From Frankiales bacterium (lineage in GTDB: Bacteria > Actinomycetota > Actinomycetes > Mycobacteriales > SCTD01), in assembly GCA_025465465.1 (NCBI GenBank), contig JAODND010000091.1:20850-84849 (forward strand): a stretch of 64,000 nucleotides of DNA, read 5' to 3'. Positions 1 through 64,000 of this stretch are shown here, in pieces. The position numbers and the translations under genes are program-made. Numbering within the stretch: the stretch's first letter is position 1; each line of letters starts with the position of its first letter. The notes below the pieces were generated by a model, which was given only the letters and a program-made list of their open reading frames with translations, was not told the origin of the DNA and did not search any database.

Positions 1-313
1 CCGAGCCAGCGCATGCAGTGGGTGACTCGTCGGGGGCGGCGATCCCAAGGGCGAGCGGACCGAGCAAGCTGACGCCCGCCTCCTCGAACAGCGCTGCAGC
101 CTCCACGAACTCGAAGGCCCCACCGCCCAGCTGCTTGCTCAGGTGCGGAGCCCACAGCCCCTCGGCCTTCCCGAGGGCTTGGACCTCGATGCGCATCGCG
201 TCGTCGAACGACAGGAACGCCCGGGCCTCGAGGGGCACGACCTGCTCGCGCACGAACGTCTCGATCCGCGCCCTGAACGCCTCCGCCTCAGGCGACGGGT
301 CGAATCCTGGCAC
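1..313 (-). CDS. acyl-CoA dehydrogenase, N-terminal fragment (gene continues past window start)
   Basis: Not in the ORF track because no stop lies in the window. My translation of the minus strand from GTG (313-311) gives VPGFDPSPEAEAFRARIETFVREQVVPLEARAFLSFDDAMRIEVQALGKAEGLWAPHLSKQLGGGAFEF..., which resembles an ACAD N-terminal domain. It begins 4 nt after the stop of the upstream SDR. Confidence 0.6.
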   Translation of the reverse strand, partial: MPGFDPSPEAEAFRARIETFVREQVVPLEARAFLSFDDAMRIEVQALGKAEGLWAPHLSKQLGGGAFEFVEAAALFEEAGVSLLGPLALGIAAPDESPTACAGS

Positions 314-317
314 GCGT

Positions 318-1232
318 TCAGGACGCGCCGTGCGGGACGGGACGGTCGAACGCCGCCTCGAGCACGTCGCGCTCCTGCTCGGCGCTCATCGGCACGGCGT
401 AGTCCGCTTCGGAGCAGATCGTCGCCCAGTGGTCGCGGACATCCTCGAGCGTCAGCGACGGCGAGTAGTAGCCGGGGCCTTCGGCGATGAAAACCCGGGC
501 GACCCGGCCGGCGGCCGCGGAGAGGATCTCGCCTGAGGCGTCACAGGACTCGTGGGCCAGGTACGCCACGACGGGGGACACCAGAGCCGGGTCGAGCCGC
601 CGCTCCCAGTCCTCGTCAAGCAGACCAGCGGACATGGTGGTGGCCGCGATGGGCGCGACGACGTTCGCGCGAATCCCGTATTTCGCACCCTCGAGAGCGA
701 GCACCCGCGTCATCCCGACGAGCGCCATCTTGGCCGCGCCGTAGTTGGTCTGGCCGAAGTTGCCGAACAACCCTGCCGCCGACGTCGTCGAGATGATGCG
801 TCCGTACCCCGCGTCCTTCATGTGCTCGTAGGCCGGCCGGGTCACGAAGAACGCGCCACGCAGGTGCACGTCGAGGACCGGGTCGAGCAGGTCGGCGGTC
901 ATCTTCGGGAAGGTCCGGTCGCGCACGATGCCGGCGTTGTTCACGACGATGTCGAGGCGGCCGTAGGTCGTGATCGCCGTGTCGACGATCGCCTGTCCCC
1001 CGGCGGGTGTCGCGACGGAGTTGCTGTCCACGACGGCGGAGCCGCCCGCGGCCACGATCTCATCGACGACCTGCTGGGCAGGTGCCGGCTCGCCGTCCTT
1101 GCCGGGCGCGAGGTCGTTCACCACCACGGCCGCTCCCCGGGCCGCGAGCAGCAGGGCGTGCGCACGACCGAGCCCTGCCCCCGCACCTGTGACGATGGCG
1201 ACACGATCGTCGAAGCGAAGTTCCATGCTCAT
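318..1232 (-). CDS. SDR oxidoreductase, MFE-2/Hsd4A-type (3R)-hydroxyacyl-CoA dehydrogenase-like
   Basis: Part of ORF 318..1349. Internal start MSMELRFDDRVAIVTGAGAGLGRAHALLLA at 1232 forms an ATGA overlap with the upstream stop (1229). It has the TGxxxGxG Rossmann motif and NNAG, with an extended C-terminal domain as in MFE-2 dehydrogenases. Confidence 0.8.
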   Translation of the reverse strand: MSMELRFDDRVAIVTGAGAGLGRAHALLLAARGAAVVVNDLAPGKDGEPAPAQQVVDEIVAAGGSAVVDSNSVATPAGGQAIVDTAITTYGRLDIVVNNAGIVRDRTFPKMTADLLDPVLDVHLRGAFFVTRPAYEHMKDAGYGRIISTTSAAGLFGNFGQTNYGAAKMALVGMTRVLALEGAKYGIRANVVAPIAATTMSAGLLDEDWERRLDPALVSPVVAYLAHESCDASGEILSAAAGRVARVFIAEGPGYYSPSLTLEDVRDHWATICSEADYAVPMSAEQERDVLEAAFDRPVPHGAS

Positions 1233-2389
1233 GCTCCAGGGTCGAGGGCAACGGCACCAGATGCCGCGAGCTCGCGGATCGAGTCGTGCGGGTAGCCGAG
1301 CTCCTCGAGCAGGGCCTGCGTGTGCTCGCCGAGACGCGGTGCCCTGCACCGGATCGGGCTCGCCGTGCCGTCGAAGAGAAGGGGCTGCCTCACGACCCTC
1401 GTGCCGGGCTGGTCGGGGAGCTCGACGATCATCCCGCGGGCCACGACCTGGGGGTCGCCCGCGACGGCCTGGTCGTCATGGACAGGGCCGAAACCGACGC
1501 CACCCTCGACCAGACGCCGTTCGAGCTCCGGCCAATCGGTGTCCCGGAAGCAGGACTCGAGACGTGTGGTGATCTCGGCCGCGCGCGACTCTCGCTGCAC
1601 CGTGGTGAGCGGTGCGAGATCGGGCAGCCCGAGCGCCTCGCACAGCGCGCTCCACTGGTGGTCCTCCCCCGCGATGCTGAGGGTCACCAGCTGGCCGCTC
1701 GCTGTCGTGAACACCCCGTAGCCCGGATCCACGGGGGGGTACGGAGCGGGGTCGAGTCCGTTCAGCGACGATGTCAACGCCGTGCTCCGCCAGCTCACGA
1801 GCGCATCGAGCATCGAGACGTCGAGGTAGCTCGACAGCTGGTGCCGCTCCCTGCCGAGCAGCGCGCTCACGATCCCGAGCGCCGCGAACATGCCGGAGGC
1901 GAGGTCGGCCAGCGGCAGCGGTGCGGGCGCAGGGACGTCGCCGGTGACCAGCCCCGCCAGTCCCTGCACCGAGATGTCGTGGCCCCCGCGGTCCCCCAGT
2001 GGTCCGGTCTGCCCGAAGCTCGAGATCGAGGCATAGATGACTTTCGGCAGCTGGGTCTGCACCTCTTTGGCGCCGATCCCCAGCCGGTCGACGACGCCCG
2101 GCTTGTAGCCCTCCACGATGACGTCGGCGGTGGCGGCCAGCTTCCAGAAGACCTGACGCCCCTCGGTCGACTTCAGGTCGAGCGCCATCGACCGCTTGTT
2201 GCGGTTCAGGCCCTCGAAATGCCCGGAGAACCGTCGGGTCGGGTCCCCCCCGGCGGGCCGCTCGACCAGCACGACATCGGCACCGAGATCCGCGAGCAGC
2301 ATGGTGGCGAACGGACCGGGGTACTGCTCGGCCAGGCTGAGCACGCAGATCCCGGCGAGCGGACTGTCCGACCGAGGGTCTGCTGTCAC
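1229..2389 (-). CDS. family III CoA-transferase (CaiB/BaiF type)
   Basis: 386 aa. N-terminus LAGICVLSLAEQYPGPFATMLLADLGADVVLVERP is typical of family III CoA-transferases. The GTG start overlaps the DUF35 stop (GTGA). Confidence 0.85.
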   Translation of the reverse strand: MTADPRSDSPLAGICVLSLAEQYPGPFATMLLADLGADVVLVERPAGGDPTRRFSGHFEGLNRNKRSMALDLKSTEGRQVFWKLAATADVIVEGYKPGVVDRLGIGAKEVQTQLPKVIYASISSFGQTGPLGDRGGHDISVQGLAGLVTGDVPAPAPLPLADLASGMFAALGIVSALLGRERHQLSSYLDVSMLDALVSWRSTALTSSLNGLDPAPYPPVDPGYGVFTTASGQLVTLSIAGEDHQWSALCEALGLPDLAPLTTVQRESRAAEITTRLESCFRDTDWPELERRLVEGGVGFGPVHDDQAVAGDPQVVARGMIVELPDQPGTRVVRQPLLFDGTASPIRCRAPRLGEHTQALLEELGYPHDSIRELAASGAVALDPGA

Positions 2390-2862
2390 TGGGCTGGGCT
2401 GAGCGGCTCGAACCAGAAGTCGGTGACTCTTCCCTCCGGATCGTCACGGAAGACCATCTTCACCCGCGCCTCGATGCGGAGCGCTTCGTTGAGACCGTCC
2501 TCGAGGTCGAGGTCGACCCCCTGCAGGTAGTTGCAGATCGCCGACGTTGCTCCGTCCGGTCGGACGTACGCAACTGCGTACGGCACCGGAGGCGAGCCGG
2601 CGAACGGAGCGGTCACCACGGTGACTGCCTCGATGACTCCCTCCTTGCCGACCTCGACGAGCTCCTCGACCGGGATGAAGCAGAACTCGCAGAACGACTT
2701 CGGCGGGACGGCGACCCGACCGCACTGCCCGCAGCGGCACCCGAGGATGCGCTGCTCGCGCAGAGCGTCGAAGAAGGCAGAGGCGAAGGTGCCGATCGTG
2801 TACTGGTAGGGGATGCGCCACTCGCCGGGGAGGCGGGCGGGCACGGTCGTCGGATGAGTCAT
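2386..2862 (-). CDS. DUF35 OB-fold / zinc-ribbon acyl-CoA-associated protein
   Basis: Internal ATG at 2862 (MTHPTTVPARLPGEW...). It has a CxxC...CxxC ribbon (CRCGQCGRVAVPPKSFCEFC) followed by OB-fold-like sequence. The upstream part of ORF 2386..3033 overlaps the thiolase gene and was dropped. Confidence 0.8.
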   Translation of the reverse strand: MTHPTTVPARLPGEWRIPYQYTIGTFASAFFDALREQRILGCRCGQCGRVAVPPKSFCEFCFIPVEELVEVGKEGVIEAVTVVTAPFAGSPPVPYAVAYVRPDGATSAICNYLQGVDLDLEDGLNEALRIEARVKMVFRDDPEGRVTDFWFEPLSPAQ

Positions 2863-2875
2863 GGTCCGCTCGCTC

Positions 2876-4057
2876 TCAGTCGGGTTCCGCGGCAAGCACC
2901 GCGGCTGTGTAGAACTGGTCGATGCCCCCGCAGGCGGTGGCGAGCGCCAGCCGGGCACCGTCGACCTGGTGGTCGCCGGCCCTGCCCATGACCTGCAGCG
3001 CTGCCTCCCCGAAGCGGACGAGACCGGTGGCACCGATCGGGTTCGCGGTCATGCAGCCACCTGACGGCACAACGGGGATGTCACCGTCCATCGCGGTGGC
3101 GCCGGTCTCGACGAGCTCGATGCCGCGTCCATGAGGAGCGAGCTGCAGCGACTCGTAGTAGGCGATCTCGAGGTTGGCGAACGGCGCGTAGACCTCGACG
3201 ACGTCGAGCTCCCGGCGGGGGTTGGTGATGCCGGCCTCGCGATAGGCCTCTGTCGCCGCCCAGGCTTGTGCCCGCGGGATGGCGAAGTCCGACTCGTCGT
3301 CGTGCAGCCGGTCGCCGATGCGGTAGACGTCAGCCGCACAGCCCAGGCCCTTCACATAGGCGGCGTGGGCCTTGGTCTTCGCCTTGGCCGCGGTCGTCAT
3401 CACCACGGCTGCCGAGCCGTCCGACCGGGGACAGGTGTGCAGCAGCCGCAGCGGGTGCGCCAGCGACCTCGACTCCTTGACGTCCTTCTCGGTGATCGTC
3501 TTCTGCAGGTGTGCGTATGGGTTGCGCAGCGCGTTCGTGAAGTTCTTCACCGAGATCCACGCCATGTGGTCCTCGGTCAGCCCGAAGTACTTCATCTGCC
3601 GGGACGCGACCAGCGCGATGCCGGTGATGACGTTGAGCTGCACGTCCTGCTCGTAGATCGGGTCGAAGATCGTCGTGAAGACTGCCTGTGCATCGGCCGT
3701 CTCCGACGTGCGCTGCAGGCCCACGACAAGGACGGTCTCGTACACGCCCGCACTGATGAGGCGGGCGGCAGCGAGCGGGCCCGAGCCGCCGGTGGCTCCG
3801 CCAGTGTGCACCCGGATCACGGGCTTCCCCACGCCCCCGAACGCGTCGAGACACCATCGCTCCGGCTCGTACACGCCCTCGAAGACCTCCGGGGCGGAGG
3901 CGAAGACCACGGCATCGATCTCGGACAACTCGGTGTCTGCGTCAGCCAGCGCCCGGCTGACCGCCTCGAACACCAGCTCCGGCGTACCCACGTCGAGCCG
4001 GGACGTCTTGTAGCGGGTCTGCCCAAAGCCGAGAACGGCTGCCTGCGGGCCGCTCAC
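2876..4057 (-). CDS. thiolase-fold protein (SCP-x/Ltp-like); nucleophile loop apparently lacks Cys
   Basis: 393 aa with thiolase-like motifs (LLHTCPRSDGSAAVV, GGCMTANPIGATG, ATACGG). The expected nucleophile segment reads HTGGATGGSG, with no Cys, and the GHP motif reads ANP. The GTG start overlaps the upstream stop (GTGA). Confidence 0.8.
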   Translation of the reverse strand: MSGPQAAVLGFGQTRYKTSRLDVGTPELVFEAVSRALADADTELSEIDAVVFASAPEVFEGVYEPERWCLDAFGGVGKPVIRVHTGGATGGSGPLAAARLISAGVYETVLVVGLQRTSETADAQAVFTTIFDPIYEQDVQLNVITGIALVASRQMKYFGLTEDHMAWISVKNFTNALRNPYAHLQKTITEKDVKESRSLAHPLRLLHTCPRSDGSAAVVMTTAAKAKTKAHAAYVKGLGCAADVYRIGDRLHDDESDFAIPRAQAWAATEAYREAGITNPRRELDVVEVYAPFANLEIAYYESLQLAPHGRGIELVETGATAMDGDIPVVPSGGCMTANPIGATGLVRFGEAALQVMGRAGDHQVDGARLALATACGGIDQFYTAAVLAAEPD

Positions 4058-4953
4058 GGTGTCTCCACCACGGCGGCATAGGCGGTCTCCATGCTGAGTC
4101 CTCCTCCAGCGATGACCAACGTGATCCCGCTGTCAGGCGGCTCCAGCCCGCTCAGCAGCGCGTGCAGCCCCGCCGCATAGCCGAGGTCCACGTAGCGCTC
4201 AGGTCGTCGGGCGATCAGGTCGACAGGGACGCCGACGGCGTCCGCGATGGGGGCGTCATCCAGGTGCTGCATGCCCGCGACCCGGACCCGGCTGACATCA
4301 CCGGCCTTGCGGCCCGCGCTCGTCAACGCCGCGGCTGCCGCCTTCGCGACCGGCGCGAGCACGGGGGCCCCGGGCCGCAGATAGGGCCCCGTCGAGGCGC
4401 CGATCCCGACGACGTCGGCGCGGCGGCGACGCCCCGGGGTGAGGCGCGTGAGGATGAGCGCCGTGGCGACATCGACGCTGCGCACGGCCGTCGGAGCCAA
4501 CCGGGTCGGCGCCGCTTGCTCAGCCGACGTGCGCAGTGCGAGCGCCACCCCGGGATGGAACCCCAGGCCCCGCGAGTACACCGGCTCGAGGCCCAGCGGC
4601 AGGATCGCGTCGCGGTCGGCGTCACTCAGCTTGCTCCACGTGCAGACGATGACGGCGTCGGAGACCCCCGACTCGATGTCGGCCACCGCGAGCATGAGGG
4701 CGGCGAGGCTGTCGGTGCAGACGCGCATCTCGTTGCGTCGGAACGAGCCGGTCGAACCGGTGAGGGTCATGGTCGAGATGGCTCGTCCGTCGTACAGGTC
4801 GGACGCCGCCATGAACGAGCCCGAGACGTCCGCGATGCCCAGGCCGGCGTCACGCAGCGCTCCCGACGTGGCCGTGTAGATCATCTCGTCGAGGGCCATG
4901 GGGATGTCGGGCTCGGGCGGCAGGACGTGATAGCCCGCGATGACCGCTTGCAT
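4054..4953 (-). CDS. short degenerate thiolase-fold protein (probable partner subunit)
   Basis: 299 aa. The N-terminal half aligns by eye to a thiolase N-domain (RVCTDSLAALMLAVADIESG). The C-terminus ends IAGGGLSMETA without the usual His/Cys motifs. It is tightly coupled to the downstream thiolase-fold gene. Confidence 0.65.
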   Translation of the reverse strand: MQAVIAGYHVLPPEPDIPMALDEMIYTATSGALRDAGLGIADVSGSFMAASDLYDGRAISTMTLTGSTGSFRRNEMRVCTDSLAALMLAVADIESGVSDAVIVCTWSKLSDADRDAILPLGLEPVYSRGLGFHPGVALALRTSAEQAAPTRLAPTAVRSVDVATALILTRLTPGRRRRADVVGIGASTGPYLRPGAPVLAPVAKAAAAALTSAGRKAGDVSRVRVAGMQHLDDAPIADAVGVPVDLIARRPERYVDLGYAAGLHALLSGLEPPDSGITLVIAGGGLSMETAYAAVVETP

Positions 4954-4990
4954 GTGGGTCGCACCTACTCTCTCGGCGTCAGTTGTTGCG

Positions 4991-5404
4991 TCATGCGGGC
5001 AGCTCGGCGATGGCCGTGCCTGAGAACACGAGCTGACCGTGCTGGTTCAGCGTCTGGACTTCGAAGGAGTGCAGGACTCCCGTGGCTGAGGGGGTGGTCC
5101 CTGTCAGGGTCACCGTGCCGGTGAGCGCGTCGCCCGGCACGACCGGGGCGTGGAAGCGGCCGGTGTACTCGCGCAGGCTCTCGACGCCGACCAGGTCGGT
5201 GACGAGCCTGGCGCTCAAGCCCATGGTGAACATGCCGTGCGCGATGACCGAGCCATAACCGGCGCGCTCGACCGCGTAGGGCTCGTCGTGATGGAGGGGG
5301 TTGTAGTCGCCTGAGGCGCCCGCGTACTGCACGATCGTGGCGCGGGAGATCTCTGGGTGCAGCAGCACGGTGCGCGAGCAGCCAGGCGCAAGGGTTCCGG
5401 TCAT
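4991..5404 (-). CDS. MaoC-like (R)-specific enoyl-CoA hydratase (hotdog fold)
   Basis: Internal ATG at 5404 (MTGTLAPG...) forms an ATGA overlap with the upstream gene. The motif YAGASGDYNPLHHDEPYA is the MaoC dehydratase signature. Confidence 0.8.
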   Translation of the reverse strand: MTGTLAPGCSRTVLLHPEISRATIVQYAGASGDYNPLHHDEPYAVERAGYGSVIAHGMFTMGLSARLVTDLVGVESLREYTGRFHAPVVPGDALTGTVTLTGTTPSATGVLHSFEVQTLNQHGQLVFSGTAIAELPA

Positions 5405-5856
5405 CGATCGGCACCGATCTCGACCTCGACGGCAACGGAGCTGACGATGACCGCGTCGTCGCCGTCGTGGAAGTCGGTGACGATCTCCCGGAAGCTCAGG
5501 ACGCCGCCAGCACGGCTGGGCTTCTGCCAGCTGTTGCCGGTGCGCTTCCGGGCCACGAGAACCTCTCCGACGCGCACCGGCCGGGTGTAGGTGAAGCGCT
5601 GCTCGGCATGGAGCACGACCGTGCCCGGCCGGTCGACGGTGGCCGCCTTCGCCGAGGCGGGCCAGGGCTCCCCCGGTCGCGGGCGCCACGGATAGCCCGG
5701 GATGAACTGCTGGAGGGCCTCGGTGAAGGTGGGCGGCGCGGCGACGCCGGCCTCGCCGCGGTAGGCGGGGTTGTCGTCGCAGACGGCTCGGGCAAACAGC
5801 ATCACGTGCACCGGGTCGACCGGGAAGCGGAGCTCAGCCACCAGAACGCACCGCAC
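5401..5856 (-). CDS. MaoC N-terminal-type hotdog protein (ChsH1-like hydratase subunit)
   Basis: 151 aa. FARAVCDDNPAYRGE... resembles the non-catalytic or partner hotdog subunit of heteromeric hydratases. The start is GTG at 5856, with an alternative GTG at 5841. Confidence 0.75.
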   Translation of the reverse strand: MRCVLVAELRFPVDPVHVMLFARAVCDDNPAYRGEAGVAAPPTFTEALQQFIPGYPWRPRPGEPWPASAKAATVDRPGTVVLHAEQRFTYTRPVRVGEVLVARKRTGNSWQKPSRAGGVLSFREIVTDFHDGDDAVIVSSVAVEVEIGADR

Positions 5857-6967
5857 CAGCGAGCAGCGCGCGGCGGTGTGCCGAGGGTGACCCGAACGCG
5901 ACGCGTCCAGCGACCGCGCGCCGCAAGTACAGATGAGCCGGGTGCTCCCAGGTGTAGCCGATGCCCCCCAGCGTCTGGATCATCGTCCCCGCCGACTTGT
6001 AGGCGGCGTCCGAGGCGGCGGCCTTGGCGACATGCGACATGCTCACGGCCTCAGAGCTCGACATGGCCAGCTCCCGAAGGGCGTAGGACGTCACGCACTT
6101 CGCGGCCTCGTTGTCCATGTAGGCGTTGACGAGCTGGTGCTTCACGGCCTGGAAGCTGCCGATCTGGCGACCGAACTGCTCCCGCTGCAGGGCATACCGG
6201 ACGGCGACATCGACGCAGTGCTCGGCGATGCCCACGAGCTCAGCGGCCAGGCACGTGGGCACGAGGACGCGCAGGCGGTCCAGGACCCGTTGGCCGGCGT
6301 CGAAGGCGCCCAGTGGTCGGGCAGGTGCGCCTGCGAAGTCGATCTGCGCCGAGCTACGGGTCAGGTCCATCCCACCGGTCGCCGTGCGGACCTGCCCTTG
6401 GGCATCCCGGTCCACGGCGAAGCACATCGTCCCGTCGTCCGCCGCGGCGAGGACGACGAGCAGGTCCGCCTCGCAGCCGTCCCACACGTCCTCGGCCCGG
6501 CCGTCGAGCTGCCAGCCGTCGGGGCCCCGGGTGGCACGGACCCCCTGCGCGGCCATCAGGCCGTCGGTGCCCAGTGCCAGCCCTGCCAGGCTGGCCGTCA
6601 GCTTCCCCTGCACGATCCGCGGCAGCAGGTCCTGTTGCGCGACCTGGTCGCCCGACGCGAGCAGCGCCTGCCCGGCGAGCACGACGGTCGAGAAGTATGG
6701 ACCGGAGTAGAGGGCGCGCCCGAGCTCGGTGAGGACGACCCCGAGGAACGACAGGGGGGCGCCCGTGCCTCCGAGCTCGACGGGTGTGGCGACCCCCAGC
6801 ACGTCGACCTCGGTCGACAGCCTCGTCCAGAGTTCCGCGTCCGTCGGCGCGCACTGGTCGACGGCGGCGAGCTGACGCGACGCACTGGTGCTGGGCGCAA
6901 GGACCAGACGCAGGGTCTGCTGCAGCTGCCGGTGCTCTTCGTCGTGGTGCCGGCCGGAGCTGCTCAT
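5834..6967 (-). CDS. acyl-CoA dehydrogenase family protein (second subunit of a probable heteromeric pair)
   Basis: Internal ATG at 6967 (MSSSGRHHDEEHRQLQQTL...) forms an ATGA overlap with the upstream ACAD. The C-terminal TLGGIGYTWEHPAHLYLRRA is ACAD C-domain-like. Confidence 0.8.
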   Translation of the reverse strand: MSSSGRHHDEEHRQLQQTLRLVLAPSTSASRQLAAVDQCAPTDAELWTRLSTEVDVLGVATPVELGGTGAPLSFLGVVLTELGRALYSGPYFSTVVLAGQALLASGDQVAQQDLLPRIVQGKLTASLAGLALGTDGLMAAQGVRATRGPDGWQLDGRAEDVWDGCEADLLVVLAAADDGTMCFAVDRDAQGQVRTATGGMDLTRSSAQIDFAGAPARPLGAFDAGQRVLDRLRVLVPTCLAAELVGIAEHCVDVAVRYALQREQFGRQIGSFQAVKHQLVNAYMDNEAAKCVTSYALRELAMSSSEAVSMSHVAKAAASDAAYKSAGTMIQTLGGIGYTWEHPAHLYLRRAVAGRVAFGSPSAHRRALLAGAVRSGG

Positions 6968-8172
6968 CTCGGCTCCTTGGGGAGGCCCAGCAGCCGCTCC
7001 CCGATGATGTTGCGCTGGATCTCGCTCGAGCCGGCGTAGATGGTCGCGGCCCGAGCCCGGAGGAAGTAGTCGGCCCACACGCTGGGCGTGTTGGCGCTGC
7101 CGGCCTCGGCCGCCGGGAAGCTGACGCCCTGCAGCCCGGTGCCGCTCGCTGTGGTGGCTGCGGATCCGAGGATGTCCATCGCGAGCTCCGTCGTCATCTG
7201 CAGCCACTCGCTCCAGAACAGCTTGTGCAGCGAGGACTCAGCGCCGATGTCCCGACCACCCAACCAGCCGTCGACGGCCTGCCGTCCGAGGCAGCGCAGC
7301 TCCTCGACGCGCTGCAGGCTGTACGCGAGCCGCTCCGCCAGCACGGGGTCGGCGAGCTGCCCGCGCTCCGCCGCGAGATCGTGCAGCCGGTCGAAGTCTC
7401 GGCGGAAGCGGGTGCCCAGGGTGGCGACGGCCTCACCTCGCTCATAGCCGAGCAGGTCCATGGCGACCGCCCAACCGCCGTTCACAGGTCCCACGACGGC
7501 ATCGAGCGGGCAGCGGGCGTCGGTGAAGAAGACCTCGTTGAACTCTTCCTCGCCGGTGAGCGTCTTCAGCGGGCGGACCTCGATGCCGGGCTGGTCGAGC
7601 TCGCAGAGCAGGAGGCTGATGCCGCTGTGCTTGCCGGCCGAGGGGTCGGTCCGGCTGAGGACGAAGATGTGCGTCGCGAGGTGCCCGTACGAGGTCCAGA
7701 TCTTCTGGCCGTTGATGGTCCAGTGGTCGTCGCTCGCGACAGCCCGTGTGCGCAGGCCGGCCAGGTCCGAGCCGGCGTCCGGCTCGGAGAACCCCTGGCA
7801 CCAGACGTCGTCGCCGGCCAGGATCCGCGGGAGGTAGTGACGGCACTGCTCCTCCGTCCCCCACCGAAGCAGGGTGGACCCCAGCATCTGGATGCCGAAG
7901 TTGTCGTTCAGTCCGCCCTGGGGAACACCTACCGCGGTGCACTCCTCGGCGACGATGAGCTGCTCCAGCGGACCGAGCCCAGCACCTCCGTACTGCGTCG
8001 GCCAGGTGAGGGCCAACAGCCCGTTGCTGTGCATCAGCGCGCGCCACTCCTCGCGGAACTGGTCCTGCGCCGCAGGCAGCAGGGCACCGATGCCCGTCCA
8101 GTCGGCCGGCAGGTGCTCGCCCAGGAACGCGCGAACGCGGTCCCGGAACACCGATCCGGCAGGTGCGCTCAC
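6964..8172 (-). CDS. acyl-CoA dehydrogenase
   Basis: The GTG at 8172 forms a GTGA overlap with the thiolase stop. ACAD motifs are present (TWPTQYGGAGL, CQGFSEPDAGSD, IYAGSSEIQRNIIGERLLGLP). Confidence 0.85.
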   Translation of the reverse strand: MSAPAGSVFRDRVRAFLGEHLPADWTGIGALLPAAQDQFREEWRALMHSNGLLALTWPTQYGGAGLGPLEQLIVAEECTAVGVPQGGLNDNFGIQMLGSTLLRWGTEEQCRHYLPRILAGDDVWCQGFSEPDAGSDLAGLRTRAVASDDHWTINGQKIWTSYGHLATHIFVLSRTDPSAGKHSGISLLLCELDQPGIEVRPLKTLTGEEEFNEVFFTDARCPLDAVVGPVNGGWAVAMDLLGYERGEAVATLGTRFRRDFDRLHDLAAERGQLADPVLAERLAYSLQRVEELRCLGRQAVDGWLGGRDIGAESSLHKLFWSEWLQMTTELAMDILGSAATTASGTGLQGVSFPAAEAGSANTPSVWADYFLRARAATIYAGSSEIQRNIIGERLLGLPKEPR

Positions 8173-9320
8173 AAGCGTTCGATGATGGTGGCGTTCGCCT
8201 GGCCGCCGCCCTCGCACATCGACTGCAAGCCGTAGCGGGCGCCCCGACGCTCGAGCTCGTGCAGCATCGAGACCATGATCCGGGCGCCACTCGCACCGAT
8301 CGGGTGCCCAAGAGCGATGGCGCCCCCGTTGACGTTGATGCGCTCGCTCTCGGCGCCGATCTCCTGCTGCCACGCCAGCACGACAGAGGCGAACGCCTCG
8401 TTGATCTCGAAGAGGTCGATGTCCCCGACCTCGAGGCCAGCACGGCTGAGGGCAGCGTGCGTTGCGGCGATGGGGGCGGTCAGCATGTAGACCGGGTCGT
8501 CACCGCAGACCGACATCGTGTGCACCCTCGCCCGCGGGGTCAGCCCCAGGTCCTTGACGGCTCGCTCGGAGCAGACCAGCAGGGCGGCAGCCCCGTCACT
8601 GATCTGGCTCGAGAGCGCCGCGGTGATGACGCCGCCCTCGATGAGCGGCGGCAAGGACGCCATGCGTTCGAGGCTCGTGTCGGGCCGGGGGCACTCGTCC
8701 TGGGAGCCGCCGCCGAACGCCACGATCTCGCGCTCGAAGTAGCCCCGGTCCCTGGCAGCTGCGGCGCGCCGGTGGCTCGCCAGGGCGAACTCCTCCATCT
8801 GAGCGCGGGTCAGCCCCCACTTGGAGGCGATCAGCTCCGCGGCGCGGAACTGGTTGATGTCCTGGCCCCCGTAGCGCCGTTGCCACTTCTTGCTGGTGGC
8901 GAACGGGTCCGCATGCAGCAGGTCCGCACCCGCCGACCAGGCGATGTTGAGGGGCACCACGCTCATGAGCTGGACGCCACCAGCGACGACGACGTCCTGC
9001 ACGCCGCTCATCACGGCCTGGGCCGCGAAGTGCACCGCCTGCTGGGACGATCCGCACTGTCGATCGATCGTGACGCCGGGCACGGACTCGGGAAGGCCGG
9101 CAGCCAGCCAGGACAGCCGTGCGATGTCGCCCGCCTGCGGTCCGACGGCGTCCGTCGCGCCGAGGATGACGTCGTCGACGCGTGCGGGGTCGATCCCGGC
9201 CCGACCGATCAGGGCACTCAGCGTGTGCGCCGCGACGTCCACCGGGTGCTCCGCGCTCAGACTGCCGCCGCGCCGTCCGACCTGCGTGCGGACCGCTTCG
9301 ACGATGAATGCCTCGGGCAT
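8169..9320 (-). CDS. acetyl-CoA C-acyltransferase (thiolase II, FadA-like)
   Basis: Internal ATG at 9320 (MPEAFIVEAVRTQVGRRGG...). It has the active-site context TIDRQCGSSQQA and the C-terminal MCEGGGQANA. Confidence 0.9.
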   Translation of the reverse strand: MPEAFIVEAVRTQVGRRGGSLSAEHPVDVAAHTLSALIGRAGIDPARVDDVILGATDAVGPQAGDIARLSWLAAGLPESVPGVTIDRQCGSSQQAVHFAAQAVMSGVQDVVVAGGVQLMSVVPLNIAWSAGADLLHADPFATSKKWQRRYGGQDINQFRAAELIASKWGLTRAQMEEFALASHRRAAAARDRGYFEREIVAFGGGSQDECPRPDTSLERMASLPPLIEGGVITAALSSQISDGAAALLVCSERAVKDLGLTPRARVHTMSVCGDDPVYMLTAPIAATHAALSRAGLEVGDIDLFEINEAFASVVLAWQQEIGAESERINVNGGAIALGHPIGASGARIMVSMLHELERRGARYGLQSMCEGGGQANATIIERL

Positions 9321-9366
9321 CGGGAGTTCCCTCTGGTGTGTCGACACTGCAACACGGACGACGTTA

Positions 9367-9786
9367 TCAACCAAACGATTGGTAGTCAACGTCTCGTGAT
9401 GGCTCGCAGAGGTCCGCGAGCCGGCCCAGGGCCCGCCCGACGGACAGCGCGAGGCCTGCCAGCAGGTCGTCGGGCTCGAGCTCGGTCGTGTAGCTGACGG
9501 AGCACCGGTCGTCGCCCTCGGCCGTCACCTCGACCGTGCCGAGGTGCAGGTCGACCGCGAGTCCTTCCGTGATCCGGTACTGCAGCAGCCGGCGCTCGGG
9601 GTCGTTGACCAGGATCTGTTCAACGATCACCGCGCCGGAGTGCAGCTCGCAGACCCGCTGCGCGCCCTCCATCCGGCAGCTCTGCACGCTCGGAAACCAC
9701 TGGGGCAGCGCGCTCGCATCGCCGACGATCGCCCAGACGGACTCCGCTGCCGCCGCGAGCTGCCTGACCTGGCGATCCACGCTCAC
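9367..9786 (-). CDS. SRPBCC (polyketide cyclase/dehydrase-like) ligand-binding protein
   Basis: The GTG at 9786 is preceded by GGAGG 4 nt upstream. The sequence VDRQVRQLAAAAESVWAIVGDASALPQWFPSV... is typical of the SRPBCC N-terminus. Confidence 0.7.
   Translation of the reverse strand: MSVDRQVRQLAAAAESVWAIVGDASALPQWFPSVQSCRMEGAQRVCELHSGAVIVEQILVNDPERRLLQYRITEGLAVDLHLGTVEVTAEGDDRCSVSYTTELEPDDLLAGLALSVGRALGRLADLCEPSRDVDYQSFG
9370..9383. promoter_or_regulatory. candidate operator, site 1: ACCAAACGATTGGT
   Basis: A 14-bp palindrome 49 nt upstream of the thiolase start (9320), with flanks ca...ta conserved across the other sites. Confidence 0.6.
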
Positions 9787-9803
9787 GATACCTCCACGAG
9801 ACA

Positions 9804-9817
9804 ACCAACCGTTTGGT
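9804..9817. promoter_or_regulatory. candidate operator, site 2: ACCAACCGTTTGGT
   Basis: Lies in the 81-bp divergent gap between the SRPBCC start (9786) and the acyl-CoA ligase start (9868). Confidence 0.6.
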
Positions 9818-9867
9818 ACGGTACGCTGGTCATGCGAAGGTGACAAGCGCGTGACCGGGATGGAGCC

Positions 9868-11400
9868 ATGACGGAGCTCTCACTAGGTGAGGTGTTCGCG
9901 GCGCGCGCCCGTGACCTCGGCGCGTCGCCCGCTCTGATCGCCGACGGCGTCGAACTGAGCTTCGCCGAGCTCGACGACCGCGCCGGACGGCTGGCCGGTG
10001 CTCTGCGCGCCGCGTCGGTGGGGACCGGCAGCAGGGTCGGTTACCTCGGCAGGAACAGCTCCGAGTACGTCGTGTCGCTCGCCGCGTGCGGCAAGCTCGG
10101 CGCCGTCATGGTCCCGCTCAACTGGCGGCTGGCGCACGCAGAGCTGGTGGCGATCCTCGCCGACGCGCAGGCTGTTCTCGTCATCGTCGACGACGAGTTC
10201 ACCGCCGCCGCCGAGACCTTGCGCGCAGATCGCGGCGTCGCGGCCGACGTTCGGCTCGTCGACACCCGCTCGCCAGCCGGCCCCCGCTGGTACGACGGCC
10301 ACGCTCCGCACCTGCCGACGTCGCTGCCGCCCGCCGAGGCGGTTGCCCTCCAGCTGTACACGTCCGGCACCACCGGACGGCCGAAGGGCGTCCTGTCGAG
10401 CCACGTCTCGGTGATCGAGTCACTCAGGCTGCTCAGCCGCGTCGCCGGGATCCAGCGGTCCTCGGTCAGCCTGTGCACGCTGCCGACGTTCCACATCGGA
10501 GGGACGTCCTGGACACTGGCCGGCATCTTCGCCGGCTGTCCGACGGTGCTCCTGCGGGAGACCGACGCCGAGGCCGTGCTCGACGCCGTGGCGGCGCAGC
10601 ACGTCACGACGATGATCGCCGTGCCCGCCGTGATCCAGCTGCTCGTCGAAGCACTGCACGACGGCGACACCCGAGGGAAGACGCTCGAGCGGCTCTACTA
10701 CGGCGGTGGCCCGATGACCGGGCCGGTGCTGGAGCGCGCGCTCGCGGCGTTCGGCTGCGAGTTCGTGCAGGGCTTCGGCATGACCGAGCTGCCCTTGATG
10801 CTCGCGCTGACCCCTGACCTGCACGTGCCCGGCTCGCCGCTGCTGCTCTCGTGCGGACAGCTGGTGCCCGAGACCGAGGCGCGCATCGTCGACCCGGCGA
10901 CCGAGGCCGAGGTGGGCCCCGGCAGCGTGGGCGAGCTGTGGGTCAGGTCGTCGCGCACGATGCTCGGCTACTGGAACCAACCCGACGAGACGGCAAAGGC
11001 TCTCGTGCCCGGCGGCTGGCTGCGCACCGGCGACGCGATGCACGTGGACGAGGACGGCTTCTACTTCCTCCACGACCGCATCAAGGACGTCATCATCTCG
11101 GGCGGCGAGAACATCTACTCAGCCGAGGTCGAGAACGTGCTCATGGCCCATCCGGCGATCCTCGAGTGTGCCGTCATCGGCGTGCCGTCTGCTCGATGGA
11201 CCGAGACGGTCAAGGCCGTCGTGGTGCTGCGGGCAGGGCACTCGGCCGCTGACAGCGAGCTCATCAGCTTCTGCAGGGAGCGACTGGCCGGCTACAAGTG
11301 CCCGACCTCCGTCGAGGTCGTCGCCGCTCTGCCCCGGACCCCTTCGGGCAAGGTGCGGAAGGCCGACCTCCGAAAGCCGTACTGGCCTGCGACCCGCTAG
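9868..11400 (+). CDS. AMP-dependent acyl-CoA synthetase/ligase (FadD-like)
   Basis: 510 aa. It has the AMP-binding motif YTSGTTGRPKGV, plus GELWVRS, TGDA and PSGKVRK. Confidence 0.9.
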   Translation: MTELSLGEVFAARARDLGASPALIADGVELSFAELDDRAGRLAGALRAASVGTGSRVGYLGRNSSEYVVSLAACGKLGAVMVPLNWRLAHAELVAILADAQAVLVIVDDEFTAAAETLRADRGVAADVRLVDTRSPAGPRWYDGHAPHLPTSLPPAEAVALQLYTSGTTGRPKGVLSSHVSVIESLRLLSRVAGIQRSSVSLCTLPTFHIGGTSWTLAGIFAGCPTVLLRETDAEAVLDAVAAQHVTTMIAVPAVIQLLVEALHDGDTRGKTLERLYYGGGPMTGPVLERALAAFGCEFVQGFGMTELPLMLALTPDLHVPGSPLLLSCGQLVPETEARIVDPATEAEVGPGSVGELWVRSSRTMLGYWNQPDETAKALVPGGWLRTGDAMHVDEDGFYFLHDRIKDVIISGGENIYSAEVENVLMAHPAILECAVIGVPSARWTETVKAVVVLRAGHSAADSELISFCRERLAGYKCPTSVEVVAALPRTPSGKVRKADLRKPYWPATR

Positions 11401-12044
11401 CGCGGACGGGCCGCCGCGGCAGGCTCCGCGACACCGAGGACGGCTGCCAGCGCGAGCTGTGCGTAGCTCTTCGCGACCTCGGCCGGGGAGTCCTTCCCAT
11501 CCGGCCGGTACCAGTCGGCCACCCAGTTGGTCCCGCCGATGACGAACGACGACACGAACCGCTGGTTGACGGTGCCCTGGAGCCCCTTGAACTTGTACGC
11601 CGCGGCGATCAGGTCTCGCAGGTAGCGGTCGTACTGACGGCGGCGCTCCACCAGCTTCGCGCGCCGCTCACCTGTGAGATAGCGCCAGTCCCTGAAGTAC
11701 AGCGACTGCAGCTCCAGGTTCTGCAGGGTGTTGGCCACACCGCGCTCGAGGTAGGCCCGCAGCCGCTCGACGGGGTCGACGTCGAGCGCCTCGAGCTCTC
11801 GCATCATCAGCTCGGCGTCGCCATGCGCGTTCTCGAAGATCTGGAAGAGCAGGTCTTCCTTGGAGTCGATGTAGTGGTAGACGCTGCCCTTCAGCACGCC
11901 CACGGCATCCGCCACGTCCTGGATGCTGGCTGCCGCATAGCCCTTCTCCGCGAAGATGGCCAGAGCAGCCTGCAGGATCTCCGCTTCGCGGTTGCGGCGA
12001 CCGGCCGGCGCAGCACCGGACTTCCGCGCGTTCGACTTCATCAC
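11397..12044 (-). CDS. TetR/AcrR family transcriptional regulator
   Basis: 215 aa. The N-terminal HTH reads ILQAALAIFAEKGYAAASIQDVADAVGVLKGSVYHYIDSKEDLL. It converges on the ligase gene with a 4-nt overlap. Confidence 0.9.
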   Translation of the reverse strand: MMKSNARKSGAAPAGRRNREAEILQAALAIFAEKGYAAASIQDVADAVGVLKGSVYHYIDSKEDLLFQIFENAHGDAELMMRELEALDVDPVERLRAYLERGVANTLQNLELQSLYFRDWRYLTGERRAKLVERRRQYDRYLRDLIAAAYKFKGLQGTVNQRFVSSFVIGGTNWVADWYRPDGKDSPAEVAKSYAQLALAAVLGVAEPAAAARPR

Positions 12045-12095
12045 GCCCCCAGACGACCGTTCGTTCGGTACGCACCCTAGCCCGCGGAGCCTCGA

Positions 12096-12935
12096 TCAGA
12101 GCCCAGCTGCGTCGGCCATGACGGCAAGAGCTTCCAGGGACTTGTCGCGAGGCAGCGTCTCCAGCAGGAACACGCACACGTCCACGCCCATGGCTTCGTA
12201 GGACGCGATCTGCTCGGGGTCCGCCGCCATGCCGAACAGGTAGACGGGGACGCGCCCCCGCCCGAGCTCCTCCGACCTCCGGCGCAGTTCCGAGATCCGC
12301 TCCGGCAGGTCCGGCATCGGCGGCCAGCCTGGGTTGGGTGCCCACGCATCTGCGTACTCGAGGACCCGGTCGACGACCGTCGGCCCCATGCCACCGAGGA
12401 CGATCGGCGGGTGGGGAAGCTGCGCGGGTCTGGGCCGCACCGTGGTGGGCGCGATGGTCACGAGCTCCCCGTCGAAGCTGGCCACCTCCTCGGACCACAG
12501 CTGCGTGATGGCGCGCACCCGCTCACCGAGAAGCTTCGTGCGCGTGCGCGGATCCGTGCCGTGCTGCCGCATCTCGTCGACGTTCCAGCCCGCGCTCACG
12601 CCGAACACGAACCGCCCCCCGCTCAGCTGATCGAGGCTGGCGACCGACTTGGCGGTGTGGATCGGGTCACGCTGGACGAGCAGGCACATGCCGGTGCCCA
12701 CTCGCAGTGTCCGGGTTGCCGCGGCGGCAACCGTCAGGGCGACGAACGGGTCGTAGGTGTGGAAGTACTCGGGCGGAAGGTCTCCCCCACCGGGGTAGGG
12801 CGTCTCCCGGCTGGCAGGGATGTTGGAGTGCTCCGTCAGGAACAAGTAGTCGAACCCGTGTCCCTCCAGGCCCACGGCCAGGTCATCCGGCCGAATGCTG
12901 TCGTCGGTCGCGAACGTGACGATCCCGAACTCCAC
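12096..12935 (-). CDS. LLM-class (luciferase-like) F420-dependent oxidoreductase
   Basis: 279 aa. MEFGIVTFATDDSIRPDDLA...FDYLFLTEHSNIP...SGGRFVFGVSAGWN resembles the F420-dependent LLM subfamily. The GTG start is preceded by AAGGAG. Confidence 0.85.
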   Translation of the reverse strand: MEFGIVTFATDDSIRPDDLAVGLEGHGFDYLFLTEHSNIPASRETPYPGGGDLPPEYFHTYDPFVALTVAAAATRTLRVGTGMCLLVQRDPIHTAKSVASLDQLSGGRFVFGVSAGWNVDEMRQHGTDPRTRTKLLGERVRAITQLWSEEVASFDGELVTIAPTTVRPRPAQLPHPPIVLGGMGPTVVDRVLEYADAWAPNPGWPPMPDLPERISELRRRSEELGRGRVPVYLFGMAADPEQIASYEAMGVDVCVFLLETLPRDKSLEALAVMADAAGL

Positions 12936-12946
12936 TGCTGGCTCCT

Positions 12947-13153
12947 TCAGACGAACGCGATCGAGATGGCGGACTCAGGGCATCCGGAGGCGACGCGGCG
13001 CAGCTCTTCGAAACGGCTCTGCGGCTGCACCGCACCGAGGACCTCACCGAGACCGTCGTCGTTGTCGCCGGAGGCGAACACGTCCGGGCTGCCGAGCACG
13101 CACATCTGGTGGCCGCGGCACAGCCCCGGATCGATGGAGACCCTGAGCGTCAT
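12947..13153 (-). CDS. small ferredoxin (P450 redox partner type)
   Basis: Internal ATG at 13153 forms an ATGA overlap with the P450 stop. The 68-aa product is MTLRVSIDPGLCRGHQMCVLGSPDVF...ASGCPESAISI, a single-cluster ferredoxin pattern. Confidence 0.75.
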   Translation of the reverse strand: MTLRVSIDPGLCRGHQMCVLGSPDVFASGDNDDGLGEVLGAVQPQSRFEELRRVASGCPESAISIAFV

Positions 13154-14412
13154 GCAGCGCCCCGGGTCGACAGCCTGCGCCCAGGGGTGAAGGTGGCGGG
13201 CATCGTGACCCAGCCGTTGACGATGCCGAGGTTGGGGTACTGCCGGCTGCGCTGCTCGTCGATGGAGAAGTCCGGCATCCTGGTCAGGACCTCGCTGAGG
13301 ATGAGCTCCACCTGAGTGCGAGCCAGGTGCGACCCGAGGCACCGATGCAGCCCCAGCCCCCAGGACACGTGCTTGTTGGGCATGCGGTCCATGACGCACT
13401 CGTCCGCCCGCGGGAACGTCGCCTCATCGCGGTTCGCAGACGCGTAGGACAGCAGCACGCGCTCACCCGGCGACAGCACCTGACCGCCCAGCACCGCCGG
13501 CTTGCGCACCGTGCGAGCGAGTGCTTGGACGGGCGTGAACATGCGCATGAACTCCTCGGTGGCCACCGGCAGCCTCGACAGGTCGGAGACCAGGAACTCC
13601 CGCGCCTCCGGGTGCCGGCTGAGGTAGGCGAACGCGTTCGCCAGCAGCGTCGTGGTCGTGTCCACGCCGCCGGAGAACAGCGTGTAGACGACGCTCATCG
13701 CAGCCTCGTCGTCGATCGGCGCCCCGCCGATCTCCGCGCTCGCGACATGGCTGATCAGGTCGGCACCCGGATCACGCCGACGCCGGGCGATCAACTCGCG
13801 GATGCGCTCGACGATGCCTTGCAGGCCGGTGACAGCCTCGGCGTACTCCGGCGAGCCAGGTGGGTATCCCAGCGCGTTGTGGAACGGTTCGGAGTACGTC
13901 GCCCACTCCGCCACGTCGATACCGAGCAGCTGCAGGACCGAGCTCGCGGGGATGGCCGCAGCGATGTCGACGGCGAGGTCGCACTCACCCGCCTCGATGA
14001 CTTGGTCCACGTAGTGGGTGGTGAGCTCCGCGATCATCGGCCGGTAGTCCCAGACCGCTGTCGGCGAGAACCGCGGAGCGAGGAGCCGTCGGAAGTCCTC
14101 CCACTGCGGGTTGTCGACCTCGGTCGGGATCATCGGCACCAGCCCACGCTCGGCCGGTACGAAGATCCCGCCGCTGTAGTTGCCGGCGTCGTCGGTGGCG
14201 GCTCCGCTGGTGTACGTCACCGCGTCGCGGAGCACCTCCGACACCTCGGCATAGGACGTCACGACCCAGTAGCCGCCGTTGCTCTCCGACCAGGCCACGG
14301 GGGTGGAGTTGCGCAGCTCGCGATAGACCTCGAGCGGCCCACGAGCGGTGTGCTCGGGCGAGTTGTGGTCGAACGCGACGGGGCAGCGTGCTGTCGGCAG
14401 TTCCTGTGGCAT
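13150..14412 (-). CDS. cytochrome P450
   Basis: Internal ATG at 14412 (MPQELPTARCPVAFDH...). It has the EEFMR (ExxR) motif and the heme-thiolate loop HVSWGLGLHRCLGSHLAR. Confidence 0.9.
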   Translation of the reverse strand: MPQELPTARCPVAFDHNSPEHTARGPLEVYRELRNSTPVAWSESNGGYWVVTSYAEVSEVLRDAVTYTSGAATDDAGNYSGGIFVPAERGLVPMIPTEVDNPQWEDFRRLLAPRFSPTAVWDYRPMIAELTTHYVDQVIEAGECDLAVDIAAAIPASSVLQLLGIDVAEWATYSEPFHNALGYPPGSPEYAEAVTGLQGIVERIRELIARRRRDPGADLISHVASAEIGGAPIDDEAAMSVVYTLFSGGVDTTTTLLANAFAYLSRHPEAREFLVSDLSRLPVATEEFMRMFTPVQALARTVRKPAVLGGQVLSPGERVLLSYASANRDEATFPRADECVMDRMPNKHVSWGLGLHRCLGSHLARTQVELILSEVLTRMPDFSIDEQRSRQYPNLGIVNGWVTMPATFTPGRRLSTRGAA

Positions 14413-14444
14413 CACCACGTGTGGAGCCTCTCTGGTCGGCTCGT

Positions 14445-14798
14445 TCAGCGAGCGATGATCCCGTGCAGCTGGAGGTTCTTGCGACGCCGCTCCTGGGCGT
14501 CGGGGCTGATGAGCTCCGGGGTCCATTCCAGCCCGTGGTCCATGGAGACCGTGACGGACGCGACCCCGGGCAGCTCCGCGAGCCGCCGCTTGATCTCGAC
14601 GTCGAAGTAGCCGACGTTGTGGCACAGCGGCGCGGTCAGCCGCAGCGTGACATGGAGCCGCCCGTCGTCATCGAGGTCGACGGCCTTGACGAGGCCCATC
14701 TCCTCGATGCTCATCGGTGTGCCGGACGCGACGCTGCACGGGTCGCCTATCCCGTGCAGGATCTCGCGGACCTGGGCGTCGACTCCGGACTCAGCCAA
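14445..14798 (-). CDS. DUF59 / MIP18-family metal-sulfur cluster assembly-like protein
   Basis: 117 aa. VREILHGIGDPCSVASGTPMSIEEMGLVKAV...LTAPLCHNVGYF is the DUF59 (PaaD/SufT-like) pattern. It overlaps the upstream amidohydrolase by 8 nt. Confidence 0.75.
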   Translation of the reverse strand: MAESGVDAQVREILHGIGDPCSVASGTPMSIEEMGLVKAVDLDDDGRLHVTLRLTAPLCHNVGYFDVEIKRRLAELPGVASVTVSMDHGLEWTPELISPDAQERRRKNLQLHGIIAR

Positions 14799-15912
14799 CG
14801 CCGGCCGCCTCGGGCAGGGGCGTCATGACCGCGTCCTTGAGGGGCGTCGTCGAGTACGGGATCGGCAGAGGGCCGTGGTGCGTGAACTCGTCATCCTTGA
14901 TGCCTGCGGCGAGCTTGTCGACGTCGAAGCCGTGCAGGCGCGCGATGTTGCCGCTGAGGATGGCCTTCTTGTGCTCCCGGGTGAGCTGCGGGATGGGGAA
15001 GAAGATGCCCTTGCGAGCCATCTGCTCCTCGGTGAACTGGAAGTCCATGAAGGCCTCCAGCCCGGGCCGCGGGTGCGAGTTCATCGCCCCGGTCGCCCAG
15101 TAGATGCGCTCCAGGGCGGCCTCGCCAGCGACGCTCAACAGGCCCGCGAGCTGCTCGCCGAAGACGCTGGGCCGCATGGTCAGGACGAGGTTCATCGTCT
15201 CGAAGTTGACCCAGATGTTCGGGAAGCGGGCGAGCAGCCAGGCAGTCTCCTCGACGAAGGACAGGCCACCATGGACGATCGAGAAGTTGAGGTCCGGGAA
15301 GGCCGCTGCGGCACCCTCGACATCGACCGGGTTGAACGCATTGCCGCCCGACGGCGATGGTCCCATGGGCAGCGACTTGTGGATGGCGACGGACCGCAAG
15401 CCGAGCTCGCGGGCCTTCTCGTAGAGCGGGAACCCGATCTTCGGGTCGTCCATCCGCCACGGGGTGACCGTGCCCTCGTTGTAGCTGACCGGGTAGAGCT
15501 TGAGACCGACAGGGTTGTTCATCATCTCGACCTGCCGCTCCATCTCGCCCAGGGGGTCGGGGCGCAGCGGGTCGATGGACACGTAGGAGCCGATGAAGCG
15601 GTTCGGCCAGCGCTTGGTCGCCTCGAGCGCCTTGGCCACGCTGGAGTAGCCGTCCTTGAAGAAGTAGATGGGCACCGGGTGGAAGATCGCGACGTCGGTG
15701 TTCGACTCGCGGAACATGATGTCCGCCGTCTCCTCGACGCTCCAGTCGCGCAGCGTCTTCTCCCCCTCGAGGTCGTAGCCGGCCGGCTGCCCCGCAAAGA
15801 AGCTCGCCTGGAGCTGGCGCAGTGACTCCGCGTACTCCGGGGAGGCCATGTTGCCCTCGGTCATGTCGAACGCATGGGCCACGCCATCGATGACAAACAG
15901 TCCGTCCTGCAT
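14791..15912 (-). CDS. amidohydrolase-2 family protein (metal-dependent decarboxylase/lactonase superfamily)
   Basis: 373 aa. The N-terminal FVIDGVAHAF and the later IHKSLPMG, VHGG and WATGAM patterns fit a TIM-barrel amidohydrolase_2 protein. Confidence 0.8.
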   Translation of the reverse strand: MQDGLFVIDGVAHAFDMTEGNMASPEYAESLRQLQASFFAGQPAGYDLEGEKTLRDWSVEETADIMFRESNTDVAIFHPVPIYFFKDGYSSVAKALEATKRWPNRFIGSYVSIDPLRPDPLGEMERQVEMMNNPVGLKLYPVSYNEGTVTPWRMDDPKIGFPLYEKARELGLRSVAIHKSLPMGPSPSGGNAFNPVDVEGAAAAFPDLNFSIVHGGLSFVEETAWLLARFPNIWVNFETMNLVLTMRPSVFGEQLAGLLSVAGEAALERIYWATGAMNSHPRPGLEAFMDFQFTEEQMARKGIFFPIPQLTREHKKAILSGNIARLHGFDVDKLAAGIKDDEFTHHGPLPIPYSTTPLKDAVMTPLPEAAGVG

Positions 15913-15945
15913 GAGCGGGTCCCTTTCGAGGGTGACGAGTTACCA

Positions 15946-15959
15946 ACCAACCGTTTGGC
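15946..15959. promoter_or_regulatory. candidate operator, site 3: ACCAACCGTTTGGC
   Basis: Lies 33 nt upstream of the amidohydrolase start (15912), in the 113-bp gap after the SDR gene. Confidence 0.55.
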
Positions 15960-16025
15960 TGGACGCTATCCGTGCAACACACCTGGGTCAAGCCGTTCAC
16001 GCGTCGGACTCGCCGTCGCCTCGCG

Positions 16026-16862
16026 CTAGGCGATCAAGGCACCCGCGTCCACCGGAAGGGCGACGCCGGTGATGTAGCGGGCCTCGTCCGAGGCGAGGAA
16101 CAGCAGCGCGTTGCTGACGTCCCGCGACTCGACCCAGGGGATCGGCAGCGCGTTCATGGCCTGCGACGCCGGGGCGAAGTCCTCGCGCGTCGGATGTTCC
16201 AGGTCCGGGCGGAACAGCGCATAGGTGGACTCGTTCATGATCATCGGCGTGTCGACCTGCGTGGGGTGCAGGCTGTTCACGCGAATGTTCTGGGGCGCGA
16301 GCTCGAGGGCGAGGGTCCGCATGAGCCCGACCAGGCCGTGCTTGGCCGACACGTAGTGCGCCACGTTGGCATAGGCCTGCATCCCAGCGGCCGAGCTGGT
16401 GAGGACGATTGATCCTCCCTGGCCACCCGCCAGCAGGTGCGGGATCGCCGCTTTGCAGGTGCGCCAGACACCGCTGAGATTGATGTCGAGCATGGTGGTC
16501 CAGACGTCCTCGGGGATGTCCTGGGCGGGGTACGGTGCCGAGCTGATGCCCGCGTTCGCCGCCACGATGTCGAGACGGCCGAGGTGGGCCATGCCCTGCT
16601 CGACGGCCCCGTCGAGCGCCCGCTGGTCGCGCACATCGGCCTCGATGGCGACGATGCGGCGGCCCAGGTTCTTCACCTCATCGACCGTGCGCGCAAGATC
16701 GTCTGAGGTCGGCCCCGGATAGGGCACCCCCTTGATGTCCTTGCAGATGTCGACGGCGATCACGTCGGCGCCTTCCTCGGCAAGCCGAAGGGCGTGCGCC
16801 CGACCCTGACCTCGGGCCGCCCCGGTGATGAGAGCCACCTTGCCCTCGACTCGACCTGTCAT
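16026..16862 (-). CDS. mycofactocin-coupled / carveol-dehydrogenase-type SDR oxidoreductase
   Basis: 278 aa. The N-terminus GKVALITGAARGQGRAHALRLAEEGADVIAVDIC plus the long insertion before the second strand are hallmarks of this SDR subfamily. Confidence 0.8.
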   Translation of the reverse strand: MTGRVEGKVALITGAARGQGRAHALRLAEEGADVIAVDICKDIKGVPYPGPTSDDLARTVDEVKNLGRRIVAIEADVRDQRALDGAVEQGMAHLGRLDIVAANAGISSAPYPAQDIPEDVWTTMLDINLSGVWRTCKAAIPHLLAGGQGGSIVLTSSAAGMQAYANVAHYVSAKHGLVGLMRTLALELAPQNIRVNSLHPTQVDTPMIMNESTYALFRPDLEHPTREDFAPASQAMNALPIPWVESRDVSNALLFLASDEARYITGVALPVDAGALIA

Positions 16863-16889
16863 GTGCCGTCCACCGTTCTGTCCGGAGTG

Positions 16890-17963
16890 CTACTGGCTGA
16901 TGGGATGCGCCGCGGCGCCGACCGAGTTGTCGGGGCCCGCGCCAGGGGGCTCGGGATTCACCTCGGCGGGTTCGGCAGGTGTCACGCGAGCGGCACCGAC
17001 GCCACGTCGGCGAAGCGAACCGGCGTACAGCCCGAACCCGACACCGAGGATGAGGGCGGCGCCGTCGAAGAACTGGTTGACCCACGGAGAGGCGCCCCAC
17101 AGCGTGAGCCCGTTGACGCTGACGGCCAGGAAGAAGACGGCGGCGACGGTTCCCCAGACGTTGTAGCGGCCCGGTTGGATGGTCGTCGCACCCAGGAAGG
17201 CAGCGGCGATGGCCGGCAGCGTGTAGTTGGGTCCGAGCTGCGGCGTACCGGATCCGACGTTCGCGACCAGCAGGATGCCGGCACCGCCCGCGATGCCCCC
17301 AGCGATGACGTGCGCGCTGAAGACCCGACGCGGGACCCGGATGCCGACGAGCAGCGCCGCCCGCGGGTTCGAGCCCAGGGCGTACAGGTCCTTGCCCGCA
17401 GGTGTCCGCTCCAGCCCGTACCAGACCGCGATGGCACAGAGGACGAAGAAGTAGAAGAGCTTCGGCAGGCCGATCCACTTTCCCGCGCCGAGCCCGATCA
17501 GCTTGGGGCTGATGCCAGTGGTGATCGAGAGTCCCTTGGAATAGGCAAGGACCAGCGCGCTGATGACGCTCGCGATGCCGAGGGTGGCGATGATGGAGGG
17601 GATGCCGGCCTTGGCGACCAGGAGTCCGTTGACCACGCCGACTGCCAGTCCCAGCGCAATGGCCGCGACGACGGCTGCCCCGAGCGACCACCCGGACTTC
17701 GACATCAACCCGGCGCACACCACTCCGCTGAAGCCCGCGGTGGGACCGATCGACAGGTCGATCTGACCCGCGACCAGGGGTATCACCGTCGCGATCGCGA
17801 GGATGCCCAGTAGCGACTGGTCGGTGAGGATGTTGGTGATGTTGGCCGACGACCCGAACTGCGGCGTGGCGGAGTTGAACTTGAAGAAGATGCCGATCGC
17901 GACGAGCAGGCCGACGAGCCCGTAGCGCTCGACGAGCTCGATGACCTTCGACGTGTACCTCAT
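16890..17963 (-). CDS. ABC transporter permease, CUT2 (ribose/xylose-type) family
   Basis: 357 aa, polytopic, with RbsC-like sequence. Its start overlaps the ATPase stop. Confidence 0.9.
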   Translation of the reverse strand: MRYTSKVIELVERYGLVGLLVAIGIFFKFNSATPQFGSSANITNILTDQSLLGILAIATVIPLVAGQIDLSIGPTAGFSGVVCAGLMSKSGWSLGAAVVAAIALGLAVGVVNGLLVAKAGIPSIIATLGIASVISALVLAYSKGLSITTGISPKLIGLGAGKWIGLPKLFYFFVLCAIAVWYGLERTPAGKDLYALGSNPRAALLVGIRVPRRVFSAHVIAGGIAGGAGILLVANVGSGTPQLGPNYTLPAIAAAFLGATTIQPGRYNVWGTVAAVFFLAVSVNGLTLWGASPWVNQFFDGAALILGVGFGLYAGSLRRRGVGAARVTPAEPAEVNPEPPGAGPDNSVGAAAHPISQ

Positions 17964-19501
17964 CGCGTCAACCTCTGGTTCTCGAGAACGATTTCAAGCA
18001 GCTCATGTGCGGTGGTCTGGTCATGCACTTCCTGGGTCACCTGACCACGACACAGGACGAGGATCCGGTCACTGAGGCGGGTGAGCTCCTCGAACTCAGA
18101 GCTCGCCAGCACCACGGCCATGCCTTTCCTGCTCGCTTCCGCGATCAGCCCGAGGATGGCCTCGCGAGCACCCACGTCGATGCCTTGCGTCGGTTCGTCG
18201 AGGAGCAGGATCGCCGGGTCGGTGCGCAGCCAACGACCCAGTACGACCTTTTGCTGGTTCCCGCCCGACAGGGTCTCGATGCCGGCTTGCGCGCCGGGCG
18301 CCTTGACCGAGTAGCGCGTGAGGTCGCGCGTGACCTCGGCGACCATCAGCCTGCGCCGGAACCAGCCCCGACGGAAGTAGCGTCGGCTCTGCCCGACGGT
18401 CATGTTGGTCGCGACGCTGTGCTCCGGGAAGACGCCACCTGTGCCGCGATCCTCGGGCACGAACGCGACGCCGTGTGACTTCATGCGGGCGGACGTCGGA
18501 AAGCGAACGGCCTCGCCGCGCACGAGCAGGTCACCGCTGTTGATCCTCCGCACCCCGAAGATGGCCTCGAGCAGCTCGGTGCGGCCACTGCCCAGCAGGC
18601 CGGCGATCCCGACGATCTCACCGGGGCGGAGCGTGAAGCTGACGTCCCGCACCGGTCCAGCGCTCACGTGCCGGAGCTCCAGCACAGGGGCCTCGGACCG
18701 GGCGATCCGCCCGGCACCCGTCGTCACGTTGATCTTGCCGCCGAGGATCAGCTCGACCAGCTTGGGCTCGGTGAGATCCGCGGCGTCCAAGGTGCCCGCG
18801 TTCCTGCCGTCACGCAGGCACGTGACCCGATCAGCTGCCTGCCGCACCTCGTCCAGCCGATGACTCACCAGAACCACGCTGTGCCCCGCGTCGGCAAGCC
18901 TCCGCAAGGTCCGGAGCAGCTCGCCCGCCTCCTCGGCGGGCAGGGCTGCAGTGGGCTCGTCGAGGACGAGGATCGCTCGGTGCTGCTCGTCGACGTCCTG
19001 CAGCGCCCGGCCGATCGCGAGCAGCGCACGCTGCGGCATGGAGAGCGTCGACGCCAGGGCTTGCGGGTCCACGTCCAGGTCGAGCCGTCGCAAGACCTCG
19101 CGCACTCGCTCGCGGCTCGCCCGTGCCCTGATGCTGCCCGTAGGCCCCGTGACGAACTGACCACCGAGCCCGAGGTTGTCGGCCACGCTCAGGATCGGGA
19201 ACACCCCCAGGTCCTGGTGCACGAACCGGAAGCCCGCCCGTGCGGCCTCCTCCGGGCGATGTCCTGTGAGGTCCGTCGTCACGTCATCGATGTCGAGCGA
19301 GCCCTCGTCGGCGGACAGCACCCCCGCGAGGATCTTGATGAGCGTCGACTTGCCCGATCCGTTGCCACCGACCAGGGCATGGACCTCGCCCCAGGTCAGC
19401 TGGAGGTCGACGTTGTCGAGTGCCTGGGTGTTGCCGAAGCGCTTCGACAGTCCGCGCACCGCAACTGCGGTGCGCGGACCGTCGATCGTGGCGGGCTTCA
19501 T
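17960..19501 (-). CDS. ABC transporter ATP-binding protein, fused double ATPase (RbsA-like)
   Basis: Internal ATG at 19501 (MKPATIDGPRTAVAVRGLSKRFG...) forms a TGATG overlap with the substrate-binding protein (SBP) stop. It has Walker A GGNGSGKST and the signatures LSMPQR and LSGGNQQKV. Confidence 0.9.
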   Translation of the reverse strand: MKPATIDGPRTAVAVRGLSKRFGNTQALDNVDLQLTWGEVHALVGGNGSGKSTLIKILAGVLSADEGSLDIDDVTTDLTGHRPEEAARAGFRFVHQDLGVFPILSVADNLGLGGQFVTGPTGSIRARASRERVREVLRRLDLDVDPQALASTLSMPQRALLAIGRALQDVDEQHRAILVLDEPTAALPAEEAGELLRTLRRLADAGHSVVLVSHRLDEVRQAADRVTCLRDGRNAGTLDAADLTEPKLVELILGGKINVTTGAGRIARSEAPVLELRHVSAGPVRDVSFTLRPGEIVGIAGLLGSGRTELLEAIFGVRRINSGDLLVRGEAVRFPTSARMKSHGVAFVPEDRGTGGVFPEHSVATNMTVGQSRRYFRRGWFRRRLMVAEVTRDLTRYSVKAPGAQAGIETLSGGNQQKVVLGRWLRTDPAILLLDEPTQGIDVGAREAILGLIAEASRKGMAVVLASSEFEELTRLSDRILVLCRGQVTQEVHDQTTAHELLEIVLENQRLTR

Positions 19502-20670
19502 CAGCCCGTGACACCCCAGGACTTGGCGTACGCGGCGGGGACGTCGAAGGAGGGCTTGAAGTCCTGGCCCTTCGGCGGGAGGTCGGTCGTCGCGTCGACG
19601 ATCTGGAAGCCCAGGCCCTCGTCCCTGGCCGGCGTCTTGTTGAAGTAGCTGTTGAGGGTGTCCACGGCGCCATAGGCCCACCACTCGAGCGGCCACGAGT
19701 TGACGGCATCCAGGCCCTGGCCGGACCGCACCGTGTCGTAGTCGGCGGCGACGCCGAAGCCACCGATCATCTTCACCTTGCCGACCAGGCCGCCCTGGAC
19801 AACAGCCTGGGTGATGCCCAGGGTCGGGTTGGTGGCTCCGTGTGCAGCAACAGCGTCAGGGTTCTGGAGGAAGGAGGCCTTGGCCTTCGAGGTGAGCGTC
19901 GGGCCGAAGTCGGCCGCGAGCCAGTCGACCTTCACGCGCTTGCAGTCGGGGCAGACGGAACTGACCTGTGCCGCGTAGCCCTGCTCGAGCAGCTTGAGGG
20001 TCGTGTACTCATTGTTGGCGAAGTCGATGATGGTGCCCTTGCAGTTCGCCTGCTTGATGTCCCACGCCGCAGACGTCGCGCCGTAGGCGCGGACCGCATC
20101 GGCGAAGTCCTTGTAGCGGGACCCGAAGCTGATGTGGGTCGCGAAGACCGGTGCTTGCCCGGACGTCGAGGGGTCGTCGTTGAGGTCCCAGCCCTGCACG
20201 GAGATGGTCGGGATCCCGGCAGCGGTCGCCTGCTGGACAGCAGCCTTGACGAGCGGCGCGTCCAGGCCGACGCCGACGATGCCGTCGACCTTCGACGCCA
20301 CGGCCTCCTTCACCAGCACCGGGAACTGCGCGGGATCGAGCTTGGCGTCGTAGAGCTTGGACTGCCAGCCGATCGCCGCAGCGGCCTTCTGGACCCCAGC
20401 GGCACCGACGGCGACGGTGGGTGACGCCATCCCGACCGCGACGATGGCAATCTTCTTGCCCTTCGCCGCGGGGTTCGCCTCAGTGGGCGGCGTCGTGTAG
20501 GTCTTGGCCGCCGCTGTCTGCGTCACGGCTGCGATGCAGTCGGTGGACGAGGACGCGGACGTGCCCGTGCTCGGCGAGGCTGTGGCCCCCGTCCCCGACG
20601 ACGATGAGCAGCCGGCGAGGGCCGTGGCAATGGCAGTGACAGACATGGCGAGCTGCGCGCTTCTTCGCAC
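19501..20670 (-). CDS. ABC transporter substrate-binding lipoprotein (PBP type I, sugar-binding-like)
   Basis: The GTG at 20670 is preceded by AAGGGG. The signal peptide VRRSAQLAMSVTAIATALAGCSSS includes a lipobox. The ORF-track 5' extension to 20799 was dropped. Confidence 0.85.
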   Translation of the reverse strand: MRRSAQLAMSVTAIATALAGCSSSSGTGATASPSTGTSASSSTDCIAAVTQTAAAKTYTTPPTEANPAAKGKKIAIVAVGMASPTVAVGAAGVQKAAAAIGWQSKLYDAKLDPAQFPVLVKEAVASKVDGIVGVGLDAPLVKAAVQQATAAGIPTISVQGWDLNDDPSTSGQAPVFATHISFGSRYKDFADAVRAYGATSAAWDIKQANCKGTIIDFANNEYTTLKLLEQGYAAQVSSVCPDCKRVKVDWLAADFGPTLTSKAKASFLQNPDAVAAHGATNPTLGITQAVVQGGLVGKVKMIGGFGVAADYDTVRSGQGLDAVNSWPLEWWAYGAVDTLNSYFNKTPARDEGLGFQIVDATTDLPPKGQDFKPSFDVPAAYAKSWGVTG

Positions 20671-20724
20671 GTCGACCCCTTCGCGAATGAGCTGTGACCC
20701 ACGCCACAGGCAGTACCACTGTCT

Positions 20725-20742
20725 ACCAATCGGTCGTTTGGT
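20725..20742. promoter_or_regulatory. candidate operator, site 4 (variant spacing): ACCAATCGGTCGTTTGGT
   Basis: Lies 54 nt upstream of the SBP start (20670). It has the same ACCAA/TTGGT arms and ct..tg flanks, but 8 nt rather than 4 nt between the arms. Confidence 0.4.
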
Positions 20743-20868
20743 TGTCAACAGCTCCGCAACGTCCGCGAGCCCTACCTCGACCTCGTCGAGGTAGGGCAAC
20801 GGGCGTGCTTGTGCTCGTCGTCCGAGCTCCCGTGCGCGAAGGCTCTGGTTGCGGCGACGAGCCGGCTA

Positions 20869-21699
20869 TCAGGTGGCGTGTACCCCATTCGCGGTCGGCG
20901 CCGGAACCACTCGCCCGCTGGGGCCGGCCGCGGCCGATTCGCGCGCCATGAAGGCACCGAGCTCGGCAATGGTCGTCATGATCGGTGCCGGGAAGACGAC
21001 GGTGGTGTTCTTGTCCACGCCGATCTCGACCAGGCTCTGCAGGTTGCGCAGCTGAAGCGCCAGGGGGTGGGCCATCATGATGTCGGACGCGTCTCCCAGC
21101 GCCGCCGCTGCCATCGACTCGCCCTCGGCGTTGATGATCTTGGCGCGCTTCTCGCGCTCTGCTTCCGCTTGCCTGGCCATGGCTCGTTTCATGCTGTCCG
21201 GGAGCTGGATGTCCTTGAGCTCGACCAAGGTCACGAGCACGCCCCAGTCGACCGTGGTGACGTCGAGGATCTCCCTGATGTCGAGGTTGATCCGGTCGGT
21301 CTCGGACAAGGTCTCGTCGAGCGTGTGCTGCCCGACGACCTTGCGCAGCGTGGTCTGGGCGATCTGGTCGATGGCCGCGGTGATGTTCTCGATGGCCACC
21401 ACCGACCTGACCGGGTCGACGACCCGGAAGTAGGCGACCGCCGAGACGTCCACACTCACGTTGTCGCGGGTGATGATGCCCTGCGACTGGATCGGCATCG
21501 TGACCACGCGCAGCGAGACCCGGTGCAGCACGTCCACGAACGGGATGATGAGCGTCAGCCCGGGCTTGCGGGTCCCTTGCACCCGACCCAGCCGGAACAG
21601 GACGCCTTCCTCGTACTGCTTGATGATCCGCACCGACATCAGCGCCGCCAGCAGCAGGACGACGCCGAGGACGACCACGACGGTGATCAGCACGTTCAC
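20869..21699 (-). CDS. SPFH/band-7 (stomatin/slipin-like) membrane protein
   Basis: 276 aa with an N-terminal TM helix. IIKQYEEGVLFRLGRV...IIPFVD...ITRDNVSVDVSAVAYFRV is classic SPFH sequence. The GTG start overlaps the ADH stop (GTGA). Confidence 0.9.
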   Translation of the reverse strand: MNVLITVVVVLGVVLLLAALMSVRIIKQYEEGVLFRLGRVQGTRKPGLTLIIPFVDVLHRVSLRVVTMPIQSQGIITRDNVSVDVSAVAYFRVVDPVRSVVAIENITAAIDQIAQTTLRKVVGQHTLDETLSETDRINLDIREILDVTTVDWGVLVTLVELKDIQLPDSMKRAMARQAEAEREKRAKIINAEGESMAAAALGDASDIMMAHPLALQLRNLQSLVEIGVDKNTTVVFPAPIMTTIAELGAFMARESAAAGPSGRVVPAPTANGVHAT

Positions 21700-22742
21700 G
21701 AGGTCCTCGTCAGCACGACCTTGAGGGCTCCGGTGTCACCGGCACGCGAGAACACGTCGTACGCGGTGTCGAACTCGCTGAAGCCGAAGTGGTGGGTGAC
21801 GAACCTGGCCGCGTCGATCTGCCGGCCGGCCAGGAGCCGGAGCAGCGTCGGGGTCGAGTAGGTGTCGACGAGACCTGTCGTGATCGTCAGGTTTCGGTCC
21901 CAGATGCGCTCGAGGTGCAGGGTCGCGGACGTGCCGTGGACGCCGATGTTGGCCACGTGGCCTCCCGGCCGCACGAGGTCGACCGCGAGCTCGAACGTGG
22001 CAGGGACGCCAACCGCCTCGATGGCGACATCGGCTCCCAAACCTGCCGTGAGCTCGTGAACAGCGCTCACCGCGTCCTGCTGCGAGTTGTTGATGACGAC
22101 GTCGGCACCGAAGAACTTCGCCGCCTCGAGCCTGCTGGAGACCTTGTCCACGGCCACGACGAGGCTCGGGCTGAACAGCTGAGCACCAGCGATCGCGGAG
22201 AGGCCGATCGGCCCTGCGCCCACGACCACGACGACGTCCCCGGGGCGCACCTGGCCGTTGAGGACTCCGACCTCGTAGGCGGTGGGCAGGATGTCGGCGA
22301 GCATCAGGAGCTCGTCGTCGCTGACGCCGGCGGGCACGGGATAGGTGGAGTTGTCGGCGAAGGGCACTCGGACGTACTCGGCCTGAGTGCCGTCGATCTC
22401 GTTGCCGAGGATCCATCCGCCGCCACCAAGGCACTGCCCGAAGCTGCCGGCTCGGCAGTAGCGGCACGTCCCGCACGCCGTGACGCACGAGACCAGGACC
22501 CGGTCACCAACGGCGAGCGTCTTCACTCCCGTGCCGATCTCCGTGACAGTCCCGACGGCCTCGTGGCCGATGACGCGGCCGTCCGTCATGGCTGGGACAT
22601 CTCCCTTCAGGATGTGAAGGTCGGTCCCGCAGATCGTGGTGGTGTCCACCTGCACGATCGCGTCCGTGTCGGCCAGCAGGGTCGGCATCGGGAAGTCCTC
22701 CCAGGCCTTGGCGCCGGGACCGTGATACACGAGTGCCTTCAT
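21696..22742 (-). CDS. zinc-dependent alcohol dehydrogenase (MDR family)
   Basis: Internal ATG at 22742 (MKALVYHGPGAKAWEDFPMP) is preceded by GGAGG. It has the GHEAVG zinc motif, the structural-zinc cysteines CGTCRYC, and GAGPIGL. Confidence 0.9.
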   Translation of the reverse strand: MKALVYHGPGAKAWEDFPMPTLLADTDAIVQVDTTTICGTDLHILKGDVPAMTDGRVIGHEAVGTVTEIGTGVKTLAVGDRVLVSCVTACGTCRYCRAGSFGQCLGGGGWILGNEIDGTQAEYVRVPFADNSTYPVPAGVSDDELLMLADILPTAYEVGVLNGQVRPGDVVVVVGAGPIGLSAIAGAQLFSPSLVVAVDKVSSRLEAAKFFGADVVINNSQQDAVSAVHELTAGLGADVAIEAVGVPATFELAVDLVRPGGHVANIGVHGTSATLHLERIWDRNLTITTGLVDTYSTPTLLRLLAGRQIDAARFVTHHFGFSEFDTAYDVFSRAGDTGALKVVLTRTS

Positions 22743-22939
22743 GACTGCTCCTCCAGGGATGCGTCGGTGGGTTGAGTGGCGTTGCGGTGGTGCCGGCCCC
22801 GACCGGCAGAGGCGGCGGGTGGCGAGGTCCGCCACAGGAACACGGCCACACCGGCCAGCAGGCTGATGACGGCCAGCATCATGAGTGACATCACGAGCCA
22901 GGCTCCGAACCCGAAAGAGGCGGAGTGGTAGCCCATCAT
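22739..22939 (-). CDS. small single-TM membrane protein (hypothetical)
   Basis: Last 66 codons of ORF 22739..23317: MMGYHSASFGFGAWLVMSLMMLAVISLLAGVAVFLWRTS.... There is an ATGA overlap with the ADH start, but the Shine-Dalgarno sequence is weak. Confidence 0.35.
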   Translation of the reverse strand: MMGYHSASFGFGAWLVMSLMMLAVISLLAGVAVFLWRTSPPAASAGRGRHHRNATQPTDASLEEQS

Positions 22940-23116
22940 CGGAACCACGCGTTCTGGAGGTGCCGTGTCGCTGTCGTCATAGGTCCACGCCCTCGCTGCT
23001 CCGTGGTGTCCTTTCAGTGTCGAGACGACCCGTATCCGCAGACAGGGCCGAAGGTCACAGTCGGGTAGGGCCTTGCCGCCCTGTCCCGTTCGTGGCTCGC
23101 GCGATGAGATCTTGAG

Positions 23117-23704
23117 GTGAACCCCGCCTCGCTCCGCCTTCCTGTGCAGGCACTCGGATCCGCGGACAGGTGGCGCCGTGGACACCTCGGATCGGTCGCG
23201 GGTGTCACGCGCCGCATCGTCGGCAGTGCCGCCGGCAACGCGAGCCGCGCTCTCGAGGAGATCGCCGGCGCGATCGACGACCGCCGCCACCTGCTGCCCG
23301 CTCCCGAGCTGGCACAACAGGGCGACCTCGTCGTGCTGTCACCGGAGGAGTGCATGAAGCTCCTCATGACGCGGAGCACAGGTCGGCTGGCCTACATCGC
23401 GCGGGCGGGGGTGCCCGACATCGTCCCGGTGAACTACCTGGTGCACCAGCGAGAGATCCTCATCAGGTCGGGTCCGGGACCCAAGCTGCAGGCGGCGCAG
23501 CGGCGTGACATGGTCGCGTTCGAGGTCGATGACATCGACGAGGTGTCGCACAACGGCTGGAGCGTGGTGGTCATCGGCCGCGCCGCGCAGCTGGTGCCGC
23601 AGCGGGCCGCCCTGATGGAGCTGCCTGAGTCGTGGGCGAGCGGCCCCCGATGGCACACCCTGAGCATCAGCCCGACCCGGATCGCCGGCCGCCGCCTGCT
23701 GTGA
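23117..23704 (+). CDS. pyridoxamine 5'-phosphate oxidase (PPOX)-fold family protein
   Basis: The C-terminal 125 aa (LSPEECMKLLMTRSTGRLAYIARAGVPDIVPVNY...) match the Pyridox_ox_2 pattern. The start is uncertain: GTG 23117, GTG 23144 or GTG 23333. Confidence 0.6.
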   Translation: MNPASLRLPVQALGSADRWRRGHLGSVAGVTRRIVGSAAGNASRALEEIAGAIDDRRHLLPAPELAQQGDLVVLSPEECMKLLMTRSTGRLAYIARAGVPDIVPVNYLVHQREILIRSGPGPKLQAAQRRDMVAFEVDDIDEVSHNGWSVVVIGRAAQLVPQRAALMELPESWASGPRWHTLSISPTRIAGRRLL

Positions 23705-23705
23705 G

Positions 23706-24494
23706 TCAGCCCGGCACCTGGCGCAGCTGGAACGGGGGCGTGCCTGCGAGCTTGCCGCCGTCGAGCACCAGCGTGGTGCCGGTGATGAACGCGGACTGGT
23801 CCGAGCACAGCCACACCACGGCGGCCGCGACCTCGTCCGGCCGGCCGACTCGGCGCATCGGCATCGCCGCAGCCGCCGCCTGCTGTGCGGCGTCGCCGGC
23901 ACGCAACAGGTTGTCGGTCAGGATCGGCCCCGGAGCGACTGAGTTGACGCGGATCCCCTGCGCCGCATAGTCGAGCGCCGCCACCTTCGTGAGCCCTTCC
24001 AGGCCGTGCTTGGCGGTCACGTAGGCCGCGAGACCTCCCACGCCTTGCAGTCCCGCCGTCGAGGACATGTTCACGATGGCGCCACCGCCCAACGCGAGCA
24101 TGGCGGGGAGCTCATACTTCATCGCGAGAAAGACCCCGCGCAGACTGACTGCCAGGCCCGCGTCGAAGTCCGCGACGGACACGTCGCTGAGCGGGGTCGG
24201 TGGGTGGCCGCCGCCGGCCGCGTTGTTGCACGCGAAGTCGAGCCGGCCGAACTCGGTCAGCACCTGGTCGACCATCCCGGCCACAGCGTGCTCGTCGGTG
24301 ACGTCGGTGGGGACCGCGACCGCCCGTCCGCCCTTGTCTCGGAGCTCCATGGCGAGGGCGGCCAGTGCCGGTTCGTCTCGGGCCGCCAGGCCGACCGCGC
24401 AGCCGGCGTCGCAGAACGCGCGCGCGGTCGCTGCTCCGATGCCCCGGCTGGCGCCGGTGACGATGGCTACCTTGCCGGTGAGAGCACCTGTCAC
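23706..24494 (-). CDS. SDR family oxidoreductase
   Basis: 262 aa. It has GKVAIVTGASRGIG, NNAA and YVTAKHG motifs. The GTG start overlaps the MarR stop. Confidence 0.9.
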   Translation of the reverse strand: MTGALTGKVAIVTGASRGIGAATARAFCDAGCAVGLAARDEPALAALAMELRDKGGRAVAVPTDVTDEHAVAGMVDQVLTEFGRLDFACNNAAGGGHPPTPLSDVSVADFDAGLAVSLRGVFLAMKYELPAMLALGGGAIVNMSSTAGLQGVGGLAAYVTAKHGLEGLTKVAALDYAAQGIRVNSVAPGPILTDNLLRAGDAAQQAAAAAMPMRRVGRPDEVAAAVVWLCSDQSAFITGTTLVLDGGKLAGTPPFQLRQVPG

Positions 24495-24937
24495 GACGTT
24501 CCCTCCTTGACGACCTCGACGTTGTGCCGGAGCCGTGCCAGCAGCCCCTCGAGAGCTGTCACCTCGGGTTGCCGCAGTCCGGCGCGCAGCCGACGGTCAA
24601 AGGCCTGGACGCCGGCGAGCATCTGGAAGAACGCTGCGTCACCGGCCTCCGTCAGCTCGACGCGTTGCACACGCCGGTTGTCGGGCTCCCTCGTCCGCGT
24701 GATCAATCCGGCACTCTCCAACCGATGGAGGTGGTGGGTCAGGGTGGGCCCTTCGATCCCGACAGCCTGGGCGATCTCTCGCTGGGTGCCATGCCGTTCG
24801 CTCTTCACCGAGAGCAGGATCAGCCAGGTCGGCAGTGATCCGCCGACTGCTCCGAGTCCGTCGTCGAACGCGCGGCTCACCACCTTTGCCGTGCGCGCCA
24901 GCTGCAGTCCGATCGGCTCTCGAGCAGGAGCTCCCAT
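24491..24937 (-). CDS. MarR family transcriptional regulator
   Basis: 148 aa with a winged-helix region GTQREIAQAVGIEGPTLTHHLHRLESAGLITRTREPDNRRV. Confidence 0.9.
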   Translation of the reverse strand: MGAPAREPIGLQLARTAKVVSRAFDDGLGAVGGSLPTWLILLSVKSERHGTQREIAQAVGIEGPTLTHHLHRLESAGLITRTREPDNRRVQRVELTEAGDAAFFQMLAGVQAFDRRLRAGLRQPEVTALEGLLARLRHNVEVVKEGTS

Positions 24938-24947
24938 GTGGACAACG

Positions 24948-24974
24948 TTAGATGACTAATGGTTAGACGTCTAG
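24948..24974. promoter_or_regulatory. two tandem 12-bp pseudo-palindromic boxes (candidate MarR operator)
   Basis: TTAGATGACTAA (24948-24959) and TTAGACGTCTAG (24963-24974, with a perfect 10-bp core TAGACGTCTA). They lie 11-37 nt upstream of the MarR start, in a locally AT-richer gap. Confidence 0.45.
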
Positions 24975-25076
24975 CGCTGCAGCTGGTCGGGATCCGTCTC
25001 TTTCGCCAAAGACCCCCCGTGCGGGTCCATCGGGTGTTGGCTGCTGATAACCGAACACCGAGCAAGAGGAGCAGTT

Positions 25077-25385
25077 GTGGCCGTCATCCTGAAGCAGGTC
25101 ATGCCCGCGGGAGTGTCGATCGACATGGTCGACGCCGTCACTGAGGAGATGGGCGTCGACAGCTCACCTCCCGCGGGAATGGTCGCCCACACCCACTACG
25201 AGCAGGACGGCCGCGTCCACATCCTCGACGTGTGGGAGTCGGTCGAGGCGCACGAGAGCTTCGCAGGCTCCCGCCTGCTGCCTGCCATGGGCAAGGTGGC
25301 CGCTGCACGAGGCTTCGACATCGCCGCCGCCGGCCCGCCCGAGGTGAGCTACACCGAGGTGCACCGCCTCGTACGAGGGCAGTAG
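25077..25385 (+). CDS. small ferredoxin-fold (ABM/Dabb-like) protein
   Basis: 102 aa. The GTG start is preceded by AGAGGAG. The pattern HILDVWESVEAHESF resembles ABM-domain proteins. The family assignment is tentative. Confidence 0.5.
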   Translation: MAVILKQVMPAGVSIDMVDAVTEEMGVDSSPPAGMVAHTHYEQDGRVHILDVWESVEAHESFAGSRLLPAMGKVAAARGFDIAAAGPPEVSYTEVHRLVRGQ

Positions 25386-25403
25386 CGGACGCCGGACGTT
25401 GGG

Positions 25404-27038
25404 CTAGGGAGCGGGGCTCGGCCCTGACTCGTGGGCGGTTTTCCCATGGTGCTCCAGGGAGATCTCGTCCGAGGAGGACACGCCAGCAGGCAGGTCGACC
25501 GTCATCCTCGGGCCGGTGAACCACTTCTTGGCCGACAGGTGCCAGCCGATCCAGAGCACCAGCAATGCGCCACCGACCACGATGGGGGTGTAGTTGACGT
25601 ACTTCATGCTCGACCAGCCGAAGCCCTTGTACCAGGGGGCTCCTGCAGCCGACGTCGGCAGCAGCGCGATCACCGAGGTCACCACGATCTCGGCGACCGC
25701 CACCAGGCTCATCCATCGGTACTTCCGCCCCAGGTTCCAGGAGCCCGGCGTGAAGCTGTCACCGGCCTTCCAGCGCAGGAAGATCGGAATGGCGAAGGCG
25801 ACGTAGAGGCCTACGACCCCGATCGACACCACGGCGAAGAACGCGACCGGGACGGGCGCTCCGTTGATGTCGACCTTGACCAGCGCCGGGGCGGTCAGCA
25901 GGACGGCGATCACGGCCGAGACCACCACGCCGTAGACCGGCACTCTGTTCTTGTTGAGCTTCGACCAGTACTTCGCGCCAGGCACCGCTCCGTCGCGGCT
26001 GAAGGCGAAGAGCATGCGCGTGGTGCTGGTCATGCACGCGACCGTGCAGAAGAACTGCCCTGCTGTCGAGATGAACAGCACGAGGGTCGCCCAGTTGGGC
26101 GAGAGCGCCTGGCTGAAGATGACACCGACGCCGCCACCTCCGGCTGTCACCCCCTTCTCGTCCTGCACGGCGAACAGGAACGCCAGCAGCAGGATCCAGC
26201 CGCCGATGCCGGAGTAGAAGATGGACCTCCAGATGCCCTTGGCCGCCGAGTCGGCGGCGCTGTGGGTCTCCTCCGAGAGGTGCGCCGACGCGTCGTAGCC
26301 GGTGATCGTGTACTGCGTCAGGATCACCGACAACGGGATGATGCCGAAGAGGAAGCCGACACCGCTGGCGTGACCGCCGAAGAACCCGGTGTTGTTGACC
26401 GTGTCGCTGAAGACCGAGGACGCGCTGGCGTGGTGGCTCGGGACGAACAGCAGGACCAGCACCACCACGGAGGCGCCGACGACGTGCCACCACACCGAGA
26501 TGTTGTTGAGCATCGCCAGCAGGTTGCTGGAGAAGATGTTCACCAGGGACACGAGGAACAGCACGATCAGGAAGATGATGAAGACCCGGTTGAGGCTGTA
26601 GCCGTTGGCCCACGACTTGCTGTACGTGTCGAGCGTGAGGTCGAAGAACGTGGCGCATCCGTAGGCGACCGAGGCATCGATGGCGAGCAGCCCGATCAGG
26701 TTCAGCCAGCCTGTGTAGTAGCCGGCCTTGGCGCCACCGAGCTTGGACGCCCACCAGTAGATCCCTCCCGAGGTCGGAAAGGCGGAGACGAGCTCCGACA
26801 TGCACAAGCCGATCACCAGGATGAATCCCGCCGCGATCGGCCAGCCCCAGGCAATTGCCGCCGGACCGCCGTTGTTCCATCCGACGCCGAACGTCGTGAA
26901 GCAACCGGCGAGGATCGAGATGATCGAGAAGGAGATGGCGAAGTTGGAGAAGCCGGACCAGGATCGGTTCAGCTCCTGCTTGTAGCCAAGCTCGGCAAGC
27001 CGCTTCTCGTCATCGTTGAGCTCGACCGTGTCCGTCAC
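25404..27038 (-). CDS. APC-family amino acid/polyamine/ethanolamine permease
   Basis: The GTG at 27038 is preceded by AGGGAG (VTDTVELNDDEKRLAELGYKQELNRSWSGFSNFAISFSIIS...). The protein has about 12 TM segments. The ORF-track 5' extension was dropped. Confidence 0.9.
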   Translation of the reverse strand: MTDTVELNDDEKRLAELGYKQELNRSWSGFSNFAISFSIISILAGCFTTFGVGWNNGGPAAIAWGWPIAAGFILVIGLCMSELVSAFPTSGGIYWWASKLGGAKAGYYTGWLNLIGLLAIDASVAYGCATFFDLTLDTYSKSWANGYSLNRVFIIFLIVLFLVSLVNIFSSNLLAMLNNISVWWHVVGASVVVLVLLFVPSHHASASSVFSDTVNNTGFFGGHASGVGFLFGIIPLSVILTQYTITGYDASAHLSEETHSAADSAAKGIWRSIFYSGIGGWILLLAFLFAVQDEKGVTAGGGGVGVIFSQALSPNWATLVLFISTAGQFFCTVACMTSTTRMLFAFSRDGAVPGAKYWSKLNKNRVPVYGVVVSAVIAVLLTAPALVKVDINGAPVPVAFFAVVSIGVVGLYVAFAIPIFLRWKAGDSFTPGSWNLGRKYRWMSLVAVAEIVVTSVIALLPTSAAGAPWYKGFGWSSMKYVNYTPIVVGGALLVLWIGWHLSAKKWFTGPRMTVDLPAGVSSSDEISLEHHGKTAHESGPSPAP

Positions 27039-27167
27039 TGCGTTCTCCCTCGCGGTTGGTGAACCAGCTGCGCGTCCTCGATGAGGACCTACGCGATCGC
27101 GTCGGGATCGTAGGCCCGCCCCGGCGCTACGGTCTAGTCCCCAGACCTTTGTTTCGTACGCGCCGCC

Positions 27168-27950
27168 GTGCACCGACAGACGTACGATGCGCGCGTGACC
27201 CCGAGTCCTTCGCCTCCCACCCCGCGGATCGGCCTCACGACCTACCGCGAGTCGGCCGCCTGGGGCGTGTGGAACGAGTCGGCAGATCTGCTCCCGACGA
27301 GCTATGCGCAGGCAGTCGCAAATGCCGGTGGTGTCCCGTTCCTGCTGCCACCGACCAGCACAGATCTGGAGCACGCCGCGGCCACTTCGCTGGATGGTCT
27401 GCACGGGCTAGTCCTGACGGGGGGCCCAGACGTGGACCCTTCCCGATACGCTGCCGCGCCCCATGAGCAGACGGGCGCACCACGCACAGAGCGCGACGAC
27501 TGGGAGACCTGTCTGGCTCATGCAGCCCTCGGGCGCGCCATGCCGGTGCTGGCCATCTGCAGGGGGATGCAGGTCCTCAATGTCGCCCTCGGCGGTGACC
27601 TTGTGCAGCACTTGCCCGACGTCGTCGGCACCGACGAGCACCGTCCGACGGTCGGCCGGCACGGGACGCATGACGTGCGGCTGGCGACCGGCAGCCGGGT
27701 TGGAGAGCTGCTCGGTGACGACAAGTCGGTCCCGACCTATCACCACCAAGCCGTGCATAACCTCGGCGCGGGCCTGGTCGCGACGGCGTGGGCGGCCGAC
27801 GGCACCATCGAGGCGCTCGAGCATTCCGGCTCCGACTGGGTCGTCGCCGTGCAATGGCATCCGGAGGTCCGCGACGGCGCACCGCTGTTCGCTGGATTCG
27901 TGGCAGCTGCCGCCAGCTATGGGATCCGTGCCTCGGCCGCGAGCCCGTGA
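27168..27950 (+). CDS. gamma-glutamyl-amide hydrolase (class I glutamine amidotransferase, peptidase C26, PuuD-like)
   Basis: 260 aa with LVLTGGPDVDP, AICRGMQVLNVALGG and VQWHPE motifs. An alternative start is GTG 27195. Confidence 0.85.
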   Translation: MHRQTYDARVTPSPSPPTPRIGLTTYRESAAWGVWNESADLLPTSYAQAVANAGGVPFLLPPTSTDLEHAAATSLDGLHGLVLTGGPDVDPSRYAAAPHEQTGAPRTERDDWETCLAHAALGRAMPVLAICRGMQVLNVALGGDLVQHLPDVVGTDEHRPTVGRHGTHDVRLATGSRVGELLGDDKSVPTYHHQAVHNLGAGLVATAWAADGTIEALEHSGSDWVVAVQWHPEVRDGAPLFAGFVAAAASYGIRASAASP

Positions 27951-28681
27951 TGGCTGTCGGCAACGTCGAGGCCTTGTGGGCCCGCACCGTCTTCTCACCC
28001 GTCCCCGTGCGCAATGCCTTTGAGGTCACCGTCGAACGGCTGGCGCAGAGCATCCGCCTGGGCGTCCTGGTCGACGCCGAGCGACTGCCGCCGGAACGGG
28101 AGCTGGCCGAGACCTTCGGCGTCAGCCGCGTCACCCTTCGTGAGGCGATCAAGGCGCTTCGCGAGGTGGGCCTCGTGGAGTCCAGACGAGGCAGGGGTGG
28201 CGGCACGTTCGTCGTCTCACCCAAGGTCTCCCGGCCTCGTCCAGCGGAGCAGATCAGTCGCTCCTTCGAGCACTCTTTGGAGGATGCGCTGGCTCTGCGG
28301 CGCGTCGTCGAGCCCGGGGCGGCTGCGCTGGCGGCGACCGGCACGCTGACCGCCACTGACCGGGCAGGCCTGCACCGCTATCTGGCCGAGGCCACCAACT
28401 GCGTGCCCGCGGGCCGGCGGCTCGCTGACTCCCGCCTTCACCTCGCGATCGCAGCGCTGGGCGGCAGCGCTTCGGTCACGGCCGTCGTGGCAGACACCCA
28501 GATGCGGCTCGACGAGTTGCTTCGCGCGATCCCAGTGATACCCGCCAACATCGCGCACTCCAACCGCCAGCACTCGGCGATCGTCGACGCCATCCTCGCT
28601 GGTAAGCCAGACCAGGCACGGACCGAGATGGAAGAGCACGTCGACGGGACCGCTGCGCTGCTGCGTGGCTTCCTGAGCTGA
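27950..28681 (+). CDS. GntR/FadR-family (FCD domain) transcriptional regulator
   Basis: The ATG at 27950 forms a TGATG overlap with the hydrolase stop. The HTH reads LPPERELAETFGVSRVTLREAIKALREVGLVESRRGRGGGTFV. Confidence 0.85.
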   Translation: MAVGNVEALWARTVFSPVPVRNAFEVTVERLAQSIRLGVLVDAERLPPERELAETFGVSRVTLREAIKALREVGLVESRRGRGGGTFVVSPKVSRPRPAEQISRSFEHSLEDALALRRVVEPGAAALAATGTLTATDRAGLHRYLAEATNCVPAGRRLADSRLHLAIAALGGSASVTAVVADTQMRLDELLRAIPVIPANIAHSNRQHSAIVDAILAGKPDQARTEMEEHVDGTAALLRGFLS

Positions 28682-28748
28682 CGCGGGCCTTCGCGTCGCT
28701 GGGGCGTGAAGGTATGGTCATCGGACCTTCGCACGAGAGGTTGCAGGT

Positions 28749-30107
28749 ATGACAGCAGCACCCATGAGCCTCGAGGAGCTACGGGCCCAGGTATCGGACG
28801 ACGCGATCGACACCGTCGTCGTGGCGATCACCGACATGCAGGGACGGCTGCAGGGCAAGCGCATCGACGCGAGCCACTTCCTCGATGACGTGCTCGGTCA
28901 CGGCACGGAGGGCTGCAACTACCTGCTCGCCGTCGACATCGAGATGAATACCGTTGACGGCTACAGCATCTCCTCATGGGACCGCGGTTACGGTGACCTC
29001 GCGATGGCACCTGACCTCGCCACCCTGCGGCGAGTGCCCTGGCAGCCGGGTACGGCGTTGGTGCTCGCCGACGTCGGGTGGCTTGACGGCACCCGTGTTG
29101 CCGAGTCGCCGCGACAGATCCTGCAGCGGCAGGTCGACCGCCTCGCCGAGCGCGGCTGGCTTGCGTACGTGGGGACCGAACTCGAGTTCATCCTCTTCGA
29201 CGACAGCTACGAGGCCGCGTGGGACAAGCACTACGACGACCTGACACCGAGCAGCCAGTACAACATCGACTACTCGATCCTGGGCACGAGTCGCGTCGAG
29301 CCGCTGCTCCGGGCCATCCGGCTCGGGATGCGCGATGCAGGGCTGCAGGTCGAGTCGGCCAAGGGTGAGTGCAACCGCGGACAGCACGAGATCGCCTTCA
29401 AGTACGCGCAGGCGATGACCACCTGCGACAACCACGTGTTCTACAAGAACGGCGCCAAGGAGATCGCCGCTCAGCAGGGCCGGGCTCTCACCTTCATGGC
29501 GAAGTACGACCAGCACGAGGGCAACTCGTGCCACATCCACCTGTCACTGCGGACACCTGAGGGAGAACCGGTGTTCGCCGGCAAGAAGTCGGGTGGCGTG
29601 TCGCCGCTCTATGAGCACTTCGTCGCCGGGCAGCTGGCCGCGATGCGTGAGCTGAGCTTCTGGTTCGCTCCGAACATCAACTCCTACAAGCGGTTCCAGC
29701 CGGGCTCCTTTGCGCCCACTGCTGTGATGTGGGGCTTCGACAACCGGACCTGCGCCGTACGCACCGTCGGGCAGGGCTCCGCCCTGCGCTTCGAGAACCG
29801 GGTGCCCGGCGGTGACGTCAACCCCTATCTCGCCGTTGCCGCGATGATCGCTGCGGGACTGCACGGGGTCGACCACGAACTCGAGCTCGAGCCCGCCTTC
29901 GGCGGCAACGCCTATGTCAGCGACGCGCCGCGGGTGCCGGCCACGCTGCGCGACGCGGCAGAGCTCTGGGGCAACAGCGCCGTCGCCCGCGAGGCGTTCG
30001 GAGACGCGGTTGTCGACCACTACGCCAACGCCGCCAGGGTCGAGATGACCGCGTTCGACGCGGCCGTGACGGACTGGGAACGCGTGCGCAGCTTCGAACG
30101 GATGTAG
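28749..30107 (+). CDS. glnA4: glutamine synthetase-like gamma-glutamyl-amine (ethanolamide/polyamine) synthetase
   Basis: 452 aa of the GS catalytic family (GTELEFILFD, NSCHIHLSL, NSYKR, RFENRVPGGDVNPYL). The gene context (amidotransferase, GS-like enzyme, aldehyde dehydrogenase, SDR) matches the glnA4 loci of Mycobacterium and Streptomyces. Confidence 0.85.
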   Translation: MTAAPMSLEELRAQVSDDAIDTVVVAITDMQGRLQGKRIDASHFLDDVLGHGTEGCNYLLAVDIEMNTVDGYSISSWDRGYGDLAMAPDLATLRRVPWQPGTALVLADVGWLDGTRVAESPRQILQRQVDRLAERGWLAYVGTELEFILFDDSYEAAWDKHYDDLTPSSQYNIDYSILGTSRVEPLLRAIRLGMRDAGLQVESAKGECNRGQHEIAFKYAQAMTTCDNHVFYKNGAKEIAAQQGRALTFMAKYDQHEGNSCHIHLSLRTPEGEPVFAGKKSGGVSPLYEHFVAGQLAAMRELSFWFAPNINSYKRFQPGSFAPTAVMWGFDNRTCAVRTVGQGSALRFENRVPGGDVNPYLAVAAMIAAGLHGVDHELELEPAFGGNAYVSDAPRVPATLRDAAELWGNSAVAREAFGDAVVDHYANAARVEMTAFDAAVTDWERVRSFERM

Positions 30108-30109
30108 CG

Positions 30110-31483
30110 ATGACCGCGAGCTATGACGTCATCAACCCCGCCACCGAGCGGGTCGTGGCCACCGTCGACCAGCTGGACCGCGATGCCACCGACGAGGCGA
30201 TCGCCCGCGCCCGGGCAGCCTTCGTCAGCTGGCGGTCAGTGGCACCTGGCGACCGCGCCCGCCTGCTGCGTCGCTTCGCAGAGGCGGTGGATGCCGACAG
30301 CGAGAACCTCGCCCAGCTGGAGGTGACGAACTCTGGCCACACCCTGAGCAACGCCCGGTGGGAGGCAGGCAACGTCCGCGACGTGATCGCCTACTACTCC
30401 GGCGCGCCGGAGCGCCTGATCGGGCAGCAGATTCCCGTCGCCGACGGGGTGGACGTGACCTTCCACGAGCCACTGGGAGTGGTCGGCGCGATCGTGCCGT
30501 GGAACTTCCCCATGCCGATCGCCTCGTGGGCATTTGCTCCTGCGCTGGCTGCCGGCAACACAGTGGTGCTCAAGCCGGCCGAGCTGACCCCGCTCACGGC
30601 CCTGCGGCTCGCCGAGCTCGCACTCGACGCGGGCATCCCCGAGGACGTGTTCCAGGTGCTGCCAGGCAAGGGCAGCGTCGTCGGCCAGCGCTTCGTCGAC
30701 CATCCCGACGTCGCCAAGATCGTGTTCACCGGGTCGACCGACGTGGGTCGCCTGGTCATGGCGGGCTGCGCACAGCACATCAAGCCGGTCACGTTGGAGC
30801 TCGGAGGCAAGAGCGCCAACGTCGTGTTCGCCGACTCCGACCTCGAGCTCGCCGCGGCCACCGCTCCGTACGCGGTTTTCGACAACGCCGGCCAGGACTG
30901 CTGCGCACGCTCCCGGATCCTCGTCGAGCGCAGCGTCTACGACCGCTTCATGGAGCTGCTCGAGACCGCGGTCAAGGGCATGGTCGTCGGCGATCCGTCG
31001 GACGCCACCTCCGAGATGGGACCGCTGATCAGCGCCTCTCAGCGCGAGCGCGTCGCGGCCTACGTGCCGAACGACGACCAGGTCGCCTTCCGCGGCAGCC
31101 AGCCGTCCGGTCCTGGCTTCTGGTTTGCCCCCACCGTCCTGGCCCCCACCGACCTCACCGACCGGGTCCTGCACGAGGAGATCTTCGGTCCGGTAGCCGC
31201 CGTGGTGCCGTTCGACGACGAGGCAGCGGCGATCCGCATCGCCAACGACAGCGAGTTCGGGTTGTCAGGCTCGATCTGGACGCGCGACGTCGGACGCGCC
31301 CTTCGGGTCAGTCGCGCCATCGAGGCCGGCAACCTCTCGGTGAACTCGCACTCGTCGGTCCGCTACTGGACGCCGTTCGGCGGGTTCAAGTCCTCCGGAC
31401 TGGGCCGCGAGCTCGGTCCCGACGCGCCCTTCGCGTTCACCGAGACCAAGAACGTCTTCATCTCGACCAAGGAGAGCTCATGA
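30110..31483 (+). CDS. NAD(P)-dependent aldehyde dehydrogenase
   Basis: 457 aa with VTLELGGKSANVVF and FDNAGQDCCARSR (catalytic Cys) motifs. Confidence 0.9.
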   Translation: MTASYDVINPATERVVATVDQLDRDATDEAIARARAAFVSWRSVAPGDRARLLRRFAEAVDADSENLAQLEVTNSGHTLSNARWEAGNVRDVIAYYSGAPERLIGQQIPVADGVDVTFHEPLGVVGAIVPWNFPMPIASWAFAPALAAGNTVVLKPAELTPLTALRLAELALDAGIPEDVFQVLPGKGSVVGQRFVDHPDVAKIVFTGSTDVGRLVMAGCAQHIKPVTLELGGKSANVVFADSDLELAAATAPYAVFDNAGQDCCARSRILVERSVYDRFMELLETAVKGMVVGDPSDATSEMGPLISASQRERVAAYVPNDDQVAFRGSQPSGPGFWFAPTVLAPTDLTDRVLHEEIFGPVAAVVPFDDEAAAIRIANDSEFGLSGSIWTRDVGRALRVSRAIEAGNLSVNSHSSVRYWTPFGGFKSSGLGRELGPDAPFAFTETKNVFISTKESS

Positions 31484-32256
31484 GCACACCCGCGGGAAGG
31501 CTCGACGGCAAGGTCGCCGTCGTCACCGGTGCCGGTAGCGGCATCGGACTCGCGACCGCCCGTCGGTTCGCCGCCGAGGGCGCGCGCGTCGTGTGCGTCG
31601 ACATCGACCCCGAGAGCGGCCAGCAGGCAGCAGCGGAGGTCGGCGGGACTTTCGTACGTGCGGATGTCACCTCTGAAGACGACGTCCGGTCGTTGTTCCA
31701 GGGAGTGGTGGACGACTTCGGGCACCTCGACGTCGTGTTCAACAACGCGGGGATCTCACCGCCCGACGACGACTCGATCCTCGACACCGGACTGGAGGCC
31801 TGGCGCCGGGTTCAAGAGGTCAACCTGACGTCGGTCTACCTCTGCTGCAAGTTCGCGATCGAGCACATGCTGGCGGGCGGTGGCGGCTCCATCATCAACA
31901 CCGCGTCCTTCGTCGCCGTCATGGGGTCCGCCACCTCGCAGATCTCCTACACAGCGAGCAAGGGCGGGGTCCTCGCGATGAGTCGCGAGCTCGGGGTGCA
32001 GTTCGCGCGCCAGGGCATCAGGGTCAACGCACTGTGCCCGGGACCGGTGAACACCCCCCTGCTACGGGAGCTCTTCGCCAAGGATCCGGAGCGCGCAGCC
32101 CGACGGCTCGTGCACATCCCGGCCGGTCGCTTCGCCGAGGCGGACGAGATCGCCGCGGCGGTGGCCTTCCTGGCCAGCGACGACGCCTCGTTCATCACCG
32201 CCTCGACCTTCCTGGTCGACGGCGGCATCAGCGGCGCCTACGTCACCCCGATGTAG
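31480..32256 (+). CDS. SDR family oxidoreductase
   Basis: The ATG at 31480 forms an ATGA overlap with the aldehyde dehydrogenase stop. It has GKVAVVTGAGSGIG, NNAG and YTASKGG motifs. The upstream part of ORF 30358..32256 is a frame shadow. Confidence 0.9.
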   Translation: MSTPAGRLDGKVAVVTGAGSGIGLATARRFAAEGARVVCVDIDPESGQQAAAEVGGTFVRADVTSEDDVRSLFQGVVDDFGHLDVVFNNAGISPPDDDSILDTGLEAWRRVQEVNLTSVYLCCKFAIEHMLAGGGGSIINTASFVAVMGSATSQISYTASKGGVLAMSRELGVQFARQGIRVNALCPGPVNTPLLRELFAKDPERAARRLVHIPAGRFAEADEIAAAVAFLASDDASFITASTFLVDGGISGAYVTPM

Positions 32257-32310
32257 CCGGCGCCTGCATCCGGGTGACTGGATCGGTCAGGCGGGAAGCG
32301 GGTGCGATAT

Positions 32311-32988
32311 TCAGGACGTGAATCGATAGCCCATTCCAGGTTCGGTGAGCAGGTGCTTGGGACGTGCGGGGTCGGGCTCGAGTTTCTTGCGAAGCTGTGC
32401 CATGTAGATGCGCAGGTAGCTGGGGTCGGTGTGGTCCGGCTGGCCGCGAAGCGCGATGAGCAGCTGTCGGCTGGTGATGAGCTTCTCGGGGTTGTGCAGC
32501 AGGAGTTCGAGCAGGTGCCACTCGGTCCTGGTCAGGTGGACCGGTTCGCCGGCGACGAGGACCTGCTTGCTGTCCAGGTCGACGGTCACGTCGGCGAAAG
32601 CCACCACCTTGCGTCGCCCGGCATCAGGTGAGCCGCGTCGGGTGGCGGCGCGGAGCCGGGCGAGGAGTTCGTTCATGTCGAACGGCTTGGTGACATAGTC
32701 GTCGGCGCCGAGATCGAGCGCCGCAACCTTGTCGTTGCTGCCGACCCGCGCGGACAGCACCAGGATCGGCACCTGCGAACCGGTTCGGATGGCTCGGATC
32801 ACGTCCAGACCGTCGATGTCGGGGAGCCCGAGGTCGAGCACGACCACCGCAGGTTCATGCAACCCGAACTTGTTGAGGGCGCTCGTCCCGTCCTCAGCGG
32901 TGATCACCTGGTATCCGCGGGCCGTGAGGTTGAGGTGCAGGGCACGCAGCATGGACGGTTCGTCGTCGACGACGAGGACCTCTGTCAT
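32311..32988 (-). CDS. kdpE: OmpR-family response regulator KdpE
   Basis: 225 aa. It has a receiver domain (VVDDEPSM...LDLGLPDIDG) and a winged-helix domain, and sits directly downstream of kdpD with an overlap. Confidence 0.9.
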   Translation of the reverse strand: MTEVLVVDDEPSMLRALHLNLTARGYQVITAEDGTSALNKFGLHEPAVVVLDLGLPDIDGLDVIRAIRTGSQVPILVLSARVGSNDKVAALDLGADDYVTKPFDMNELLARLRAATRRGSPDAGRRKVVAFADVTVDLDSKQVLVAGEPVHLTRTEWHLLELLLHNPEKLITSRQLLIALRGQPDHTDPSYLRIYMAQLRKKLEPDPARPKHLLTEPGMGYRFTS

Positions 32989-35528
32989 ACCGGGCTGCTC
33001 TCACTGGGTTGGGCGGTGGGGACCTGGACGACCATCGTGAGCCCACCCCCGGGTGTGTCCTCCATGGTCAGCACACCGGACATTGCTTCGGTGAAGCCGC
33101 GGGCAATGGCCAACCCAAGACCGACCCCGGCCTCGTCGCTGCTGGCGTGGTCGTGGAGGCGTTGGAACGGCTCGAAGGCGCGCGCCTGGCCAACCTGCGG
33201 GATCCCCGGTCCGCGGTCGATGACGCGAAGCTCGACGACCTCACCATGGCTGCTACCTGCGACGCGAACAGCCACGTTCGGCGGGGAGTGGCGCACAGCG
33301 TTCTGCACAAGGTTGGCGATGACGCGCTCGAGCAGCCCTGGATCGGCAAGCACCTCGGGGAGGTCGGGGGGCACGTGAAGGTCGAGGTTGCTGTCAGCCG
33401 CAACATGAGCGAGAGCCTGACTGACGATGTCGTCGAGTGCGACAGCGCGGGGGAACACGGAGAGCACGCCCGCTTGGAGCCGGGACAGGTCGAGCAGGTT
33501 GGTGACGAGCTCGGTGAGCCGGTCAAGAGCGGCACCCGCACTGCTGAGCAATTCGCCCCTGTCGTCCGCGGACCAGGTGACGTGGGCGTCAGCCAAGCCG
33601 GAGATGGCGGCCTTGGCGACGGCCAGTGGGGTGCGGAGGTCGTGGCTGACAGCATTCAGCAGCGCGGTGCGCATCCGGTCGGCCTCGGCCAAGGGAGCGG
33701 CGGCCTGTGCTGCCTGCATGAGCTGGCGCTGCTGGTAGGCGACGGCAGCCTGGGCGGCGAAGGCGGAGAGCACTCTGCGGTCCTCAGGGGGCAGCGATCG
33801 TCCGGTGAGGGCGAGCGTGAGGTCGTCACCGAGCGGTACCTCGGTGTCGGCCGTCTCAGGTTGGGTGCACGCGCTGCTACCGGTCGTCGCGACGACACTC
33901 CATCGGCCTCGGGCGGCGGCGCCGCTGCTAGCGGGTGCGGTGGTATCGCGGCGGAGCAGGGTGACGTTGGTGACGGCGAAGGTCTCCCGCACCCTTTCGA
34001 GCAAGGCGGGAAGCGCCGTTTCGCCGCGAAGCAGACTGCCGGCGAGGGTGGACAGGGTCTCGGCCTCCGCGCTGGACCGGGCTGCCTGGCTGCTGCGGGA
34101 GGCAGCGAGGTCGACGACGCGACTGACCAGGACCGCGATGAGCACGAACACCGCAAGCGACAAGGCGTTCTCCGGCTCGCTGATGGTGAAGGTGTGAACC
34201 GGAGCAACGAAGTAGTAGTTGAGCAGCAGGCTGGCCACGACCGCAGCGGCGAGCGCGGGCCAGAAGCCTCCAACGAGGCAGACCACGACCACGGCGAGGA
34301 GGTAGAGCAGCAGGTCCGTGCCGATGGTGAGGTCGTGCCGGGTGGCCGTCCCCAGCATCGTCAGGCCGGTCAGCAGCACCGTTGCGGTGAGCGCGCCGAA
34401 CAGGCGACGTCGACGGTTGAGTCCACTGGTCAGCGCCGGAAGCGAGCGTCCCTTTCCGGCGTAGTCGTGGCTGACGACGTGGACGTCGATGGGGCCGGAG
34501 TTCCGGACGGTGGTCGCGCCGGTGCCAGGTCCGACGAGGTAGCGGCGTCGGCGGCTCGCGCCGATCACGATCTGGGTGGCGTTGTTGGCTCGGGCGAACT
34601 CGAGGAGGGCGGCGGAGACGTTGTCACCGACCAGGGAGTGGTAGGACCCGCCCAGCGACTCGACGAGCAGCCGCTGGCTCGTCAGGGTGGCGGGGCTGGC
34701 ACCGGACAGGCCGTCGCTGCGGGCAACGTGGACGGCGAGCAGGTCGCCGCCGACGGCGCGGGCGGCGATCCGGGCTGCCCGGCGAATGAGAGTGTCCCCT
34801 TCTAGCCCGCCGGTCAGGGCGACGACGACGCGTTCTCGCGTCTCCCACGCGTCGGCGATGCCGTGCTGCGCGCGATACCTCTGGAGTCCCTCTTCGACGC
34901 TGTCGGCCAGCCACAGCAGGGCGAGCTCACGCAGTGCGGTGAGGTTGCCGACGCGGAAGTAGTTGCCGAGTGCGGCGTCGACCTTTTCCGGGGCGTAGAT
35001 GTTGCCGTGAGCCATCCGACGGCGCAGGGCTTCGGGAGTCATGTCGACGAGCTCGACCTGGTCGGCGGCGCGGACCACGGAGTCCGGGACCGTCTCTCGC
35101 TGCGCCACGCCGGTGATCTGCTCGACGACGTCGTTGAGGCTGTCGAGGTGCTGGACATTGACGGTGCTGATGACATCGATGCCGGCTTCGAGCAGCGCCT
35201 CGACGTCCTGCCAGCGCTTGCCATGTGTCGTACCTGGAACGTTGGTGTGGGCGAGCTCGTCGATCAGCGCGACGTCGGGGGCTCGTGCCAGGACCGCGTC
35301 GAGGTCCAGCTCGGTGAAGCTGGCCCCGCGGTGTTGAACAGTGCGCCGCGGGACCTGCTCGAGGCCGTCCACCTTGGCCGCGGTGTGCGGGCGGCCGTGG
35401 GTTTCGATGTAGCCGATCACGACGTCGGTGCCGCGACCGGCGCGGCGATGGCCCTCGTCGAGCATCGCGTAGGTCTTCCCGACCCCGGGCGCGGCGCCGA
35501 GGTAGACGCGTAGCACTCCTCGGGACAC
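32985..35528 (-). CDS. kdpD: sensor histidine kinase KdpD
   Basis: 847 aa. The N-terminal KdpD domain reads LRVYLGAAPGVGKTYAML. It also has a Usp-like region, 4 TM segments, an H-box (NAVSHDLRTPL) and an ATPase domain. Confidence 0.95.
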   Translation of the reverse strand: MSRGVLRVYLGAAPGVGKTYAMLDEGHRRAGRGTDVVIGYIETHGRPHTAAKVDGLEQVPRRTVQHRGASFTELDLDAVLARAPDVALIDELAHTNVPGTTHGKRWQDVEALLEAGIDVISTVNVQHLDSLNDVVEQITGVAQRETVPDSVVRAADQVELVDMTPEALRRRMAHGNIYAPEKVDAALGNYFRVGNLTALRELALLWLADSVEEGLQRYRAQHGIADAWETRERVVVALTGGLEGDTLIRRAARIAARAVGGDLLAVHVARSDGLSGASPATLTSQRLLVESLGGSYHSLVGDNVSAALLEFARANNATQIVIGASRRRRYLVGPGTGATTVRNSGPIDVHVVSHDYAGKGRSLPALTSGLNRRRRLFGALTATVLLTGLTMLGTATRHDLTIGTDLLLYLLAVVVVCLVGGFWPALAAAVVASLLLNYYFVAPVHTFTISEPENALSLAVFVLIAVLVSRVVDLAASRSSQAARSSAEAETLSTLAGSLLRGETALPALLERVRETFAVTNVTLLRRDTTAPASSGAAARGRWSVVATTGSSACTQPETADTEVPLGDDLTLALTGRSLPPEDRRVLSAFAAQAAVAYQQRQLMQAAQAAAPLAEADRMRTALLNAVSHDLRTPLAVAKAAISGLADAHVTWSADDRGELLSSAGAALDRLTELVTNLLDLSRLQAGVLSVFPRAVALDDIVSQALAHVAADSNLDLHVPPDLPEVLADPGLLERVIANLVQNAVRHSPPNVAVRVAGSSHGEVVELRVIDRGPGIPQVGQARAFEPFQRLHDHASSDEAGVGLGLAIARGFTEAMSGVLTMEDTPGGGLTMVVQVPTAQPSESSPV

Positions 35529-35542
35529 GTGCTGATCCTGCT

Positions 35543-36433
35543 CTAGTGGCCGCGGTACGGGTATCGGTGATCAAGGTCGAGATCGAGGTCGAGCACGTTG
35601 ACTGCGGGTTCGCCGAGGAACCCGAGGCCGCGGCCGGTGGTGTGCTTCGCCACCAGGCTGCGGACCTGCTCATCGGTGATGCCGCGCACCCTGGCGACGC
35701 GGGCAACCTGCAGCGCTGCGTACTCGGGGCTGATCTGAGGGTCGAGCCCTGAGCCGCTTGCCGTGACAGCGTCCGCCGGCACCGCGGGTGTGCCGTGGAG
35801 GCTGCCGCGGATCGCGACAAGCTGTCCGCGGGAGTAGTCGTCGCCGAAGACTCCGCACTCGACGGCGACTCCTTGGTAGGTGCGCAGGAACGGCGCCGCG
35901 GGGCAGGCTTGGTTGACACTCACGACGCGCGTGACGGTTCCTGCGTACCCAGGCCCGGCGTGGAAGACGGCGAGGACGGCGCCGACCCCACTGGGGGTGC
36001 AGTAGGGGCGGGCGCCGCTCACGCCCTCGAGCTCGCCGACGGCCTTGCTGCGAGAGCACACCAGCGTGAGCAGATGCTGGGTGCCGCTGTCGTCCTTGTT
36101 CTTCGGGTCGGGAAGCACATCGACGATGCTCTCCGGACCAAGGTTGCTGGCGCTGGAGGCGGTCGGATCGTAGCCCGCACCGGCGGCCGAGGGTCGGCTC
36201 TGGAAGTACTGCCGGAGCGGGTTGCCGTCCTTGTCGGTGAAGCTCTGCCCGATCAGCGTCGAACCGATCAGCGTGCCGTCGGCGTTGTAGACCAGCGACC
36301 CGTTGGCGCGGTCCTTCAGGCCCGGAATCTGCGCGACGGCGGTGACGGCCAGGGGATAGACGACGCCGGTGATGACGGTCATCACCAGGAGCAGTCGCAG
36401 GGCGGCGGAGTACTGCCGGACGGTGGCGCGCAT
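35543..36433 (-). CDS. kdpC: K+-transporting ATPase subunit C, with a large Cys-containing insertion
   Basis: 296 aa. The N-terminal TM segment, GSTLIGQSF and VTASGSGLDPQISP motifs are KdpC-like. It is about 85-100 aa longer than the roughly 190-aa E. coli KdpC. Confidence 0.9.
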   Translation of the reverse strand: MRATVRQYSAALRLLLVMTVITGVVYPLAVTAVAQIPGLKDRANGSLVYNADGTLIGSTLIGQSFTDKDGNPLRQYFQSRPSAAGAGYDPTASSASNLGPESIVDVLPDPKNKDDSGTQHLLTLVCSRSKAVGELEGVSGARPYCTPSGVGAVLAVFHAGPGYAGTVTRVVSVNQACPAAPFLRTYQGVAVECGVFGDDYSRGQLVAIRGSLHGTPAVPADAVTASGSGLDPQISPEYAALQVARVARVRGITDEQVRSLVAKHTTGRGLGFLGEPAVNVLDLDLDLDHRYPYRGH

Positions 36434-36434
36434 G

Positions 36435-38545
<2,111 letters not shown>

Positions 38546-38546
<1 letters not shown>

Positions 38547-40210
38547 CAGCGCAGCCCTTCGGCGAGCGGACCCAGCGCGAGGGCTGGAAAGTAGGTGAGG
38601 GCGACGACGATGACCGTGACGCCGGTGAGGAAGCCCACGAACTGCAGCCGATGGGTCGGCAAGGTCCCGTCAGAGACGGGTACGTGGTGTTGGCGGGCCA
38701 GCGAGCCGGCGAGGCCGAGGACGAAGAGCATCGGCAGGAACCGGCCGAACAGCATGGCCAGGCCGAGGGCGGTGTTGTACCAGGTGGTGTTGACGCTGAT
38801 GCCAGCGAAAGCACTGCCGTTGTTGTTGCCGGCCGAGGTGAACGCGTAGAGCACCTCGGAGAAGCCGTGTGCGCCGCTGTTGAGCATCGAGGCGCGTTCC
38901 TTCGCGAACGACATCGCCAATGCCGTCCCGGTGAGGACGATCGCGGGGGTGCTCAGGATGTACAGCGACGCGAAGGTGACTTCGCGACGGCCGACCTTCT
39001 TGCCGAGATACTCCGGTGTGCGACCGACCATGAGGCCGGCGATGAACACCGAGAGGACCGCGAGCACGAGCATCCCGTACAGGCCCGAGCCGGTGCCGCC
39101 GGGCGCGACCTCGCCGAGCATCATGTTGAACAGGGTCACAGCGCCGCCGAGGCTGGTGTAGCTGTCATGGAAGCTGTTCACCGCGCCCGTTGATGTCGCC
39201 GTGGTCGTGCTCGCGAAGATGGCGGAGTCCGGGACACCGAAGCGGGTCTCCACGCCCTCGGTAGCTGCGCCGACGGCCGTCGGGACGGTCCCGTGGTGGG
39301 CGAGTTGGGCACCCGCCAGCAGCCCTGTGGTCGTGACGAGCAGCAGCCCCATCACGGCCGCGATGGCCAGGCCCTGGCGCTTGTCGTTCACCATCTTGCC
39401 GAAGGTGCGGCACAGCGCGAACGGGATGACGATCTCGAGGAAGGTCGAGAGCCAGTTGGTGTAGGTCGTGGGGTTCTCGAAAGGGTGGGCGCTGTTGGCG
39501 TTGAAGAACCCGCCGCCGTTGGTGCCGAGCTGCTTGATGGCTTCCTGGCTCGCGACCGGGCCGCCAGGCAGGGTCTGCGCTCCGCCGGCGAGGCCGGTGG
39601 CGCTGCGGTAGGCGTGCAGGTTCTGGATCTCGCCGGAGGCGACGAAGATCACGGCGACCAGGAAGGACAGGGGCAGCAGCAGCCGGAGTGTGCAGCGGGT
39701 CAGGTCGACCCAGAAGTTGCCGAGCCGGTCGGTGCGGGAGCGCGCGAAGCCTCGGACGAGTGCGATCGCGACGGCGATGCCAACGGCGGCGGACAGGAAG
39801 TTCTGCACGGCGAGGCCGAGGAACTGCGCGGTGTAGCCCAGGCCGCTCTCGCCGGAGTAGCTCTGCCAGTTGGTGTTCGTGGTGAAGCTGACCGCGGTGT
39901 TGAACGACTGCGCCGGCGGCATCTGCGGGACCGCGTACGGGTGCCCGAAGTGATGCTGCAGCCGTAGCAGCCCGTAGAGCGCAAGGATGGAGACCGCGCT
40001 GAAAGCCAGGACCGAGCGCAGGTAGGTAGCCCAGGTCTGGTCGGCCTCCGGGTCGACACCGACGGTGCGGTAGACGGCCTTCTCGACCCGGGTGTGCGAC
40101 GGGCTGGTGAAGATCCGGGCCATGTAGTCGCCCAACGGCCGGAAGGACACCGAGACAGCGACGACGATGCTGACGGCGAAGGCGAGCCCTGCGACGGTGG
40201 TCGCGCTCAT
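38546..40210 (-). CDS. kdpA: K+-transporting ATPase subunit A
   Basis: 554 aa, polytopic, with KdpA sequence features ([25 protein letters not shown]). Confidence 0.95.
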
Positions 40211-40299
40211 CAGAAGCGCTCCGGGAACAGCAGCGCGACCAGCAGGAAGACCGTGAGGACGACGGCAAGGATGAGGCCCACGACGTTCTCCGCGCTCAC
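40210..40299 (-). CDS. kdpF: K+-transporting ATPase subunit F
   Basis: Not in the ORF track because it is under 60 aa. My translation gives [29 protein letters not shown], with the typical KdpF C-terminus LLxPExF. There is a TGATG overlap with the kdpA start. Confidence 0.8.
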
Positions 40300-40379
40300 A
40301 GCCGCTCGACCCCCTTGGCGATCAGGCCCAGCAGCGCGAAGCTGGCCAGGACCACCACGACGAACACGACATCGGCCAC
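40296..40379 (-). CDS. 27-aa hydrophobic micro-ORF upstream of kdpF
   Basis: My translation gives [27 protein letters not shown]. The GTG at 40379 is preceded by AGGGAGAA 5 nt upstream. Its stop overlaps the kdpF GTG (GTGA). Confidence 0.45.
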
Positions 40380-40586
40380 GACGTTCTCCCTGCCCTTGTC
40401 CGCCGGCAGCAGCGCCGGCCCCCTCACCTCAGCGCCCCACGAGGCTCGGCAGGCCGATCCATACGGCTTCCTCGCGCGCTCCTCACGACTTCCTCACGGC
40501 ACCCGCGAACAACGTGGCTGCGGTAGCCGGCGGCGGTCTCGGTGAGCAGGCCCTTGTCCTTCTGGTCCCTCTGACGGGACTTTTGT

Positions 40587-40602
40587 TCGAACAAAGGTTC
40601 GA
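40587..40602. promoter_or_regulatory. LexA SOS box TCGAAC-N4-GTTCGA
   Basis: TCGAACAAAGGTTCGA is a perfect match to the actinobacterial SOS box. It lies 14 nt upstream of the imuA' start and overlaps a second perfect palindrome, TTTGTTCGAACAAA (40582-40595). Confidence 0.8.
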
Positions 40603-40616
40603 GTACCGTTCCAGGA

Positions 40617-41228
40617 GTGTCCGTCGCGCCACTGCTGCACCGGGTCCTGCCGGAGTCACCGGTCCCTGGGTTCCGGCCGCGGGACGACGTCTTCCCGGTG
40701 CTGTCCCCGCTCGATGAGCTCTTCCCCTACGGTGGCCTGGCCCGCGGCAGCGTCGTGGCCGTCGACTCCCCCGCACTTGCGCTTGCCGTCGTCGCCGCGG
40801 CGAGCGGCGGCGGGGCGTGGTGTGCAGTTGCCGGGCTGCCAGTGCTCGGGCCAGCGGCGGCCGGTGAGATCGGGGTCGACCTGACCCGCCTCGTCGTCGT
40901 GCCCGCGCCGGGTGAGGTGTGGGCGACGGCGACCGCGACGTTGCTGGACGGGATCGAGATCGTGCTCGTCGTCGCACCGAAGCACGCCCGGAGCGCCGAG
41001 ATGCGCAAGCTCGCCGGCCGGGTGCGTGAGCGGCGCGGCGTGCTCATCCCGGTCGGCGGCTGGCCGGAGCAGGTCGATCTGCGGCTGCGCATCGAGAGCA
41101 GTGAGTGGATCGGGGCCGACGCGGGCTACGGGCGGCTGACCGGGCGGCGCTGCGCGATCAGCGCGAGCGGTCGCGGTGCAGCCGCCCGGGAGCGACGGGT
41201 GACGACGTGGCTACCACTCGGGTCGTGA
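40617..41228 (+). CDS. imuA': ImuA' (RecA/SulA-like mutasome accessory protein)
   Basis: 203 aa. It is the first gene of a cassette with imuB and dnaE2, sits directly behind the SOS box, and has a degenerate RecA-like core (GGLARGSVVAV). Confidence 0.75.
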   Translation: MSVAPLLHRVLPESPVPGFRPRDDVFPVLSPLDELFPYGGLARGSVVAVDSPALALAVVAAASGGGAWCAVAGLPVLGPAAAGEIGVDLTRLVVVPAPGEVWATATATLLDGIEIVLVVAPKHARSAEMRKLAGRVRERRGVLIPVGGWPEQVDLRLRIESSEWIGADAGYGRLTGRRCAISASGRGAAARERRVTTWLPLGS

Positions 41229-42766
41229 CGCTGTGGTGCCCTGACTGGCCCCTTGTCGCGCTTGAGGTCGACGCGGACGAGCAGGCTGCGGTGCTCGTGG
41301 GCGACGAGGTACTCGCCTGCACCGCGACTGCGCGCGCCGACGGCGTACGACGTGGGTTGCGTCGGCGTGAGGCGCAGCGGCGCTGTCCCGCACTGCGGCT
41401 GCTGGACCGCGACGAGCTGCGGGAGGCGCGCGTCTTCGAGCCGGTGCTCACCGCGCTCGATGCCGTGAGCCCCTCGGTCGAGGTCGTGCGACCCGGCCTG
41501 TGTGTGTTCACGACGAAGGGTCCGTCGCGGTACTTCGGGGGTGACGTGATCCTCGCCCGACTTTCTGCCGAGACGGTGCGCGACGTCATCCCGGCGACCG
41601 CCTTCGCGGGCATCGCGGACGGCCGCTTCGCCTCGCTGCTGGCTGCGCGCACGGCCGATCCCGAGGGCGTGGTCATCCCCCCGGGAGGCAGCGCGGCGTT
41701 CCTCGCGCCCTTGCCCGTCGCACTGCTGGACAGGACTGGCGAGCCGGGCCTGGCCGACCTGCTGGTCCGGCTCGGGCTGCGCACGCTCGGCGCGGTGGCG
41801 GCGCTGCCGACCCGAAACGTCGCCTCGCGGTTCGGTGCGCAGGGCACCCTCGCGCATCGGCTCGCACGTGGCTTGGACGAGCTGCCCGTGACCGCACGCG
41901 TCGCGCCGCCAGACCTCACCGTGCAGCAGGAGCTGGACCCGCCGGAAGAGACGCTGGAGCCGTTGGCGTTCGTGGCGAAGATGCTCGCCGACACGCTGCA
42001 GGCGGAGCTGGCCGTGCGGGGTCTCGGCTGCACGCGCGTGCTTGTCGAGGCGCAGACCGAGCATGGCGAGCAACGCGCCCGGCTCTGGCGGCAGGACGGC
42101 GCCCTGTCCGCCGCGGCGATCGCGCAGCGGGTGCGGTGGCAGCTCGCCGGCTGGCTCACCGGCGCCGCCTCGGAGCGACCGACCGGAGGGATCTCGCTGC
42201 TGCGGCTGACCCCGGACGAGGTGCACCGCGACGACGGCCGGCAGCTGCAGCTGTTCGGTGAGGCGACGGACGCGGACGAGCGGGCAGCCGTCGTGCTCTC
42301 GCGGCTGCAGGGGTTGCTCGGGTTCGATGCGGTGCTCGTACCGGTGCCCGCGGGTGGGCGGGACCCGGCCGACTACACCCGGCTCGTGCCGTGGGGCGAG
42401 CCGAAGCCGCCGGCCTGGACCGGCGAGCCGCCGTGGCCGGGGCGGCTGCCGGCACCCACCCCGACCGTGCTCTACCCAGAAACGCTGCCGGCCGTTGTCG
42501 TCGATGCGATGGACAAGCCCGTCTCGCTCGACGCGCAGGGCGCGGTCTCTGCTGCGCCGCAGGGGCTCTCGATCCGTGGTGGCACGCGGCTGCGCATCAC
42601 GTCGTGGGCCGGGCCGTGGCCGGTGAACGAGCGCTGGTGGGACCGCACTGAGTCACCGGTCGACGGCAACCAGCTGGCGCGCTTCCAGGTCGTCACCGAC
42701 GACGGCACAGCACGGCTGCTCATGACGACCGCGACCGGCTGGTACGTCGAAGGCGCGTACGTATGA
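41207..42766 (+). CDS. imuB: ImuB (catalytically inactive Y-family polymerase-like mutasome subunit)
   Basis: GTG at 41207 (VATTRVVTLWCPDWPLVALEV...), a typical ImuB N-terminus. It overlaps the end of imuA'. Confidence 0.85.
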   Translation: MATTRVVTLWCPDWPLVALEVDADEQAAVLVGDEVLACTATARADGVRRGLRRREAQRRCPALRLLDRDELREARVFEPVLTALDAVSPSVEVVRPGLCVFTTKGPSRYFGGDVILARLSAETVRDVIPATAFAGIADGRFASLLAARTADPEGVVIPPGGSAAFLAPLPVALLDRTGEPGLADLLVRLGLRTLGAVAALPTRNVASRFGAQGTLAHRLARGLDELPVTARVAPPDLTVQQELDPPEETLEPLAFVAKMLADTLQAELAVRGLGCTRVLVEAQTEHGEQRARLWRQDGALSAAAIAQRVRWQLAGWLTGAASERPTGGISLLRLTPDEVHRDDGRQLQLFGEATDADERAAVVLSRLQGLLGFDAVLVPVPAGGRDPADYTRLVPWGEPKPPAWTGEPPWPGRLPAPTPTVLYPETLPAVVVDAMDKPVSLDAQGAVSAAPQGLSIRGGTRLRITSWAGPWPVNERWWDRTESPVDGNQLARFQVVTDDGTARLLMTTATGWYVEGAYV

Positions 42767-42779
42767 GGAGCTGTCCCCG

Positions 42780-45700
42780 ATGAGCTTCAACAACAACCCG
42801 GCGATGAGCTGGGCCGAGCTTGAGCAACGGCTGTCCGACGGGCGTCCGAGCAACCAGCCGCCGCGCGCCGACGGAGGTGACAGCCCGGCGTGGTCACGCA
42901 AGCGACAGCCTTACGAGGCGATGCTTCATCGCACCCCTGGGCGCGTGCCCTATGCGGAGCTGCACTGCCACTCCAACTTCAGCTTCCTCGACGGCGCGTC
43001 CCATCCGGAGGAGCTCGCGGAGGAGGCCGCGCGACTCGGGCTCGAAGCGATCGCACTCACCGATCACGACGGCTTCTACGGCGTCGTGCGGTTCGCCGAG
43101 GCCGCGAAGGCCGTGGGGATACCGACGATCTTCGGCGCCGAGCTCGACCTCGCTCTTCCGCACACACGGCAAGGGCCGGCCGACCCGGGTGGCACCCATC
43201 TGCTCGTACTCGCACGAGACCCGGAGGGCTACGCGCGGCTCGCCCGCGCGATCAGCCTCGGCCAGCGCCGCGGTGAGAAGGGCCGACCGGCCTATGACCT
43301 CGGTCATCTCGCGGACGCACACGACGGTCACTGGCTCGTCCTCACCGGCTGCCGCAAGGGACTCGTACCCGGATCCCTGCCGCGCGATGAGCTCGGCACG
43401 CTCGTCGACGCGTTCGGCGCGGACAACGTCGCGGTCGAGCTCTGGGACCACGGCCGGCCCGACGACTCCGAGCGCAACGACTCACTCGCCGCGCTGGCGG
43501 CCGTGCATGGGCTGCCGACCGTCGCGACCAACAACGTGCACTACGCGACCCCCACGCGCTGGAAGCTCGCGACCGCGCTCGCCGCGGTGCGCGCACGGCG
43601 CAGCCTCGACGAGATCGACGGCTGGCTGCCGGCAGCACCTGTCGCGCACCTGCGCTCCGGCGCGGAGCAGGCGCAGCGCTTCGCACGCTGGCCGGGCGCC
43701 GTGCAACGCGCAGCGGAGCTGGGGCTCGCGTGCGCGTTCGACCTCGCGCTCGTCGCGCCGCGGCTGCCGAAGTGGGACGTGCCGGCAGGCCACACCGAGG
43801 CGACGTGGCTGCGCCACCTCACCCGGGAGGGTGCTCTCGTCCGCTACGGGCCGCGGCGTCCGGAGAGCGAGAACGCATACCGGCAGATCGAGAAGGAGCT
43901 CGACGTCATCGAGCAGCTCGACTTCCCCGGCTACTTCCTCATCGTGCACGACATCATGGGCTTCTGCGAGCACGCCGACATCCTCTGCCAGGGACGCGGC
44001 TCCGCGGCGAACAGTGCGGTCTGTTATGCGCTGGGCATCACCCAGGTCGACTCGGTCGGGCTCGGGCTGCTCTTCGAGCGGTTCCTCTCTCCTTACCGCG
44101 ACGGGCCGCCCGATATCGACCTCGACATCGAGAGCGATCGACGCGAGGAGGTCATCCAGTACGTCTACGGCAAGTACGGGCGCGACCACACCGCCCAGGT
44201 GGCCAACGTCATCAGCTACCGCCCGAAGTCCGCGATCCGCGACATCGGCCGCGCGCTCGGCTATGCGCCCGGCCAGCTCGACGCCTGGACGAAGCAGATC
44301 GAGCACTGGGGGCCGCTGCCCGCGGAGGCCGACACCGACACCCCGGACACCCTCGTCACCCTTGCCGGTGAGCTGATGGGGTTCCCCCGCCACCTCGGCA
44401 TCCACTCCGGTGGCATGGTGATCTGCGACCGGCCGGTGATCGAGGTGTGCCCGGTCGAGTGGGCGCGGATGGAGAACCGCACCGTCCTGCAGTGGGACAA
44501 GGACGACTGCGCGGCGACCGGGCTGGTGAAGTTCGACCTGCTCGGGCTCGGGATGCTCTCCGCGATCCACGTCGCGTTCGACCTCATCGAGGAGACCACG
44601 GGCGAGCGGCTAAGGCTCGCGACGCTGCCGCAGGAGGACCCGGCCGTCTACGACATGCTCTGCGCGGCCGACACGGTCGGCGTCTTCCAGGTGGAGTCGC
44701 GCGCACAGATGGCGACGCTGCCGCGGCTGCTGCCGCGGTGCTTCTCCGACATCGTCGTCGAGGTCGCCATCATCCGGCCCGGTCCGATCCAGGGCGGCTC
44801 GGTCCACCCCTACATCCGGCGTCGGCACGGCACAGAGCCCGAGACCTACCTGCACCCGCTGCTCGAACCCGCGCTGAAGAAGACGCTCGGCGTGCCACTG
44901 TTCCAGGAACAGCTCATGCAGATCGCGATCGATGTCGCGGGCTTCTCCCCTGCAGAGGCTGACCAGCTGCGTGTCGCGATGGGTTCCAAGCGGTCCGCCG
45001 AGCGGATGGAGCGGCTGCACGCCCTGCTGATCGAAGGCATGGCCGCCAAGGGCATCGACTCCGACATCTCCGAGCAGATCTACGACAAGATGCTCGCGTT
45101 CGCAAACTTCGGCTTCCCCGAATCGCACGCTGTGAGCTTCGCCTACCTCGTCTATGCCAGCGCATGGCTGAAACTGCGCCACCCGGGACCCTTCCTCGCG
45201 GCCTTGCTCAACTCCCAACCGATGGGCTTCTACTCACCGCAGTCGCTCGTCGCGGACGCGCGCCGACATGGCGTCACCGTGCGCGGACCGGACATCAACG
45301 CCTCGCGTCAGATGGCGCACATCGAGACCGATGGTGCGGTGCGGCTCGGGCTGCACTCGGTGCGCAGCATCGGCGACGACCTCGCCGCCGAGCTCACTGC
45401 CGGCGTGCCCTACACCTCGATCGGCGACGTCTCGCACCGGGTCGCGCTCACCGCGCACCAGCTCGAGGCTCTCGCAACAGCGGGGGCCTTCGGGTGCTTC
45501 GGGATCCCCCGCAGGTCGGCGCTGTGGACCGCGGGAGCGGCAGCCGGTTCGGGCCCGAACTCACTCGACGGTGTGCTGGTCGGCGCGGATGCACCGCACC
45601 TGCCCGAGATGACCGACCTCGAGCAGGCCGGCGCGGACCTCTGGGCCATGTCGATGTCACCGACCTTCGACCCCGTCCGGTTCTCACGGTCCCGGCTCGA

Positions 45701-46022
45701 CGCACTCGGCGTCGTCACCGCCGCCGCGCTGAAGGAGGTGGAGACCGGCACCCGCGTGCTCGTCGGCGGTGCGGTCGTGCACCGCCAGCGCCCAGCGACT
45801 GCGGGCGGAACGACCTTCGTCAACCTCGAAGACGAGACCGGCTTCGTGAACGTCATCTGCTCACGGACGCTCTGGGAGCGGCACCGACGGATCGCGCGCA
45901 CCGCCCCAGGGCTGCTGATCCGCGGCCGCGTCGAAAACGTGGAAAACGTCGTCAACGTCATTGCCGACAAGATCCAGCCCCTCCCCCTCGCCACCTCCAG
46001 CACCTCGCGTGACTTCCGTTGA
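42780..46022 (+). CDS. dnaE2: error-prone DNA polymerase III alpha subunit DnaE2
   Basis: 1080 aa with a PHP domain (YAELHCHSNFSFLDGAS), the polymerase core and a C-terminal OB-fold. It has the DnaE2-type N-terminus (PAMSWAELEQRLS). Confidence 0.95.
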   Translation: MSFNNNPAMSWAELEQRLSDGRPSNQPPRADGGDSPAWSRKRQPYEAMLHRTPGRVPYAELHCHSNFSFLDGASHPEELAEEAARLGLEAIALTDHDGFYGVVRFAEAAKAVGIPTIFGAELDLALPHTRQGPADPGGTHLLVLARDPEGYARLARAISLGQRRGEKGRPAYDLGHLADAHDGHWLVLTGCRKGLVPGSLPRDELGTLVDAFGADNVAVELWDHGRPDDSERNDSLAALAAVHGLPTVATNNVHYATPTRWKLATALAAVRARRSLDEIDGWLPAAPVAHLRSGAEQAQRFARWPGAVQRAAELGLACAFDLALVAPRLPKWDVPAGHTEATWLRHLTREGALVRYGPRRPESENAYRQIEKELDVIEQLDFPGYFLIVHDIMGFCEHADILCQGRGSAANSAVCYALGITQVDSVGLGLLFERFLSPYRDGPPDIDLDIESDRREEVIQYVYGKYGRDHTAQVANVISYRPKSAIRDIGRALGYAPGQLDAWTKQIEHWGPLPAEADTDTPDTLVTLAGELMGFPRHLGIHSGGMVICDRPVIEVCPVEWARMENRTVLQWDKDDCAATGLVKFDLLGLGMLSAIHVAFDLIEETTGERLRLATLPQEDPAVYDMLCAADTVGVFQVESRAQMATLPRLLPRCFSDIVVEVAIIRPGPIQGGSVHPYIRRRHGTEPETYLHPLLEPALKKTLGVPLFQEQLMQIAIDVAGFSPAEADQLRVAMGSKRSAERMERLHALLIEGMAAKGIDSDISEQIYDKMLAFANFGFPESHAVSFAYLVYASAWLKLRHPGPFLAALLNSQPMGFYSPQSLVADARRHGVTVRGPDINASRQMAHIETDGAVRLGLHSVRSIGDDLAAELTAGVPYTSIGDVSHRVALTAHQLEALATAGAFGCFGIPRRSALWTAGAAAGSGPNSLDGVLVGADAPHLPEMTDLEQAGADLWAMSMSPTFDPVRFSRSRLDALGVVTAAALKEVETGTRVLVGGAVVHRQRPATAGGTTFVNLEDETGFVNVICSRTLWERHRRIARTAPGLLIRGRVENVENVVNVIADKIQPLPLATSSTSRDFR

Positions 46023-46075
46023 CGGCGCTGCCTTGGTGAGCCCCTGGGAGGCGGACGCGCGGAAGGGCTGCGTCG

Positions 46076-46906
46076 TCACTGGTCGCCGAGATCGACGAGG
46101 TAGTGGCCAAAGCGAAGTTCGAATTCACGTCCAACTTCAGCGGCCCGTCGCCGCAGCCGGCCTCCGCGCTCTCGAAGAGAGGGCCACGAGAAGGCTGCGA
46201 GAAAGCTGTCCTGGGTCTCGATGAGGTCCTCGGCTCGAGGGAGAGTCCGCCGATTCACGAGACGTTTGGCCTCGGCGAGAGCAGCTTTGTCGAATGAGGC
46301 AATTCGACGAGCGAGTGCATCGACGAAGTCGTCCAGTTCATCGTCGGGCAGGGCACGGTTGATCCAGCCATATTGCGCCGCCGTCTCAGCATCGAAGTCG
46401 TCGCTCCCGAGGATGATCTCCAATGCCCGGGCCCGTCCCACGAGGAGCGGGAGTCGCTCGAGTGCACCGCCGCCGGGGAACATGCCTGCGCCGACCTCTG
46501 GTTGGCCGAACACGGCCTTCTCTCGGCTCGCGAATCGCAGGTCCAAGGCGAGGGCTGCCTCGCTTCCGCCTCCTCGGTTGCGGCCACGGATCTTGGCGAT
46601 CGTCACGACCGGTGTCGTCGCGAGGCGCACGGTTGTGTCGATGAACGTCGGGAGGCCCGTCGGACCTGGCGCGACGGGTGTCTCGGCAGCCCGCGAGACG
46701 TCATAGTGATTGATGAAGAAATCTGGATCAGCGCTCTCGATCACCACGACGCGCAGCGCATCGTCGATCTCAAACCGACTGACCAGCTCCTGGAGTTCGA
46801 GGATCGTGTCTGGGTCTTGGAGGTTGAGGGGAGGGTTGCTGAAGCTGACCTGCCAGTAGGCCGGCGTCACTTCGGTGATGGTGAACTGGGTCAGTTCGGT
46901 AGTCAT
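46076..46906 (-). CDS. enoyl-CoA hydratase/isomerase (crotonase) family protein
   Basis: 276 aa. WQVSFSNPPLNL...VVVIESADPDFFINHYD...GGGSEAALALDLRFAS is a crotonase-fold pattern. Confidence 0.85.
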   Translation of the reverse strand: MTTELTQFTITEVTPAYWQVSFSNPPLNLQDPDTILELQELVSRFEIDDALRVVVIESADPDFFINHYDVSRAAETPVAPGPTGLPTFIDTTVRLATTPVVTIAKIRGRNRGGGSEAALALDLRFASREKAVFGQPEVGAGMFPGGGALERLPLLVGRARALEIILGSDDFDAETAAQYGWINRALPDDELDDFVDALARRIASFDKAALAEAKRLVNRRTLPRAEDLIETQDSFLAAFSWPSLRERGGRLRRRAAEVGREFELRFGHYLVDLGDQ

Positions 46907-46996
46907 GCGTTCCCTTCCGATTCTGGGAATGTCAAAGCCGCGTGCTCTGCGGGACGCGGCAGGGCGTCGCGCGACGGACTCACCACGGCGCGCGCC

Positions 46997-47449
46997 TCAC
47001 GCCTGGTCGGCCTCCGCGCCCTTGGCGGCAGCTGCAGCGAGTTCCTTTCTCGCAGCCTGAACGATGTCCGGGCCCGTGTTCGCATGCCCGCCGATCCCCC
47101 ATCCCCCCTCCGGGGACTCGGTGATCAGGACCCACGTACGTTCGGCGAGAGTCGGGTCTCCGGCGGAGCTGGCAACGATGTCCGTCAGCTCTCGTACAAC
47201 TCCGAGTTGCTTCTCCCGATCCAGGACTCCAGCCGGGGTCAGAACCTGAACCCGTACATAGTTTTCGTCCCCATCCACGTTCGAGATCGAGCCGGCCGGA
47301 AGGTCGTGGACGAAGGCTGCGGTGTTGCTCCTGAACAGGGCCAGGTCAGGCACCTTCTCCCACCGCATGACGGCCGCGGCCAGGCTTCTGGCCAGATCGT
47401 GCTTGTTGGCAAAGGTCCCTTGGGCCGAATAGACGTCGATCATGGGCAC
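46997..47449 (-). CDS. tautomerase-superfamily protein (4-OT-like, Pro-1)
   Basis: 150 aa. The N-terminal MPMIDVY leaves a catalytic Pro after Met removal. The length fits the long tautomerase_3-type proteins. Confidence 0.65.
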   Translation of the reverse strand: MPMIDVYSAQGTFANKHDLARSLAAAVMRWEKVPDLALFRSNTAAFVHDLPAGSISNVDGDENYVRVQVLTPAGVLDREKQLGVVRELTDIVASSAGDPTLAERTWVLITESPEGGWGIGGHANTGPDIVQAARKELAAAAAKGAEADQA

Positions 47450-47554
47450 AGTGGGTCCTCCTGTAGCGCGCGTGGGTTGCCAGAAACGGTGGAGCTTTGC
47501 GGTTGGTCGCGTCGGGGCTCCGTCGCTCCGTCGACCGTTGCAAGATGATGCTCG

Positions 47555-47575
47555 TCATCCTCAGAATGAGGATGA
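47555..47575. promoter_or_regulatory. perfect 9-3-9 inverted repeat TCATCCTCA-GAA-TGAGGATGA (candidate TetR operator)
   Basis: Lies in the 170-bp divergent gap between the tautomerase (start 47449) and the TetR gene (start 47620). It is nested inside the outer arms CAAGAT/ATCTTG (47541-47546 and 47584-47589), which share the same centre. Confidence 0.5.
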
Positions 47576-47619
47576 TCGATGTAATCTTGTTCGTCAAGGG
47601 CACGTCAGAAGGAGGGCCA

Positions 47620-48201
47620 GTGGGCGCATCGAAAGCGGCGAAGGCAGCGACGCACGAGCGGATCCTCGACATCGCCGCGGCGCGGATCCGCAGCGACGGC
47701 ATCGAGGGCCTGGCCGTGGCGGACCTCATGAAGGAGGCCGGGCTGACACACGGTGGCTTCTACCGCCACTTCGACTCACAAGAGCAACTCGTCGCAGAAG
47801 CAGCACAGCGCGCCCTCGTCCAAGGCAGCGAATGGACCGTCGCAGCCGGACGGCACGGTGGTCGTCAGGGCTATGCCAACCTGGTCGACGCCTACCTCAG
47901 CGCAACGCATCGCGACCATCCTGAGTCCGGCTGCGGAATCGCCGGCATCGCAGCCGACGTCGCCCGTACGAGCGGACCGGCCCGCACCAGCTACACCCGG
48001 CAGGTCCGAGAATGCCTTCGCATCGTCGCCGATCTCCTCGGCGAACTGGACGAGGACGACGCTGAACGCGAGGCCGCCCTCACGGTCAGCGCCCTCGTCG
48101 GCGCCATCACCATCACCCGCGCGCTCGGCGACAGCGACATCTCCCGCCGACTGCTCACCGATGTCAGGGCCGCCCTCAAAGAGCGCCCTTCAAAGGACTG
48201 A
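47620..48201 (+). CDS. TetR/AcrR family transcriptional regulator
   Basis: The GTG at 47620 is preceded by GAAGGAGGG. The HTH reads ILDIAAARIRSDGIEGLAVADLMKEAGLTHGGFYRHF. Confidence 0.85.
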   Translation: MGASKAAKAATHERILDIAAARIRSDGIEGLAVADLMKEAGLTHGGFYRHFDSQEQLVAEAAQRALVQGSEWTVAAGRHGGRQGYANLVDAYLSATHRDHPESGCGIAGIAADVARTSGPARTSYTRQVRECLRIVADLLGELDEDDAEREAALTVSALVGAITITRALGDSDISRRLLTDVRAALKERPSKD

Positions 48202-48268
48202 GCCAGAAGCTCGCAGGGAGTGACTGCGTGGGTGACGTCACCGCGGCGTCGAGAGGCGGAAACCAGAC

Positions 48269-48496
48269 ATGACCCGCCGCACTACCCTTCCTGTCGTGGC
48301 CGCCACCATCACTCTGACCGCCGGCGGGATCCTCTCGGCCAACCAGGCCCAGTCGGTTGCCGCACACCCGACTCGATGCGTTCACGCCCCTTCGCGCAAA
48401 GCGGTGCTCGCGGCACTGACGCAAAGGTCCTTCGGGCTCGTCCCTGACGAAGCCCACCATGCCGCCAAGAGCAATGACACCGCGACCGGACAGTGA
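48269..48496 (+). CDS. small putative secreted protein (hypothetical)
   Basis: 75 aa with a signal-like N-terminus, MTRRTTLPVVAATITLTAGGILSANQAQS. Its stop overlaps the GTG of the epoxide hydrolase (GTGA). GC3 is only about 76%, lower than in neighbouring genes. Confidence 0.3.
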   Translation: MTRRTTLPVVAATITLTAGGILSANQAQSVAAHPTRCVHAPSRKAVLAALTQRSFGLVPDEAHHAAKSNDTATGQ

Positions 48497-49608
48497 CGAA
48501 CGAACTCGACGTCGCCGACTTCCAGATCGCTGTTCCTGACGCCGATCTGGACGATCTGCACCGACGCCTCAGCGCCACTCGTTGGCCACGCCGGTGGCCC
48601 GAACCACGCTGGGCTGCCGGCACCGACCAGGACATCCTTGAGCGCCTCGTCACCTACTGGCGGGACGGGTTCGACTGGCGCGCTCACGAGGCGCGCCTGA
48701 ACGCTGAGCCACAGAGGATGGCCGCCCTCAGCGGGCAAGGAGTCCACTTCGTCCACGTGCGAGCGGGAGCACCAACAGGGCTACCGGTCGTGACCACGAA
48801 CGGCTGGCCGAGCACCTTCGCCGAGATGATCCCGCTCGCCCATCGACTCGCCGACCTCGGCCATGACGTCGTCGTGCCGTCGTTGCCCGGGTTCACGTTC
48901 TCCGACCAGCAGGCCACGGCGCCCGGCGAGATCCCGACCTCCGAGCTGTGGCACCGCCTCATGACCGGCCTCGGTTACGACCGTTATGTCGCGCACGGCG
49001 GCGACCTCGGTGCCGGCATCACCTCGCGCTTGGGCGCTGCACATCCCGAAACTGTGGCCGGGATCCACCTCATGGCCGTGATGGGCGCAAACAGCCACGA
49101 CAACCTCACGGACGATGAAGTTGCCTACCTTGACGGAATGACCGAATGGGATGACGACGGCGGCGCCTACCAACACCAGCAGCAGACGCGACCCATGACG
49201 CTCGCCTATGGCCTCACCGACTCACCGGCGGGACTGTTGGCGTGGATCACCGAGAAGTACCGCGCCTGGAGCGACTGCGACGGCGACCTGGCCCGCCGCT
49301 GGAGCGACGACGACATCCTCGTGCAGGCGTCGCTCTACTGGTTCACCAACACGATCGGCACCTCGTTCCGCCCCTATTACGACTACCGCGCCCACCGCAA
49401 GCCCGAGAGCACAGTTGCGATGGGCGACGTGCCGACCGCGATCGCTGCCTTCCCACACGACATCGCAACGCCACCACGGGAGTACGCCGAGCGCACCTAC
49501 AACGTCGTGCAGTACACACGCTTCGACCGCGGTGGGCACTTCGCACCACACGAGGAGCCCGATCTCCTTGCAGCCGACATCCACGCATTTGCCGAGACAC
49601 TCGATTGA
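48493..49608 (+). CDS. epoxide hydrolase (alpha/beta hydrolase with EHN N-terminal domain)
   Basis: 371 aa. FQIAVPDADLDDLHRRLSATRWP...GVHFVHVRAG...TNGWPSTF is the microsomal-type EH N-domain plus core. Confidence 0.85.
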   Translation: MTNELDVADFQIAVPDADLDDLHRRLSATRWPRRWPEPRWAAGTDQDILERLVTYWRDGFDWRAHEARLNAEPQRMAALSGQGVHFVHVRAGAPTGLPVVTTNGWPSTFAEMIPLAHRLADLGHDVVVPSLPGFTFSDQQATAPGEIPTSELWHRLMTGLGYDRYVAHGGDLGAGITSRLGAAHPETVAGIHLMAVMGANSHDNLTDDEVAYLDGMTEWDDDGGAYQHQQQTRPMTLAYGLTDSPAGLLAWITEKYRAWSDCDGDLARRWSDDDILVQASLYWFTNTIGTSFRPYYDYRAHRKPESTVAMGDVPTAIAAFPHDIATPPREYAERTYNVVQYTRFDRGGHFAPHEEPDLLAADIHAFAETLD

Positions 49609-49674
49609 TCGTCTCGACCTCGCATCAGCGACGCGGTGACGAAGGTTTCGTGGGACGCCTGCTGACAGCAGTGC

Positions 49675-50877
49675 TCATCGGCTGGTCGAACCGAAGCAGG
49701 CCTGCCAGCCGCCGCTCTCGTACCGCGCTTTGGAGCAGTAGACCGCCTTCGGGTAGTACCGCCCCATCACGGACCGCGCCGACTGGCCGGGAGAGGTGAT
49801 GCGCTGCGCGGCGAAGCGGAAACCCGGGTTCGGCAGCATGTTGCGGAAGACGACCTGCGCCGTCGCCTGCGTACCGCCCCACGGCAGCCAGGTCACGCCG
49901 TGCGCGGCGTCGGCGTTGCTCGGCCGCTGACCTGGATCAGAGACGACGTAGGTATAGGCGCCATCGCGAAGGGACGAGGTGTAGTCGGCGGCGCAGCCGA
50001 AGCCCGCTTCGCCCTGGGAGTCGTAGACGCAGAACGACCAGTAGCGCAGCTGTGTGGCCTTGGACGGAGAGACGCCACGTCGGTTGTCTGGGAAGGTCGG
50101 GGCCGTCGCGTGGATGACCACGATGTCGCCGTACTGCCGGTCGATCTGCGCAGCCAGGTAGGCGTTCTGCTGGTTGCCCAGCGCGCTGCCGAACTGTCGT
50201 TCCCACACCGGCTTCGTCGCGTCGCCGCCGCTCTGCCGGAGGGCCGAGGGATAGTCCGACTCGGCTGCCACCGACCACAGTGCTGACCCGAACGGCGGCG
50301 GCGTGGTCGAGCACGACGTCTCGCGCACATCGGCACCGGAGACCGGGTGCAGCGTGATCTGCGGGAACGCAACGCCGCCCTGCGGGCTCGCTGGGTCGGT
50401 CGGCACATACACCCGGTAGACGAGCAGCGCGATCCCCGGCGCACCGACCGGGGCGTAGAGGGTGTTGATCGCGCGCTGCTTCGGCGCCGCGGCGAAGCGG
50501 ATCGTCAGGGAGTACGACCCGTGCCCGAGCCGTCCGTTGCCGGGCCGGAACGGGCTGGTGCTGCCCTTCGCCGGTGTGAGCTGGGCGTCGTAGAGCGAGT
50601 CGAGCGGCTGACCGGTGCGGTCGTAGACGTGGAAGGAGAAGTAGCGGGCAGACGGGTAGGTGCCGTCGAGCGTGACCGTCTCGCCGCTCGTCACCGCGAT
50701 CGGGTTCGCCCAGTAGTGGGCATCCAGGTCAGGGGCCCCGATGTTCACGTCCCTCTGGTCGGTCTCGCCGTACCAGGAGCAGGCCGGCGCCGGGATCGGC
50801 GCCGCACCAACGGCCGGGGCGACGAGTCCAGTGGTGAGGAGCAGACCGAGCAGCAGCATCAGGCGAGGCACACGCAT
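49675..50877 (-). CDS. secreted protein of unknown function with two DUF1254/DUF1214-like motif repeats
   Basis: 400 aa with signal peptide MRVPRLMLLLGLLLTTGLVAPAVGAAP. It has the repeated motifs ARYFSFHVYD and LRYWSFCVYD, and 8 cysteines. Confidence 0.75.
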   Translation of the reverse strand: MRVPRLMLLLGLLLTTGLVAPAVGAAPIPAPACSWYGETDQRDVNIGAPDLDAHYWANPIAVTSGETVTLDGTYPSARYFSFHVYDRTGQPLDSLYDAQLTPAKGSTSPFRPGNGRLGHGSYSLTIRFAAAPKQRAINTLYAPVGAPGIALLVYRVYVPTDPASPQGGVAFPQITLHPVSGADVRETSCSTTPPPFGSALWSVAAESDYPSALRQSGGDATKPVWERQFGSALGNQQNAYLAAQIDRQYGDIVVIHATAPTFPDNRRGVSPSKATQLRYWSFCVYDSQGEAGFGCAADYTSSLRDGAYTYVVSDPGQRPSNADAAHGVTWLPWGGTQATAQVVFRNMLPNPGFRFAAQRITSPGQSARSVMGRYYPKAVYCSKARYESGGWQACFGSTSR

Positions 50878-51033
50878 GACGCAGTCCTTCGCGGCGGCGA
50901 AGAGATTTCCTACCGAAGTAGTAGATTAAGGCCGGTGGTGCTGGTCACACCCCGCCTTTCGCCGAAGGCTCAAGGCTCTGAGCCCAGCCCTAGACTCGTC
51001 GTCGCCCAGCCCACCCGGCGAGAGGAGTTGGGG

Positions 51034-51897
51034 ATGACCGCCGAGGAGCCCCGGGGCTGTTGTGCCCCGACGCGCCCCGCGTCTGCGGGCAGGGTCACCA
51101 TGGCGACGGGCGGTCGAGCGCCAAGCCTCGTCGCTGTGCCCGCAGGATCGTTCGTCATGGGGTATGAGGGTCTGCTCGCCAACCCGGGCGAGGGCGAAGG
51201 GCCCGTCCGCAGCGTCGAACTGCCGTCCTACGAGGTCGGTGCGACCACGGTCACGAACCAGCAGTTCGCCGCGTTCGTGAAGGCCACGGGGCATGTCACC
51301 GCAGCCGAGCTCGACGGCTGGTCGTTCGTCTTCGCCGCCCTGGTGACCGATCCGGCCGCGGTGACGGGCCGGGTGGCCGGGGCGGAGTGGTGGTGCGCCG
51401 TGAGGGGGGCGAGCTGGCGCGCGCCGCACGGGCCGGGGTCGTCGTCCGTCCAGCTCGCGAACCACCCCGTCGTACACGTATCCGCCGAGGACGCCGAGGC
51501 GTACTGCACCTGGACCGGTACCCGGCTCCCGACCGAGAGCGAGTGGGAGCGCGCGGCGCGCGGCGGTCTCGAGGGGGCCGTGTACCCCTGGGGCGATGAG
51601 CTGCAGCCCGAGGGCCAGCCCCGCTGCAACATCTGGCAGGGCGCGTTCCCCCACCAGCACACCGGAGCGGTCGGGACGGCACGAGTGAAGAGCTACCGCC
51701 CGAACGGCTTCGGTCTGTGGCAGTGCGTGGGCAACGTGTGGGAGTGGACCGCGTCGGAGCAGGACGGCAAGCGGGTACGCAGGGGCGGGTCCTACCTGTG
51801 TCACGACTCCTACTGCAACCGCTATCGCGTCGCCGCCCGCGACAGCAGCCTCGCTGGCGACTCCACCGGCAACATCGGCTTCCGTGTGGCGCGCTGA
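51034..51897 (+). CDS. formylglycine-generating enzyme (FGE/SUMF1 family)
   Basis: The ATG at 51034 is preceded by GAGAGGAG. It has VTNQQFAAFVKATGHVT, HPVVHVS, RLPTESEWERAARGG, NIWQGAFP and the active-site GGSYLCHDSYCNRYR. The upstream 229 codons of ORF 50347..51897 were dropped. Confidence 0.9.
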   Translation: MTAEEPRGCCAPTRPASAGRVTMATGGRAPSLVAVPAGSFVMGYEGLLANPGEGEGPVRSVELPSYEVGATTVTNQQFAAFVKATGHVTAAELDGWSFVFAALVTDPAAVTGRVAGAEWWCAVRGASWRAPHGPGSSSVQLANHPVVHVSAEDAEAYCTWTGTRLPTESEWERAARGGLEGAVYPWGDELQPEGQPRCNIWQGAFPHQHTGAVGTARVKSYRPNGFGLWQCVGNVWEWTASEQDGKRVRRGGSYLCHDSYCNRYRVAARDSSLAGDSTGNIGFRVAR

Positions 51898-51993
51898 ACA
51901 GCAGCCAGACCGCATCTTCCGGCTCGGTTTGATCGCTCAACAGACTAAATCGGTAGGGTTTGTCGCCTACTCCCAGCCAGAAGGACCTTTCAC

Positions 51994-52098
51994 GTGCTCT
52001 CCCGCCGCCGCCTGCTGCAGGCGACCGCTCTCGCCGCCGCCGGATGCCTCGGCGCTGTCCCCACCACCCTGATCGCCTCGCACGTGGACCCGACATGA
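51994..52098 (+). CDS. 34-aa upstream ORF encoding only a Tat/lipoprotein-like signal peptide
   Basis: Not in the ORF track. My translation gives VLSRRRLLQATALAAAGCLGAVPTTLIASHVDPT. The GTG is preceded by AGAAGGA 8 nt upstream. The TGA overlaps the ATG of the next gene (ATGA). Confidence 0.3.
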   Translation: MLSRRRLLQATALAAAGCLGAVPTTLIASHVDPT

Positions 52099-53657
52099 GA
52101 CGTGGGAGAACCGCGCGGGCGCTGTTGGCAGCCGGTGCCTTCGCCTCGCTCCTCAGCGCGGGGCCCGGGCACGCCGCTGCACCGAACCGTCCCGCTCTGT
52201 TGCCGGCCTGCGCCTACGGGACCTCAGCACCGGGTGTCAGCGGTTTCGCGGCCCGCGTCGAGCGCGACGCGTGGAGCTATGCCGACCGGCAGCCAGGTGA
52301 CGCGCCAACCCGTTCGACGACTGCGCGTGCGTTCGCCGCTGCCGAGGTCGCCTACGTCTACGGTCTTCCGCTGGTCGAGGTCCACGACACGATCCGTCAG
52401 TTCCGCTTCCGCAACACCACCGTCAGCATCGCCGAGCTCACGACGGCCGCGTCACGACGAGTCGTGTCACCCAACGTCGACACCCTGTACACCGTCGGCT
52501 GGCTGAGCCTCGCCCAGCAGCCCCTCGTGCTCGACGTCCCCGACACCGGCGGCCGCTTCTACACCTTCCAGCTCATGGACGGCTGGACCAACTCCTTCGC
52601 CTACCTCGGCTCCGGCTCCACCGGCACGCGAGCCGGGTCGTACCTGCTGACACCGCCCGGCTGGCGCGGCACCGTCCCGCCCGGCGTCCACTTGGTACGC
52701 AGCCCGACCCGCACCGTCTGGCTGCTCGGACGCACCCTCGTCGACGGCGCCGCCGACCTGCCGAAGGCCCGCCCGGTGCTTCAGCACTACACCGCCACGC
52801 CACTGGCAGCCTGGGTGGCCGGCGTCCGGGGCCGGCCCGTCGTGTTCGACAAGGCACCGCCTGCGCAAGCGAAGCCGGCAACACCCGCCGGCGGCGACTT
52901 CATCAGCACGCTGAACCGGCAACTCGTCCTCGACCCGCCGCCAGCGGATCAGACGTGCGTCCTGGACGCGCTCGCGCCGGCCGGCGTCCAGCGGCCCAGC
53001 TCGTCGGCCCTTGCCGTCCAAGCCGCAGATGCCGCCGACGTCGCGGGAGACCCGTCCGCGTCGCCGCTGCCAGCTCCTGACCCAGCCGTGACAGCGGGCA
53101 CGGCCGCGGCCGTGCGCCTCATCGCGGACGCGGCACGCACCTACCGGGCAACCACTTCCACCGGCCGGGCCGGCTGGAGCGTCATGACCGACCCGTGGAT
53201 CGGGGACTTCGGCCGGCAGTACCTCGGCCGCGCCATCATCGCCACCGACCTGCTCGGCGCCAACGTGCCACGCATCGCCGTCTACCCGACCAGCTACGCC
53301 GACCGAAGCGGACGGCCGCTCACCGGCCGGAGCCGCTACACGATCACCTTCCCGAAGGGGCAACTACCGCCGGTCAAGGCGTTCTGGTCGTTGACCATGT
53401 ACCAGAGCGACAACTTCCTCTACGCCAACAACAGCAACCGGTACGCCGTGGGCGACCGCACAGGCGGACTCCGCTATGGCAAGGACGGATCACTCACGCT
53501 GTACGTCCAGCACGACCCGCCCGCATCCGTCGCGCAGCGGGCCAACTGGCTACCCGCCCCGGTCGACGCGTTCCACCTCATCCTGAGGCTGTACCTGCCA
53601 AAGTCGACGGCTCTCAATGGCGCCTACCGCATCCCGCCGCTCGTCCGCGCTGACTGA
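52095..53657 (+). CDS. secreted DUF1254/DUF1214 domain-containing protein
   Basis: The ATG at 52095 begins signal peptide MRRGRTARALLAAGAFASLLSAGPGHAAAP. It has the DUF1254 motifs SPNVDTLYTVGW and GRFYTFQLMDGWTN, and the DUF1214 motif FWSLTMYQ. Confidence 0.85.
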   Translation: MRRGRTARALLAAGAFASLLSAGPGHAAAPNRPALLPACAYGTSAPGVSGFAARVERDAWSYADRQPGDAPTRSTTARAFAAAEVAYVYGLPLVEVHDTIRQFRFRNTTVSIAELTTAASRRVVSPNVDTLYTVGWLSLAQQPLVLDVPDTGGRFYTFQLMDGWTNSFAYLGSGSTGTRAGSYLLTPPGWRGTVPPGVHLVRSPTRTVWLLGRTLVDGAADLPKARPVLQHYTATPLAAWVAGVRGRPVVFDKAPPAQAKPATPAGGDFISTLNRQLVLDPPPADQTCVLDALAPAGVQRPSSSALAVQAADAADVAGDPSASPLPAPDPAVTAGTAAAVRLIADAARTYRATTSTGRAGWSVMTDPWIGDFGRQYLGRAIIATDLLGANVPRIAVYPTSYADRSGRPLTGRSRYTITFPKGQLPPVKAFWSLTMYQSDNFLYANNSNRYAVGDRTGGLRYGKDGSLTLYVQHDPPASVAQRANWLPAPVDAFHLILRLYLPKSTALNGAYRIPPLVRAD

Positions 53658-53704
53658 GACATCACCTCTGGACCCAGCAAGCGCGGATCCGCCAGCGGCT
53701 GGCA

Positions 53705-54286
53705 CTAGCCTCGCCGCAGGGGTTCGAGCATGAGGTCAAGTCCATCCTCAAGCTCACGAGTGCTGCCGGTCGCGAGCAGCAGCGAAACGCCTCCCTGGAC
53801 CGTCGCGATGATGGCGCCGGCGTAGCGGTCGGGATCGAGGGTCGCCGTGGTGCCTTGCATCGCCGCGACCCCGGCGGCTAGCTCGCGTCGCCACCGGATG
53901 AACAGGCTGCGCGTCACCTCCTGCGCCGCCGGATCACTACGGCCGAGCTCGGTCATCAACACAGCCAGCGGACACGTGCGGCCCTGTCGTCGATATCGCC
54001 GCACGACGGCTGTGCGCCATCGCTGCCAGTCGTCCCAGGTCGTAAGTGCTGACAAGTGGGGCTGCTGGTCGGACAGCACTCGATCGGCCTCGTGGTGCGC
54101 GACGGCGAGCAGCAACTCTTGACGCCCGCCCGGGAAGTAGTGGAAGAGCTGACTCTTGCTGGTCGCAGTCCGCGCACGGATCGCGTCGAGGGTTGCCTCC
54201 GGCACCCCGAGCTCACGGATGGTTGCCGCAGCGCCTTCGATGATCCGCTCGCGCGTTGCAAGACCCTTTGCCGTGATGCCTGTCAT
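53705..54286 (-). CDS. TetR/AcrR family transcriptional regulator
   Basis: 193 aa. The HTH reads IIEGAAATIRELGVPEATLDAIRARTATSKSQLFHYF. There is an ATGA overlap with the upstream SDR. Confidence 0.9.
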   Translation of the reverse strand: MTGITAKGLATRERIIEGAAATIRELGVPEATLDAIRARTATSKSQLFHYFPGGRQELLLAVAHHEADRVLSDQQPHLSALTTWDDWQRWRTAVVRRYRRQGRTCPLAVLMTELGRSDPAAQEVTRSLFIRWRRELAAGVAAMQGTTATLDPDRYAGAIIATVQGGVSLLLATGSTRELEDGLDLMLEPLRRG

Positions 54287-55044
54287 CGGGCGGCGGTCAG
54301 CACCGAGACCCGCCCTCCATCGACGTCAACGACGGTGCCGTTCATGTATGCGGCATCGTCGCTGGCGAGAAACGCGGCCGCGGCGCCGACGGCCGCCGGA
54401 TCCACCACCCGTCCGAGCGGCGTCGACTCCATCAACGGACCGGCGATCGCGATGACATCACTTCCATCCTCGAACGTGACGCCCGGTGAGATCGCGTTGA
54501 CGCGGACGCCGTACGCGCCGAACTCGGCGGCCCACGCGCGCGTGAGCGTCTCGACCGCGCCCTTCGAGGACGCGTATGCCGCGCCGCTCGGCATACCGAG
54601 CCGTGCGACCCACGAGCCCAAATTGATCACGACGCCACTGCCGGCGGCAACCATCGCAGGGACGAGCGCAGCGGTCAGAAAGAACGGCGCCTTCACGTTG
54701 ACGCCGAAGATGCGATCGAACGTCGCGTCGTCGAGCGCCAACGTCCCGCCGGGCGGGTAGACCCCTGCGTTGTTGACGAGGACGTCGATCGGTCCGTACA
54801 CCGCGGTCGCCTTGGTTGCGAGATCACGCGACGCGCGTGCGGATCCGTCGAGCTCCGCCGCGATGAAACTCGCCTCACCCCCCTTGCGCCGGATGCGCTC
54901 GACGACGGTGGCACCACGTTCAAGGTCCCGACCGGAGACGATGACCCGCGCACCGTCGGCGGCCAGCGCGATCGCGATCGACTTGCCGATGTTGCTGGTC
55001 GAACCAGTCACCAGAGCTGTGCGCCCGACGAGTCGTCTTGTCAT
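54283..55044 (-). CDS. SDR family oxidoreductase
   Basis: Internal ATG at 55044 (MTRRLVGRTALVTGSTSNIGKSIA...). It has NNAG and YASSKGA motifs. The longer ORF to 55374 runs through the tRNA and was rejected. Confidence 0.9.
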   Translation of the reverse strand: MTRRLVGRTALVTGSTSNIGKSIAIALAADGARVIVSGRDLERGATVVERIRRKGGEASFIAAELDGSARASRDLATKATAVYGPIDVLVNNAGVYPPGGTLALDDATFDRIFGVNVKAPFFLTAALVPAMVAAGSGVVINLGSWVARLGMPSGAAYASSKGAVETLTRAWAAEFGAYGVRVNAISPGVTFEDGSDVIAIAGPLMESTPLGRVVDPAAVGAAAAFLASDDAAYMNGTVVDVDGGRVSVLTAAR

Positions 55045-55059
55045 GCGATCGACGCTAGG

Positions 55060-55080
55060 TTGCAGAGATTGGACCTGCAA
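55060..55080. promoter_or_regulatory. inverted repeat TTGCAG-N9-CTGCAA upstream of the SDR-TetR operon (candidate operator)
   Basis: Lies 15 nt upstream of the SDR start and overlaps GGAC-CTGCAA-GTCC (55071-55084). Confidence 0.3.
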
Positions 55081-55151
55081 GTCCAGAGTCCTCCACCCGG
55101 CGACGGCGGGAGCGCCAGGACTACCAACCCACCGGATCCTGACCCGGCCCC

Positions 55152-55188
55152 ACAAAAAGTAGACCGAACCTGCAGATTGCAGGTCCGG
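55152..55188 (-). terminator. intrinsic terminator downstream of tRNA-fMet
   Basis: On the minus strand, CCGGACCTGCA-AUC-UGCAGGUUCGG forms an 11-bp stem with one G-U pair and a 3-nt loop. A U5 tract follows 5 nt later. The structure lies about 33 nt after the tRNA 3' end. Confidence 0.6.
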
Positions 55189-55220
55189 CCCATTCCGATG
55201 TCCTGAGACATCACATTTTG

Positions 55221-55294
55221 TAGCGGGGGCAGGATTTGAACCTGCGACCTCTGGGTTATGAGCCCAGCGAGCTACCGAGCTGCTCCACCCCGCG
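55221..55294 (-). tRNA. initiator tRNA-Met (CAT anticodon)
   Basis: Minus-strand sequence CGCGGGGTGGAGCAGCTCGGTAGCTCGCTGGGCTCATAACCCAGAGGTCGCAGGTTCAAATCCTGCCCCCGCTA. It has a 1:72 mismatch (C:T) and three G-C pairs in the anticodon stem, as in initiator tRNAs. The CCA end is not encoded. Confidence 0.9.
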
Positions 55295-55508
55295 TCGGTA
55301 CAGATCACGATACACCAGCAAGAATCGGCAGGTGACCCTCGTTCTCTGAACCAACGATCGCGCGGCCGTCGCAATCCTCGGCGACCGGGCCATCGTGGCC
55401 CGGCCGCCGGAGCAGGTGCTGGACCAGCTTCCCTGCTCAGGTATGACCTGAGCTCCCGGCCTTGAGCGTGGGCCGACGGGCGGTGGTTCAGAAAGGAGCA
55501 GGGAAGGT

Positions 55509-58406
55509 CTAGGGGGAGGGGGTGGGTGAGGGGCTGGCGTGGGTCGCGAGCTGGTCGAGGTCCCTCTTGAGCTGCGCCTGCGCGTCGCCGTAGCCCGTGA
55601 AGTCGCCCCTCTTCAGCGCCGCTTGCCCGTCGTCATAGGCCTTCTGGGCGTCGCTGATGAGCTGCGCCACGGTCGCGTCCGTGGGCGGTGCCGTCCCGGG
55701 GGACGGCGTGGGCCCGACGGTGGTGCCGGCACCGAAGAGGTCGTTCAGGGCATCGGCCAAGGTGTCCTTGTAGGAGATCTTGTTGCCGAAGCTCACGATC
55801 ACCTTGGTGAGGATCGGGAAGCTGGGCGACTTCTTGCCCTGGGTGTACACGGGCTCGACATAGAGCAGGCCCTTGCCGACGGGAAGCGTCAGCAGGTTTC
55901 CGAGCACGACCTCGGAGCCGCCCTGCCTGAGCAGCGACAGCGCGGAGGACACGGTCGGGTTGCTCTCAAAGGTGTTGGCCACCTGTTCAGGTCCTTCGAT
56001 GACCTTGTTCTTGGGCAAGGTGAGGATCTCGATCTTCCCGTAGGTGCCCGCGTCCGAGGACACCGCTGCGAAGGCGGTGAGCGGCGTGGCGTTGCGGGCG
56101 ACGAAGGTCGTTGTCAGCGAGAAGGCCGGCGCTGCGGCACCTGGCATCTGCAGCAGCACGTAGTAGGGCGGCTGGGCAGGCCCGGACGACGTCCCCGCCG
56201 TCGGAGCCGGCGTCGCGCCACTGTTGATGATGCGGGTGGCGTCCTGCGTCGGGTCGCTCGGGATGTCCCACTGGTCGGTGCCCTGGAAGAACGTCTGGAC
56301 ATCGGAGACGTGGTACTTCGCGAGCAGGTCCCGCTGCACCTTGAACAGGTCCTCGGGGTAGCGCATGTGGCTCCTCAGCTCGTCACTGATAGCGCTGTTG
56401 TCCTGCACCAGGTTGGGAAAGACCTTGCGCCAGGTCTTGAGCACCGGGTCCTGCTCGTCCCAGGCATAGAGGTTGACCTTGCCGGAGTAGGCGTCGACGG
56501 TGGCCTTCACCGAGTTGCGGATGTAGTTGACCTGGCTGCTGTTGGTGCGCGTCCCCTGGCTGTCGGTGGTGACCTTGCCGAAGCTGCTGCTCTGCGAGTA
56601 GGGGTAGCCGCTGCTCGTCGTGTATCCGTCGACGATCCAGAGGATCTTGCCGTCGACCACGGCCGGGTACGGGTCGCCGTCGAGGGTCAGGAACGGTGCC
56701 ACCTTCTGCACGCGGTCGGCCGGCGAGCGGTCGTACATGATCTTGCTGTTGCTGGTCAGCGAGCCCGACAGCAGGATGTTCTTGTCCCGGAACTTCAGCG
56801 CATACAGCAGCTTGCGGAACCCGGTGTCGAGCTTGATGCCGCCCGTCCCGGCGTACCGGCTGGTCGCCTGGTCGGACGCGGCGTCCGCACCCGGCCCGTC
56901 GATCTCCGGCTGCTTGGTGTTGACGATCGAGTACTCCGGTGACTGCTCGCCGTAGTAGATCTGGGAGTTGGCGACCGTGAAGACCTTGCTGCTGCTGCTG
57001 TCTGTCTGCGGCACGTCGCCGGCCGTGTAGCTCGGCTGCCCCGGGTTCAGGCTGTCGGTCTTGTTCGCCGGGGCCGCGACGAACCCGTTGCCGTGGGTGT
57101 AGGCGAGGTGCAGGTTGACCCAGTTCTGCTGCTGCGCAGGGACGCGGTTGACGTCGAGCTCGCGCACCGCGACGACGTAGTCCTCGGTCTTGCCCGCGTC
57201 GGTGTAGCGGTCGATGTCGAGTGACTGGTTGAAGGCGAAGTAGGTCCGCAGCCCCTGGTTCTGCTTGTACGTCGGGCCGAGGATGTTCGGGTCGAGCAGC
57301 CGGATGTTGGGGATCGTCCCCGTGTCGTTGCGCAGCGTTGCCTTCGTCGCCGTCGAGACCCCTGGGTAGGTCGTGACGGAGACGTCATTGATCCCGTAGG
57401 CCTGCTTGGTGGCGGTCATGTTGCGCTGGATGTACTGGCGCTCGCGCTGCAGCTGGTTGGGACCGACCGTCGTCTGCTGCACGACGTACGGGTAGATGCC
57501 GCCCACCGCGATCGAGCTCACGACGAGCAGCGCGAGCGCACCGGCGGGCAGCAGGACGTTGCGCACGACGACGTTTGCGAAGAACAGCAGCGCGCAGATG
57601 GCGGCGATGAGCATGAGCATCGTCTTCGCCGGCAGCACCGCGTGCACGTCGGTGTAGGAAGCGCCCTCGACCACACCGCGGTTGCTGAAGACGAGGCCGA
57701 ACCGGTCGAGGTAGTAGGACACCGCCTTCGCGAAGACGATGAGCCCGATCATCACCGAGATGTGCACGCGGGCCGCGACGCTGACCTTCTCCCCTGCCGT
57801 CTGCAGCCGGATGCCGCCGAACAGGTAGTGGGTCACCAGCGCCGCGATCAGCGACAGCACCAGCACGACCAGCGCGAACCCGAGCAGGAAGCGCTGGAAC
57901 GGGTAGGTGAACGTGAAGTAGGAGATGTCCTTGCCGAACTGCGCGTCCTTCTGTCCGAACGACGTGCCGTTCGCGAAGAGCAGCCAGGTGCGCCAGCGCG
58001 AGGCGGCGGACAACCCGGCGAAGACCCCGAACAGCAGGCTCAGCACGATGAGGACCGGGGTGAGGTACGGCTCGAGCGCGACCCGGTAGCGCTCGAGGTT
58101 CTGCTGCTCGAGCGACACCGGCTGGAAGGGCGGCCGGTTGCGGTAGGCCAGCGCGATGTTGATGCCGATGACCACGGCCATCAGCAGGCCGAAGACGAAG
58201 AACAGCACGAGCTTGGTCTTCAGGACCGTCGAGAACACGTTGGTGTGCCCGGCCTCCTGGAACCAGAGGTAGTCGGTGTACTGGGAGACGAAGACGCCGC
58301 CGAGCACGAGCAGCAGCAGGACGACGACGGCGGTGGGGGCGAACAGGCGCGAGCGGCCCGGGAAGGCAGCTCCACGAGGACGGACGGCCACGGCTGGGGC
58401 ACTCAC
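55509..58406 (-). CDS. UPF0182 family membrane protein
   Basis: 965 aa. The N-terminal polytopic region includes YTDYLWFQEAGHTNVF and is followed by a large extracytoplasmic domain, typical of the actinobacterial UPF0182 family. Confidence 0.9.
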   Translation of the reverse strand: MSAPAVAVRPRGAAFPGRSRLFAPTAVVVLLLLVLGGVFVSQYTDYLWFQEAGHTNVFSTVLKTKLVLFFVFGLLMAVVIGINIALAYRNRPPFQPVSLEQQNLERYRVALEPYLTPVLIVLSLLFGVFAGLSAASRWRTWLLFANGTSFGQKDAQFGKDISYFTFTYPFQRFLLGFALVVLVLSLIAALVTHYLFGGIRLQTAGEKVSVAARVHISVMIGLIVFAKAVSYYLDRFGLVFSNRGVVEGASYTDVHAVLPAKTMLMLIAAICALLFFANVVVRNVLLPAGALALLVVSSIAVGGIYPYVVQQTTVGPNQLQRERQYIQRNMTATKQAYGINDVSVTTYPGVSTATKATLRNDTGTIPNIRLLDPNILGPTYKQNQGLRTYFAFNQSLDIDRYTDAGKTEDYVVAVRELDVNRVPAQQQNWVNLHLAYTHGNGFVAAPANKTDSLNPGQPSYTAGDVPQTDSSSSKVFTVANSQIYYGEQSPEYSIVNTKQPEIDGPGADAASDQATSRYAGTGGIKLDTGFRKLLYALKFRDKNILLSGSLTSNSKIMYDRSPADRVQKVAPFLTLDGDPYPAVVDGKILWIVDGYTTSSGYPYSQSSSFGKVTTDSQGTRTNSSQVNYIRNSVKATVDAYSGKVNLYAWDEQDPVLKTWRKVFPNLVQDNSAISDELRSHMRYPEDLFKVQRDLLAKYHVSDVQTFFQGTDQWDIPSDPTQDATRIINSGATPAPTAGTSSGPAQPPYYVLLQMPGAAAPAFSLTTTFVARNATPLTAFAAVSSDAGTYGKIEILTLPKNKVIEGPEQVANTFESNPTVSSALSLLRQGGSEVVLGNLLTLPVGKGLLYVEPVYTQGKKSPSFPILTKVIVSFGNKISYKDTLADALNDLFGAGTTVGPTPSPGTAPPTDATVAQLISDAQKAYDDGQAALKRGDFTGYGDAQAQLKRDLDQLATHASPSPTPSP

Positions 58407-58466
58407 CTTCGTCAGGACTGGACTGGCACCTCGAACCTAACCACAGCCATCCGCAAGGATGGCCCC

Positions 58467-58985
58467 ATGCCGGCACCGCCCAGCCCCGTTCTGCTCGCCG
58501 TCGTGGCCGAGGTCGAGGGGCACCTCGCCGAGGCCGGCTGGGACCAGCCGCCGCAGCTCTTCGCCCTCGTCGACACCGAGGAGCTGCTGCGCGCCGAGCC
58601 CCAGCTCGCCGAGTCGATGGGCCTGGTCGTCTCCCGGCCGGGGTCGCTCACCCCGATCGCGCAGGACCCGCTGACCGAGGCACCTCTCGACGAGCAGCTG
58701 GCCGGCCTGATGTTCGGTACGGAGGTGCTCGGCGTCGTGCTGGCCCATGAGGTCCTCGTCCTCCCGCCGTCCGCGGAGGCCGACCTGCAGCAGGACGCGG
58801 CAGCCGTCGCCGCAGAGCATCCTGCGCGGCGCGAGGTGCGGATGACGGTGGGTGTGCTGCGCGACGGCAGCCGCGAGTCGGTGCTGCGGCTGCGCGGCAA
58901 GGACGTCGAGCCGGACGAGCTCGTGACCGGCGGGGACCTCGCCCCCGGGCTCAGCGAGGCCTTGCTCGCGACCCTCGACGCGTAG
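58467..58985 (+). CDS. PPA1309-family conserved actinobacterial protein
   Basis: The ATG at 58467 begins a 172-aa protein, divergent from the UPF0182 gene. The motif GWDQPPQLFALVDTEELLRAEPQLA is typical of this family. Confidence 0.7.
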   Translation: MPAPPSPVLLAVVAEVEGHLAEAGWDQPPQLFALVDTEELLRAEPQLAESMGLVVSRPGSLTPIAQDPLTEAPLDEQLAGLMFGTEVLGVVLAHEVLVLPPSAEADLQQDAAAVAAEHPARREVRMTVGVLRDGSRESVLRLRGKDVEPDELVTGGDLAPGLSEALLATLDA

Positions 58986-61689
58986 CCGTCGCAGGCACGT
59001 CCGACACGGGCAGGTCGAGGCTGAACTCCGCGCCCTTGCCGACGCGGGAGCTCACTGTCAGCGGCAGGCCGGCGTCCTCCGCCAGCCGGCGCACGAAGGA
59101 CAGCCCGAGTCCCAGGCCACCGACCTTGCGCGTCGCCGATCCGTCGACCTGCTCGAAGGAGGTGAACAGCCCGGGCTGCTCCTCTTCGGAGATCCCGGGG
59201 CCCGCGTCCTTCACCGTCACCCGCACCCGGGTGCCGTCCGGGGAGAGCGCCGCGATCAGCGTGATCGGCGTCCCGGGCGGGGTGTACTTCACGGCGTTGT
59301 CGATCAGCTCGTCGAGCGCCTTGCCGACCCAGGTCGGGTCGACGTGCAGCGCCGGCAGACCGGCGGCGATCCGTCGCTTCAGGTCTGAGCTGCGCGCTGG
59401 TGCCCGGCGCTGCCAGTGGTCGAGCCGCAGACCGAGCAGCTCACGCGCCGTGATGGTCTGCGGGGTCACCGACACCCGGCCCGCCTCGAGCGCGGCGACG
59501 TCGACCAGCAGGTCCACGACGCGGTTCATCTTCAGCGCCTCGTCGCGGATCGTCGTCGCGAACGTCGCGACCTGGCTGTCGTCGAGGCCTGGCTTGCCGA
59601 CGAGGATCTCGGCATAGCCCCGGATCGGCGTCAGCGGAGTCCGCAGCTCGTGGCTGACATTGGAGAGGAACTCGGTCTTCATCCGCTCGACCTCGCGCTC
59701 GCGCGTCGTGTCGCGCAGCACCATCACCACGCCCTCGACGCCCTGCAGCGGGCTGAGGGCGACCCGCACCGGCACCCGCACGCCGTCCGGCCGGACCACC
59801 TCGGCCGCATCGTCCCGCAGCCGCAGCGAGGGGTCGGCGAGCTGGTTGTCGTTGAGGTCGCGCACGTCCGCCACGATCCCGAGCGGCTCACCGATCACGT
59901 CCGCCTCCTCGAGCCCGAGCATCTCGAGGGCCGCCCGGTTGACCGACGTCACGACCCCGTCGGCATCGGTCGCCAGTAGGCCGTCGGTCATCGAGGCCAG
60001 CACCGTCGACAGCCGCGCAGCCGAGTCCCGCAGGTCGCCCGTCAGTCGGCCGAGTGAGGTCGTCATCGCGTCGAACTGCCGAGCCAGGGTCCCGACCTCG
60101 TCGCGGGTCGTGACGTCAGTCCTGACCAACAGGTCACCGCCGGCGATCCGCTCCGCGGCGAGGGTCAGCTGCCGCACCGGATCCACCGTCCGTCTCCCGA
60201 GGACGATGGCAAGCACCGCGACGAGCAGCAGGGCGGCGAGTGAGGTGATCACCAGCAACCGCAGGGCATCTCGCTCCGCCTGCAGCGCCTCGGTCGCGTC
60301 CCGGCTGACGGCGAGATAGGCAACCGGCGTCCCGCTCGCATCGAGCAGCGGCCGGAACGCCACCGTCGGTTCGACCCCCTGCGACCCGATCGTGAGACCG
60401 CTCACCGGGATGCCGCTGCCGACGTGGGCGCGGTCGGCGATGGCGAGCACCTCGGCGGCGGTGCGCGCGCTGCGGCTCGAGGCCACCACACCGAGCGGGC
60501 TGCCGGCCAGGATGTGCAGCCCGTAGCCGCCTACGTCGAAGGACTGACGGGCATACGCCGAGTCGAGCACGACCCCGTACATGTAGACCTTGGAGGGCCG
60601 TGTGCGCAGTCCCGTGTCGGCGTACTCGCCGACGATGCCGGCCACAGCGACGGCGTTGGACGAGCCGGGCAGCCGCAGGTAGGTGGTCACGGGATCCACG
60701 TTGCGCTGGGCATTGGCGTTGGTGGCGGCGAAGACAGCGCGCACCACAGGCTGGCTCGACAGCGCGAGCAACGTGCCGGGCCCGAGGACCACTCCGCGGG
60801 CACCCACCCTGGTGGTCGTGCCGGCCGGCGTGATCGTGACGAGGAAGTCGTGCAGCCCGGGAGGCACGAACGACCTGGAGGGGTCGGGGCTCTCGACCAG
60901 CTGACGGCAGCCGTCGGGGCTGAGCGTCTTGCAGAACTCGGCCAGGTGCGTGGTCGTGGTCGACACGACGGCGCCCCTCAGGTCGCCGATCGAGACCAGG
61001 CGGGCGGCGAGGGTCTCCTGGACGGTCTGGCGCGCCTCGGTCTCGTAGGAGTTGACGACGACGTTGCCGACGATGCCGACTGCGGCCACAGCCATGGCCA
61101 GCACTCCGGCGAGGATCGCCGCCACGACCTTGGACAGCAGCGAGGAACGGGCGAGCAGCGCCAGCCCGAGCAGCACCGCTGCCGCGCCTGCGCCGCGCAG
61201 GACGAGCACGGTGGCCGGAGTGCCGCTGCCCTGATCGGCGCCGATCGAGACGAACGACGCGACGCCCCACAGCGCCAGGCCGGCACCGGTGGCCAGGCCG
61301 ACCGGGTCGCGGCGGCTGCGAAGGGCGGCCAGCGCTGCCAGCACCGAGGCCACACCGGCGAACGACGACGGGCCGGCCGTGGCCGCAAGCGGCACCACGA
61401 CGCCGTACAGGGAGGCGGGGACGTCCCGACGGCCGAGCCCGCCCGTCCAGATCCCGACAGCCAGCAGCAGACCAGCCGCGCCACGAGCGAGCGCGAGTCC
61501 GTCGGAGGCGGTGTCCCCGAGCCGGAGGGCGGTGGCGATCTCGGCCCCGGCGAGGACGAGCGCGCCGGCCGCGAGCACGAGCCCGGCGGCGCTGCGGCGC
61601 AGGGCAGCCGCGGCAGCGAGGCCGACGGACGCGGAGATGGCCAGCAGCTGGACGGCACCCAGGAGCGCAAAGGGGACGCCGGGCTCCAT
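58951..61689 (-). CDS. membrane sensor histidine kinase (polytopic N-terminus, extracytoplasmic domain, HAMP, PAS, HisKA, HATPase)
   Basis: 912 aa. The H-box is FLSNVSHELRTPLTPIRGYAEIL, with a HAMP region around RTVDPVRQLTLAAERIAGGDL and the G-boxes DAGPGI and GGLGLGLSF. Confidence 0.9.
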   Translation of the reverse strand: MEPGVPFALLGAVQLLAISASVGLAAAAALRRSAAGLVLAAGALVLAGAEIATALRLGDTASDGLALARGAAGLLLAVGIWTGGLGRRDVPASLYGVVVPLAATAGPSSFAGVASVLAALAALRSRRDPVGLATGAGLALWGVASFVSIGADQGSGTPATVLVLRGAGAAAVLLGLALLARSSLLSKVVAAILAGVLAMAVAAVGIVGNVVVNSYETEARQTVQETLAARLVSIGDLRGAVVSTTTTHLAEFCKTLSPDGCRQLVESPDPSRSFVPPGLHDFLVTITPAGTTTRVGARGVVLGPGTLLALSSQPVVRAVFAATNANAQRNVDPVTTYLRLPGSSNAVAVAGIVGEYADTGLRTRPSKVYMYGVVLDSAYARQSFDVGGYGLHILAGSPLGVVASSRSARTAAEVLAIADRAHVGSGIPVSGLTIGSQGVEPTVAFRPLLDASGTPVAYLAVSRDATEALQAERDALRLLVITSLAALLLVAVLAIVLGRRTVDPVRQLTLAAERIAGGDLLVRTDVTTRDEVGTLARQFDAMTTSLGRLTGDLRDSAARLSTVLASMTDGLLATDADGVVTSVNRAALEMLGLEEADVIGEPLGIVADVRDLNDNQLADPSLRLRDDAAEVVRPDGVRVPVRVALSPLQGVEGVVMVLRDTTREREVERMKTEFLSNVSHELRTPLTPIRGYAEILVGKPGLDDSQVATFATTIRDEALKMNRVVDLLVDVAALEAGRVSVTPQTITARELLGLRLDHWQRRAPARSSDLKRRIAAGLPALHVDPTWVGKALDELIDNAVKYTPPGTPITLIAALSPDGTRVRVTVKDAGPGISEEEQPGLFTSFEQVDGSATRKVGGLGLGLSFVRRLAEDAGLPLTVSSRVGKGAEFSLDLPVSDVPATATRRGSRARPR

Positions 61690-61730
61690 GGGCGCGAGTC
61701 TAGGAGCGGAGGTGCGGCGTCAGCGGCCGA

Positions 61731-62759
61731 TCAGCACGACGGCGGCGCGCCGTGAGCGCGCAGCGTCGCGAGCGCGTCGAGGGCCGACGTCAAGGTCGTG
61801 ACCTTGACGAGGGTGATGCCGCTCGGCTTCGTCTGCTTCGCCTCCGCGCAGTTGTCCGCGGGCGAGAGGAACACGGTGGCGCCCTGCGCCCTGGCGCCGC
61901 GCATCTTCTGGGCGATGCCACCGATCGCACCGACCTTGCCGTCAGGGGTGATCTCGCCGGTGCCCGCGATGTTGAGGCCGTTGGTGAGGTCGGTGGGACC
62001 GAGCTTGTCGACGATGCCGAGGGCAAACATCAGCCCCGCAGACGGACCCCCCACGTCGCGCAGCTTGATGTCGACCTTGACGGAGAACTCCGTGCGGATC
62101 CCCGGGGTGATGCCCACGATGGCGCGGGTCGGGTCGTCGCTCGCGGCTGTGGTCGTGATGGTCACGCTCCCCCGCTTGCCGCCTCGCAGGAAGCCGATCG
62201 CCACGGCCTCGCCGACCTTGCGATTGCTGATGAGCGCGCGGAGCTGGTCGGCGGTTGTCACCTTCGCGCCATCGACGGTCACGATCCGGTCGCCCGCCTT
62301 GAGCTTGCCGTCGGCCGGGGCACCGGCCGTCACGTCGGAGACGTACAGCGTGACGGTGCCCTTGTAGCCGAGGTAGGTCAGGGCGGCCGCGGTCGCCGCG
62401 TCCTGGGAGTCGACCATCTCCTGGGCGGTCTGCGCGTTGTTCTGCTGCTGCGTCTGGTCGGGCGAGAAGACCACCTCGCGGGGCAGCACCGCGTCGTTGG
62501 GCGACACCCAGCCGGCGAGCGCCTCGAACAGCGTGAGGTGGTCCTGCACGGAGACCGTCGTCAGCTGCAGCTTGCCCGTGCGGGCCTTGGCCACGTTGGG
62601 GCTGAACGACAGCACCTGCGTGCCGTAGCAGGTCGAGAGCGTGTCGCATGCGGGGCCGGGCTTGAGCGCGACGTACGGCACGATGGCGAACGACCCCGCC
62701 GCTGCGAGACCGAGCGCGAGGACAGTCGCGAGCAGAAGGGTCAGGCTCCGGCGCGTCAC
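61731..62759 (-). CDS. PDZ domain-containing Lon-like (YlbL/SepM-type) protease
   Basis: 342 aa with an N-terminal TM segment, a PDZ domain (GKLKAGDRIVTVDG) and a Lon-protease C-terminal-like domain (GPSAGLMFALGIVDKL, IAGTGEI). Confidence 0.85.
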   Translation of the reverse strand: MTRRSLTLLLATVLALGLAAAGSFAIVPYVALKPGPACDTLSTCYGTQVLSFSPNVAKARTGKLQLTTVSVQDHLTLFEALAGWVSPNDAVLPREVVFSPDQTQQQNNAQTAQEMVDSQDAATAAALTYLGYKGTVTLYVSDVTAGAPADGKLKAGDRIVTVDGAKVTTADQLRALISNRKVGEAVAIGFLRGGKRGSVTITTTAASDDPTRAIVGITPGIRTEFSVKVDIKLRDVGGPSAGLMFALGIVDKLGPTDLTNGLNIAGTGEITPDGKVGAIGGIAQKMRGARAQGATVFLSPADNCAEAKQTKPSGITLVKVTTLTSALDALATLRAHGAPPSC

Positions 62760-62815
62760 CGCATGAGCCTAACTGCGCCGTCCGAGACGGCGCTGAAATC
62801 GGTCAGGCGCCCGGT

Positions 62816-63214
62816 TCAGCTGGCGAAGAAGCCGAGGCTGCTGGGCGCGTCCTCGCTGTGGCCATTGCTGACCAGGTTGCTGACGAGGGCCGGGACCGGC
62901 AGGTCGACGGGCGCCTCCAGCGGGGCGTCGAACGGCGGCGCGACGACCGGGCCGTCGGCGACCGGGAGCGGCGGCGGCAGCTGCTGGCTGGGGACCTCGA
63001 GGGCCACCGGGTCGGCGACCTCGCCGGCAGGGACCTCGACGCGGTAGATGGCCTTGAAGGCCAGCGGGATCTCGGTGAGCGAGTGCACGCTCAGCTCCGT
63101 GACGCCCTCGACGTTGCGCAGGTGCTCCACCAGGCGCACGGCCTCCTCGAGGCTCGAGACGCGACGGAACGCAGGGGTCCCGTCGTGGGCGGGAAAGAAG
63201 ACGACGTGCTCCAT
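62816..63214 (-). CDS. hypothetical protein with proline-rich C-terminal half
   Basis: 132 aa, MEHVVFFPAHDGTPAFRRVSSLEEAVRLVEHLRNVEG.... The codon bias is good, but I recognised no family. Confidence 0.55.
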   Translation of the reverse strand: MEHVVFFPAHDGTPAFRRVSSLEEAVRLVEHLRNVEGVTELSVHSLTEIPLAFKAIYRVEVPAGEVADPVALEVPSQQLPPPLPVADGPVVAPPFDAPLEAPVDLPVPALVSNLVSNGHSEDAPSSLGFFAS

Positions 63215-63385
63215 CTGGGTTGCTCCTCAGCGCTCGACGGGTTTCGACGGCTTCGGACCCGTGTCCTTTAGCGCTTCGGCACGTTGACCACACTGTCTTG
63301 AGTCTGTGTTGAGCCGCCGGGCCTCCTGCTCCCGGCGCGGCAAAAGACAGCACTTGCAAGTACTTGACCGGTTCTGGCAATCTAT

Positions 63386-63409
63386 GTCCGGAAACTGATC
63401 TTTCCGGAC
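63386..63409. repeat. inverted repeat GTCCGGAAA-N6-TTTCCGGAC
   Basis: Perfect 9-bp arms, 69 nt upstream of the ECF sigma start, in a locally AT-richer gap. Confidence 0.4.
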
Positions 63410-63477
63410 GCGAGGTTCTCGGCACTTCTCCGTTGTCGAAGTGTCGGGCCCCCAGCTCCCGACGGAAGAGGACCCTC

Positions 63478-64000
63478 GTGTCGACGGCGCAAGACCTACC
63501 CGGTCTGTACGGCGAGCCCCTGGCCGCTCCTGTCGCGGCACCGCGCTCGTTGCGCCTGGTCCCTGCTGAGCCGCTCGACTTCGACGACGCGGTGCGCAGG
63601 GTGCGCCCGCGCCTCCACCGCTACGCCATCCGCCGCCTCGGCGACGTGCACGAGGCGGAGGAGCTGGTCCAGGAGGCACTGCTCCGCGCCTACACCCACC
63701 GCGACCAGCTCTCCACCGAGGAAGACCTGTCGGCGTGGTCCACCGTCGTCACCGGCCGCCTGGTCATCGACCGGCTCCGCGTGCGCGGCCGCTCCACCTC
63801 CGTCGCCGAGGTCCCTGAAGGCACCCGGGTCGGCCGCGACACTGCCGACGTCGTGGTCGCCCGCGACGAGGCCCGCACGGCGCTCGACGCGCTCGACGCG
63901 ATGCCCACCCGGCAGGCCAGCCTGCTCTGGGCTCGCGAGGTCGAGGGCAGGTCCTACGAGGAGCTGTGCGAGCGGTTCAGCATGACCGAGCCGGCCGTCC
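63478..64000 (+). CDS. ECF-type sigma-70 family sigma factor (partial, runs off window end)
   Basis: Not in the ORF track because no stop lies in the window. The GTG at 63478 is preceded by GGAAGAGGA. My translation gives ...RPRLHRYAIRRLGDVHEAEELVQEALLRAY (region 2) ...LDAMPTRQASLLWAREVEGRSYEELCERFSMTEPAV (region 4). Confidence 0.8.
   Translation, partial: MSTAQDLPGLYGEPLAAPVAAPRSLRLVPAEPLDFDDAVRRVRPRLHRYAIRRLGDVHEAEELVQEALLRAYTHRDQLSTEEDLSAWSTVVTGRLVIDRLRVRGRSTSVAEVPEGTRVGRDTADVVVARDEARTALDALDAMPTRQASLLWAREVEGRSYEELCERFSMTEPAV

Follow-up and report, generated by a model that had tools for sequence, protein, structure and literature searches.

A conserved, tightly packed operon of a Frankiales bacterium with a thiolase-like protein pair, predicted to shorten bulky or branched acyl-CoAs

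The eleven genes at positions 2–9320 of the analysed stretch of DNA (64 kb, hereafter the window) constitute a real, tightly packed operon that is conserved from actinobacteria to Sphingomonas. Its substrate is most likely a carboxylic acid that is bulky or branched, probably terpenoid-like or ring-derived, and that the encoded enzymes would shorten. Our preferred reading, held with moderate confidence, is that of a TetR-repressed catabolic operon for the beta-oxidation-like shortening of a bulky or branched acyl-CoA by two C–C cleavage chemistries. The thiolase-like pair g6–g7, which lacks the thiolase catalytic cysteine, probably cleaves C–C bonds by a retro-aldol reaction. The functional unit extends past position 9320; it is probably a regulon under TetR control that spans about 21 kb and includes a P450cin/CYP125-like P450.

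Frame analysis based on GC3 (0.86–0.91 in the operon genes) and start mapping placed all 11 genes on the minus strand (Table 1), and the gene order and gene calls of the initial annotation proved right. Pfam and NCBIfam back all domain calls, g6 alone having no Pfam match. Most junctions had been described as 4-nt ATGA/GTGA overlaps, and this is the case for six of ten (g1/g2, g2/g3, g4/g5, g6/g7, g8/g9, and g9/g10); g3/g4 is an 8-nt overlap, and the others are gaps of 37 nt (g5/g6), 13 nt (g7/g8), and 4 nt (g10/g11). Elsewhere in the window, 7 of 30 same-strand junctions are 4-nt overlaps (Fisher p = 0.05); the packing is of ordinary tightness for an actinobacterium at 70% G+C and is no oddity. 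The g8/g9 overlap rests on an upstream GTG taken as the g9 start, which automatic annotation of a metagenome contig of identical sequence places later; the RefSeq annotation of the Rhodococcus g9 orthologue likewise has a 4-nt overlap. Translational coupling links g9 to both g8 and g10.

Table 1. Features of the operon and of the adjoining region (positions in the window)
Feature	Positions	Strand	Assignment	Evidence or location
g11	2-313	-	further ACAD, N-terminus only, gene cut by window edge	Pfam Acyl-CoA_dh_N 6.6e-07
g10	318-1232	-	MFE-2-type (3R)-hydroxyacyl-CoA dehydrogenase, SDR, 304 aa	PDB matches
g9	1229-2389	-	family III CoA-transferase, 386 aa	Pfam CoA_transf_3 1.4e-86, full length
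g8	2386-2862	-	stand-alone DUF35, 158 aa	Pfam zf-ChsH2 and OB_ChsH2_C
g7	2876-4057	-	SCP2-type thiolase fold, subunit 'B', putative retro-aldolase	Pfam, alignments
g6	4054-4953	-	thiolase-fold partner 'A', truncated, 299 aa	AlphaFold and Foldseek
g5	4991-5404	-	MaoC (R)-specific enoyl-CoA hydratase, predicted catalytic subunit	Pfam MaoC_dehydratas 7.7e-22
g4	5401-5841	-	MaoC-N hotdog, predicted non-catalytic partner of g5	Pfam FAS1_DH_region 1.3e-10
g3	5834-6967	-	heteromeric ACAD, predicted beta subunit	Pfam, NCBIfam, PDB match
g2	6964-8172	-	heteromeric ACAD, predicted alpha (catalytic) subunit	Pfam, NCBIfam, PDB match
g1	8169-9320	-	FadA-type 3-ketoacyl-CoA thiolase, first gene of operon	Pfam Thiolase_N and Thiolase_C
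SRPBCC	9367-9787	-	SRPBCC (Polyketide_cyc2) ligand-binding protein	Pfam 4.5e-17; GTG start after GGAGG
Operator	9370-9383	.	ACCAAACGATTGGT	between -35-like TTGACT and -10-like TAACGT, g1 promoter, minus strand
Second operator	9804-9817	.	ACCAACCGTTTGGT	divergent SRPBCC/FadD promoter region
FadD	9868-11400	+	FadD-type acyl-CoA synthetase, divergent from operon	Pfam AMP-binding 1.8e-77
TetR	11397-12044	-	TetR regulator, TetR_C_24, FadR-like	profile matches, orthologues beside operon
Operator-like site	12056-12069		one mismatch	by TetR gene
LLM	12096-12935	-	F420-dependent LLM oxidoreductase	probable regulon accessory
P450	13150-14418	-	P450, P450cin/CYP125-like	probable regulon accessory
DUF59	14445-14798	-	DUF59 protein	probable regulon accessory
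Amidohydrolase	14791-15912	-	amidohydrolase_2	probable regulon accessory
Operator-like site	15946-15959		one mismatch	
SDR	16026-16838	-	mycofactocin-type SDR	probable regulon accessory
Transporter	16890-20526	-	CUT2-type ABC transporter	probable regulon accessory
Operator-like site	20725-20738		one mismatch	

The closest solved structures to g2 and g3 are the heteromeric steroid ACADs IpdE1/IpdE2 and ChsE4/ChsE5 (PDB search; for g3, 6wy8_A at 1e-30 and 4x28_D at 7e-25). Their best NCBIfam matches are pimC_large for g2 (245 bits; equivalog cut-off 624) and IpdE2 for g3 (135 bits; cut-off 450), which also scores 97 bits with pimD_small. E244 of g2 aligns with E247 of ChsE4; in g3, neither canonical base position holds a Glu by manual motif alignment, and no match to the Pfam middle domain was found. 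Together, the two proteins are predicted to make up a two-subunit ACAD akin to ChsE, IpdE, and PimCD, with the catalytic Glu retained in g2 only. The hotdog proteins g4 and g5 appear to be a HadAB-like hydratase pair with the Asp/His motif in g5 only: g5 carries SGDYNPLH (residues 31–38) and has PDB matches to 5i7n and HadB, and g4 carries DDNPAY, without the catalytic His, none of its PDB sequence matches reaching significance; neither protein significantly matches ChsH1/ChsH2. The PDB matches of g10 are MFE-2 dehydrogenases (2et6, 3.8e-116; 3oml, 5.4e-74; 1gz6, 3.9e-73), and its NCBIfam score (PRK07791, 244 bits) is under the cut-off of 373. The initial annotation had named paired ACADs, paired MaoC hotdogs, and an Hsd4A-like dehydrogenase, all of which agree with these results, and had held that a grouping with the enzymes of straight-chain fatty-acid beta-oxidation would speak against it; such a grouping was seen for g1 only. 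This protein, by sequence a canonical FadA-type thiolase, passes the generic acetyl-CoA C-acetyltransferase equivalog PRK07801 (619 bits; cut-off 591). The best PDB matches of g9, which has a GHD motif with D138, are SUGCT (2.4e-49), YfdE, and Rv3272, with AMACR weaker (5e-37); it could be a racemase instead of a transferase.

Within the operon, g7 shows the strongest conservation (78–90% identity across phyla), which speaks for catalysis and against a dead scaffold. As a thiolase it was rejected: in alignments, it has G87 at the position of the nucleophilic Cys, Y290-A-P-F for HDCF, and N339 for the His of GHP, i.e., every thiolase catalytic residue is lost. The signature is invariant in the clade of at least 60% identity, and of the 113 relatives inspected, most retain it. 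YAPF places a Tyr at the catalytic Tyr position of the retro-aldolases Ltp2 and Sal, in which Tyr is the catalytic base and Gly occupies the nucleophile position (PMC12329534). The second catalytic residue of these aldolases is missing from g7 (Pro vs. His in Ltp2 or Cys in Sal; Asn vs. Tyr344 in Ltp2), and the Ltp2-like NCBIfam model PRK07855 yields 120 bits against a cut-off of 469. The "thiolase-fold protein plus DUF35" of the initial annotation was borne out as to the fold and the DUF35, g7 itself being no thiolase and having the aldolase Tyr.

The earlier description of g6 as a degenerate thiolase-fold protein is upheld by its AlphaFold model (pLDDT 89, pTM 0.90), which matches thiolases with a Foldseek probability of 1.0. 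The protein represents a second thiolase-fold family in truncated form, its homologues in distant A-B-DUF35 trios being full-length 'A' proteins, and has 30 invariant columns. C79 is invariant in g6, but the wider A family does not conserve it, and its exact structural correspondence to the nucleophile of thiolases is ambiguous. The third protein, g8, consists of a zinc ribbon (C4, CGQC-x10-CEFC from residue 44) and an OB fold, and ChsH4/Atf1 sets a precedent for a thiolase-fold aldolase acting with a stand-alone DUF35 (PMC10398937). Distant bacteria also have the A-B-DUF35 gene trio, the 4-nt A/B overlap being kept in loci L008, L009, L010, L015, and L016, and g6–g7–g8 belong to a wider, uncharacterised three-gene module. 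In locus L012, the trio lies beside two ACADs and a crotonase in a block free of SDR and thiolase genes and with no hydroxyacyl-CoA dehydrogenase gene adjoining, which matches the expectation for dehydrogenation, hydration, and retro-aldol cleavage.

Ten genes occur in the same order in five taxa: Frankia, an Acidimicrobiaceae MAG, Subtercola, Rhodococcus qingshengii (linear plasmid), and Sphingomonas oryzagri. FadD adjoins the operon in all full orthologous loci, the SRPBCC gene in L004–L009, and TetR orthologues (50–60% identical) in other loci; orthologues of the P450 and LLM genes lie near it in L009 and L006. Accessory genes vary between taxa, e.g., the transporter is of the CUT2 type here and of the branched-chain amino-acid type in Micromonospora. 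Promoters are marked by the palindrome ACCRA-N4-TYGGT, which matches exactly twice in the window (0.12 expected) and 13 times when up to one mismatch is allowed (5.25 expected), and the motif is found at the same promoters and position in orthologous loci of other taxa. It ties the operon to FadD, the SRPBCC protein, and the TetR regulator, probably the repressor that binds it, and less firmly to the P450, the F420-dependent oxidoreductase, the mycofactocin-type SDR, and the ABC transporter, as far as about 20.8 kb; the three one-mismatch sites of Table 1 could in part be due to chance.

In the pathway that we propose, the P450, mycofactocin-type alcohol dehydrogenases, F420/flavin LLM oxidoreductases, and the amidohydrolase would convert an alicyclic or terpenoid-like precursor into the acid, which FadD would activate; the FadR-like TetR probably responds to a CoA thioester as inducer. 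One cycle would proceed through the ACAD, the hydratase, g10, and g1, with thiolysis yielding acetyl- or propionyl-CoA. At a fully substituted beta-carbon (a ring carbon or a beta-branch), hydration would give a tertiary alcohol that is non-oxidisable, and the g6–g7–g8 complex would cut it by a retro-aldol reaction into a ketone and a short acyl-CoA. A carboxylated product may then be re-activated by g9, or CoA moved onto the product. The PimCD- and SUGCT-type matches of g2, g3, and g9 suggest dicarboxylic acyl-CoA intermediates, the combination of a CoA-transferase with a PimCD-like ACAD being a hint in this direction.

A distant version of igr/ltp/hsd4A, i.e., a sterol or bile-acid side-chain operon with the ring-degradation genes elsewhere in the genome, would fit the nearest solved ACADs, the MFE-2/Hsd4A-like g10, the 377 bits of g1 on the FadA5 model, the aldolase-like signature of g7, and the P450, which resembles CYP125 (1e-55) and CYP142. 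We consider it unlikely, as every steroid equivalog cut-off is missed (515 bits for FadA5, and IpdE2 and PRK07855 as above), the hydratase pair is HadAB-like, the transporter is of a sugar type, and P450cin (2e-57) is equally close to the P450. Among 56 ORFs from across the window, Pfam searches revealed no steroid-ring genes (Rieske oxygenase, extradiol dioxygenase, and others), as the initial annotation had maintained, and neither ring-degrading nor Mce4 genes were found in the window or in 20–40 kb around orthologous operons, including that of the Rhodococcus plasmid.

Less probable still is an acyl-transferring or condensing g6–g7–g8 complex (PhlABC/MucABC, or archaeal thiolase/HMG-CoA synthase/DUF35) in a biosynthetic cluster or with Bbs-like thiolysis. 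Tripartite complexes are established (PMC12329534; PMC12960953); phlACB shares the gene order fold, fold, DUF35, g7 matches PhlC, a MucABC chain, archaeal thiolase, and BbsB (PDB search), the g6 model matches MucABC and 6et9 (Foldseek), and the invariant g6 Cys sits at a strand-helix junction. However, the Cys required by PhlC, BbsB, and thiolases is missing from g7, Cys79 is absent in the wider A family, the BbsA and BbsB models give 22 bits vs. 250 and 116 vs. 750, and the context is catabolic (FAD-dependent ACADs, CoA ligase, FadR-like repressor, transporter, P450). Least credible is a conventional operon for fatty-acid beta-oxidation that carries redundant paralogues, with g6, g7, and g8 as inactive relics or merely structural proteins: while g1 is generic, FadD falls just short of the long-chain ligase model (PRK06187, 473.5 bits vs. 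476), and TetR is FadR-like, all other enzymes are specialised (heteromeric ACAD, MaoC instead of crotonase, MFE-2 SDR), the identity of g7 and the invariant columns of g6 are incompatible with relics, and the ten-gene order is kept across phyla.

Among known systems, PimCD and SUGCT provide the best NCBIfam match of g2 and the best NCBIfam and PDB match of g9, respectively, but the scores are far under the equivalog cut-offs (245 vs. 624 and 197 vs. 750), and the pimA, pimB, pimE, and pimF context is missing. The bbs operon of benzylsuccinate beta-oxidation (BbsEF, BbsG, BbsH, BbsCD, BbsAB) similarly brings together a family III CoA-transferase, an ACAD, an SDR, and a DUF35 with a thiolase-fold protein; it differs in that BbsB is a true thiolase, BbsH a crotonase, and BbsEF and BbsCD heteromers, and here all Bbs models are far under their cut-offs, the glycyl-radical enzyme is absent, and the context is aerobic. 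With the PhlABC/MucABC-type tripartite complexes the operon shares adjacent fold, fold, and DUF35 genes and matches to their members for g6 (structure) and g7 (sequence), but those complexes form C–C bonds and have at least one subunit with a catalytic Cys, whereas here, in a degradative setting, the canonical nucleophile is missing from both the A and the B family.

The igr and cholesterol genes of M. tuberculosis (ChsE1-E2, ChsE4-E5, IpdE1-E2, ChsH1-H2, Hsd4A, FadA5) likewise combine ACAD pairs in which one subunit is catalytic, a hotdog hydratase pair, an MFE-2-type dehydrogenase, and a thiolase with an aldolase-like enzyme, the subunit genes being translationally coupled. The present operon differs in lacking equivalog-level orthology and steroid-ring, Mce4, and KstR elements, in its HadAB-like hydratase pair and added family III CoA-transferase, and in its occurrence in Sphingomonas and on a Rhodococcus plasmid. 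With Ltp2-ChsH2 and Sal-Shy it shares the SCP2-thiolase fold with a C4-zinc DUF35 partner, the loss of the nucleophilic Cys (Gly as in Sal), the Tyr first in the HDCF-equivalent motif, and the position immediately following the MaoC hydratase and heteromeric ACAD genes. The differences are YAPF vs. YDHF or YDCY, the missing general acid (Tyr344 or Cys304), a score far under the cut-off of the Ltp2-like model, a separately encoded DUF35 (ChsH4/Atf1 being the stand-alone case), and, instead of a homodimer, a likely partnership of g7 with the truncated g6. Of the two analogies drawn in the initial annotation, that with bbs fails and that with igr/Ltp2 holds, because g7 lacks the thiolase residues and has the aldolase Tyr.

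The eleven genes of the minus-strand operon (g1–g11, positions 2–9320) follow exactly the order proposed in the initial annotation, and both Pfam and NCBIfam agree with the domains that it had claimed for g1–g5 and g7–g11. Because the G+C content of the window is about 69%, the raw ORF listing is crowded with spurious frames; the coding frame was chosen by third-position G+C (0.86–0.91, a single frame per stretch), and starts were then mapped. Overlaps of 4 nt, said to occur at most junctions, were found at six of ten, with one further overlap of 8 nt; elsewhere in the window, such overlaps occur at 7/30 same-strand junctions. The operon is tightly packed, which in itself is nothing unusual. 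Ring-degrading steroid genes, already reported as missing, were not found among 56 Pfam-scanned ORFs across the window, the rest of which has a housekeeping character (kdp, imuB-dnaE2, UPF0182, and a gamma-glutamyl-type amine cluster). The kdp locus matches a stretch in which GC skew is positive (approximately +0.10), and the lone enoyl-CoA hydratase gene is distant from the operon and has no operator motif nearby.

Features of the operon and its surroundings (genes g1–g5 and g7–g11 assigned by Pfam/NCBIfam; ACAD, acyl-CoA dehydrogenase), with the identity of orthologous proteins to those of the window
Feature	Position	Strand	Assignment, content or location	Identity to window
g1		−	thiolase	73–80%
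g2		−	ACAD	64–74%
g3		−	ACAD	37–54%
g4		−	FAS1_DH_region hotdog protein	41–60% (g4/g5)
g5		−	MaoC dehydratase	41–60% (g4/g5)
g6		−		49–63%
g7		−	SCP2-type thiolase-fold protein	78–90%
g8		−	DUF35	66–77%
g9		−	family III CoA-transferase	
g10		−	SDR	68–78%
g11		−	ACAD N-terminus, truncated at window edge	
SRPBCC	9367–9787	−		
Exact palindrome	9370–9383		g1 promoter	
Exact palindrome	9804–9817		divergent SRPBCC/FadD promoters	
FadD	9868–11400	+		
TetR	11397–12044	−	FadR-like regulator	
One-mismatch site	12056–12069		upstream of TetR	
DUF59 region	14445–15912		DUF59/PaaD-like small protein gene and amidohydrolase_2	
One-mismatch site	15946–15959		upstream of amidohydrolase_2-DUF59-P450-LLM-TetR	
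SDR	16026–16838		mycofactocin-coupled SDR model	
One-mismatch site	20725–20738		upstream of ABC transporter	
Amine cluster	25404–32256		resembles gamma-glutamylation-type amine catabolism: amino-acid permease, Peptidase_C26 gamma-glutamyl hydrolase, GntR, glutamine-synthetase-like protein, aldehyde dehydrogenase, SDR	
kdp locus	32311–40210	−	complete kdpABC-kdpDE, potassium uptake	
Mutagenesis-type cassette	40617–46022		203-aa unannotated ORF, ImuB-like IMS-domain protein, DnaE2-type polymerase III alpha subunit	
Enoyl-CoA hydratase	46076–46906		crotonase family	

Genes g1–g10 were found in the same order in Frankia sp. AiPs1, in Acidimicrobiaceae and Subtercola MAGs, on the 501-kb linear plasmid pLP1 of Rhodococcus qingshengii VT6, and in the alphaproteobacterium Sphingomonas oryzagri, while Micromonospora retains only g6-g7-g8-g9 and an SDR. 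The genes for FadD, the SRPBCC protein, and the TetR regulator (TetR_C_24) adjoin the operon in the full loci that extend far enough. A Frankiales MAG is 94–98% identical to the window from SRPBCC through g6, except for g4 (88%), and exact copies of the g6 protein occur on soil-metagenome contigs. Identity to the window differs sharply between genes. The common ten-gene order across these taxa, together with the per-gene identities, argues that the module has been selected as one unit and transferred between phyla. On pLP1 (positions 18169–59335), the operon is flanked by genes for three mycofactocin-coupled SDRs, two flavin-dependent LLMs, a flavin reductase, a ferredoxin-fused FAD oxidoreductase, and an integrase, surroundings that fit a mobile catabolic island.

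The best conserved of the compared proteins, g7, carries Gly87 at the position of the nucleophilic Cys in HMMER alignments to solved thiolases (7yvy, 6hsj, 6esq), Y290-A-P-F in place of HDCF, with Y290 aligned to the His of that motif, and Asn339 instead of the GHP His. Since the Cys, the HDCF motif, and the GHP His are all missing, g7 cannot, as judged from the aligned residues, be a thiolase. In steroid retro-aldolases, the catalytic base is a Tyr at the HDCF-equivalent position (YDHF in Ltp2, YDCY in Sal), and Sal has a Gly where thiolases carry the nucleophile (PMC12329534, 2025). Thus, g7 shares the Tyr at the first HDCF-equivalent position with both enzymes and the Gly with Sal, whereas their general acid (Cys304 in Sal, Tyr344 in Ltp2) is replaced in g7 by Pro292 and Asn339. 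The Gly at the nucleophile position is invariant in 113/113 g7 relatives examined. The complete signature HTGGATG...YAPF...NP is invariant in the clade of at least 60% identity and occurs in most of the 113 relatives, down to 44% identity; conservation of Cys335 and Cys376 is confined to the close clade.

The product of g6, described initially as a degenerate thiolase-fold protein, has no Pfam match and only weak matches to N-terminal thiolase models in NCBIfam, yet its AlphaFold2 model (59 homologues; pLDDT 89, pTM 0.90) retrieves thiolases in Foldseek with probability 1.0 at 13–17% identity, which bears out the description. The most conserved stretch of the protein, residues 48–72 (AASDLxDGRAISTMTLTGSTGSF), is the part modeled with the lowest confidence (block pLDDT 53–62), which would fit a loop that becomes ordered only against a partner or the substrate.

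Two thiolase-fold genes followed by DUF35 are adjacent in the window and in related loci L005–L010, L011, L012, L013, L015, and L016. Distant relatives of g7 are always found in a trio of a full-length thiolase-fold protein (A, 367–385 aa), a g7-like protein (B), and DUF35, in that order; this arrangement was observed at five different loci, including one of Neobacillus niacini, often with a 4-nt overlap of A and B and sometimes with a family III CoA-transferase gene after it. The g6 protein aligns to the distant A proteins via ASDxxDGRAISxM and is a form of them that has lost about 80 residues. These full-length proteins likewise lack the thiolase residues and have Ser, Ala, or Thr at the position of Cys79, which is invariant in g6, so this Cys is not an ancestral nucleophile. 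Cys79 was considered as a thiolase nucleophile and rejected, as the profile alignment is ambiguous by three residues and the Cys is missing from the full-length A partners. Of 1.84 billion representatives, a g6-family profile matched 580 at E <= 1e-3 and 363 at E <= 1e-10, which makes the wider A-B-DUF35 family a small one; about two dozen of the matches are of the short form. No NCBIfam model names the A or the B family, and the annotation names are generic. In L012, the neighbors of the trio are two ACAD genes and a crotonase gene, and neither a dehydrogenase nor a thiolase gene adjoins them; a pathway of dehydrogenation, hydration, and retro-aldol cleavage would be expected to have this gene set.

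The third member, g8, is a stand-alone protein with a canonical C4 zinc ribbon (CGQC-x10-CEFC) and the Pfam domains zf-ChsH2 and OB_ChsH2_C. A stand-alone DUF35 protein that partners a thiolase-fold aldolase has a precedent in ChsH4/Atf1 (PMC10398937). Tripartite fold/fold/DUF35 complexes are already known, namely PhlABC, MucABC, and the archaeal thiolase/HMG-CoA synthase complex. We infer that g6, g7, and g8 would assemble into one heteromeric complex, in which g7 would be the catalytic subunit. Ltp3/Ltp4 of the cholesterol cluster were considered as an A/B pair and kept as a possible analogy only: g7 scores only 163 bits against the presumed Ltp3 model and g6 only 22 bits against the presumed Ltp4 model, both NCBIfam models having been identified by comparing model length with the Ltp lengths, and a scan of genome contigs returned only four loci.

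The genes g2 and g3 encode ACAD paralogues; they share a 4-nt overlap and are neighbors in all orthologous loci. Among solved structures, g2 is closest to IpdE1 (Tcur3483) of Thermomonospora curvata (2.5e-50) and ChsE4 of M. tuberculosis (1e-45), and g3 to IpdE2 (Tcur3481; 1e-30) and ChsE5 (7e-25) of the same two organisms; in the heteromeric alpha2beta2 ACADs, IpdE1 and ChsE4 are the alpha subunits and IpdE2 and ChsE5 the beta subunits. The best or near-best NCBIfam models for both (PimC, PimD, IpdE2) all score far under their cut-offs. E244 of g2 aligns to E247 of ChsE4, which we take to be the catalytic base; in g3, neither canonical position carries a Glu (by manual motif alignment, the automatic pairwise alignment being poor), and there is no match to the middle domain Acyl-CoA_dh_M. 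The hydratase-2 Asp/His motif is present in g5 (SGDYNPLH), and g4 has DDNPAY, in which the His is missing; the two genes overlap by 4–8 nt in the window, L008, and L009. Both proteins are closer to HadA/HadB and double-hotdog MaoC proteins than to ChsH1/ChsH2, and a PDB search retrieved no ChsH chain at E <= 1e-3, the best matches being 5i7n, 4rv2_B, and HadB. The g10 protein is an MFE-2-type (3R)-hydroxyacyl-CoA dehydrogenase, its closest match being the dehydrogenase domain of peroxisomal MFE-2 (2et6, 3.8e-116; 1gz6, 3.9e-73, with residues 2–287 of 304 aligned, including the C-terminal extension). Its NCBIfam score against PRK07791 is 243.7 bits, below the cut-off of 373. In g9, CoA_transf_3 is full-length (Pfam 1.4e-86, model positions 1–366), with a GHD motif containing D138; matches to the CoA-transferases SUGCT, YfdE, Rv3272, and Frc (1e-45 to 1e-49) are stronger than that to the racemase AMACR (5e-37), and both kinds are significant. 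Only g1 passes a curated equivalog cut-off, that of the generic acetyl-CoA C-acetyltransferase model.

Comparison of the DNA upstream of g1 orthologues revealed a palindrome, ACCRA-N4-TYGGT, between -35-like and -10-like hexamers. Promoters were located by this cross-species comparison and not by a sigma-70 scan, which returned 0 promoters in the window; a terminator scan returned one terminator-like site, inside g10, vs. 1.9 expected. Two exact palindromes are present in the window (0.12 expected), and 13 sites have at most one mismatch (5.25 expected); three of the one-mismatch sites are intergenic. In other taxa, the palindrome is found upstream of g1 orthologues and, in Subtercola, Sphingomonas, and Micromonospora, upstream of g6 orthologues. 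On pLP1 (positions 11660, 14412, 30518, and 33071 of locus L014), it precedes the flavin reductase gene and a ferredoxin-ACAD-NTF2 group and lies between two divergent flavin-dependent LLM genes. The adjacent TetR probably binds the palindrome as its operator, with ACCAAACGATTGGT as the candidate operator sequence; the arms resemble the layout of the KstR2 operator (ANCAA-N4-TTGNT), and the center differs. As sites extend out to the ABC transporter, the whole unit is probably a regulon of approximately 21 kb.

To judge by the accessory genes of this putative regulon, the pathway may start from an alcohol or ketone of alicyclic or terpenoid-like structure. The best matches of the P450 are P450cin (2e-57) and CYP125 (1e-55). 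The LLM passes an F420-dependent family model, as does the SDR for the model of mycofactocin-coupled SDRs, a family that includes carveol dehydrogenase. The DUF59 gene overlaps amidohydrolase_2 by 8 nt, and the two lie directly upstream of the P450 gene; NCBIfam has no name for the pair, whose role is not obvious, and a lactonase or hydratase function is only a guess.

Taking the enzyme classes as established by the sequence comparisons, we infer an order of steps, a complex, and a type of substrate. FadD would activate the acid, and one turn would proceed through g2/g3, g4/g5, and g10 to thiolysis by g1. Another turn would halt at a tertiary 3-hydroxyacyl-CoA, to be cleaved by g6-g7-g8 in a retro-aldol reaction, and g9 would re-activate a carboxylated product. 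It is possible, if rather doubtful, that g6-g7-g8 and the wider A-B-DUF35 family constitute a new class of heteromeric Cys-free thiolase-fold lyases, which clear the beta-branch block in terpenoid and alicyclic acids through retro-aldol cleavage of tertiary 3-hydroxyacyl-CoAs. If so, the whole 21-kb TetR regulon would be a mobile route by which a cyclic terpenoid is broken down to central metabolites. Candidate substrates of the lyase are (1-hydroxycycloalkyl)acetyl-CoA, for which we know of no gene assigned to such an activity, and hydrated ring-cleavage products of bicyclic monoterpenes of the 3,4,4-trimethylpimelyl-CoA type. The side chain of abscisic acid, a compound for whose catabolism no genes are known, is a third candidate and pure speculation.

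Among known systems, the oestrogen aed cluster of Rhodococcus B50 has another organization, with a fused MaoC-DUF35 protein AedL, an Ltp2-like AedK, and the oxygenases aedA and aedB (PMC8913865), and the bile-acid side-chain cluster of Sphingobium Chol11 is reported to have no hydratase, aldolase, or thiolase homologues. The proposed likeness to the bbs pathway breaks down at the key enzyme, as g7 has no nucleophilic Cys; scores on the BbsB (116 vs. 750 bits) and BbsA models (22 vs. 250 bits) stay under the cut-offs. The parallel with the igr/ltp genes holds for the logic of the operon and not for membership, since all scores stay below the steroid equivalog cut-offs, the hydratase does not belong to the ChsH type, and no locus has a steroid context. 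A literature search, including work on cyclohexaneacetate and naphthenic acids and on terpenes and DUF35, found no paper on this gene cluster.

The uncharacterized Cys-free A-B-DUF35 module is the part worth following. Beta-oxidation halts at fully substituted beta-carbons, and two bypasses are known, carboxylation by the Atu/Liu route and cleavage by the steroid aldolases Ltp2/Sal. A distinct Cys-free thiolase-fold pair, encoded in an operon that is conserved and has spread horizontally, would supply a third one and offer a gene-level handle on late steps in the degradation of terpenoids, alicyclic compounds, or naphthenic acids, which are poorly mapped. The question can be tested directly, given the conserved operator and the cultured hosts (R. 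qingshengii VT6 with pLP1, Frankia sp. AiPs1, and Sphingomonas oryzagri). From the two known bypasses, the proposed one would be distinguished by its YAPF motif, a heteromeric A/B pair, and a stand-alone DUF35 protein.

What the first reader, a model, noticed from the sequence alone, without database searches (positions are those of the whole stretch)
2386..4953. Two degenerate thiolase-fold proteins plus a stand-alone DUF35: probably a lyase or scaffold complex, not a thiolase
This is a by-eye alignment. In the 393-aa protein, the segment where thiolases carry the nucleophilic Cys reads HTGGATGGSG, with no Cys. The usual GHP motif reads ANP, while a C-terminal ACGG is kept. The 299-aa neighbour keeps a Cys in the nucleophile-like context (RVCTDSLAAL). 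It lacks recognisable C-terminal His/Cys motifs and is about 100 aa shorter than a thiolase. The canonical Cys-His-Cys set therefore appears split or lost across two coupled subunits, next to a zinc-ribbon/OB-fold DUF35 protein. Thiolase-fold enzymes that work with DUF35 partners include the steroid side-chain retro-aldolase Ltp2 and the archaeal thiolase/HMG-CoA synthase/DUF35 complex. A heterotrimeric C-C lyase is a reasonable hypothesis here.
Basis: partly seen in the sequence, partly recalled or inferred. Interest (0 to 1): 0.6.

Follow-up and report, generated by a model that had tools for sequence, protein, structure and literature searches.

The report
Cys-less thiolase-fold pair with DUF35
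Three translationally coupled genes encode two thiolase-shaped proteins that have lost the thiolase catalytic set plus a zinc-ribbon DUF35 protein; this looks like an undescribed heteromeric relative of the steroid side-chain aldolases, probably cutting a C-C bond in a branched acyl-CoA without thiolysis.

Summary
On the minus strand, 4054-4953 (299 aa), 2876-4057 (393 aa) and 2386-2862 (158 aa, DUF35) are real genes. The 299-aa and 393-aa genes overlap by 4 nt. The 393-aa protein is an SCP2/archaeal-type thiolase fold with Gly87 at the nucleophile position, Asn339 in place of the GHP His, and Y290-A-P-F where SCP2 thiolases have HDCF. These residues hold in 109-114 of 114 relatives. Tyr290 sits where the catalytic base Tyr of the aldolases Ltp2 and Sal sits. 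The 299-aa protein has no Pfam hit, but its model is a thiolase fold lacking about 70-80 residues. Its Cys79 lies at the nucleophile position, yet the wider partner family has Ala/Ser/Thr there, so the triad is lost rather than split. The small-large-DUF35 order recurs in every locus examined. Natural DUF35-small fusions exist. More distant modules carry a full-length, Cys-less partner. Neighbouring genes are usually an acyl-CoA dehydrogenase, a hydratase and a CoA ligase. Best reading: a DUF35-dependent heteromeric retro-aldolase, with confidence about 0.5. It fails the second-catalytic-residue test for both Ltp2 and Sal, so I class it as a new variant of a known kind. Substrate and stoichiometry are unknown.

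The parts
4054..4953 (-). Small subunit (299 aa). A truncated thiolase-fold protein of an unannotated family, with invariant Cys79 at the nucleophile position.
   Evidence: No Pfam hit. AF2 pLDDT 84.5, pTM 0.87. Foldseek PDB E about 1e-15 and TM 0.7 to SCP2-type thiolases. hhalign to the large family gives 98.6 % probability. 80 homologues, all about 300 aa and named 'hypothetical protein'. Invariant residues are listed.
2876..4057 (-). Large subunit (393 aa). A Cys-less SCP2/archaeal-type thiolase fold with Gly87, Tyr290-Ala-Pro-Phe and Asn339; the presumed catalytic subunit.
   Evidence: Thiolase_C_1 91 bits and Thiolase_N 32 bits. Best NCBIfam PRK08313 at 371 bits, below the 514 cut-off. 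PDB alignments. Family conservation. AF2 pLDDT 87.4, pTM 0.91. TM 0.82-0.89 to 6esq, 7pxp, 9myr, 6ok1 and 5m3k_C. The GTG start overlaps the small gene's TGA by 4 nt.
2386..2862 (-). Stand-alone DUF35 protein (158 aa) with a Cys4 zinc ribbon and an OB fold.
   Evidence: PF12172 and PF01796 both above cut-off. 3irb E = 4e-17; archaeal DUF35 6esq_E 1.7e-4; ChsH2-DUF35 6ok1_B 3.7e-4. The ATG lies 13 nt after the large gene's stop. By the ORF coordinates, its stop overlaps the CaiB start by 4 nt.
1229..2389 (-). Family III CoA-transferase / racemase-fold protein (CaiB/BaiF type); operon partner.
   Evidence: PF02515 291 bits. 57-67 % identical in five orthologous operons.
318..1232 (-). SDR, probably an (R)-3-hydroxyacyl-CoA dehydrogenase; operon partner. 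The start is approximate.
   Evidence: adh_short 145 bits; PRK07791 243 bits. 68-79 % identical in orthologous operons.
4991..5404 (-). MaoC hydratase subunit. Its ATG at 5404 overlaps the stop of the upstream MaoC gene.
   Evidence: PF01575 75.8 bits. Start mapped.
5401..5856 (-). MaoC-N-type hot-dog partner subunit of the hydratase.
   Evidence: PF13452 42 bits. Same gene pair in L001 and L006.
5834..8180 (-). Two acyl-CoA dehydrogenase genes: about 6964-8180 (PimC-like) and 5834-6970 (PimD/IpdE2-like, no middle-domain hit). Probably an alpha2beta2 enzyme. Starts are approximate.
8169..9320 (-). Genuine thiolase (FadA type) with the nucleophilic Cys intact.
   Evidence: PRK07801 618.6 bits, above the 591 cut-off. 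Thiolase_N and Thiolase_C hits. The nucleophilic Cys (RQC) and GHP His are seen in A3.
9367..9846 (-). Small protein whose counterpart in the orthologous operons is annotated SRPBCC / Polyketide_cyc2; not scanned directly here.
   Evidence: 34-47 % identical to the product annotated 'SRPBCC family protein' in L001 and to the PF10604 gene of L006, by tblastn. No NCBIfam hit at E <= 1e-10.
9868..11400 (+). Acyl-CoA synthetase (FadD type), divergently placed here and inside the operon elsewhere.
   Evidence: PRK06187 473.5 bits, just under the 476 cut-off. 48-65 % identical in orthologous operons.
11397..12044 (-). TetR-family regulator, conserved next to the operon.
   Evidence: 50-60 % identity in L001, L003, L004 and L006.

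Best explanation
The three genes encode one complex. The 393-aa thiolase-fold subunit binds a 3-hydroxyacyl-CoA made by the neighbouring acyl-CoA dehydrogenase and MaoC hydratase. It cleaves the C-alpha/C-beta bond by a retro-aldol reaction with no covalent acyl-enzyme. Tyr290 acts as the base on the beta-hydroxyl. The backbone around Gly87 and Gly377 positions the hydroxyl and stabilises the enolate. The products would be acetyl- or propionyl-CoA plus a ketone or aldehyde. The DUF35 protein staples and shapes the substrate cleft, as it does in Ltp2 and Sal. The truncated 299-aa paralogue takes the place of the second thiolase-fold protomer or dimer and opens or lines the pocket for a bulky or branched substrate. 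The complex would serve the beta-oxidation step at which the beta-carbon is tertiary and cannot be oxidised by the SDR and cut by the FadA thiolase encoded in the same operon.

Shown: the fold, loss of the thiolase residues, presence of the aldolase-type Tyr and Gly, the conserved three-gene module, DUF35-small fusions, and the dehydrogenase/hydratase context.

Inferred: association, the aldolase chemistry, the role of each subunit, and the substrate class.
For: 1. The large subunit lacks the nucleophile: Gly87 in 114 of 114 relatives. Sal has a Gly at the position of the SCP2-thiolase nucleophilic Cys; its Gly89 backbone contacts the substrate hydroxyl, and an equivalent Gly is proposed for Ltp2 (PMC12329534).
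2. Tyr290 (109 of 114) occupies the first position of the [H/Y]D[C/H][F/Y] motif (alignment to HDCF of 6hsj). That position is the catalytic base Tyr294 in Ltp2 and Tyr302 in Sal (PMC12329534).
3. The large subunit's structural neighbours include every solved DUF35-partnered thiolase fold, at TM 0.82-0.89.
4. A DUF35 gene follows the large gene in every locus examined: 12 complete modules in 11 loci (L001, L003-L014 apart from L002), plus the window.
5. Small and large genes overlap by 4 nt here and by 4 or 1 nt in six other loci (L001, L006, L007, L008, L013, L014).
6. Three independent representatives fuse a DUF35 zinc ribbon to the small-type subunit. L012 has the fusion, then a large gene, then a DUF35 gene.
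7. Context: ACAD-ACAD-MaoC-MaoC-trio mirrors the igr operon fadE28-fadE29-chsH1-chsH2(DUF35)-ltp2 (PMC12502768). L010 and L014 have an ACAD and an enoyl-CoA hydratase next to the trio, with no hydroxyacyl-CoA dehydrogenase or thiolase in the same gene run.
8. The large subunit is the most conserved protein of the operon at 78-89 % identity, against 36-54 % for the ACADs. That fits a catalytic core.
Against: - No candidate catalytic acid is identified. The Sal Cys304 / Ltp2 His296 position is Pro292. The Ltp2 Tyr344 position is Asn339; this equivalence rests on spacing only.
- No biochemical or structural test of association was possible, because no multimer prediction was available.
- In L008 the trio sits with an acetone-carboxylase-like enzyme, a CoA ligase and a CoA transferase, with no other thiolase. 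That context would call for cleavage of a beta-ketoacyl-CoA.
- The small subunit has an invariant Cys79 and a set of conserved polar residues (D52, D55, E75, K108, S110, D161). These suggest its own functional site.
- The substrate is unknown, and the window contains no steroid-ring genes.
Confidence: 0.5

Rival explanations
1. A non-canonical 'split' thiolase or acyltransferase. Cys79 of the small subunit is a real nucleophile. CoA binding and the remaining catalytic groups come from the large subunit and DUF35 at a shared cavity, as CoA is shared in the archaeal thiolase/HMGCS/DUF35 complex. The complex would then cleave or transfer acyl groups from 3-ketoacyl-CoAs.
For: Cys79 sits at the nucleophile position. 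It is invariant in 27 of 27 aligned homologues and is Cys in 17 of 24 short representatives. The L008 context lacks another thiolase but has a ketone carboxylase and CoA activation. In PhlACB and the archaeal complex the two thiolase-fold subunits and DUF35 share a cavity or a CoA site (PMC6392133).
Against: The wider partner family has Ala/Ser/Thr at this position in 74 of 94 long members and in the partners of L009-L011, with the same large subunit and DUF35. The small subunit has Tyr in place of the GHP His and Gly in place of the CxG Cys. It also lacks the 70-80-residue segment that is present in its full-length relatives and in the large subunit. The 12-gene operon already encodes a genuine thiolase.
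Confidence: 0.15
2. A catalytically dead scaffold. Both thiolase-fold proteins are pseudoenzymes that, with DUF35, organise the dehydrogenase, hydratase, SDR and thiolase into a channelling assembly.
For: Both subunits lack the thiolase triad. In Sulfolobus a ketothiolase/DUF35 pair recruits a reductase and a MaoC dehydratase into one complex (bioRxiv 10.1101/2024.07.05.601840). PhlA and PhlB are needed only for assembly (PMC6392133).
Against: The large subunit is 78-89 % identical across phyla, the highest value in the operon. About 40 of its columns are invariant, including polar residues at active-site positions (G87, Y290, N339, N179, H183, E288). The trio also occurs without any FadA or SDR nearby.
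Confidence: 0.12
3. A different non-thiolytic chemistry on an acyl-CoA. Options are decarboxylation of a malonyl- or beta-carboxyacyl-CoA (as reported weakly for TbSLP and known for Cys-less KS partners), hydrolytic retro-Claisen ring opening, or isomerisation.
For: Cys-less thiolase folds can decarboxylate: TbSLP decarboxylates malonyl-CoA, though with a very low kcat (PMC12329534). The L008 carboxylase context fits this. The missing catalytic acid of the aldolases leaves the chemistry open.
Against: TbSLP keeps YDCF with the Cys, and this family has YAPF. The recurrent partners are a dehydrogenase and a hydratase, which produce a beta-hydroxyacyl-CoA. No carboxylase is present in the window operon.
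Confidence: 0.13

Closest known systems
Ltp2-ChsH2(DUF35) steroid C3 side-chain retro-aldolase (T. curvata / M. tuberculosis; PDB 6ok1)
   Same: SCP2-type thiolase fold (TM 0.82). Sal has Gly at the nucleophile position, and an equivalent Gly is proposed to contact the substrate hydroxyl in Ltp2. Tyr at the first position of the YDHF motif. An obligatory DUF35 partner. The gene sits after an ACAD pair and a MaoC pair, as in the igr operon.
   Different: The motif is YAPF, not YDHF. The Tyr344 acid position is Asn339. Sequence similarity is only E = 3e-13. The NCBIfam Ltp-type models are far below cut-off. DUF35 is a separate gene. A second, truncated thiolase-fold subunit is present, whereas Ltp2 is a homodimer.
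Sal-Shy(DUF35) bile-acid C5 side-chain aldolase (C. testosteroni; PDB 9myr) and its look-alike TbSLP
   Same: Gly at the nucleophile position, Tyr base, a DUF35 partner, and TM 0.83.
   Different: The essential Cys304 of YDCY is Pro292 here. Sal is a homodimer, and its DUF35 is fused to the hydratase.
Atf1 + stand-alone DUF35 ChsH4 of Mycolicibacterium neoaurum
   Same: A thiolase-fold aldolase encoded next to a free-standing DUF35 protein of about 140 aa (PMC10398937).
   Different: It has a single thiolase-fold gene. Sequences were not compared here.
PhlACB / MucABC acyltransferases and the archaeal thiolase/HMG-CoA synthase/DUF35 complex
   Same: Three co-expressed proteins: two thiolase-superfamily subunits plus DUF35. 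The gene order partner - SCP2-like subunit - DUF35 matches phlACB. The large subunit has TM 0.87-0.89 to PhlC and the archaeal thiolase.
   Different: Those complexes keep the catalytic Cys in the SCP2-like subunit (Cys88 / Cys85). Their partner is an HMGCS/KAS III-type protein. Here the SCP2-like subunit has Gly87, and the partner is itself an SCP2-type paralogue (best NCBIfam PRK06066; Thiolase_C_1 in the long forms).
Ltp3/Ltp4 of Rhodococcus and Mycobacterium (needed for C24-branched sterol side chains)
   Same: Two adjacent thiolase-like 'lipid-transfer protein' genes of unequal length, proposed to be aldol-lyases. This rests on my own knowledge and the citation of Wilbrink et al. 2012 in PMC10398937.
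   Different: The NCBIfam 'lipid-transfer protein' models score far below cut-off: PRK08256 163 vs 436 and PRK07937 86 vs 419 for the large subunit; PRK07937 22 bits for the small subunit. I assigned these models to Ltp3/Ltp4 by name and length only. No biochemical or structural description of an Ltp3-Ltp4 complex was found.
ST0096 thiolase-like protein of Sulfolobus tokodaii (PDB 4yzo) and P. furiosus thiolase (7yvy)
   Same: The closest solved sequences, at E = 1.5e-39 and 4e-37, with TM 0.83-0.87.
   Different: 7yvy keeps Cys and GHP. 4yzo has Ser at the nucleophile position but keeps HD.. and GHP. Neither has YAPF or ANP.

Membership tests
Thiolase (type I/II and SCP2-type) | Nucleophilic Cys at the N-terminus of helix N-alpha3 | tested here: not met
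   Large subunit: Gly87 opposite the Cys of 7yvy, and Gly in 114 of 114 relatives. Small subunit: Cys79 is at that position, but it is not conserved in the wider partner family.
Thiolase (type I/II and SCP2-type) | His of the GHP motif | tested here: not met
   Large subunit: Asn339 in 112 of 114. Small subunit: Tyr259 in GYAAG.
Thiolase (type I/II and SCP2-type) | Acid/base Cys (CxG in type I/II; HDCF in SCP2 type) | tested here: not met
   HDCF is replaced by YAPF. Cys376 of ACGG is present here but in only 56 of 114 relatives. The small subunit has GGG.
Thiolase superfamily fold | Five-layer alpha-beta-alpha-beta-alpha thiolase fold / Pfam thiolase domains | tested here: met
   Large subunit: PF22691 91 bits and PF00108 32 bits, with TM up to 0.89. 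Small subunit: no Pfam hit, but Foldseek E = 2e-15 and TM about 0.7, and hhalign 98.6 %.
Ltp2-type steroid aldolase | Catalytic base Tyr294 in the YDHF motif | tested here: met
   Tyr290 aligns with the H of HDCF. That position is equated with Y294 of YDHF in PMC12329534. The alignment is transitive, not direct.
Ltp2-type steroid aldolase | Catalytic acid Tyr344 and oxyanion-hole His296 | tested here: not met
   Pro292 is at the His296 position. Asn339 is at the position 49-50 residues after the Tyr; this equivalence is inferred from spacing and the GHP alignment.
Ltp2-type steroid aldolase | Membership by a curated family model | tested here: not met
   The 'lipid-transfer protein' NCBIfam models score PRK07855 119.6 vs 469, PRK06059 151.9 vs 424 and PRK08256 162.8 vs 436.
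Sal-type bile-acid aldolase / SLP | Tyr302 and Cys304 dyad (YDCY / YDCF) | tested here: not met
   The Tyr is present. The Cys position is Pro292 in 109 of 114 relatives.
DUF35-dependent thiolase-fold complexes in general | A DUF35 (zinc ribbon + OB fold) protein or domain physically bound to the thiolase-fold subunit | not testable with these tools
   The gene is adjacent in every locus examined and is fused to the small-type subunit in P0240, P0330 and P0309. No multimer model or experiment was possible.
DUF35 family | PF12172 zinc ribbon with four Cys, plus the PF01796 OB fold | tested here: met
   36.0 and 39.3 bits, both above cut-off. The motifs are CGQC...CEFC.
PhlACB / archaeal thiolase-HMGCS-DUF35 complexes | Catalytic Cys retained in the SCP2-like subunit, and an HMGCS/KAS III-like second subunit | tested here: not met
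   Gly87 is in the SCP2-like subunit. The partner's best matches are SCP2-type thiolase models (PRK06066) and structures, although FabH 2ebd is also among the hits.

The most novel reading that the evidence does not exclude
The complex may have two different active sites around one shared, DUF35-capped cavity. One would be the Tyr290 site of the large subunit. The other would lie in the truncated partner, built from Cys79 and the family-wide D52/D55/E75/K108/S110/D161 cluster. A CoA-tethered intermediate would then be cleaved in one site and processed in the other, for example by acyl transfer or metal- or acid-assisted chemistry. That would be a split, channelling C-C-cleaving machine with no counterpart among described thiolase-fold enzymes.
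Probability: 0.12. Interest if true: 0.75.

Novelty: new variant of a known kind. Interest (0 to 1): 0.55.

Why it matters
Thiolase-fold aldolases that depend on DUF35 (Ltp2, Sal, Atf1) are recent discoveries. So far they are homodimers tied to steroid side chains.

This module would add a heteromeric form:
- It has a distinct catalytic signature (Gly87, YAPF, ANP).
- Its partner subunit is currently annotated only as 'hypothetical protein'.
- Profile matches to the partner subunit number in the hundreds of 50 %-identity clusters (586 at E <= 0.001). The module itself was seen in Actinomycetota, a Sphingomonas, a Neobacillus and several metagenome contigs.
- It often lies outside any recognisable steroid cluster.

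It would extend to the C-C-cleaving step the pattern of one active and one degenerate paralogue. That pattern is already known for steroid acyl-CoA dehydrogenases (FadE28/29) and hydratases (ChsH1/H2). It would also give genome annotators a way to stop calling these genes acetyl-CoA acetyltransferases. Aldolases of this kind are of interest as biocatalysts for branched or polycyclic acyl-CoAs.

Tried and rejected
- P0134 (686 aa) looked like a natural small-large fusion. Its junction is an Arg-rich frameshift artefact, so I did not use it as evidence or as a pseudo-multimer.
The gene frames differ, so no window reference spans two genes.
- The genome-contig scan with the small-subunit alignment returned only 4 loci. 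I took wider context from the look-up of encoding contigs instead.
- A literature search for ltp3/ltp4 returned mostly plant LTP papers. A search for OB-fold protein, thiolase, MaoC and CaiB returned nothing. A preprint on mycobacterial protein-protein interaction prediction was irrelevant.
- hhalign and MAFFT place a 3-residue gap after D81, so that Cys79 faces His84 of the large subunit. I rejected this as the functional equivalence. The R-x-C...(17)...G spacing of the small subunit matches the window's own FadA without gaps. The Cys-to-Gly spacing of 17 also matches 7yvy and positions G87-G104 of the large subunit.
- I considered a steroid pathway, but the window has no ring-degradation genes.
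- NCBIfam did not identify the P450 or the other accessory enzymes closely enough to name a substrate.

Full report
**Observation**

The minus strand of 318-9846 carries a run of tightly packed genes with GC3 of 0.81-0.87. The three genes in the finding are:
- 4054-4953, the 299-aa 'small' protein;
- 2876-4057, the 393-aa 'large' protein;
- an ORF 2386-3033 whose plausible start is the ATG at 2862, giving a 158-aa protein.

The large gene's GTG start overlaps the small gene's TGA stop by 4 nt, as ccGTGAgc. The DUF35 ATG lies 13 nt after the large gene's stop. By the ORF coordinates, the DUF35 stop overlaps the start of the next gene, a CaiB-type protein, by 4 nt.

**The large subunit**

Pfam finds Thiolase_C_1 (91 bits) and Thiolase_N (32 bits). 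No NCBIfam model reaches its cut-off; the best is PRK08313 at 371 bits against 514.

HMMER alignments to solved structures show three substitutions:
- Gly87 opposite the nucleophilic Cys of the P. furiosus thiolase 7yvy.
- Asn339 opposite the His of GHP.
- V-Y290-A-P-F opposite the HDCF motif of zebrafish SCP2-thiolase.

These are family traits, not accidents of this gene. Among 114 relatives of 44-95 % identity the counts are:

| Position | Residue | Present in |
|---|---|---|
| 87 | Gly | 114 |
| 290 | Tyr | 109 |
| 292 | Pro | 109 |
| 339 | Asn | 112 |
| 376 | Cys (of ACGG) | 56 |

The AF2 model is confident (pLDDT 87.4, pTM 0.91). It superposes at TM 0.82-0.89 on every solved thiolase-fold protein that works with a DUF35 partner: the archaeal thiolase 6esq, BbsB 7pxp, Sal 9myr, Ltp2 6ok1, PhlC 5m3k and MucC 9vbo.

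The Sal paper supplies the comparison points. Sal has Gly at the nucleophile position, and its Gly89 backbone contacts the substrate hydroxyl; an equivalent Gly is proposed for Ltp2. In both, the first residue of the motif aligned with HDCF is the catalytic base Tyr: Y294DHF in Ltp2 and Y302DCY in Sal (PMC12329534). The large subunit shares both of these features. It lacks the second catalytic residue of either enzyme. The Sal Cys304 / Ltp2 His296 position is Pro292. The Ltp2 Tyr344 position is Asn339, an equivalence I infer from spacing only.

**The small subunit**

It has no Pfam hit and only weak NCBIfam hits to thiolase-like models. A search of the 5.8-billion-sequence collection found 80 homologues. 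The full-length ones are about 300 aa; four are named 'acetyl-CoA acetyltransferase' and the other named ones 'hypothetical protein'.

The AF2 model (pLDDT 84.5, pTM 0.87) matches SCP2-type thiolases, TbSLP, MucC and PhlC at Foldseek E of about 1e-15 and TM of about 0.7. Its profile aligns to the large family with 98.6 % probability.

A profile search of 1.84 billion cluster representatives found two groups:
- About 20 clusters of the truncated form, roughly 280-315 aa.
- A much larger set of 340-388-aa relatives that match in two stretches. The small subunit is therefore a deletion derivative of a full-length thiolase-like partner, missing 70-80 residues in the middle.

Cys79 aligns, without gaps from R-x-C to the Gly 17 residues later, with the nucleophilic Cys of the genuine FadA thiolase encoded at 8169-9320. 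It is invariant among the 27 aligned homologues. The His and second-Cys positions read Tyr259 and Gly.

Across the wider partner family, position 79 is Cys in 17 of 24 short representatives and only 2 of 94 long ones; Ala, Ser or Thr dominate. Residues conserved across the whole partner family are D52, D55, G56, E75, R/K77, D81, W106, K108, S110 and D161. The triad is therefore not split between the subunits. It is lost, with a clade-specific Cys whose role is open.

**DUF35 and association**

The 158-aa protein has both DUF35 Pfam domains above cut-off and an intact CxxC...CxxC ribbon. Association with the other two could not be modelled. Indirect evidence is as follows:
- The order small/partner - large - DUF35 is found in all loci examined. 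These are R. qingshengii pLP1, an Acidimicrobiaceae MAG, Subtercola, Frankia AiPs1, Sphingomonas oryzagri, Neobacillus niacini and six metagenome or MAG contigs.
- Stop/start overlaps between the small and large genes recur in six of those loci (L001, L006, L007, L008, L013, L014).
- Three independent representatives (P0240, P0330, P0309) are fusions of a DUF35 zinc ribbon to a small-type subunit. In L012 such a fusion is followed by a large gene and a second DUF35 gene.
- In L011 one module has two DUF35 genes for two thiolase-like genes.

This fits a thiolase-fold core flanked by DUF35 on both sides, like the alpha-beta-beta-alpha Ltp2 and Sal complexes. A PhlACB-like arrangement of homodimers bridged by DUF35 (PMC6392133) is not excluded.

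**Context**

In the window the trio is embedded in this gene order: SRPBCC-type - FadA thiolase - ACAD - ACAD - MaoC - MaoC - small - large - DUF35 - CaiB - SDR. A FadD ligase and a TetR regulator lie next to it.

The same set of genes recurs in four actinobacterial loci and in a Sphingomonas. Identity to the window proteins in those five operons ranks as follows:

| Protein | Identity (%) |
|---|---|
| Large subunit | 78-89 |
| FadA | 73-80 |
| SDR | 68-79 |
| DUF35 | 66-77 |
| CaiB | 57-67 |
| Small subunit | 50-63 |
| ACADs | 36-54 |

The order ACAD pair - MaoC pair - thiolase-like genes - DUF35 parallels the igr operon fadE28-fadE29-chsH1-chsH2(DUF35)-ltp2 (PMC12502768).

In other loci the trio sits with different genes:
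- L010 and L014: an ACAD and a crotonase-type hydratase.
- L007 and L013: a fused MaoC hydratase, CaiB, a luciferase-like oxidoreductase and a PaaK-type ligase.
- L008: an acetone-carboxylase-like enzyme, a CoA ligase, a CoA transferase and a ThDP enzyme.

 The recurrent pairing with a dehydrogenase and a hydratase, but without a hydroxyacyl-CoA dehydrogenase, is what a retro-aldolase needs. L008 is the exception and favours a keto-cleaving activity.

Accessory genes near the window operon are an F420-type LLM oxidoreductase, a P450, an amidohydrolase, a mycofactocin-type SDR and an ABC importer. Several of these are shared with the other operon copies. They point to a hydroxylated, branched or alicyclic substrate. 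No steroid-ring genes are present. The substrate is unknown.

**Most likely mechanism (confidence 0.5)**

The large subunit is the catalytic subunit of a DUF35-dependent retro-aldolase acting on the hydratase product. Tyr290 is the base. The Gly87 and Gly377 backbone positions the hydroxyl and stabilises the enolate. The truncated partner and DUF35 build the substrate cleft.

Fold, residues, module conservation and context are shown. Association, chemistry and subunit roles are inferred. The catalytic acid is unidentified; conserved candidates are His84, His183, Cys209, Tyr272 and Glu288.

**Rivals**

- A split thiolase or acyltransferase using Cys79 (0.15).
- A pseudoenzyme scaffold (0.12).
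- Another non-thiolytic chemistry such as decarboxylation or hydrolytic ring opening (0.13).

**Comparison and novelty**

The module works like Ltp2 or Sal but is not a member of either family, because the second catalytic residue is absent in both tests. It is not a thiolase. It is not a PhlACB/HMGCS-type complex either, because the SCP2-like subunit has no Cys and the partner is an SCP2-type paralogue.

The closest solved sequences are ST0096 (4yzo) and the P. furiosus thiolase (7yvy), and both keep GHP. Stand-alone DUF35 with an aldolase is known (Atf1/ChsH4, PMC10398937). Adjacent unequal thiolase-like genes are known genetically (ltp3/ltp4, cited there). I found no description of a Cys-less heteromeric thiolase-fold pair with DUF35 in the searches I ran. 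Those searches were limited.

I class it as a new variant of a known kind, of moderate interest (0.55).

Noticed in passing
L007:6788-7006, L013:8650-8847, L014:8777-9004: A conserved 65-75-aa ORF (motif AERxAAxVVDxLFELDP...DPW, no Pfam hit) lies immediately upstream of the small thiolase-fold gene with a 4-nt overlap. It may be a fourth subunit of that module subtype. tblastn found no counterpart in the window or in the 12-gene operons.
   Followed up: partly
L012:1-2958; proteins P0240, P0330, P0309: Natural fusions join a DUF35 zinc ribbon to a truncated partner-type thiolase fold. In L012 the fusion is followed by a large-type gene and a second DUF35 gene. These fusions have Ser, not Cys, at the nucleophile position.
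   Followed up: partly
L011:3337-9660: Two partner-large-DUF35 modules lie back to back on one contig. One of them has two DUF35 genes.
   Followed up: no
L006 (Sphingomonas oryzagri) versus window 318-11400: The whole 12-gene operon is shared between Actinomycetota and an alphaproteobacterium, with the large subunit 78 % identical. In R. qingshengii VT6 it lies on the 502-kb linear plasmid pLP1. Both facts suggest horizontal transfer.
   Followed up: partly
window 12096-16862: Next to the operon lie an F420-dependent LLM oxidoreductase (TIGR03619, above cut-off), an unclassified P450, an Amidohydrolase_2 protein and a mycofactocin-type SDR (TIGR03971, above cut-off). Homologues sit beside other copies of the operon: LLM 69 % in Subtercola, P450 56 % in Sphingomonas, SDR 68 % in R. 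qingshengii. They probably belong to the same unknown pathway.
   Followed up: partly
window 5834-8180: The two acyl-CoA dehydrogenase genes resemble PimC and PimD/IpdE2. The second gave no middle-domain Pfam hit, as expected for an alpha2beta2 enzyme with one degenerate subunit.
   Followed up: no
window 32311-40210: A complete kdpABC potassium-pump operon with the kdpDE two-component system.
   Followed up: no
window 41105-46022: An ImuB-like (IMS family) gene followed by a DnaE2-type error-prone polymerase gene, forming a mutasome cassette.
   Followed up: no
window 25404-31483: An amino-acid permease, a glutamine-synthetase-like gene and an aldehyde dehydrogenase lie together. They may form a gamma-glutamylation-type amine catabolic set.
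   Followed up: no
protein P0134 (metagenome): A 686-aa 'acetyl-CoA C-acetyltransferase' in the public collection is a frameshifted read-through of adjacent small and large genes. Its junction is Arg-rich. It is not a true fusion.
   Followed up: yes

Follow-up and report, generated by a model that had tools for sequence, protein, structure and literature searches.

TetR-family regulators carry an N-terminal helix-turn-helix domain (TetR_N) followed by an all-helical ligand and dimerisation domain, over about 200 residues. Among the members with the TetR_C_24 domain, KstR2 (Rv3557c), described in Mycobacterium tuberculosis, M. smegmatis and Rhodococcus jostii, has a 14-bp box, AnCAAGnnCTTGnT, and responds to a CoA thioester, HIP-CoA, as its effector. 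HIP-CoA reportedly frees KstR2 from DNA. PfmR (TTHB023) from Thermus thermophilus HB8 has the consensus site 5'-TACCGACCGNTNGGTN-3' and acts as a repressor of the operon to which it belongs, which encodes fatty-acid-type enzymes, and of a few other promoters. AibR from Myxococcus xanthus controls a biosynthetic operon and binds DNA only with a CoA ligand, isovaleryl-CoA. Its operator is ACCTACCG-NN-CGGTAGGT (structure 5K7Z), with Lys47 and Tyr51 contacting G-G-T and with two DNA registers 4 bp apart in the crystal, and it appears to use the frame ACC-N8-GGT.

Here we analysed a 64-kb stretch of DNA from a Frankiales bacterium, referred to as the window, in which an initial annotation had proposed that one palindromic operator is common to several transcription units, the TetR protein encoded at 11397-12044 being its likeliest binder. 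All the available computational tests supported this proposal. We consider it likely that the palindromic boxes serve as operators for a TetR_C_24 repressor that acts as a homodimer and would be released by a CoA thioester, the 11397-12044 protein being the most probable candidate.

The regulator belongs to the TetR_C_24 group

The 11397-12044 protein showed a TetR_N domain at residues 23-68 (56.3 bits, cut-off 24, E 2.8e-15) and a TetR_C_24 domain (PF17932) at residues 89-201 (96.5 bits, cut-off 26.4, E 1.5e-27), which places it in the TetR family and in this subgroup. The protein matched 135 solved TetR structures and its best relatives were 3dcf, PfmR 3vpr, RHA1 2ibd, AibR 5k7f and KstR2 4w97, with E-values of 4e-22 for PfmR (second-best), 4e-19 for AibR (fourth-best) and 1e-17 for KstR2 (6th or 7th). 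By its sequence, it is thus a member of the KstR2/PfmR/AibR group, known for acyl-CoA sensing. In the alignment, the base-contacting pair of AibR, Lys47 and Tyr51, is kept as K52 and Y56, whereas KstR2 has a Ser in place of the Lys. No other TetR paralogue was found in the 64-kb window, and the protein, annotated as the only regulator of the gene block, is the sole TetR of the whole stretch.

Five predicted operator regions in the window

A search with ACCAAnCGnTTGGT allowing at most one mismatch returned exactly three matches in 64 kb, at 9370-9383, 9804-9817 and 15946-15959, while dinucleotide shuffles gave 0.05 expected matches for ACCAANCGNTTGGT at the same tolerance and none of 100 shuffles reached three. 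The spaced pattern ACCAA-N(2-12)-TTGGT matched three times in the window against 0.11 expected, and its matches include the 18-bp site 4, ACCAATCGGTCGTTTGGT, at 20725-20742. The consensus of the box is caACCAAnCGnTTGGTtg, in the frame ACC-N8-GGT, with a fixed CG at the centre, A, C or T at position 6 and A or T at position 9, where site 4 has G. The sites show the operator form of the TetR_C_24 group, namely this frame in 14 bp or in two registers giving 18 bp.

A position weight matrix (PWM) was then built from 63 sites in other loci and genomes, without any window sequence; since its core derives from pattern-selected sites, the resulting scores are independent of the window and not of the pattern. 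The six best positions in 64 kb were 9370, 9804, 20725, 15946, 20729 and 12056, clearly separated from the next one (score 9.1), and no score above background occurred in the 24-64 kb portion of the window. Site 4 accounts for two of these positions, as it can be read in a pair of overlapping 14-bp registers that lie 4 bp apart (20725-20738 and 20729-20742, PWM 25.2 and 21.3). All four sites of the initial annotation are real, but a fifth, weaker one at 12056-12069, with three mismatches to the pattern and the sixth PWM score in the window (12.7), had been missed, resulting in five predicted operator regions. The conserved 'ca...tg' flanks proved to be real but weak (C 0.64 at -1 and A 0.48 at 0 in the 63 non-window sites). 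The sites fall within the approximately 3% of the block that is non-coding, largely as had been claimed, with the exception of site 1, which is not strictly intergenic in the window: the last four codons of the SRPBCC ORF run through it, while the stop codon precedes the box in the orthologues. The coordinates of all features are reported in Table 1.

Table 1. Predicted operators, putative promoters, regulator and proposed target units in the 64-kb window.
Feature	Sequence	Coordinates	Strand	Remarks
Operator site 1 (predicted)	ACCAAACGATTGGT	9370..9383	.	exact match; PWM 34.4, window maximum; in thiolase-operon promoter spacer
Thiolase-operon promoter (putative)		9361..9389	-	-35 TTGACT 9389-9384; 17-nt spacer with site 1; -10 TAACGT 9366-9361
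Operator site 2 (predicted)	ACCAACCGTTTGGT	9804..9817	.	exact match; PWM 27.3; in SRPBCC/acyl-CoA ligase divergent gap
Divergent promoters around site 2 (putative)		9798..9846	.	tentatively read from the sequence
Ligase promoter (putative)			+	GAGACA 9798-9803; 18-nt spacer with site 2; TACGCT 9822-9827
SRPBCC promoter (putative)			-	TTGTCA 9846-9841; TACCGT 9823-9818; site 2 directly downstream
Operator site 3 (predicted)	ACCAACCGTTTGGC	15946..15959	.	one mismatch; PWM 23.9; directly downstream of amidohydrolase-operon -10
Amidohydrolase-operon promoter (putative)		15963..15991	-	-35 TTGACC 15991-15986; 17-nt spacer; -10 TAGCGT 15968-15963
Operator site 4 (predicted), 18-bp form	ACCAATCG-GT-CGTTTGGT	20725..20742	.	
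ABC-transporter operon promoter, -35 (putative)	TTGACA	20743..20748	-	abuts site 4; downstream -10-like TAGACA/GACAGT 20725-20718
Operator site 5 (predicted, weak)	ACCGTTCGTTCGGT	12056..12069	.	11 nt upstream of TetR start codon
TetR-family regulator, proposed repressor		11397..12044	-	TetR_N + TetR_C_24; 215 aa
Target unit 1 (proposed)		318..9320	-	ten close-packed genes (Pfam and NCBIfam): thiolase, two PimC/PimD-like acyl-CoA dehydrogenases, two MaoC-type hydratase subunits, 300-aa protein without assigned function, Ltp2-like thiolase-fold protein, DUF35/ChsH2-OB protein, family III CoA-transferase, SDR
Target unit 2a (proposed)		9367..9786	-	SRPBCC (Polyketide_cyc2)
Target unit 2b (proposed)		9868..11400	+	acyl-CoA ligase (AMP-binding)
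Target unit 3 (proposed)		12096..15912	-	Amidohydro_2, DUF59 (FeS_assembly_P), P450, small ferredoxin 12947-13153, F420-type luciferase-like oxidoreductase
Target unit 4 (proposed)		16026..20646	-	CUT2-type ABC importer (SBP 19501-20646, ATPase 17960-19501, permease 16890-17963) and SDR 16026-16862
Terminator-like hairpin		20770..20796	-	12-bp stem, 3-nt loop; -32.5 kcal/mol, z -6.1

The boxes are conserved at predicted promoters

Phylogenetic footprinting of the orthologous intergenic regions, a check put forward with the original proposal, showed the boxes as conserved islands amid diverged flanks in Frankiales and Subtercola. At all five sites the box and, where present, the adjacent TTGAC -35 element were invariant, while the flanks and the two 'n' positions varied, and the orthologous clusters of Subtercola boreus and of a metagenome contig carried the box at equivalent places. 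In the orthologues, conserved TTGAC (-35) and TAnnnT (-10)-like hexamers are found next to or on either side of the boxes, which would thereby overlap putative core promoter elements; these hexamers were picked by eye, and a strict scan for E. coli-type sigma-70 promoters called none, the thiolase-operon promoter included.

At site 1 the block TTGAC-n-ACCAATCGTTTGGT was invariant in the alignment with three orthologous loci (L001, L082 and L084), TTGAC and a TAnnnT hexamer being found at equal spacing in four orthologous loci. The block of site 2 was also conserved, with the TAnnnT hexamer 4 nt from the box again present in L001 and L084, whose longer gaps contain a second box. At site 3, CAAACGGTTGGTTGGT was invariant in the alignment with L086, L087 and L084, CTTGACC was invariant, and a TAnnnT-like hexamer was kept in position in four loci. 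The 18-bp layout of site 4 was kept, with changed central bases, in L086, whose SBP is 88% identical; ahead of the SBP orthologue, a good 14-bp register is present in L087 and a canonical box of 14 bp in L088. TTGACA and AGACAGT were kept in the window and in L086, with the near-match AGAAACT in L087. The distances given in the initial annotation for site 1 (49 nt upstream of the thiolase operon) and site 3 (33 nt upstream of the amidohydrolase-P450 operon) were correct. That of site 4 has to be revised from 54 to 78 nt when the SBP gene is taken to begin with the ATG at 20646, as in the gene calls of close relatives.

Finally, the region preceding the TetR gene showed the conserved block CC(A/G)AAC(A/G)A(A/T)CGGT in L081, L001, L082 and L084, and L084, L086 and L087 carry boxes upstream of this gene that score better than site 5. 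Site 5 would probably serve the autoregulation of the TetR gene, although with three mismatches it could be weak or non-functional.

Association of the box with TetR homologues

In the 1.28 Mb surrounding 80 homologues of the TetR protein we found 57 boxes, compared with about 1.3 in Markov simulations (approximately 40-fold), and permuted palindromes gave 0-4 matches around the same homologues. Twenty of the 57 boxes lie at most 1 kb from the TetR start, and nine sites in eight loci are located 50-160 nt upstream of it. The genes adjoining the boxes in these loci encode TetR_C_24 proteins, thiolases, acyl-CoA ligases, hydratases, ACADs, SDRs, LLMs and SRPBCC proteins. A subgroup of homologues with an identical recognition helix had no such box nearby, indicating that the recognition helix alone does not predict the box.

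These data bear on which protein occupies the sites. Close orthologues (70-97% identity) stay beside the boxes in syntenic clusters, a conserved box lies just upstream of the start codon of the local TetR, and this is the only TetR in 64 kb, all of which argues for the resident protein. However, the same box also accompanies TetR_C_24 paralogues of only 30-56% identity, so that another paralogue of the genome could bind or share the sites; L086 retains the boxes and has enzymes with 83-94% identity to those of the window, but its resident TetR shares only 56%, and in some loci, such as L066, a stretch of 16 kb contains 3-4 paralogues together with several boxes. We regard it as unlikely that the boxes are true TetR_C_24 operators occupied mainly or additionally by a paralogue encoded elsewhere in the genome, in which case the local TetR would share command of the regulon with another protein or cede it.

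Proposed target units

Nearly all the genes of the block lie on the minus strand. The coordinates of unit 1 were fixed by homology to the called genes of L082, L086 and L089, and its gene order is common to L082, L084 and L089. The unit resembles the igr operon (ChsE-ChsH-Ltp2), the actinobacterial steroid side-chain module, in its two-subunit ACAD, paired MaoC-type hydratase subunits and Ltp2-like thiolase-fold protein with a DUF35/ChsH2 OB-fold partner. It differs in that the window lacks ring-degrading steroid genes, the ACADs score best as PimC/PimD-like and the proposed control is exerted by a TetR_C_24 protein instead of KstR. Transcription of the SRPBCC gene may read on into unit 1, and unit 3 may continue into the TetR gene. 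The ligase was assigned by NCBIfam only to a generic long-chain ligase subfamily, and its identification as FadD3 or CasG was rejected (280 bits with the FadD3 model, cut-off 657).

Proposed mechanism and direction of the ligand effect

According to the mechanism that we favour, each TetR dimer would read one ACC-N8-GGT palindrome, with the recognition helix making contact through the Lys/Tyr pair that touches GGT in AibR. The predicted boxes would lie inside the -35/-10 spacer for the thiolase operon, the ligase and the ABC transporter, directly downstream of the -10 element for SRPBCC and the amidohydrolase operon, and a short distance before the start codon of the repressor gene itself. Given these positions, the bound repressor would exclude or block RNA polymerase at five promoters, spanning about 20 kb and serving uptake (ABC importer), oxidative tailoring (SDR, amidohydrolase, P450/ferredoxin and F420 oxidoreductase), CoA activation (ligase) and an igr-like beta-oxidation/retro-aldol module. 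The co-regulated ligase, the acyl-CoA enzymes and the homology to CoA-binding relatives point to an acyl-CoA effector; by analogy with KstR2, the CoA thioester produced by the ligase from the pathway substrate would bind the TetR C-terminal domain and free the DNA. The switch would then very probably be an ordinary on/off control of a fatty-acid-like breakdown pathway, and the boxes with their TetR a well supported, unsurprising addition to known TetR_C_24 regulation.

The opposite ligand logic, in which the same protein would bind the same sites only when loaded with the CoA thioester and exert feedback repression, has its precedent in AibR, the fourth-best solved relative, which needs isovaleryl-CoA to bind its operator, and therefore the sign of the ligand effect cannot be safely taken from homology. 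Moreover, site 4 is laid out over 18 bp like the AibR operator and agrees with it at 12 of 16 arm positions. The two overlapping registers of site 4 match the 4-bp-shifted registers of the AibR crystal; four of the five window sites have the compact 14-bp form. We judge the opposite ligand logic improbable because the proposed target genes serve uptake and catabolism, the presumed producer of the ligand, the ligase, being one of them, and because end-product repression would shut the pathway off on arrival of the substrate. In function, KstR2 is the nearer analogue, as it governs a catabolic cluster.

Comparison with the KstR2, KstR and PfmR systems

The sites had been described as different from both the KstR and the KstR2 box. 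The former holds, since the KstR box given in the initial annotation, TnnAACnnGTTnnA, misfits the window sites; a KstR regulon was also rejected on the NCBIfam KstR model (32.9 bits, cut-off 280). The KstR2 box, on the contrary, is related, with 8 of 10 specified positions in common, and the shared ACC-N8-GGT frame brings it closer than had been stated: both are 14-bp palindromes with the equal outer frame A-C-A-A ... T-T-G-T. As with KstR2, the window protein joins TetR_N to TetR_C_24, with a WYRPxG motif near the C-terminus, and multiple boxes occupy the promoter gaps of a compact acyl-CoA catabolic cluster that includes the regulator gene.

Nevertheless, a KstR2 regulon proper, devoted to steroid ring C/D (HIP) catabolism, is largely refuted and very improbable, even though the Pfam C-terminal domain and the 14-bp frame are the same, KstR2 structures were matched at E 1e-17 and some sources label homologues 'cholesterol catabolism regulator'. 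The box centre is nCGn in the window, with a fixed CG, and GnnC in KstR2, no window site has G6 or C9, and position 13 is G in the window. KstR2 is not the closest solved relative and the window protein is not its orthologue, and the ligase score falls far below the FadD3 cut-off. Such a regulon is defined by an Rv3557c orthologue and a cluster with fadD3, ipdAB, ipdC, echA20 and fadE30-33; neither a CoA transferase of the IpdAB type nor any other HIP gene occurred among the annotated window genes, which comprise instead a family III CoA-transferase, the igr-like module, the P450, the amidohydrolase and a sugar-type ABC importer.

The PfmR site holds ACCGAnCGnTnGGT, which has the ACC-N8-GGT frame with a central CG. 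PfmR however comes from another phylum and controls a small regulon of phenylacetate and fatty-acid genes, and its half-site is ACCGA versus ACCAA; ACCGA-like half-sites occur in the window only in weak sites.

The palindromes are short and the 4-bp ACCA/TGGT phasing of their flanks could suggest a repeat, but an origin by chance, by the spread of a small mobile element or repeat, or as RNA hairpins is refuted by the shuffles, the enrichment around TetR homologues, the conserved position relative to the predicted -35/-10 elements, the lack of any longer repeat family containing the boxes, the unrelated flanks past about 22 bp, the weak hairpin energies (z +0.05 to -2.0) and the absence of Rfam matches.

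Possible substrate, operator forms and putative regulon boundary

More tentatively, the locus might represent a so far undescribed catabolic route, conserved in Frankiales and Microbacteriaceae, for a steroid-like, isoprenoid or alicyclic acid substrate, with a new CoA-ester effector for a TetR_C_24 protein. Such a route would combine sugar-type (CUT2) or branched-chain-type ABC import, oxidative tailoring by the P450/ferredoxin, F420 oxidoreductase, amidohydrolase and SDR, CoA activation and a final step in which a branched side chain is taken off in igr-like fashion. Of the two operator forms, the 14-bp one may correspond to a single bound dimer and the 18-bp one to two dimers in registers 4 bp apart, which, if true, would lead to graded repression across the promoters.

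On the upstream side, the terminator-like hairpin parts the Band_7 gene from the site 4 promoter and marks the boundary of the putative regulon. In L086 and L087, the region upstream of the SBP gene has transposases in place of Band_7/ADH.

Occurrence and conservation of the palindromic box

The initial annotation had proposed that one 14-bp palindrome precedes several transcription units, and pattern scans of the 64-kb window bore this out: ACCAANCGNTTGGT at no more than one mismatch matched sites 1, 2 and 3, three matches against 0.05 expected, a number reached in none of 100 dinucleotide-preserving shuffles. The looser pattern ACCAA-N(2-12)-TTGGT, with three matches against 0.11 expected, additionally recovered site 4 (ACCAATCGGTCGTTTGGT). 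At three mismatches the count was close to background (23 against 13.7 expected), and one of these 23 matches lies directly upstream of the TetR gene; it extends the set as site 5. All five sites fall within non-coding DNA, which makes up about 3% of the block, so that the claimed confinement to non-coding gaps stands with one qualification, as the SRPBCC ORF of the window reads across site 1 for its last four codons; in the orthologues the SRPBCC stop codon comes ahead of this box.

A weight matrix was built from 63 boxes of loci other than the window and then used to scan it. The six positions scored in the table were the top of the window, the seventh position scoring 9.1. Several lower entries were main sites displaced by 4 bp, as the flanks show weak ACCA/TGGT phasing; this supports the conserved 'ca...tg' flanks noted initially. 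Every main box has such sub-threshold matches at an offset of exactly 4 bp, on one side or on both, the phasing being exemplified by ACCAACCAACCG at site 3.

Phylogenetic footprinting of the orthologous intergenic regions, a check suggested at the outset, was run on the clusters of Frankia sp. AiPs1 (L001), the nearest genome to the window (TetR 78% identical), the metagenome contigs L081-L088 and L090, and Subtercola boreus (L089); Frankiales metagenome contigs carry the same cluster with TetR and the substrate-binding protein (SBP) of the ABC importer 97% and 99% identical. The specified bases were constant at all five sites, whereas both 'n' positions and the outer flanks varied. Since a scan for E. 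coli-type promoters and terminators around sites 1 and 2 found none, promoter elements were read from the alignments. At site 1 the sole long invariant block of the SRPBCC-thiolase spacer was TTGAC-n-ACCAATCGTTTGGT, with a TAnnnT hexamer 17-18 nt past TTGAC, and the box therefore occupies the spacer of a conserved putative promoter. At site 2 the box was conserved, and the longer gaps of L001 and L084 hold two boxes. Site 3 showed, in this order, CTTGACC, a TAnnnT-like hexamer and the invariant CAAACGGTTGGTTGGT, the box standing directly downstream of the putative -10. TTGACA adjoins the box at site 4, whose 18-bp form is found twice in Subtercola and also in L086, where the central bases differ (ACCAACCG-AA-CGATTGGT versus ACCAAACG-AC-CGATTGGT); in L087 a single good 14-bp register is retained, and the orthologous SBP gene of L088 is preceded by a canonical 14-bp box. 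Site 5 was conserved as CC(A/G)AAC(A/G)A(A/T)CGGT immediately ahead of the TetR start codon, and L084, L086 and L087 have better-scoring boxes at this position.

The regulon layout is shared by Microbacteriaceae (Subtercola boreus) and another metagenome lineage (L090). In both, the ABC importer is of the branched-chain type (Peripla_BP_6) instead of the sugar type, and the thiolase operon contains an additional box, ahead of a 300-aa gene of unknown function.

Association of the box with the TetR family

In 1.28 Mb around 80 TetR homologues (28-78% identity), 57 boxes at no more than one mismatch were counted in 32 loci, against an expectation of 1.3 from first-order Markov simulations and 0-4 for nine permuted palindromes of equal composition. 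Of the 57 boxes, 20 are found no more than 1 kb from a TetR start, and nine sites, in eight loci, stand 50-160 nt upstream of it. These box-bearing loci belong to Actinomycetota, one Anaerolineae bin and one Peptococcaceae genome, and the genes adjacent to the boxes mainly encode TetR_C_24 proteins, SDRs, luciferase-like oxidoreductases (LLMs), thiolases, acyl-CoA ligases, enoyl-CoA hydratases, Ltp-like proteins, acyl-CoA dehydrogenases (ACADs) and SRPBCC proteins. Matrix, footprints and this enrichment thus support, on comparative grounds, the proposal that the box would be the shared operator of a TetR regulon. The TetR gene, put forward as the sole regulator of the block, proved to be the only one of its type in the 64 kb.

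A Solirubrobacterales subgroup (L008, L012, L013, L016, L018, L023, L024, L033 and others) has an identical recognition helix (LKGSLYHYIDSK) and no ACCAA box within 3 kb, so specificity is not fixed by the helix alone; another conserved element, TATAAAGTCC...GGACTTT, stands upstream of its TetR homologue. Covariation of helix and box presence was uninformative, the helix being nearly invariant because the loci had been retrieved with a peptide pattern located in it. In L086 the boxes are kept and the enzymes are 83-94% identical to those of the window, the TetR (12268-12921 of that locus) 56%; it seems that the regulator gene was exchanged there, or that it diverged far more quickly than its regulon. 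Given the Solirubrobacterales exception and L086, the box is therefore common to a clade of paralogues, and cross-talk of TetR_C_24 paralogues at these boxes may occur, as suggested by their retention in L086 beside so distant a TetR.

Operator frame and proposed mechanism

The TetR protein carries the Pfam domains TetR_N and TetR_C_24, and its best solved relatives, which it matched unambiguously in sequence, were 3dcf, PfmR (3vpr), the RHA1 protein 2ibd, AibR (5k7f), SCO3833 and KstR2 (4w97). The operators of KstR2 (AnCAAGnnCTTGnT; PMC3068626), PfmR (TACCGACCGNTNGGTN, as quoted in PMC7022988) and AibR (ACCTACCG-NN-CGGTAGGT; PMC5389471) and the window boxes share one frame, ACC-N8-GGT, the fit of AibR being our own reading of the published text; this frame aids site prediction for the very large TetR_C_24 group. 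In AibR, G12-G13-T14 is contacted by Lys47 and Tyr51 (PMC5389471); Lys52 and Tyr56 of the window protein fall at those positions, whereas in the RHA1 KstR2-like protein the Lys is replaced by Ser. Site 4 has the AibR-type 18-bp layout, which is equivalent to two 14-bp registers that overlap, and in each register one ACC/GGT triplet is perfect and the other imperfect; the site itself was confirmed, but not its description as a spacing variant. The 4-bp-offset matches recall the two DNA registers, 4 bp apart, of the AibR-DNA crystal (PMC5389471), and two dimers may be bound.

The data are most simply read as a classical repressor of the TetR type, whose dimers would sit on boxes overlapping the putative core promoters of five units, its own gene included. 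As its characterised relatives KstR2 and AibR are sensors of CoA esters and the regulated genes encode acyl-CoA enzymes, the effector would be a CoA thioester from the co-regulated ligase; its binding would release the repressor from DNA, which suits a catabolic and uptake regulon. Ligand-dependent DNA binding instead of release, with AibR as precedent, is a minor alternative. The system would then be an uncharacterised example of a well-known type, a catabolic cluster in which a TetR repressor of the acyl-CoA kind acts at several operators, and it does not overturn the accepted view of how TetR-type regulators work. Identity with the KstR2 regulon was rejected on box centre, protein distances and gene content; the NCBIfam KstR, FadD3 and CasG models scored far below their cut-offs. 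An origin of the box as RNA-level element, repeat or chance was excluded by the shuffles, the homologue-locus enrichment, RNA folding (weak hairpins, hence no RNA-level role), Rfam (a single match in the entire window, a tRNA) and a repeat search, in which no longer repeat included any box. Literature searches with the exact box sequences gave one unrelated match, and no description of this regulator or cluster was found.

Gene organization and the putatively regulated pathway

Genes of the block (window G+C about 69%) were mapped from GC3-based ORFs with Pfam and NCBIfam annotation, and all but the ligase gene lie on the minus strand.

Features of the window and box positions in two related loci (L089, Subtercola boreus; L090, metagenome contig)
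Feature	Position	Strand	Matrix score	Remarks
Site 1	9370-9383		34.4	
Site 2	9804-9817		27.3	Ligase/SRPBCC divergent gap
Site 3	15946-15959		23.9	
Site 4	20725-20742		25.2	Score at 20725
Matrix position	20729		21.3	
Site 5	12056-12069		12.7	
4-bp-offset matches	9366-9387, 9800-9813, 12052-12065, 15942-15963, 20721-20734			
Band_7, Zn-ADH		-		First in transcription direction
Terminator-like hairpin	20770-20796			Strong; between Band_7 gene and putative site 4 promoter; 12-bp stem, -32.5 kcal/mol, z -6.1, no T-run
SBP, ABC ATPase, permease, SDR		-		Between sites 4 and 3; SBP at 19501-20646
42-bp palindrome	19444-19485			20-nt arms, 95% complementary, 2-nt loop
Amidohydro_2, DUF59, P450, ferredoxin, F420-type LLM		-		Between sites 3 and 5
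P450	13150-14406	-		
Ferredoxin-like ORF	12947-13153	-		68 aa
TetR	12044 to 11397	-		After site 5, convergent with ligase
Acyl-CoA ligase	9868-11400	+		
SRPBCC		-		Between sites 2 and 1
Thiolase, two ACADs, two MaoC-type subunits, 300-aa unknown, Ltp2-like, DUF35, family III CoA-transferase, SDR	9320 to 318	-		
Conserved ~300-aa protein	4054-4953	-		Between MaoC-type hydratase and Ltp2-like genes
tRNA	55221-55294	-		Lone Rfam match
L089 boxes	834-924, 10666-10679, 15170-15187			
L090 boxes	3967, 4384, 10765			

The thiolase operon is similar to the igr/ChsE-ChsH-Ltp2 side-chain module, and the upstream units contribute the P450/ferredoxin pair, the F420-type oxidoreductase, the Amidohydro_2 enzyme, SDRs and a CUT2-type ABC importer. 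NCBIfam gave the enzymes generic names alone, no curated family naming the pathway; our guess is that the substrate is a branched or alicyclic acid. The result is a testable regulon map (five proposed operators with their putative promoters, a candidate repressor and a ligase that may produce the effector) of an uncharacterised 20-kb catabolic cluster conserved across soil actinobacteria (Frankiales, Subtercola and many metagenome bins). It is of moderate to low value to the study of regulation and of rather more value as a way into an uncharacterised pathway, and the repressor/operator pair could possibly be used in derepression screens for the pathway substrate or as a biosensor.

The start of the ferredoxin-like ORF overlaps the P450 stop codon as ATGA. 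The pair is found in the window, L086 and L084 and missing in L001, L087 and L081, the last otherwise near-identical to the window (TetR 97% identical); it therefore behaves as an insertion/deletion cassette within the operon. The conserved ~300-aa protein, which has no Pfam match, occupies the same place in L082, L084 and L089. The hairpin ahead of site 4 is likely a terminator, and in relatives transposases stand in place of Band_7/ADH upstream of the SBP gene. Finally, the near-perfect 42-bp palindrome is located directly past the SBP stop codon, in the opening ~20 codons of the ABC ATPase gene, and may form an mRNA hairpin setting the SBP:ATPase expression ratio.
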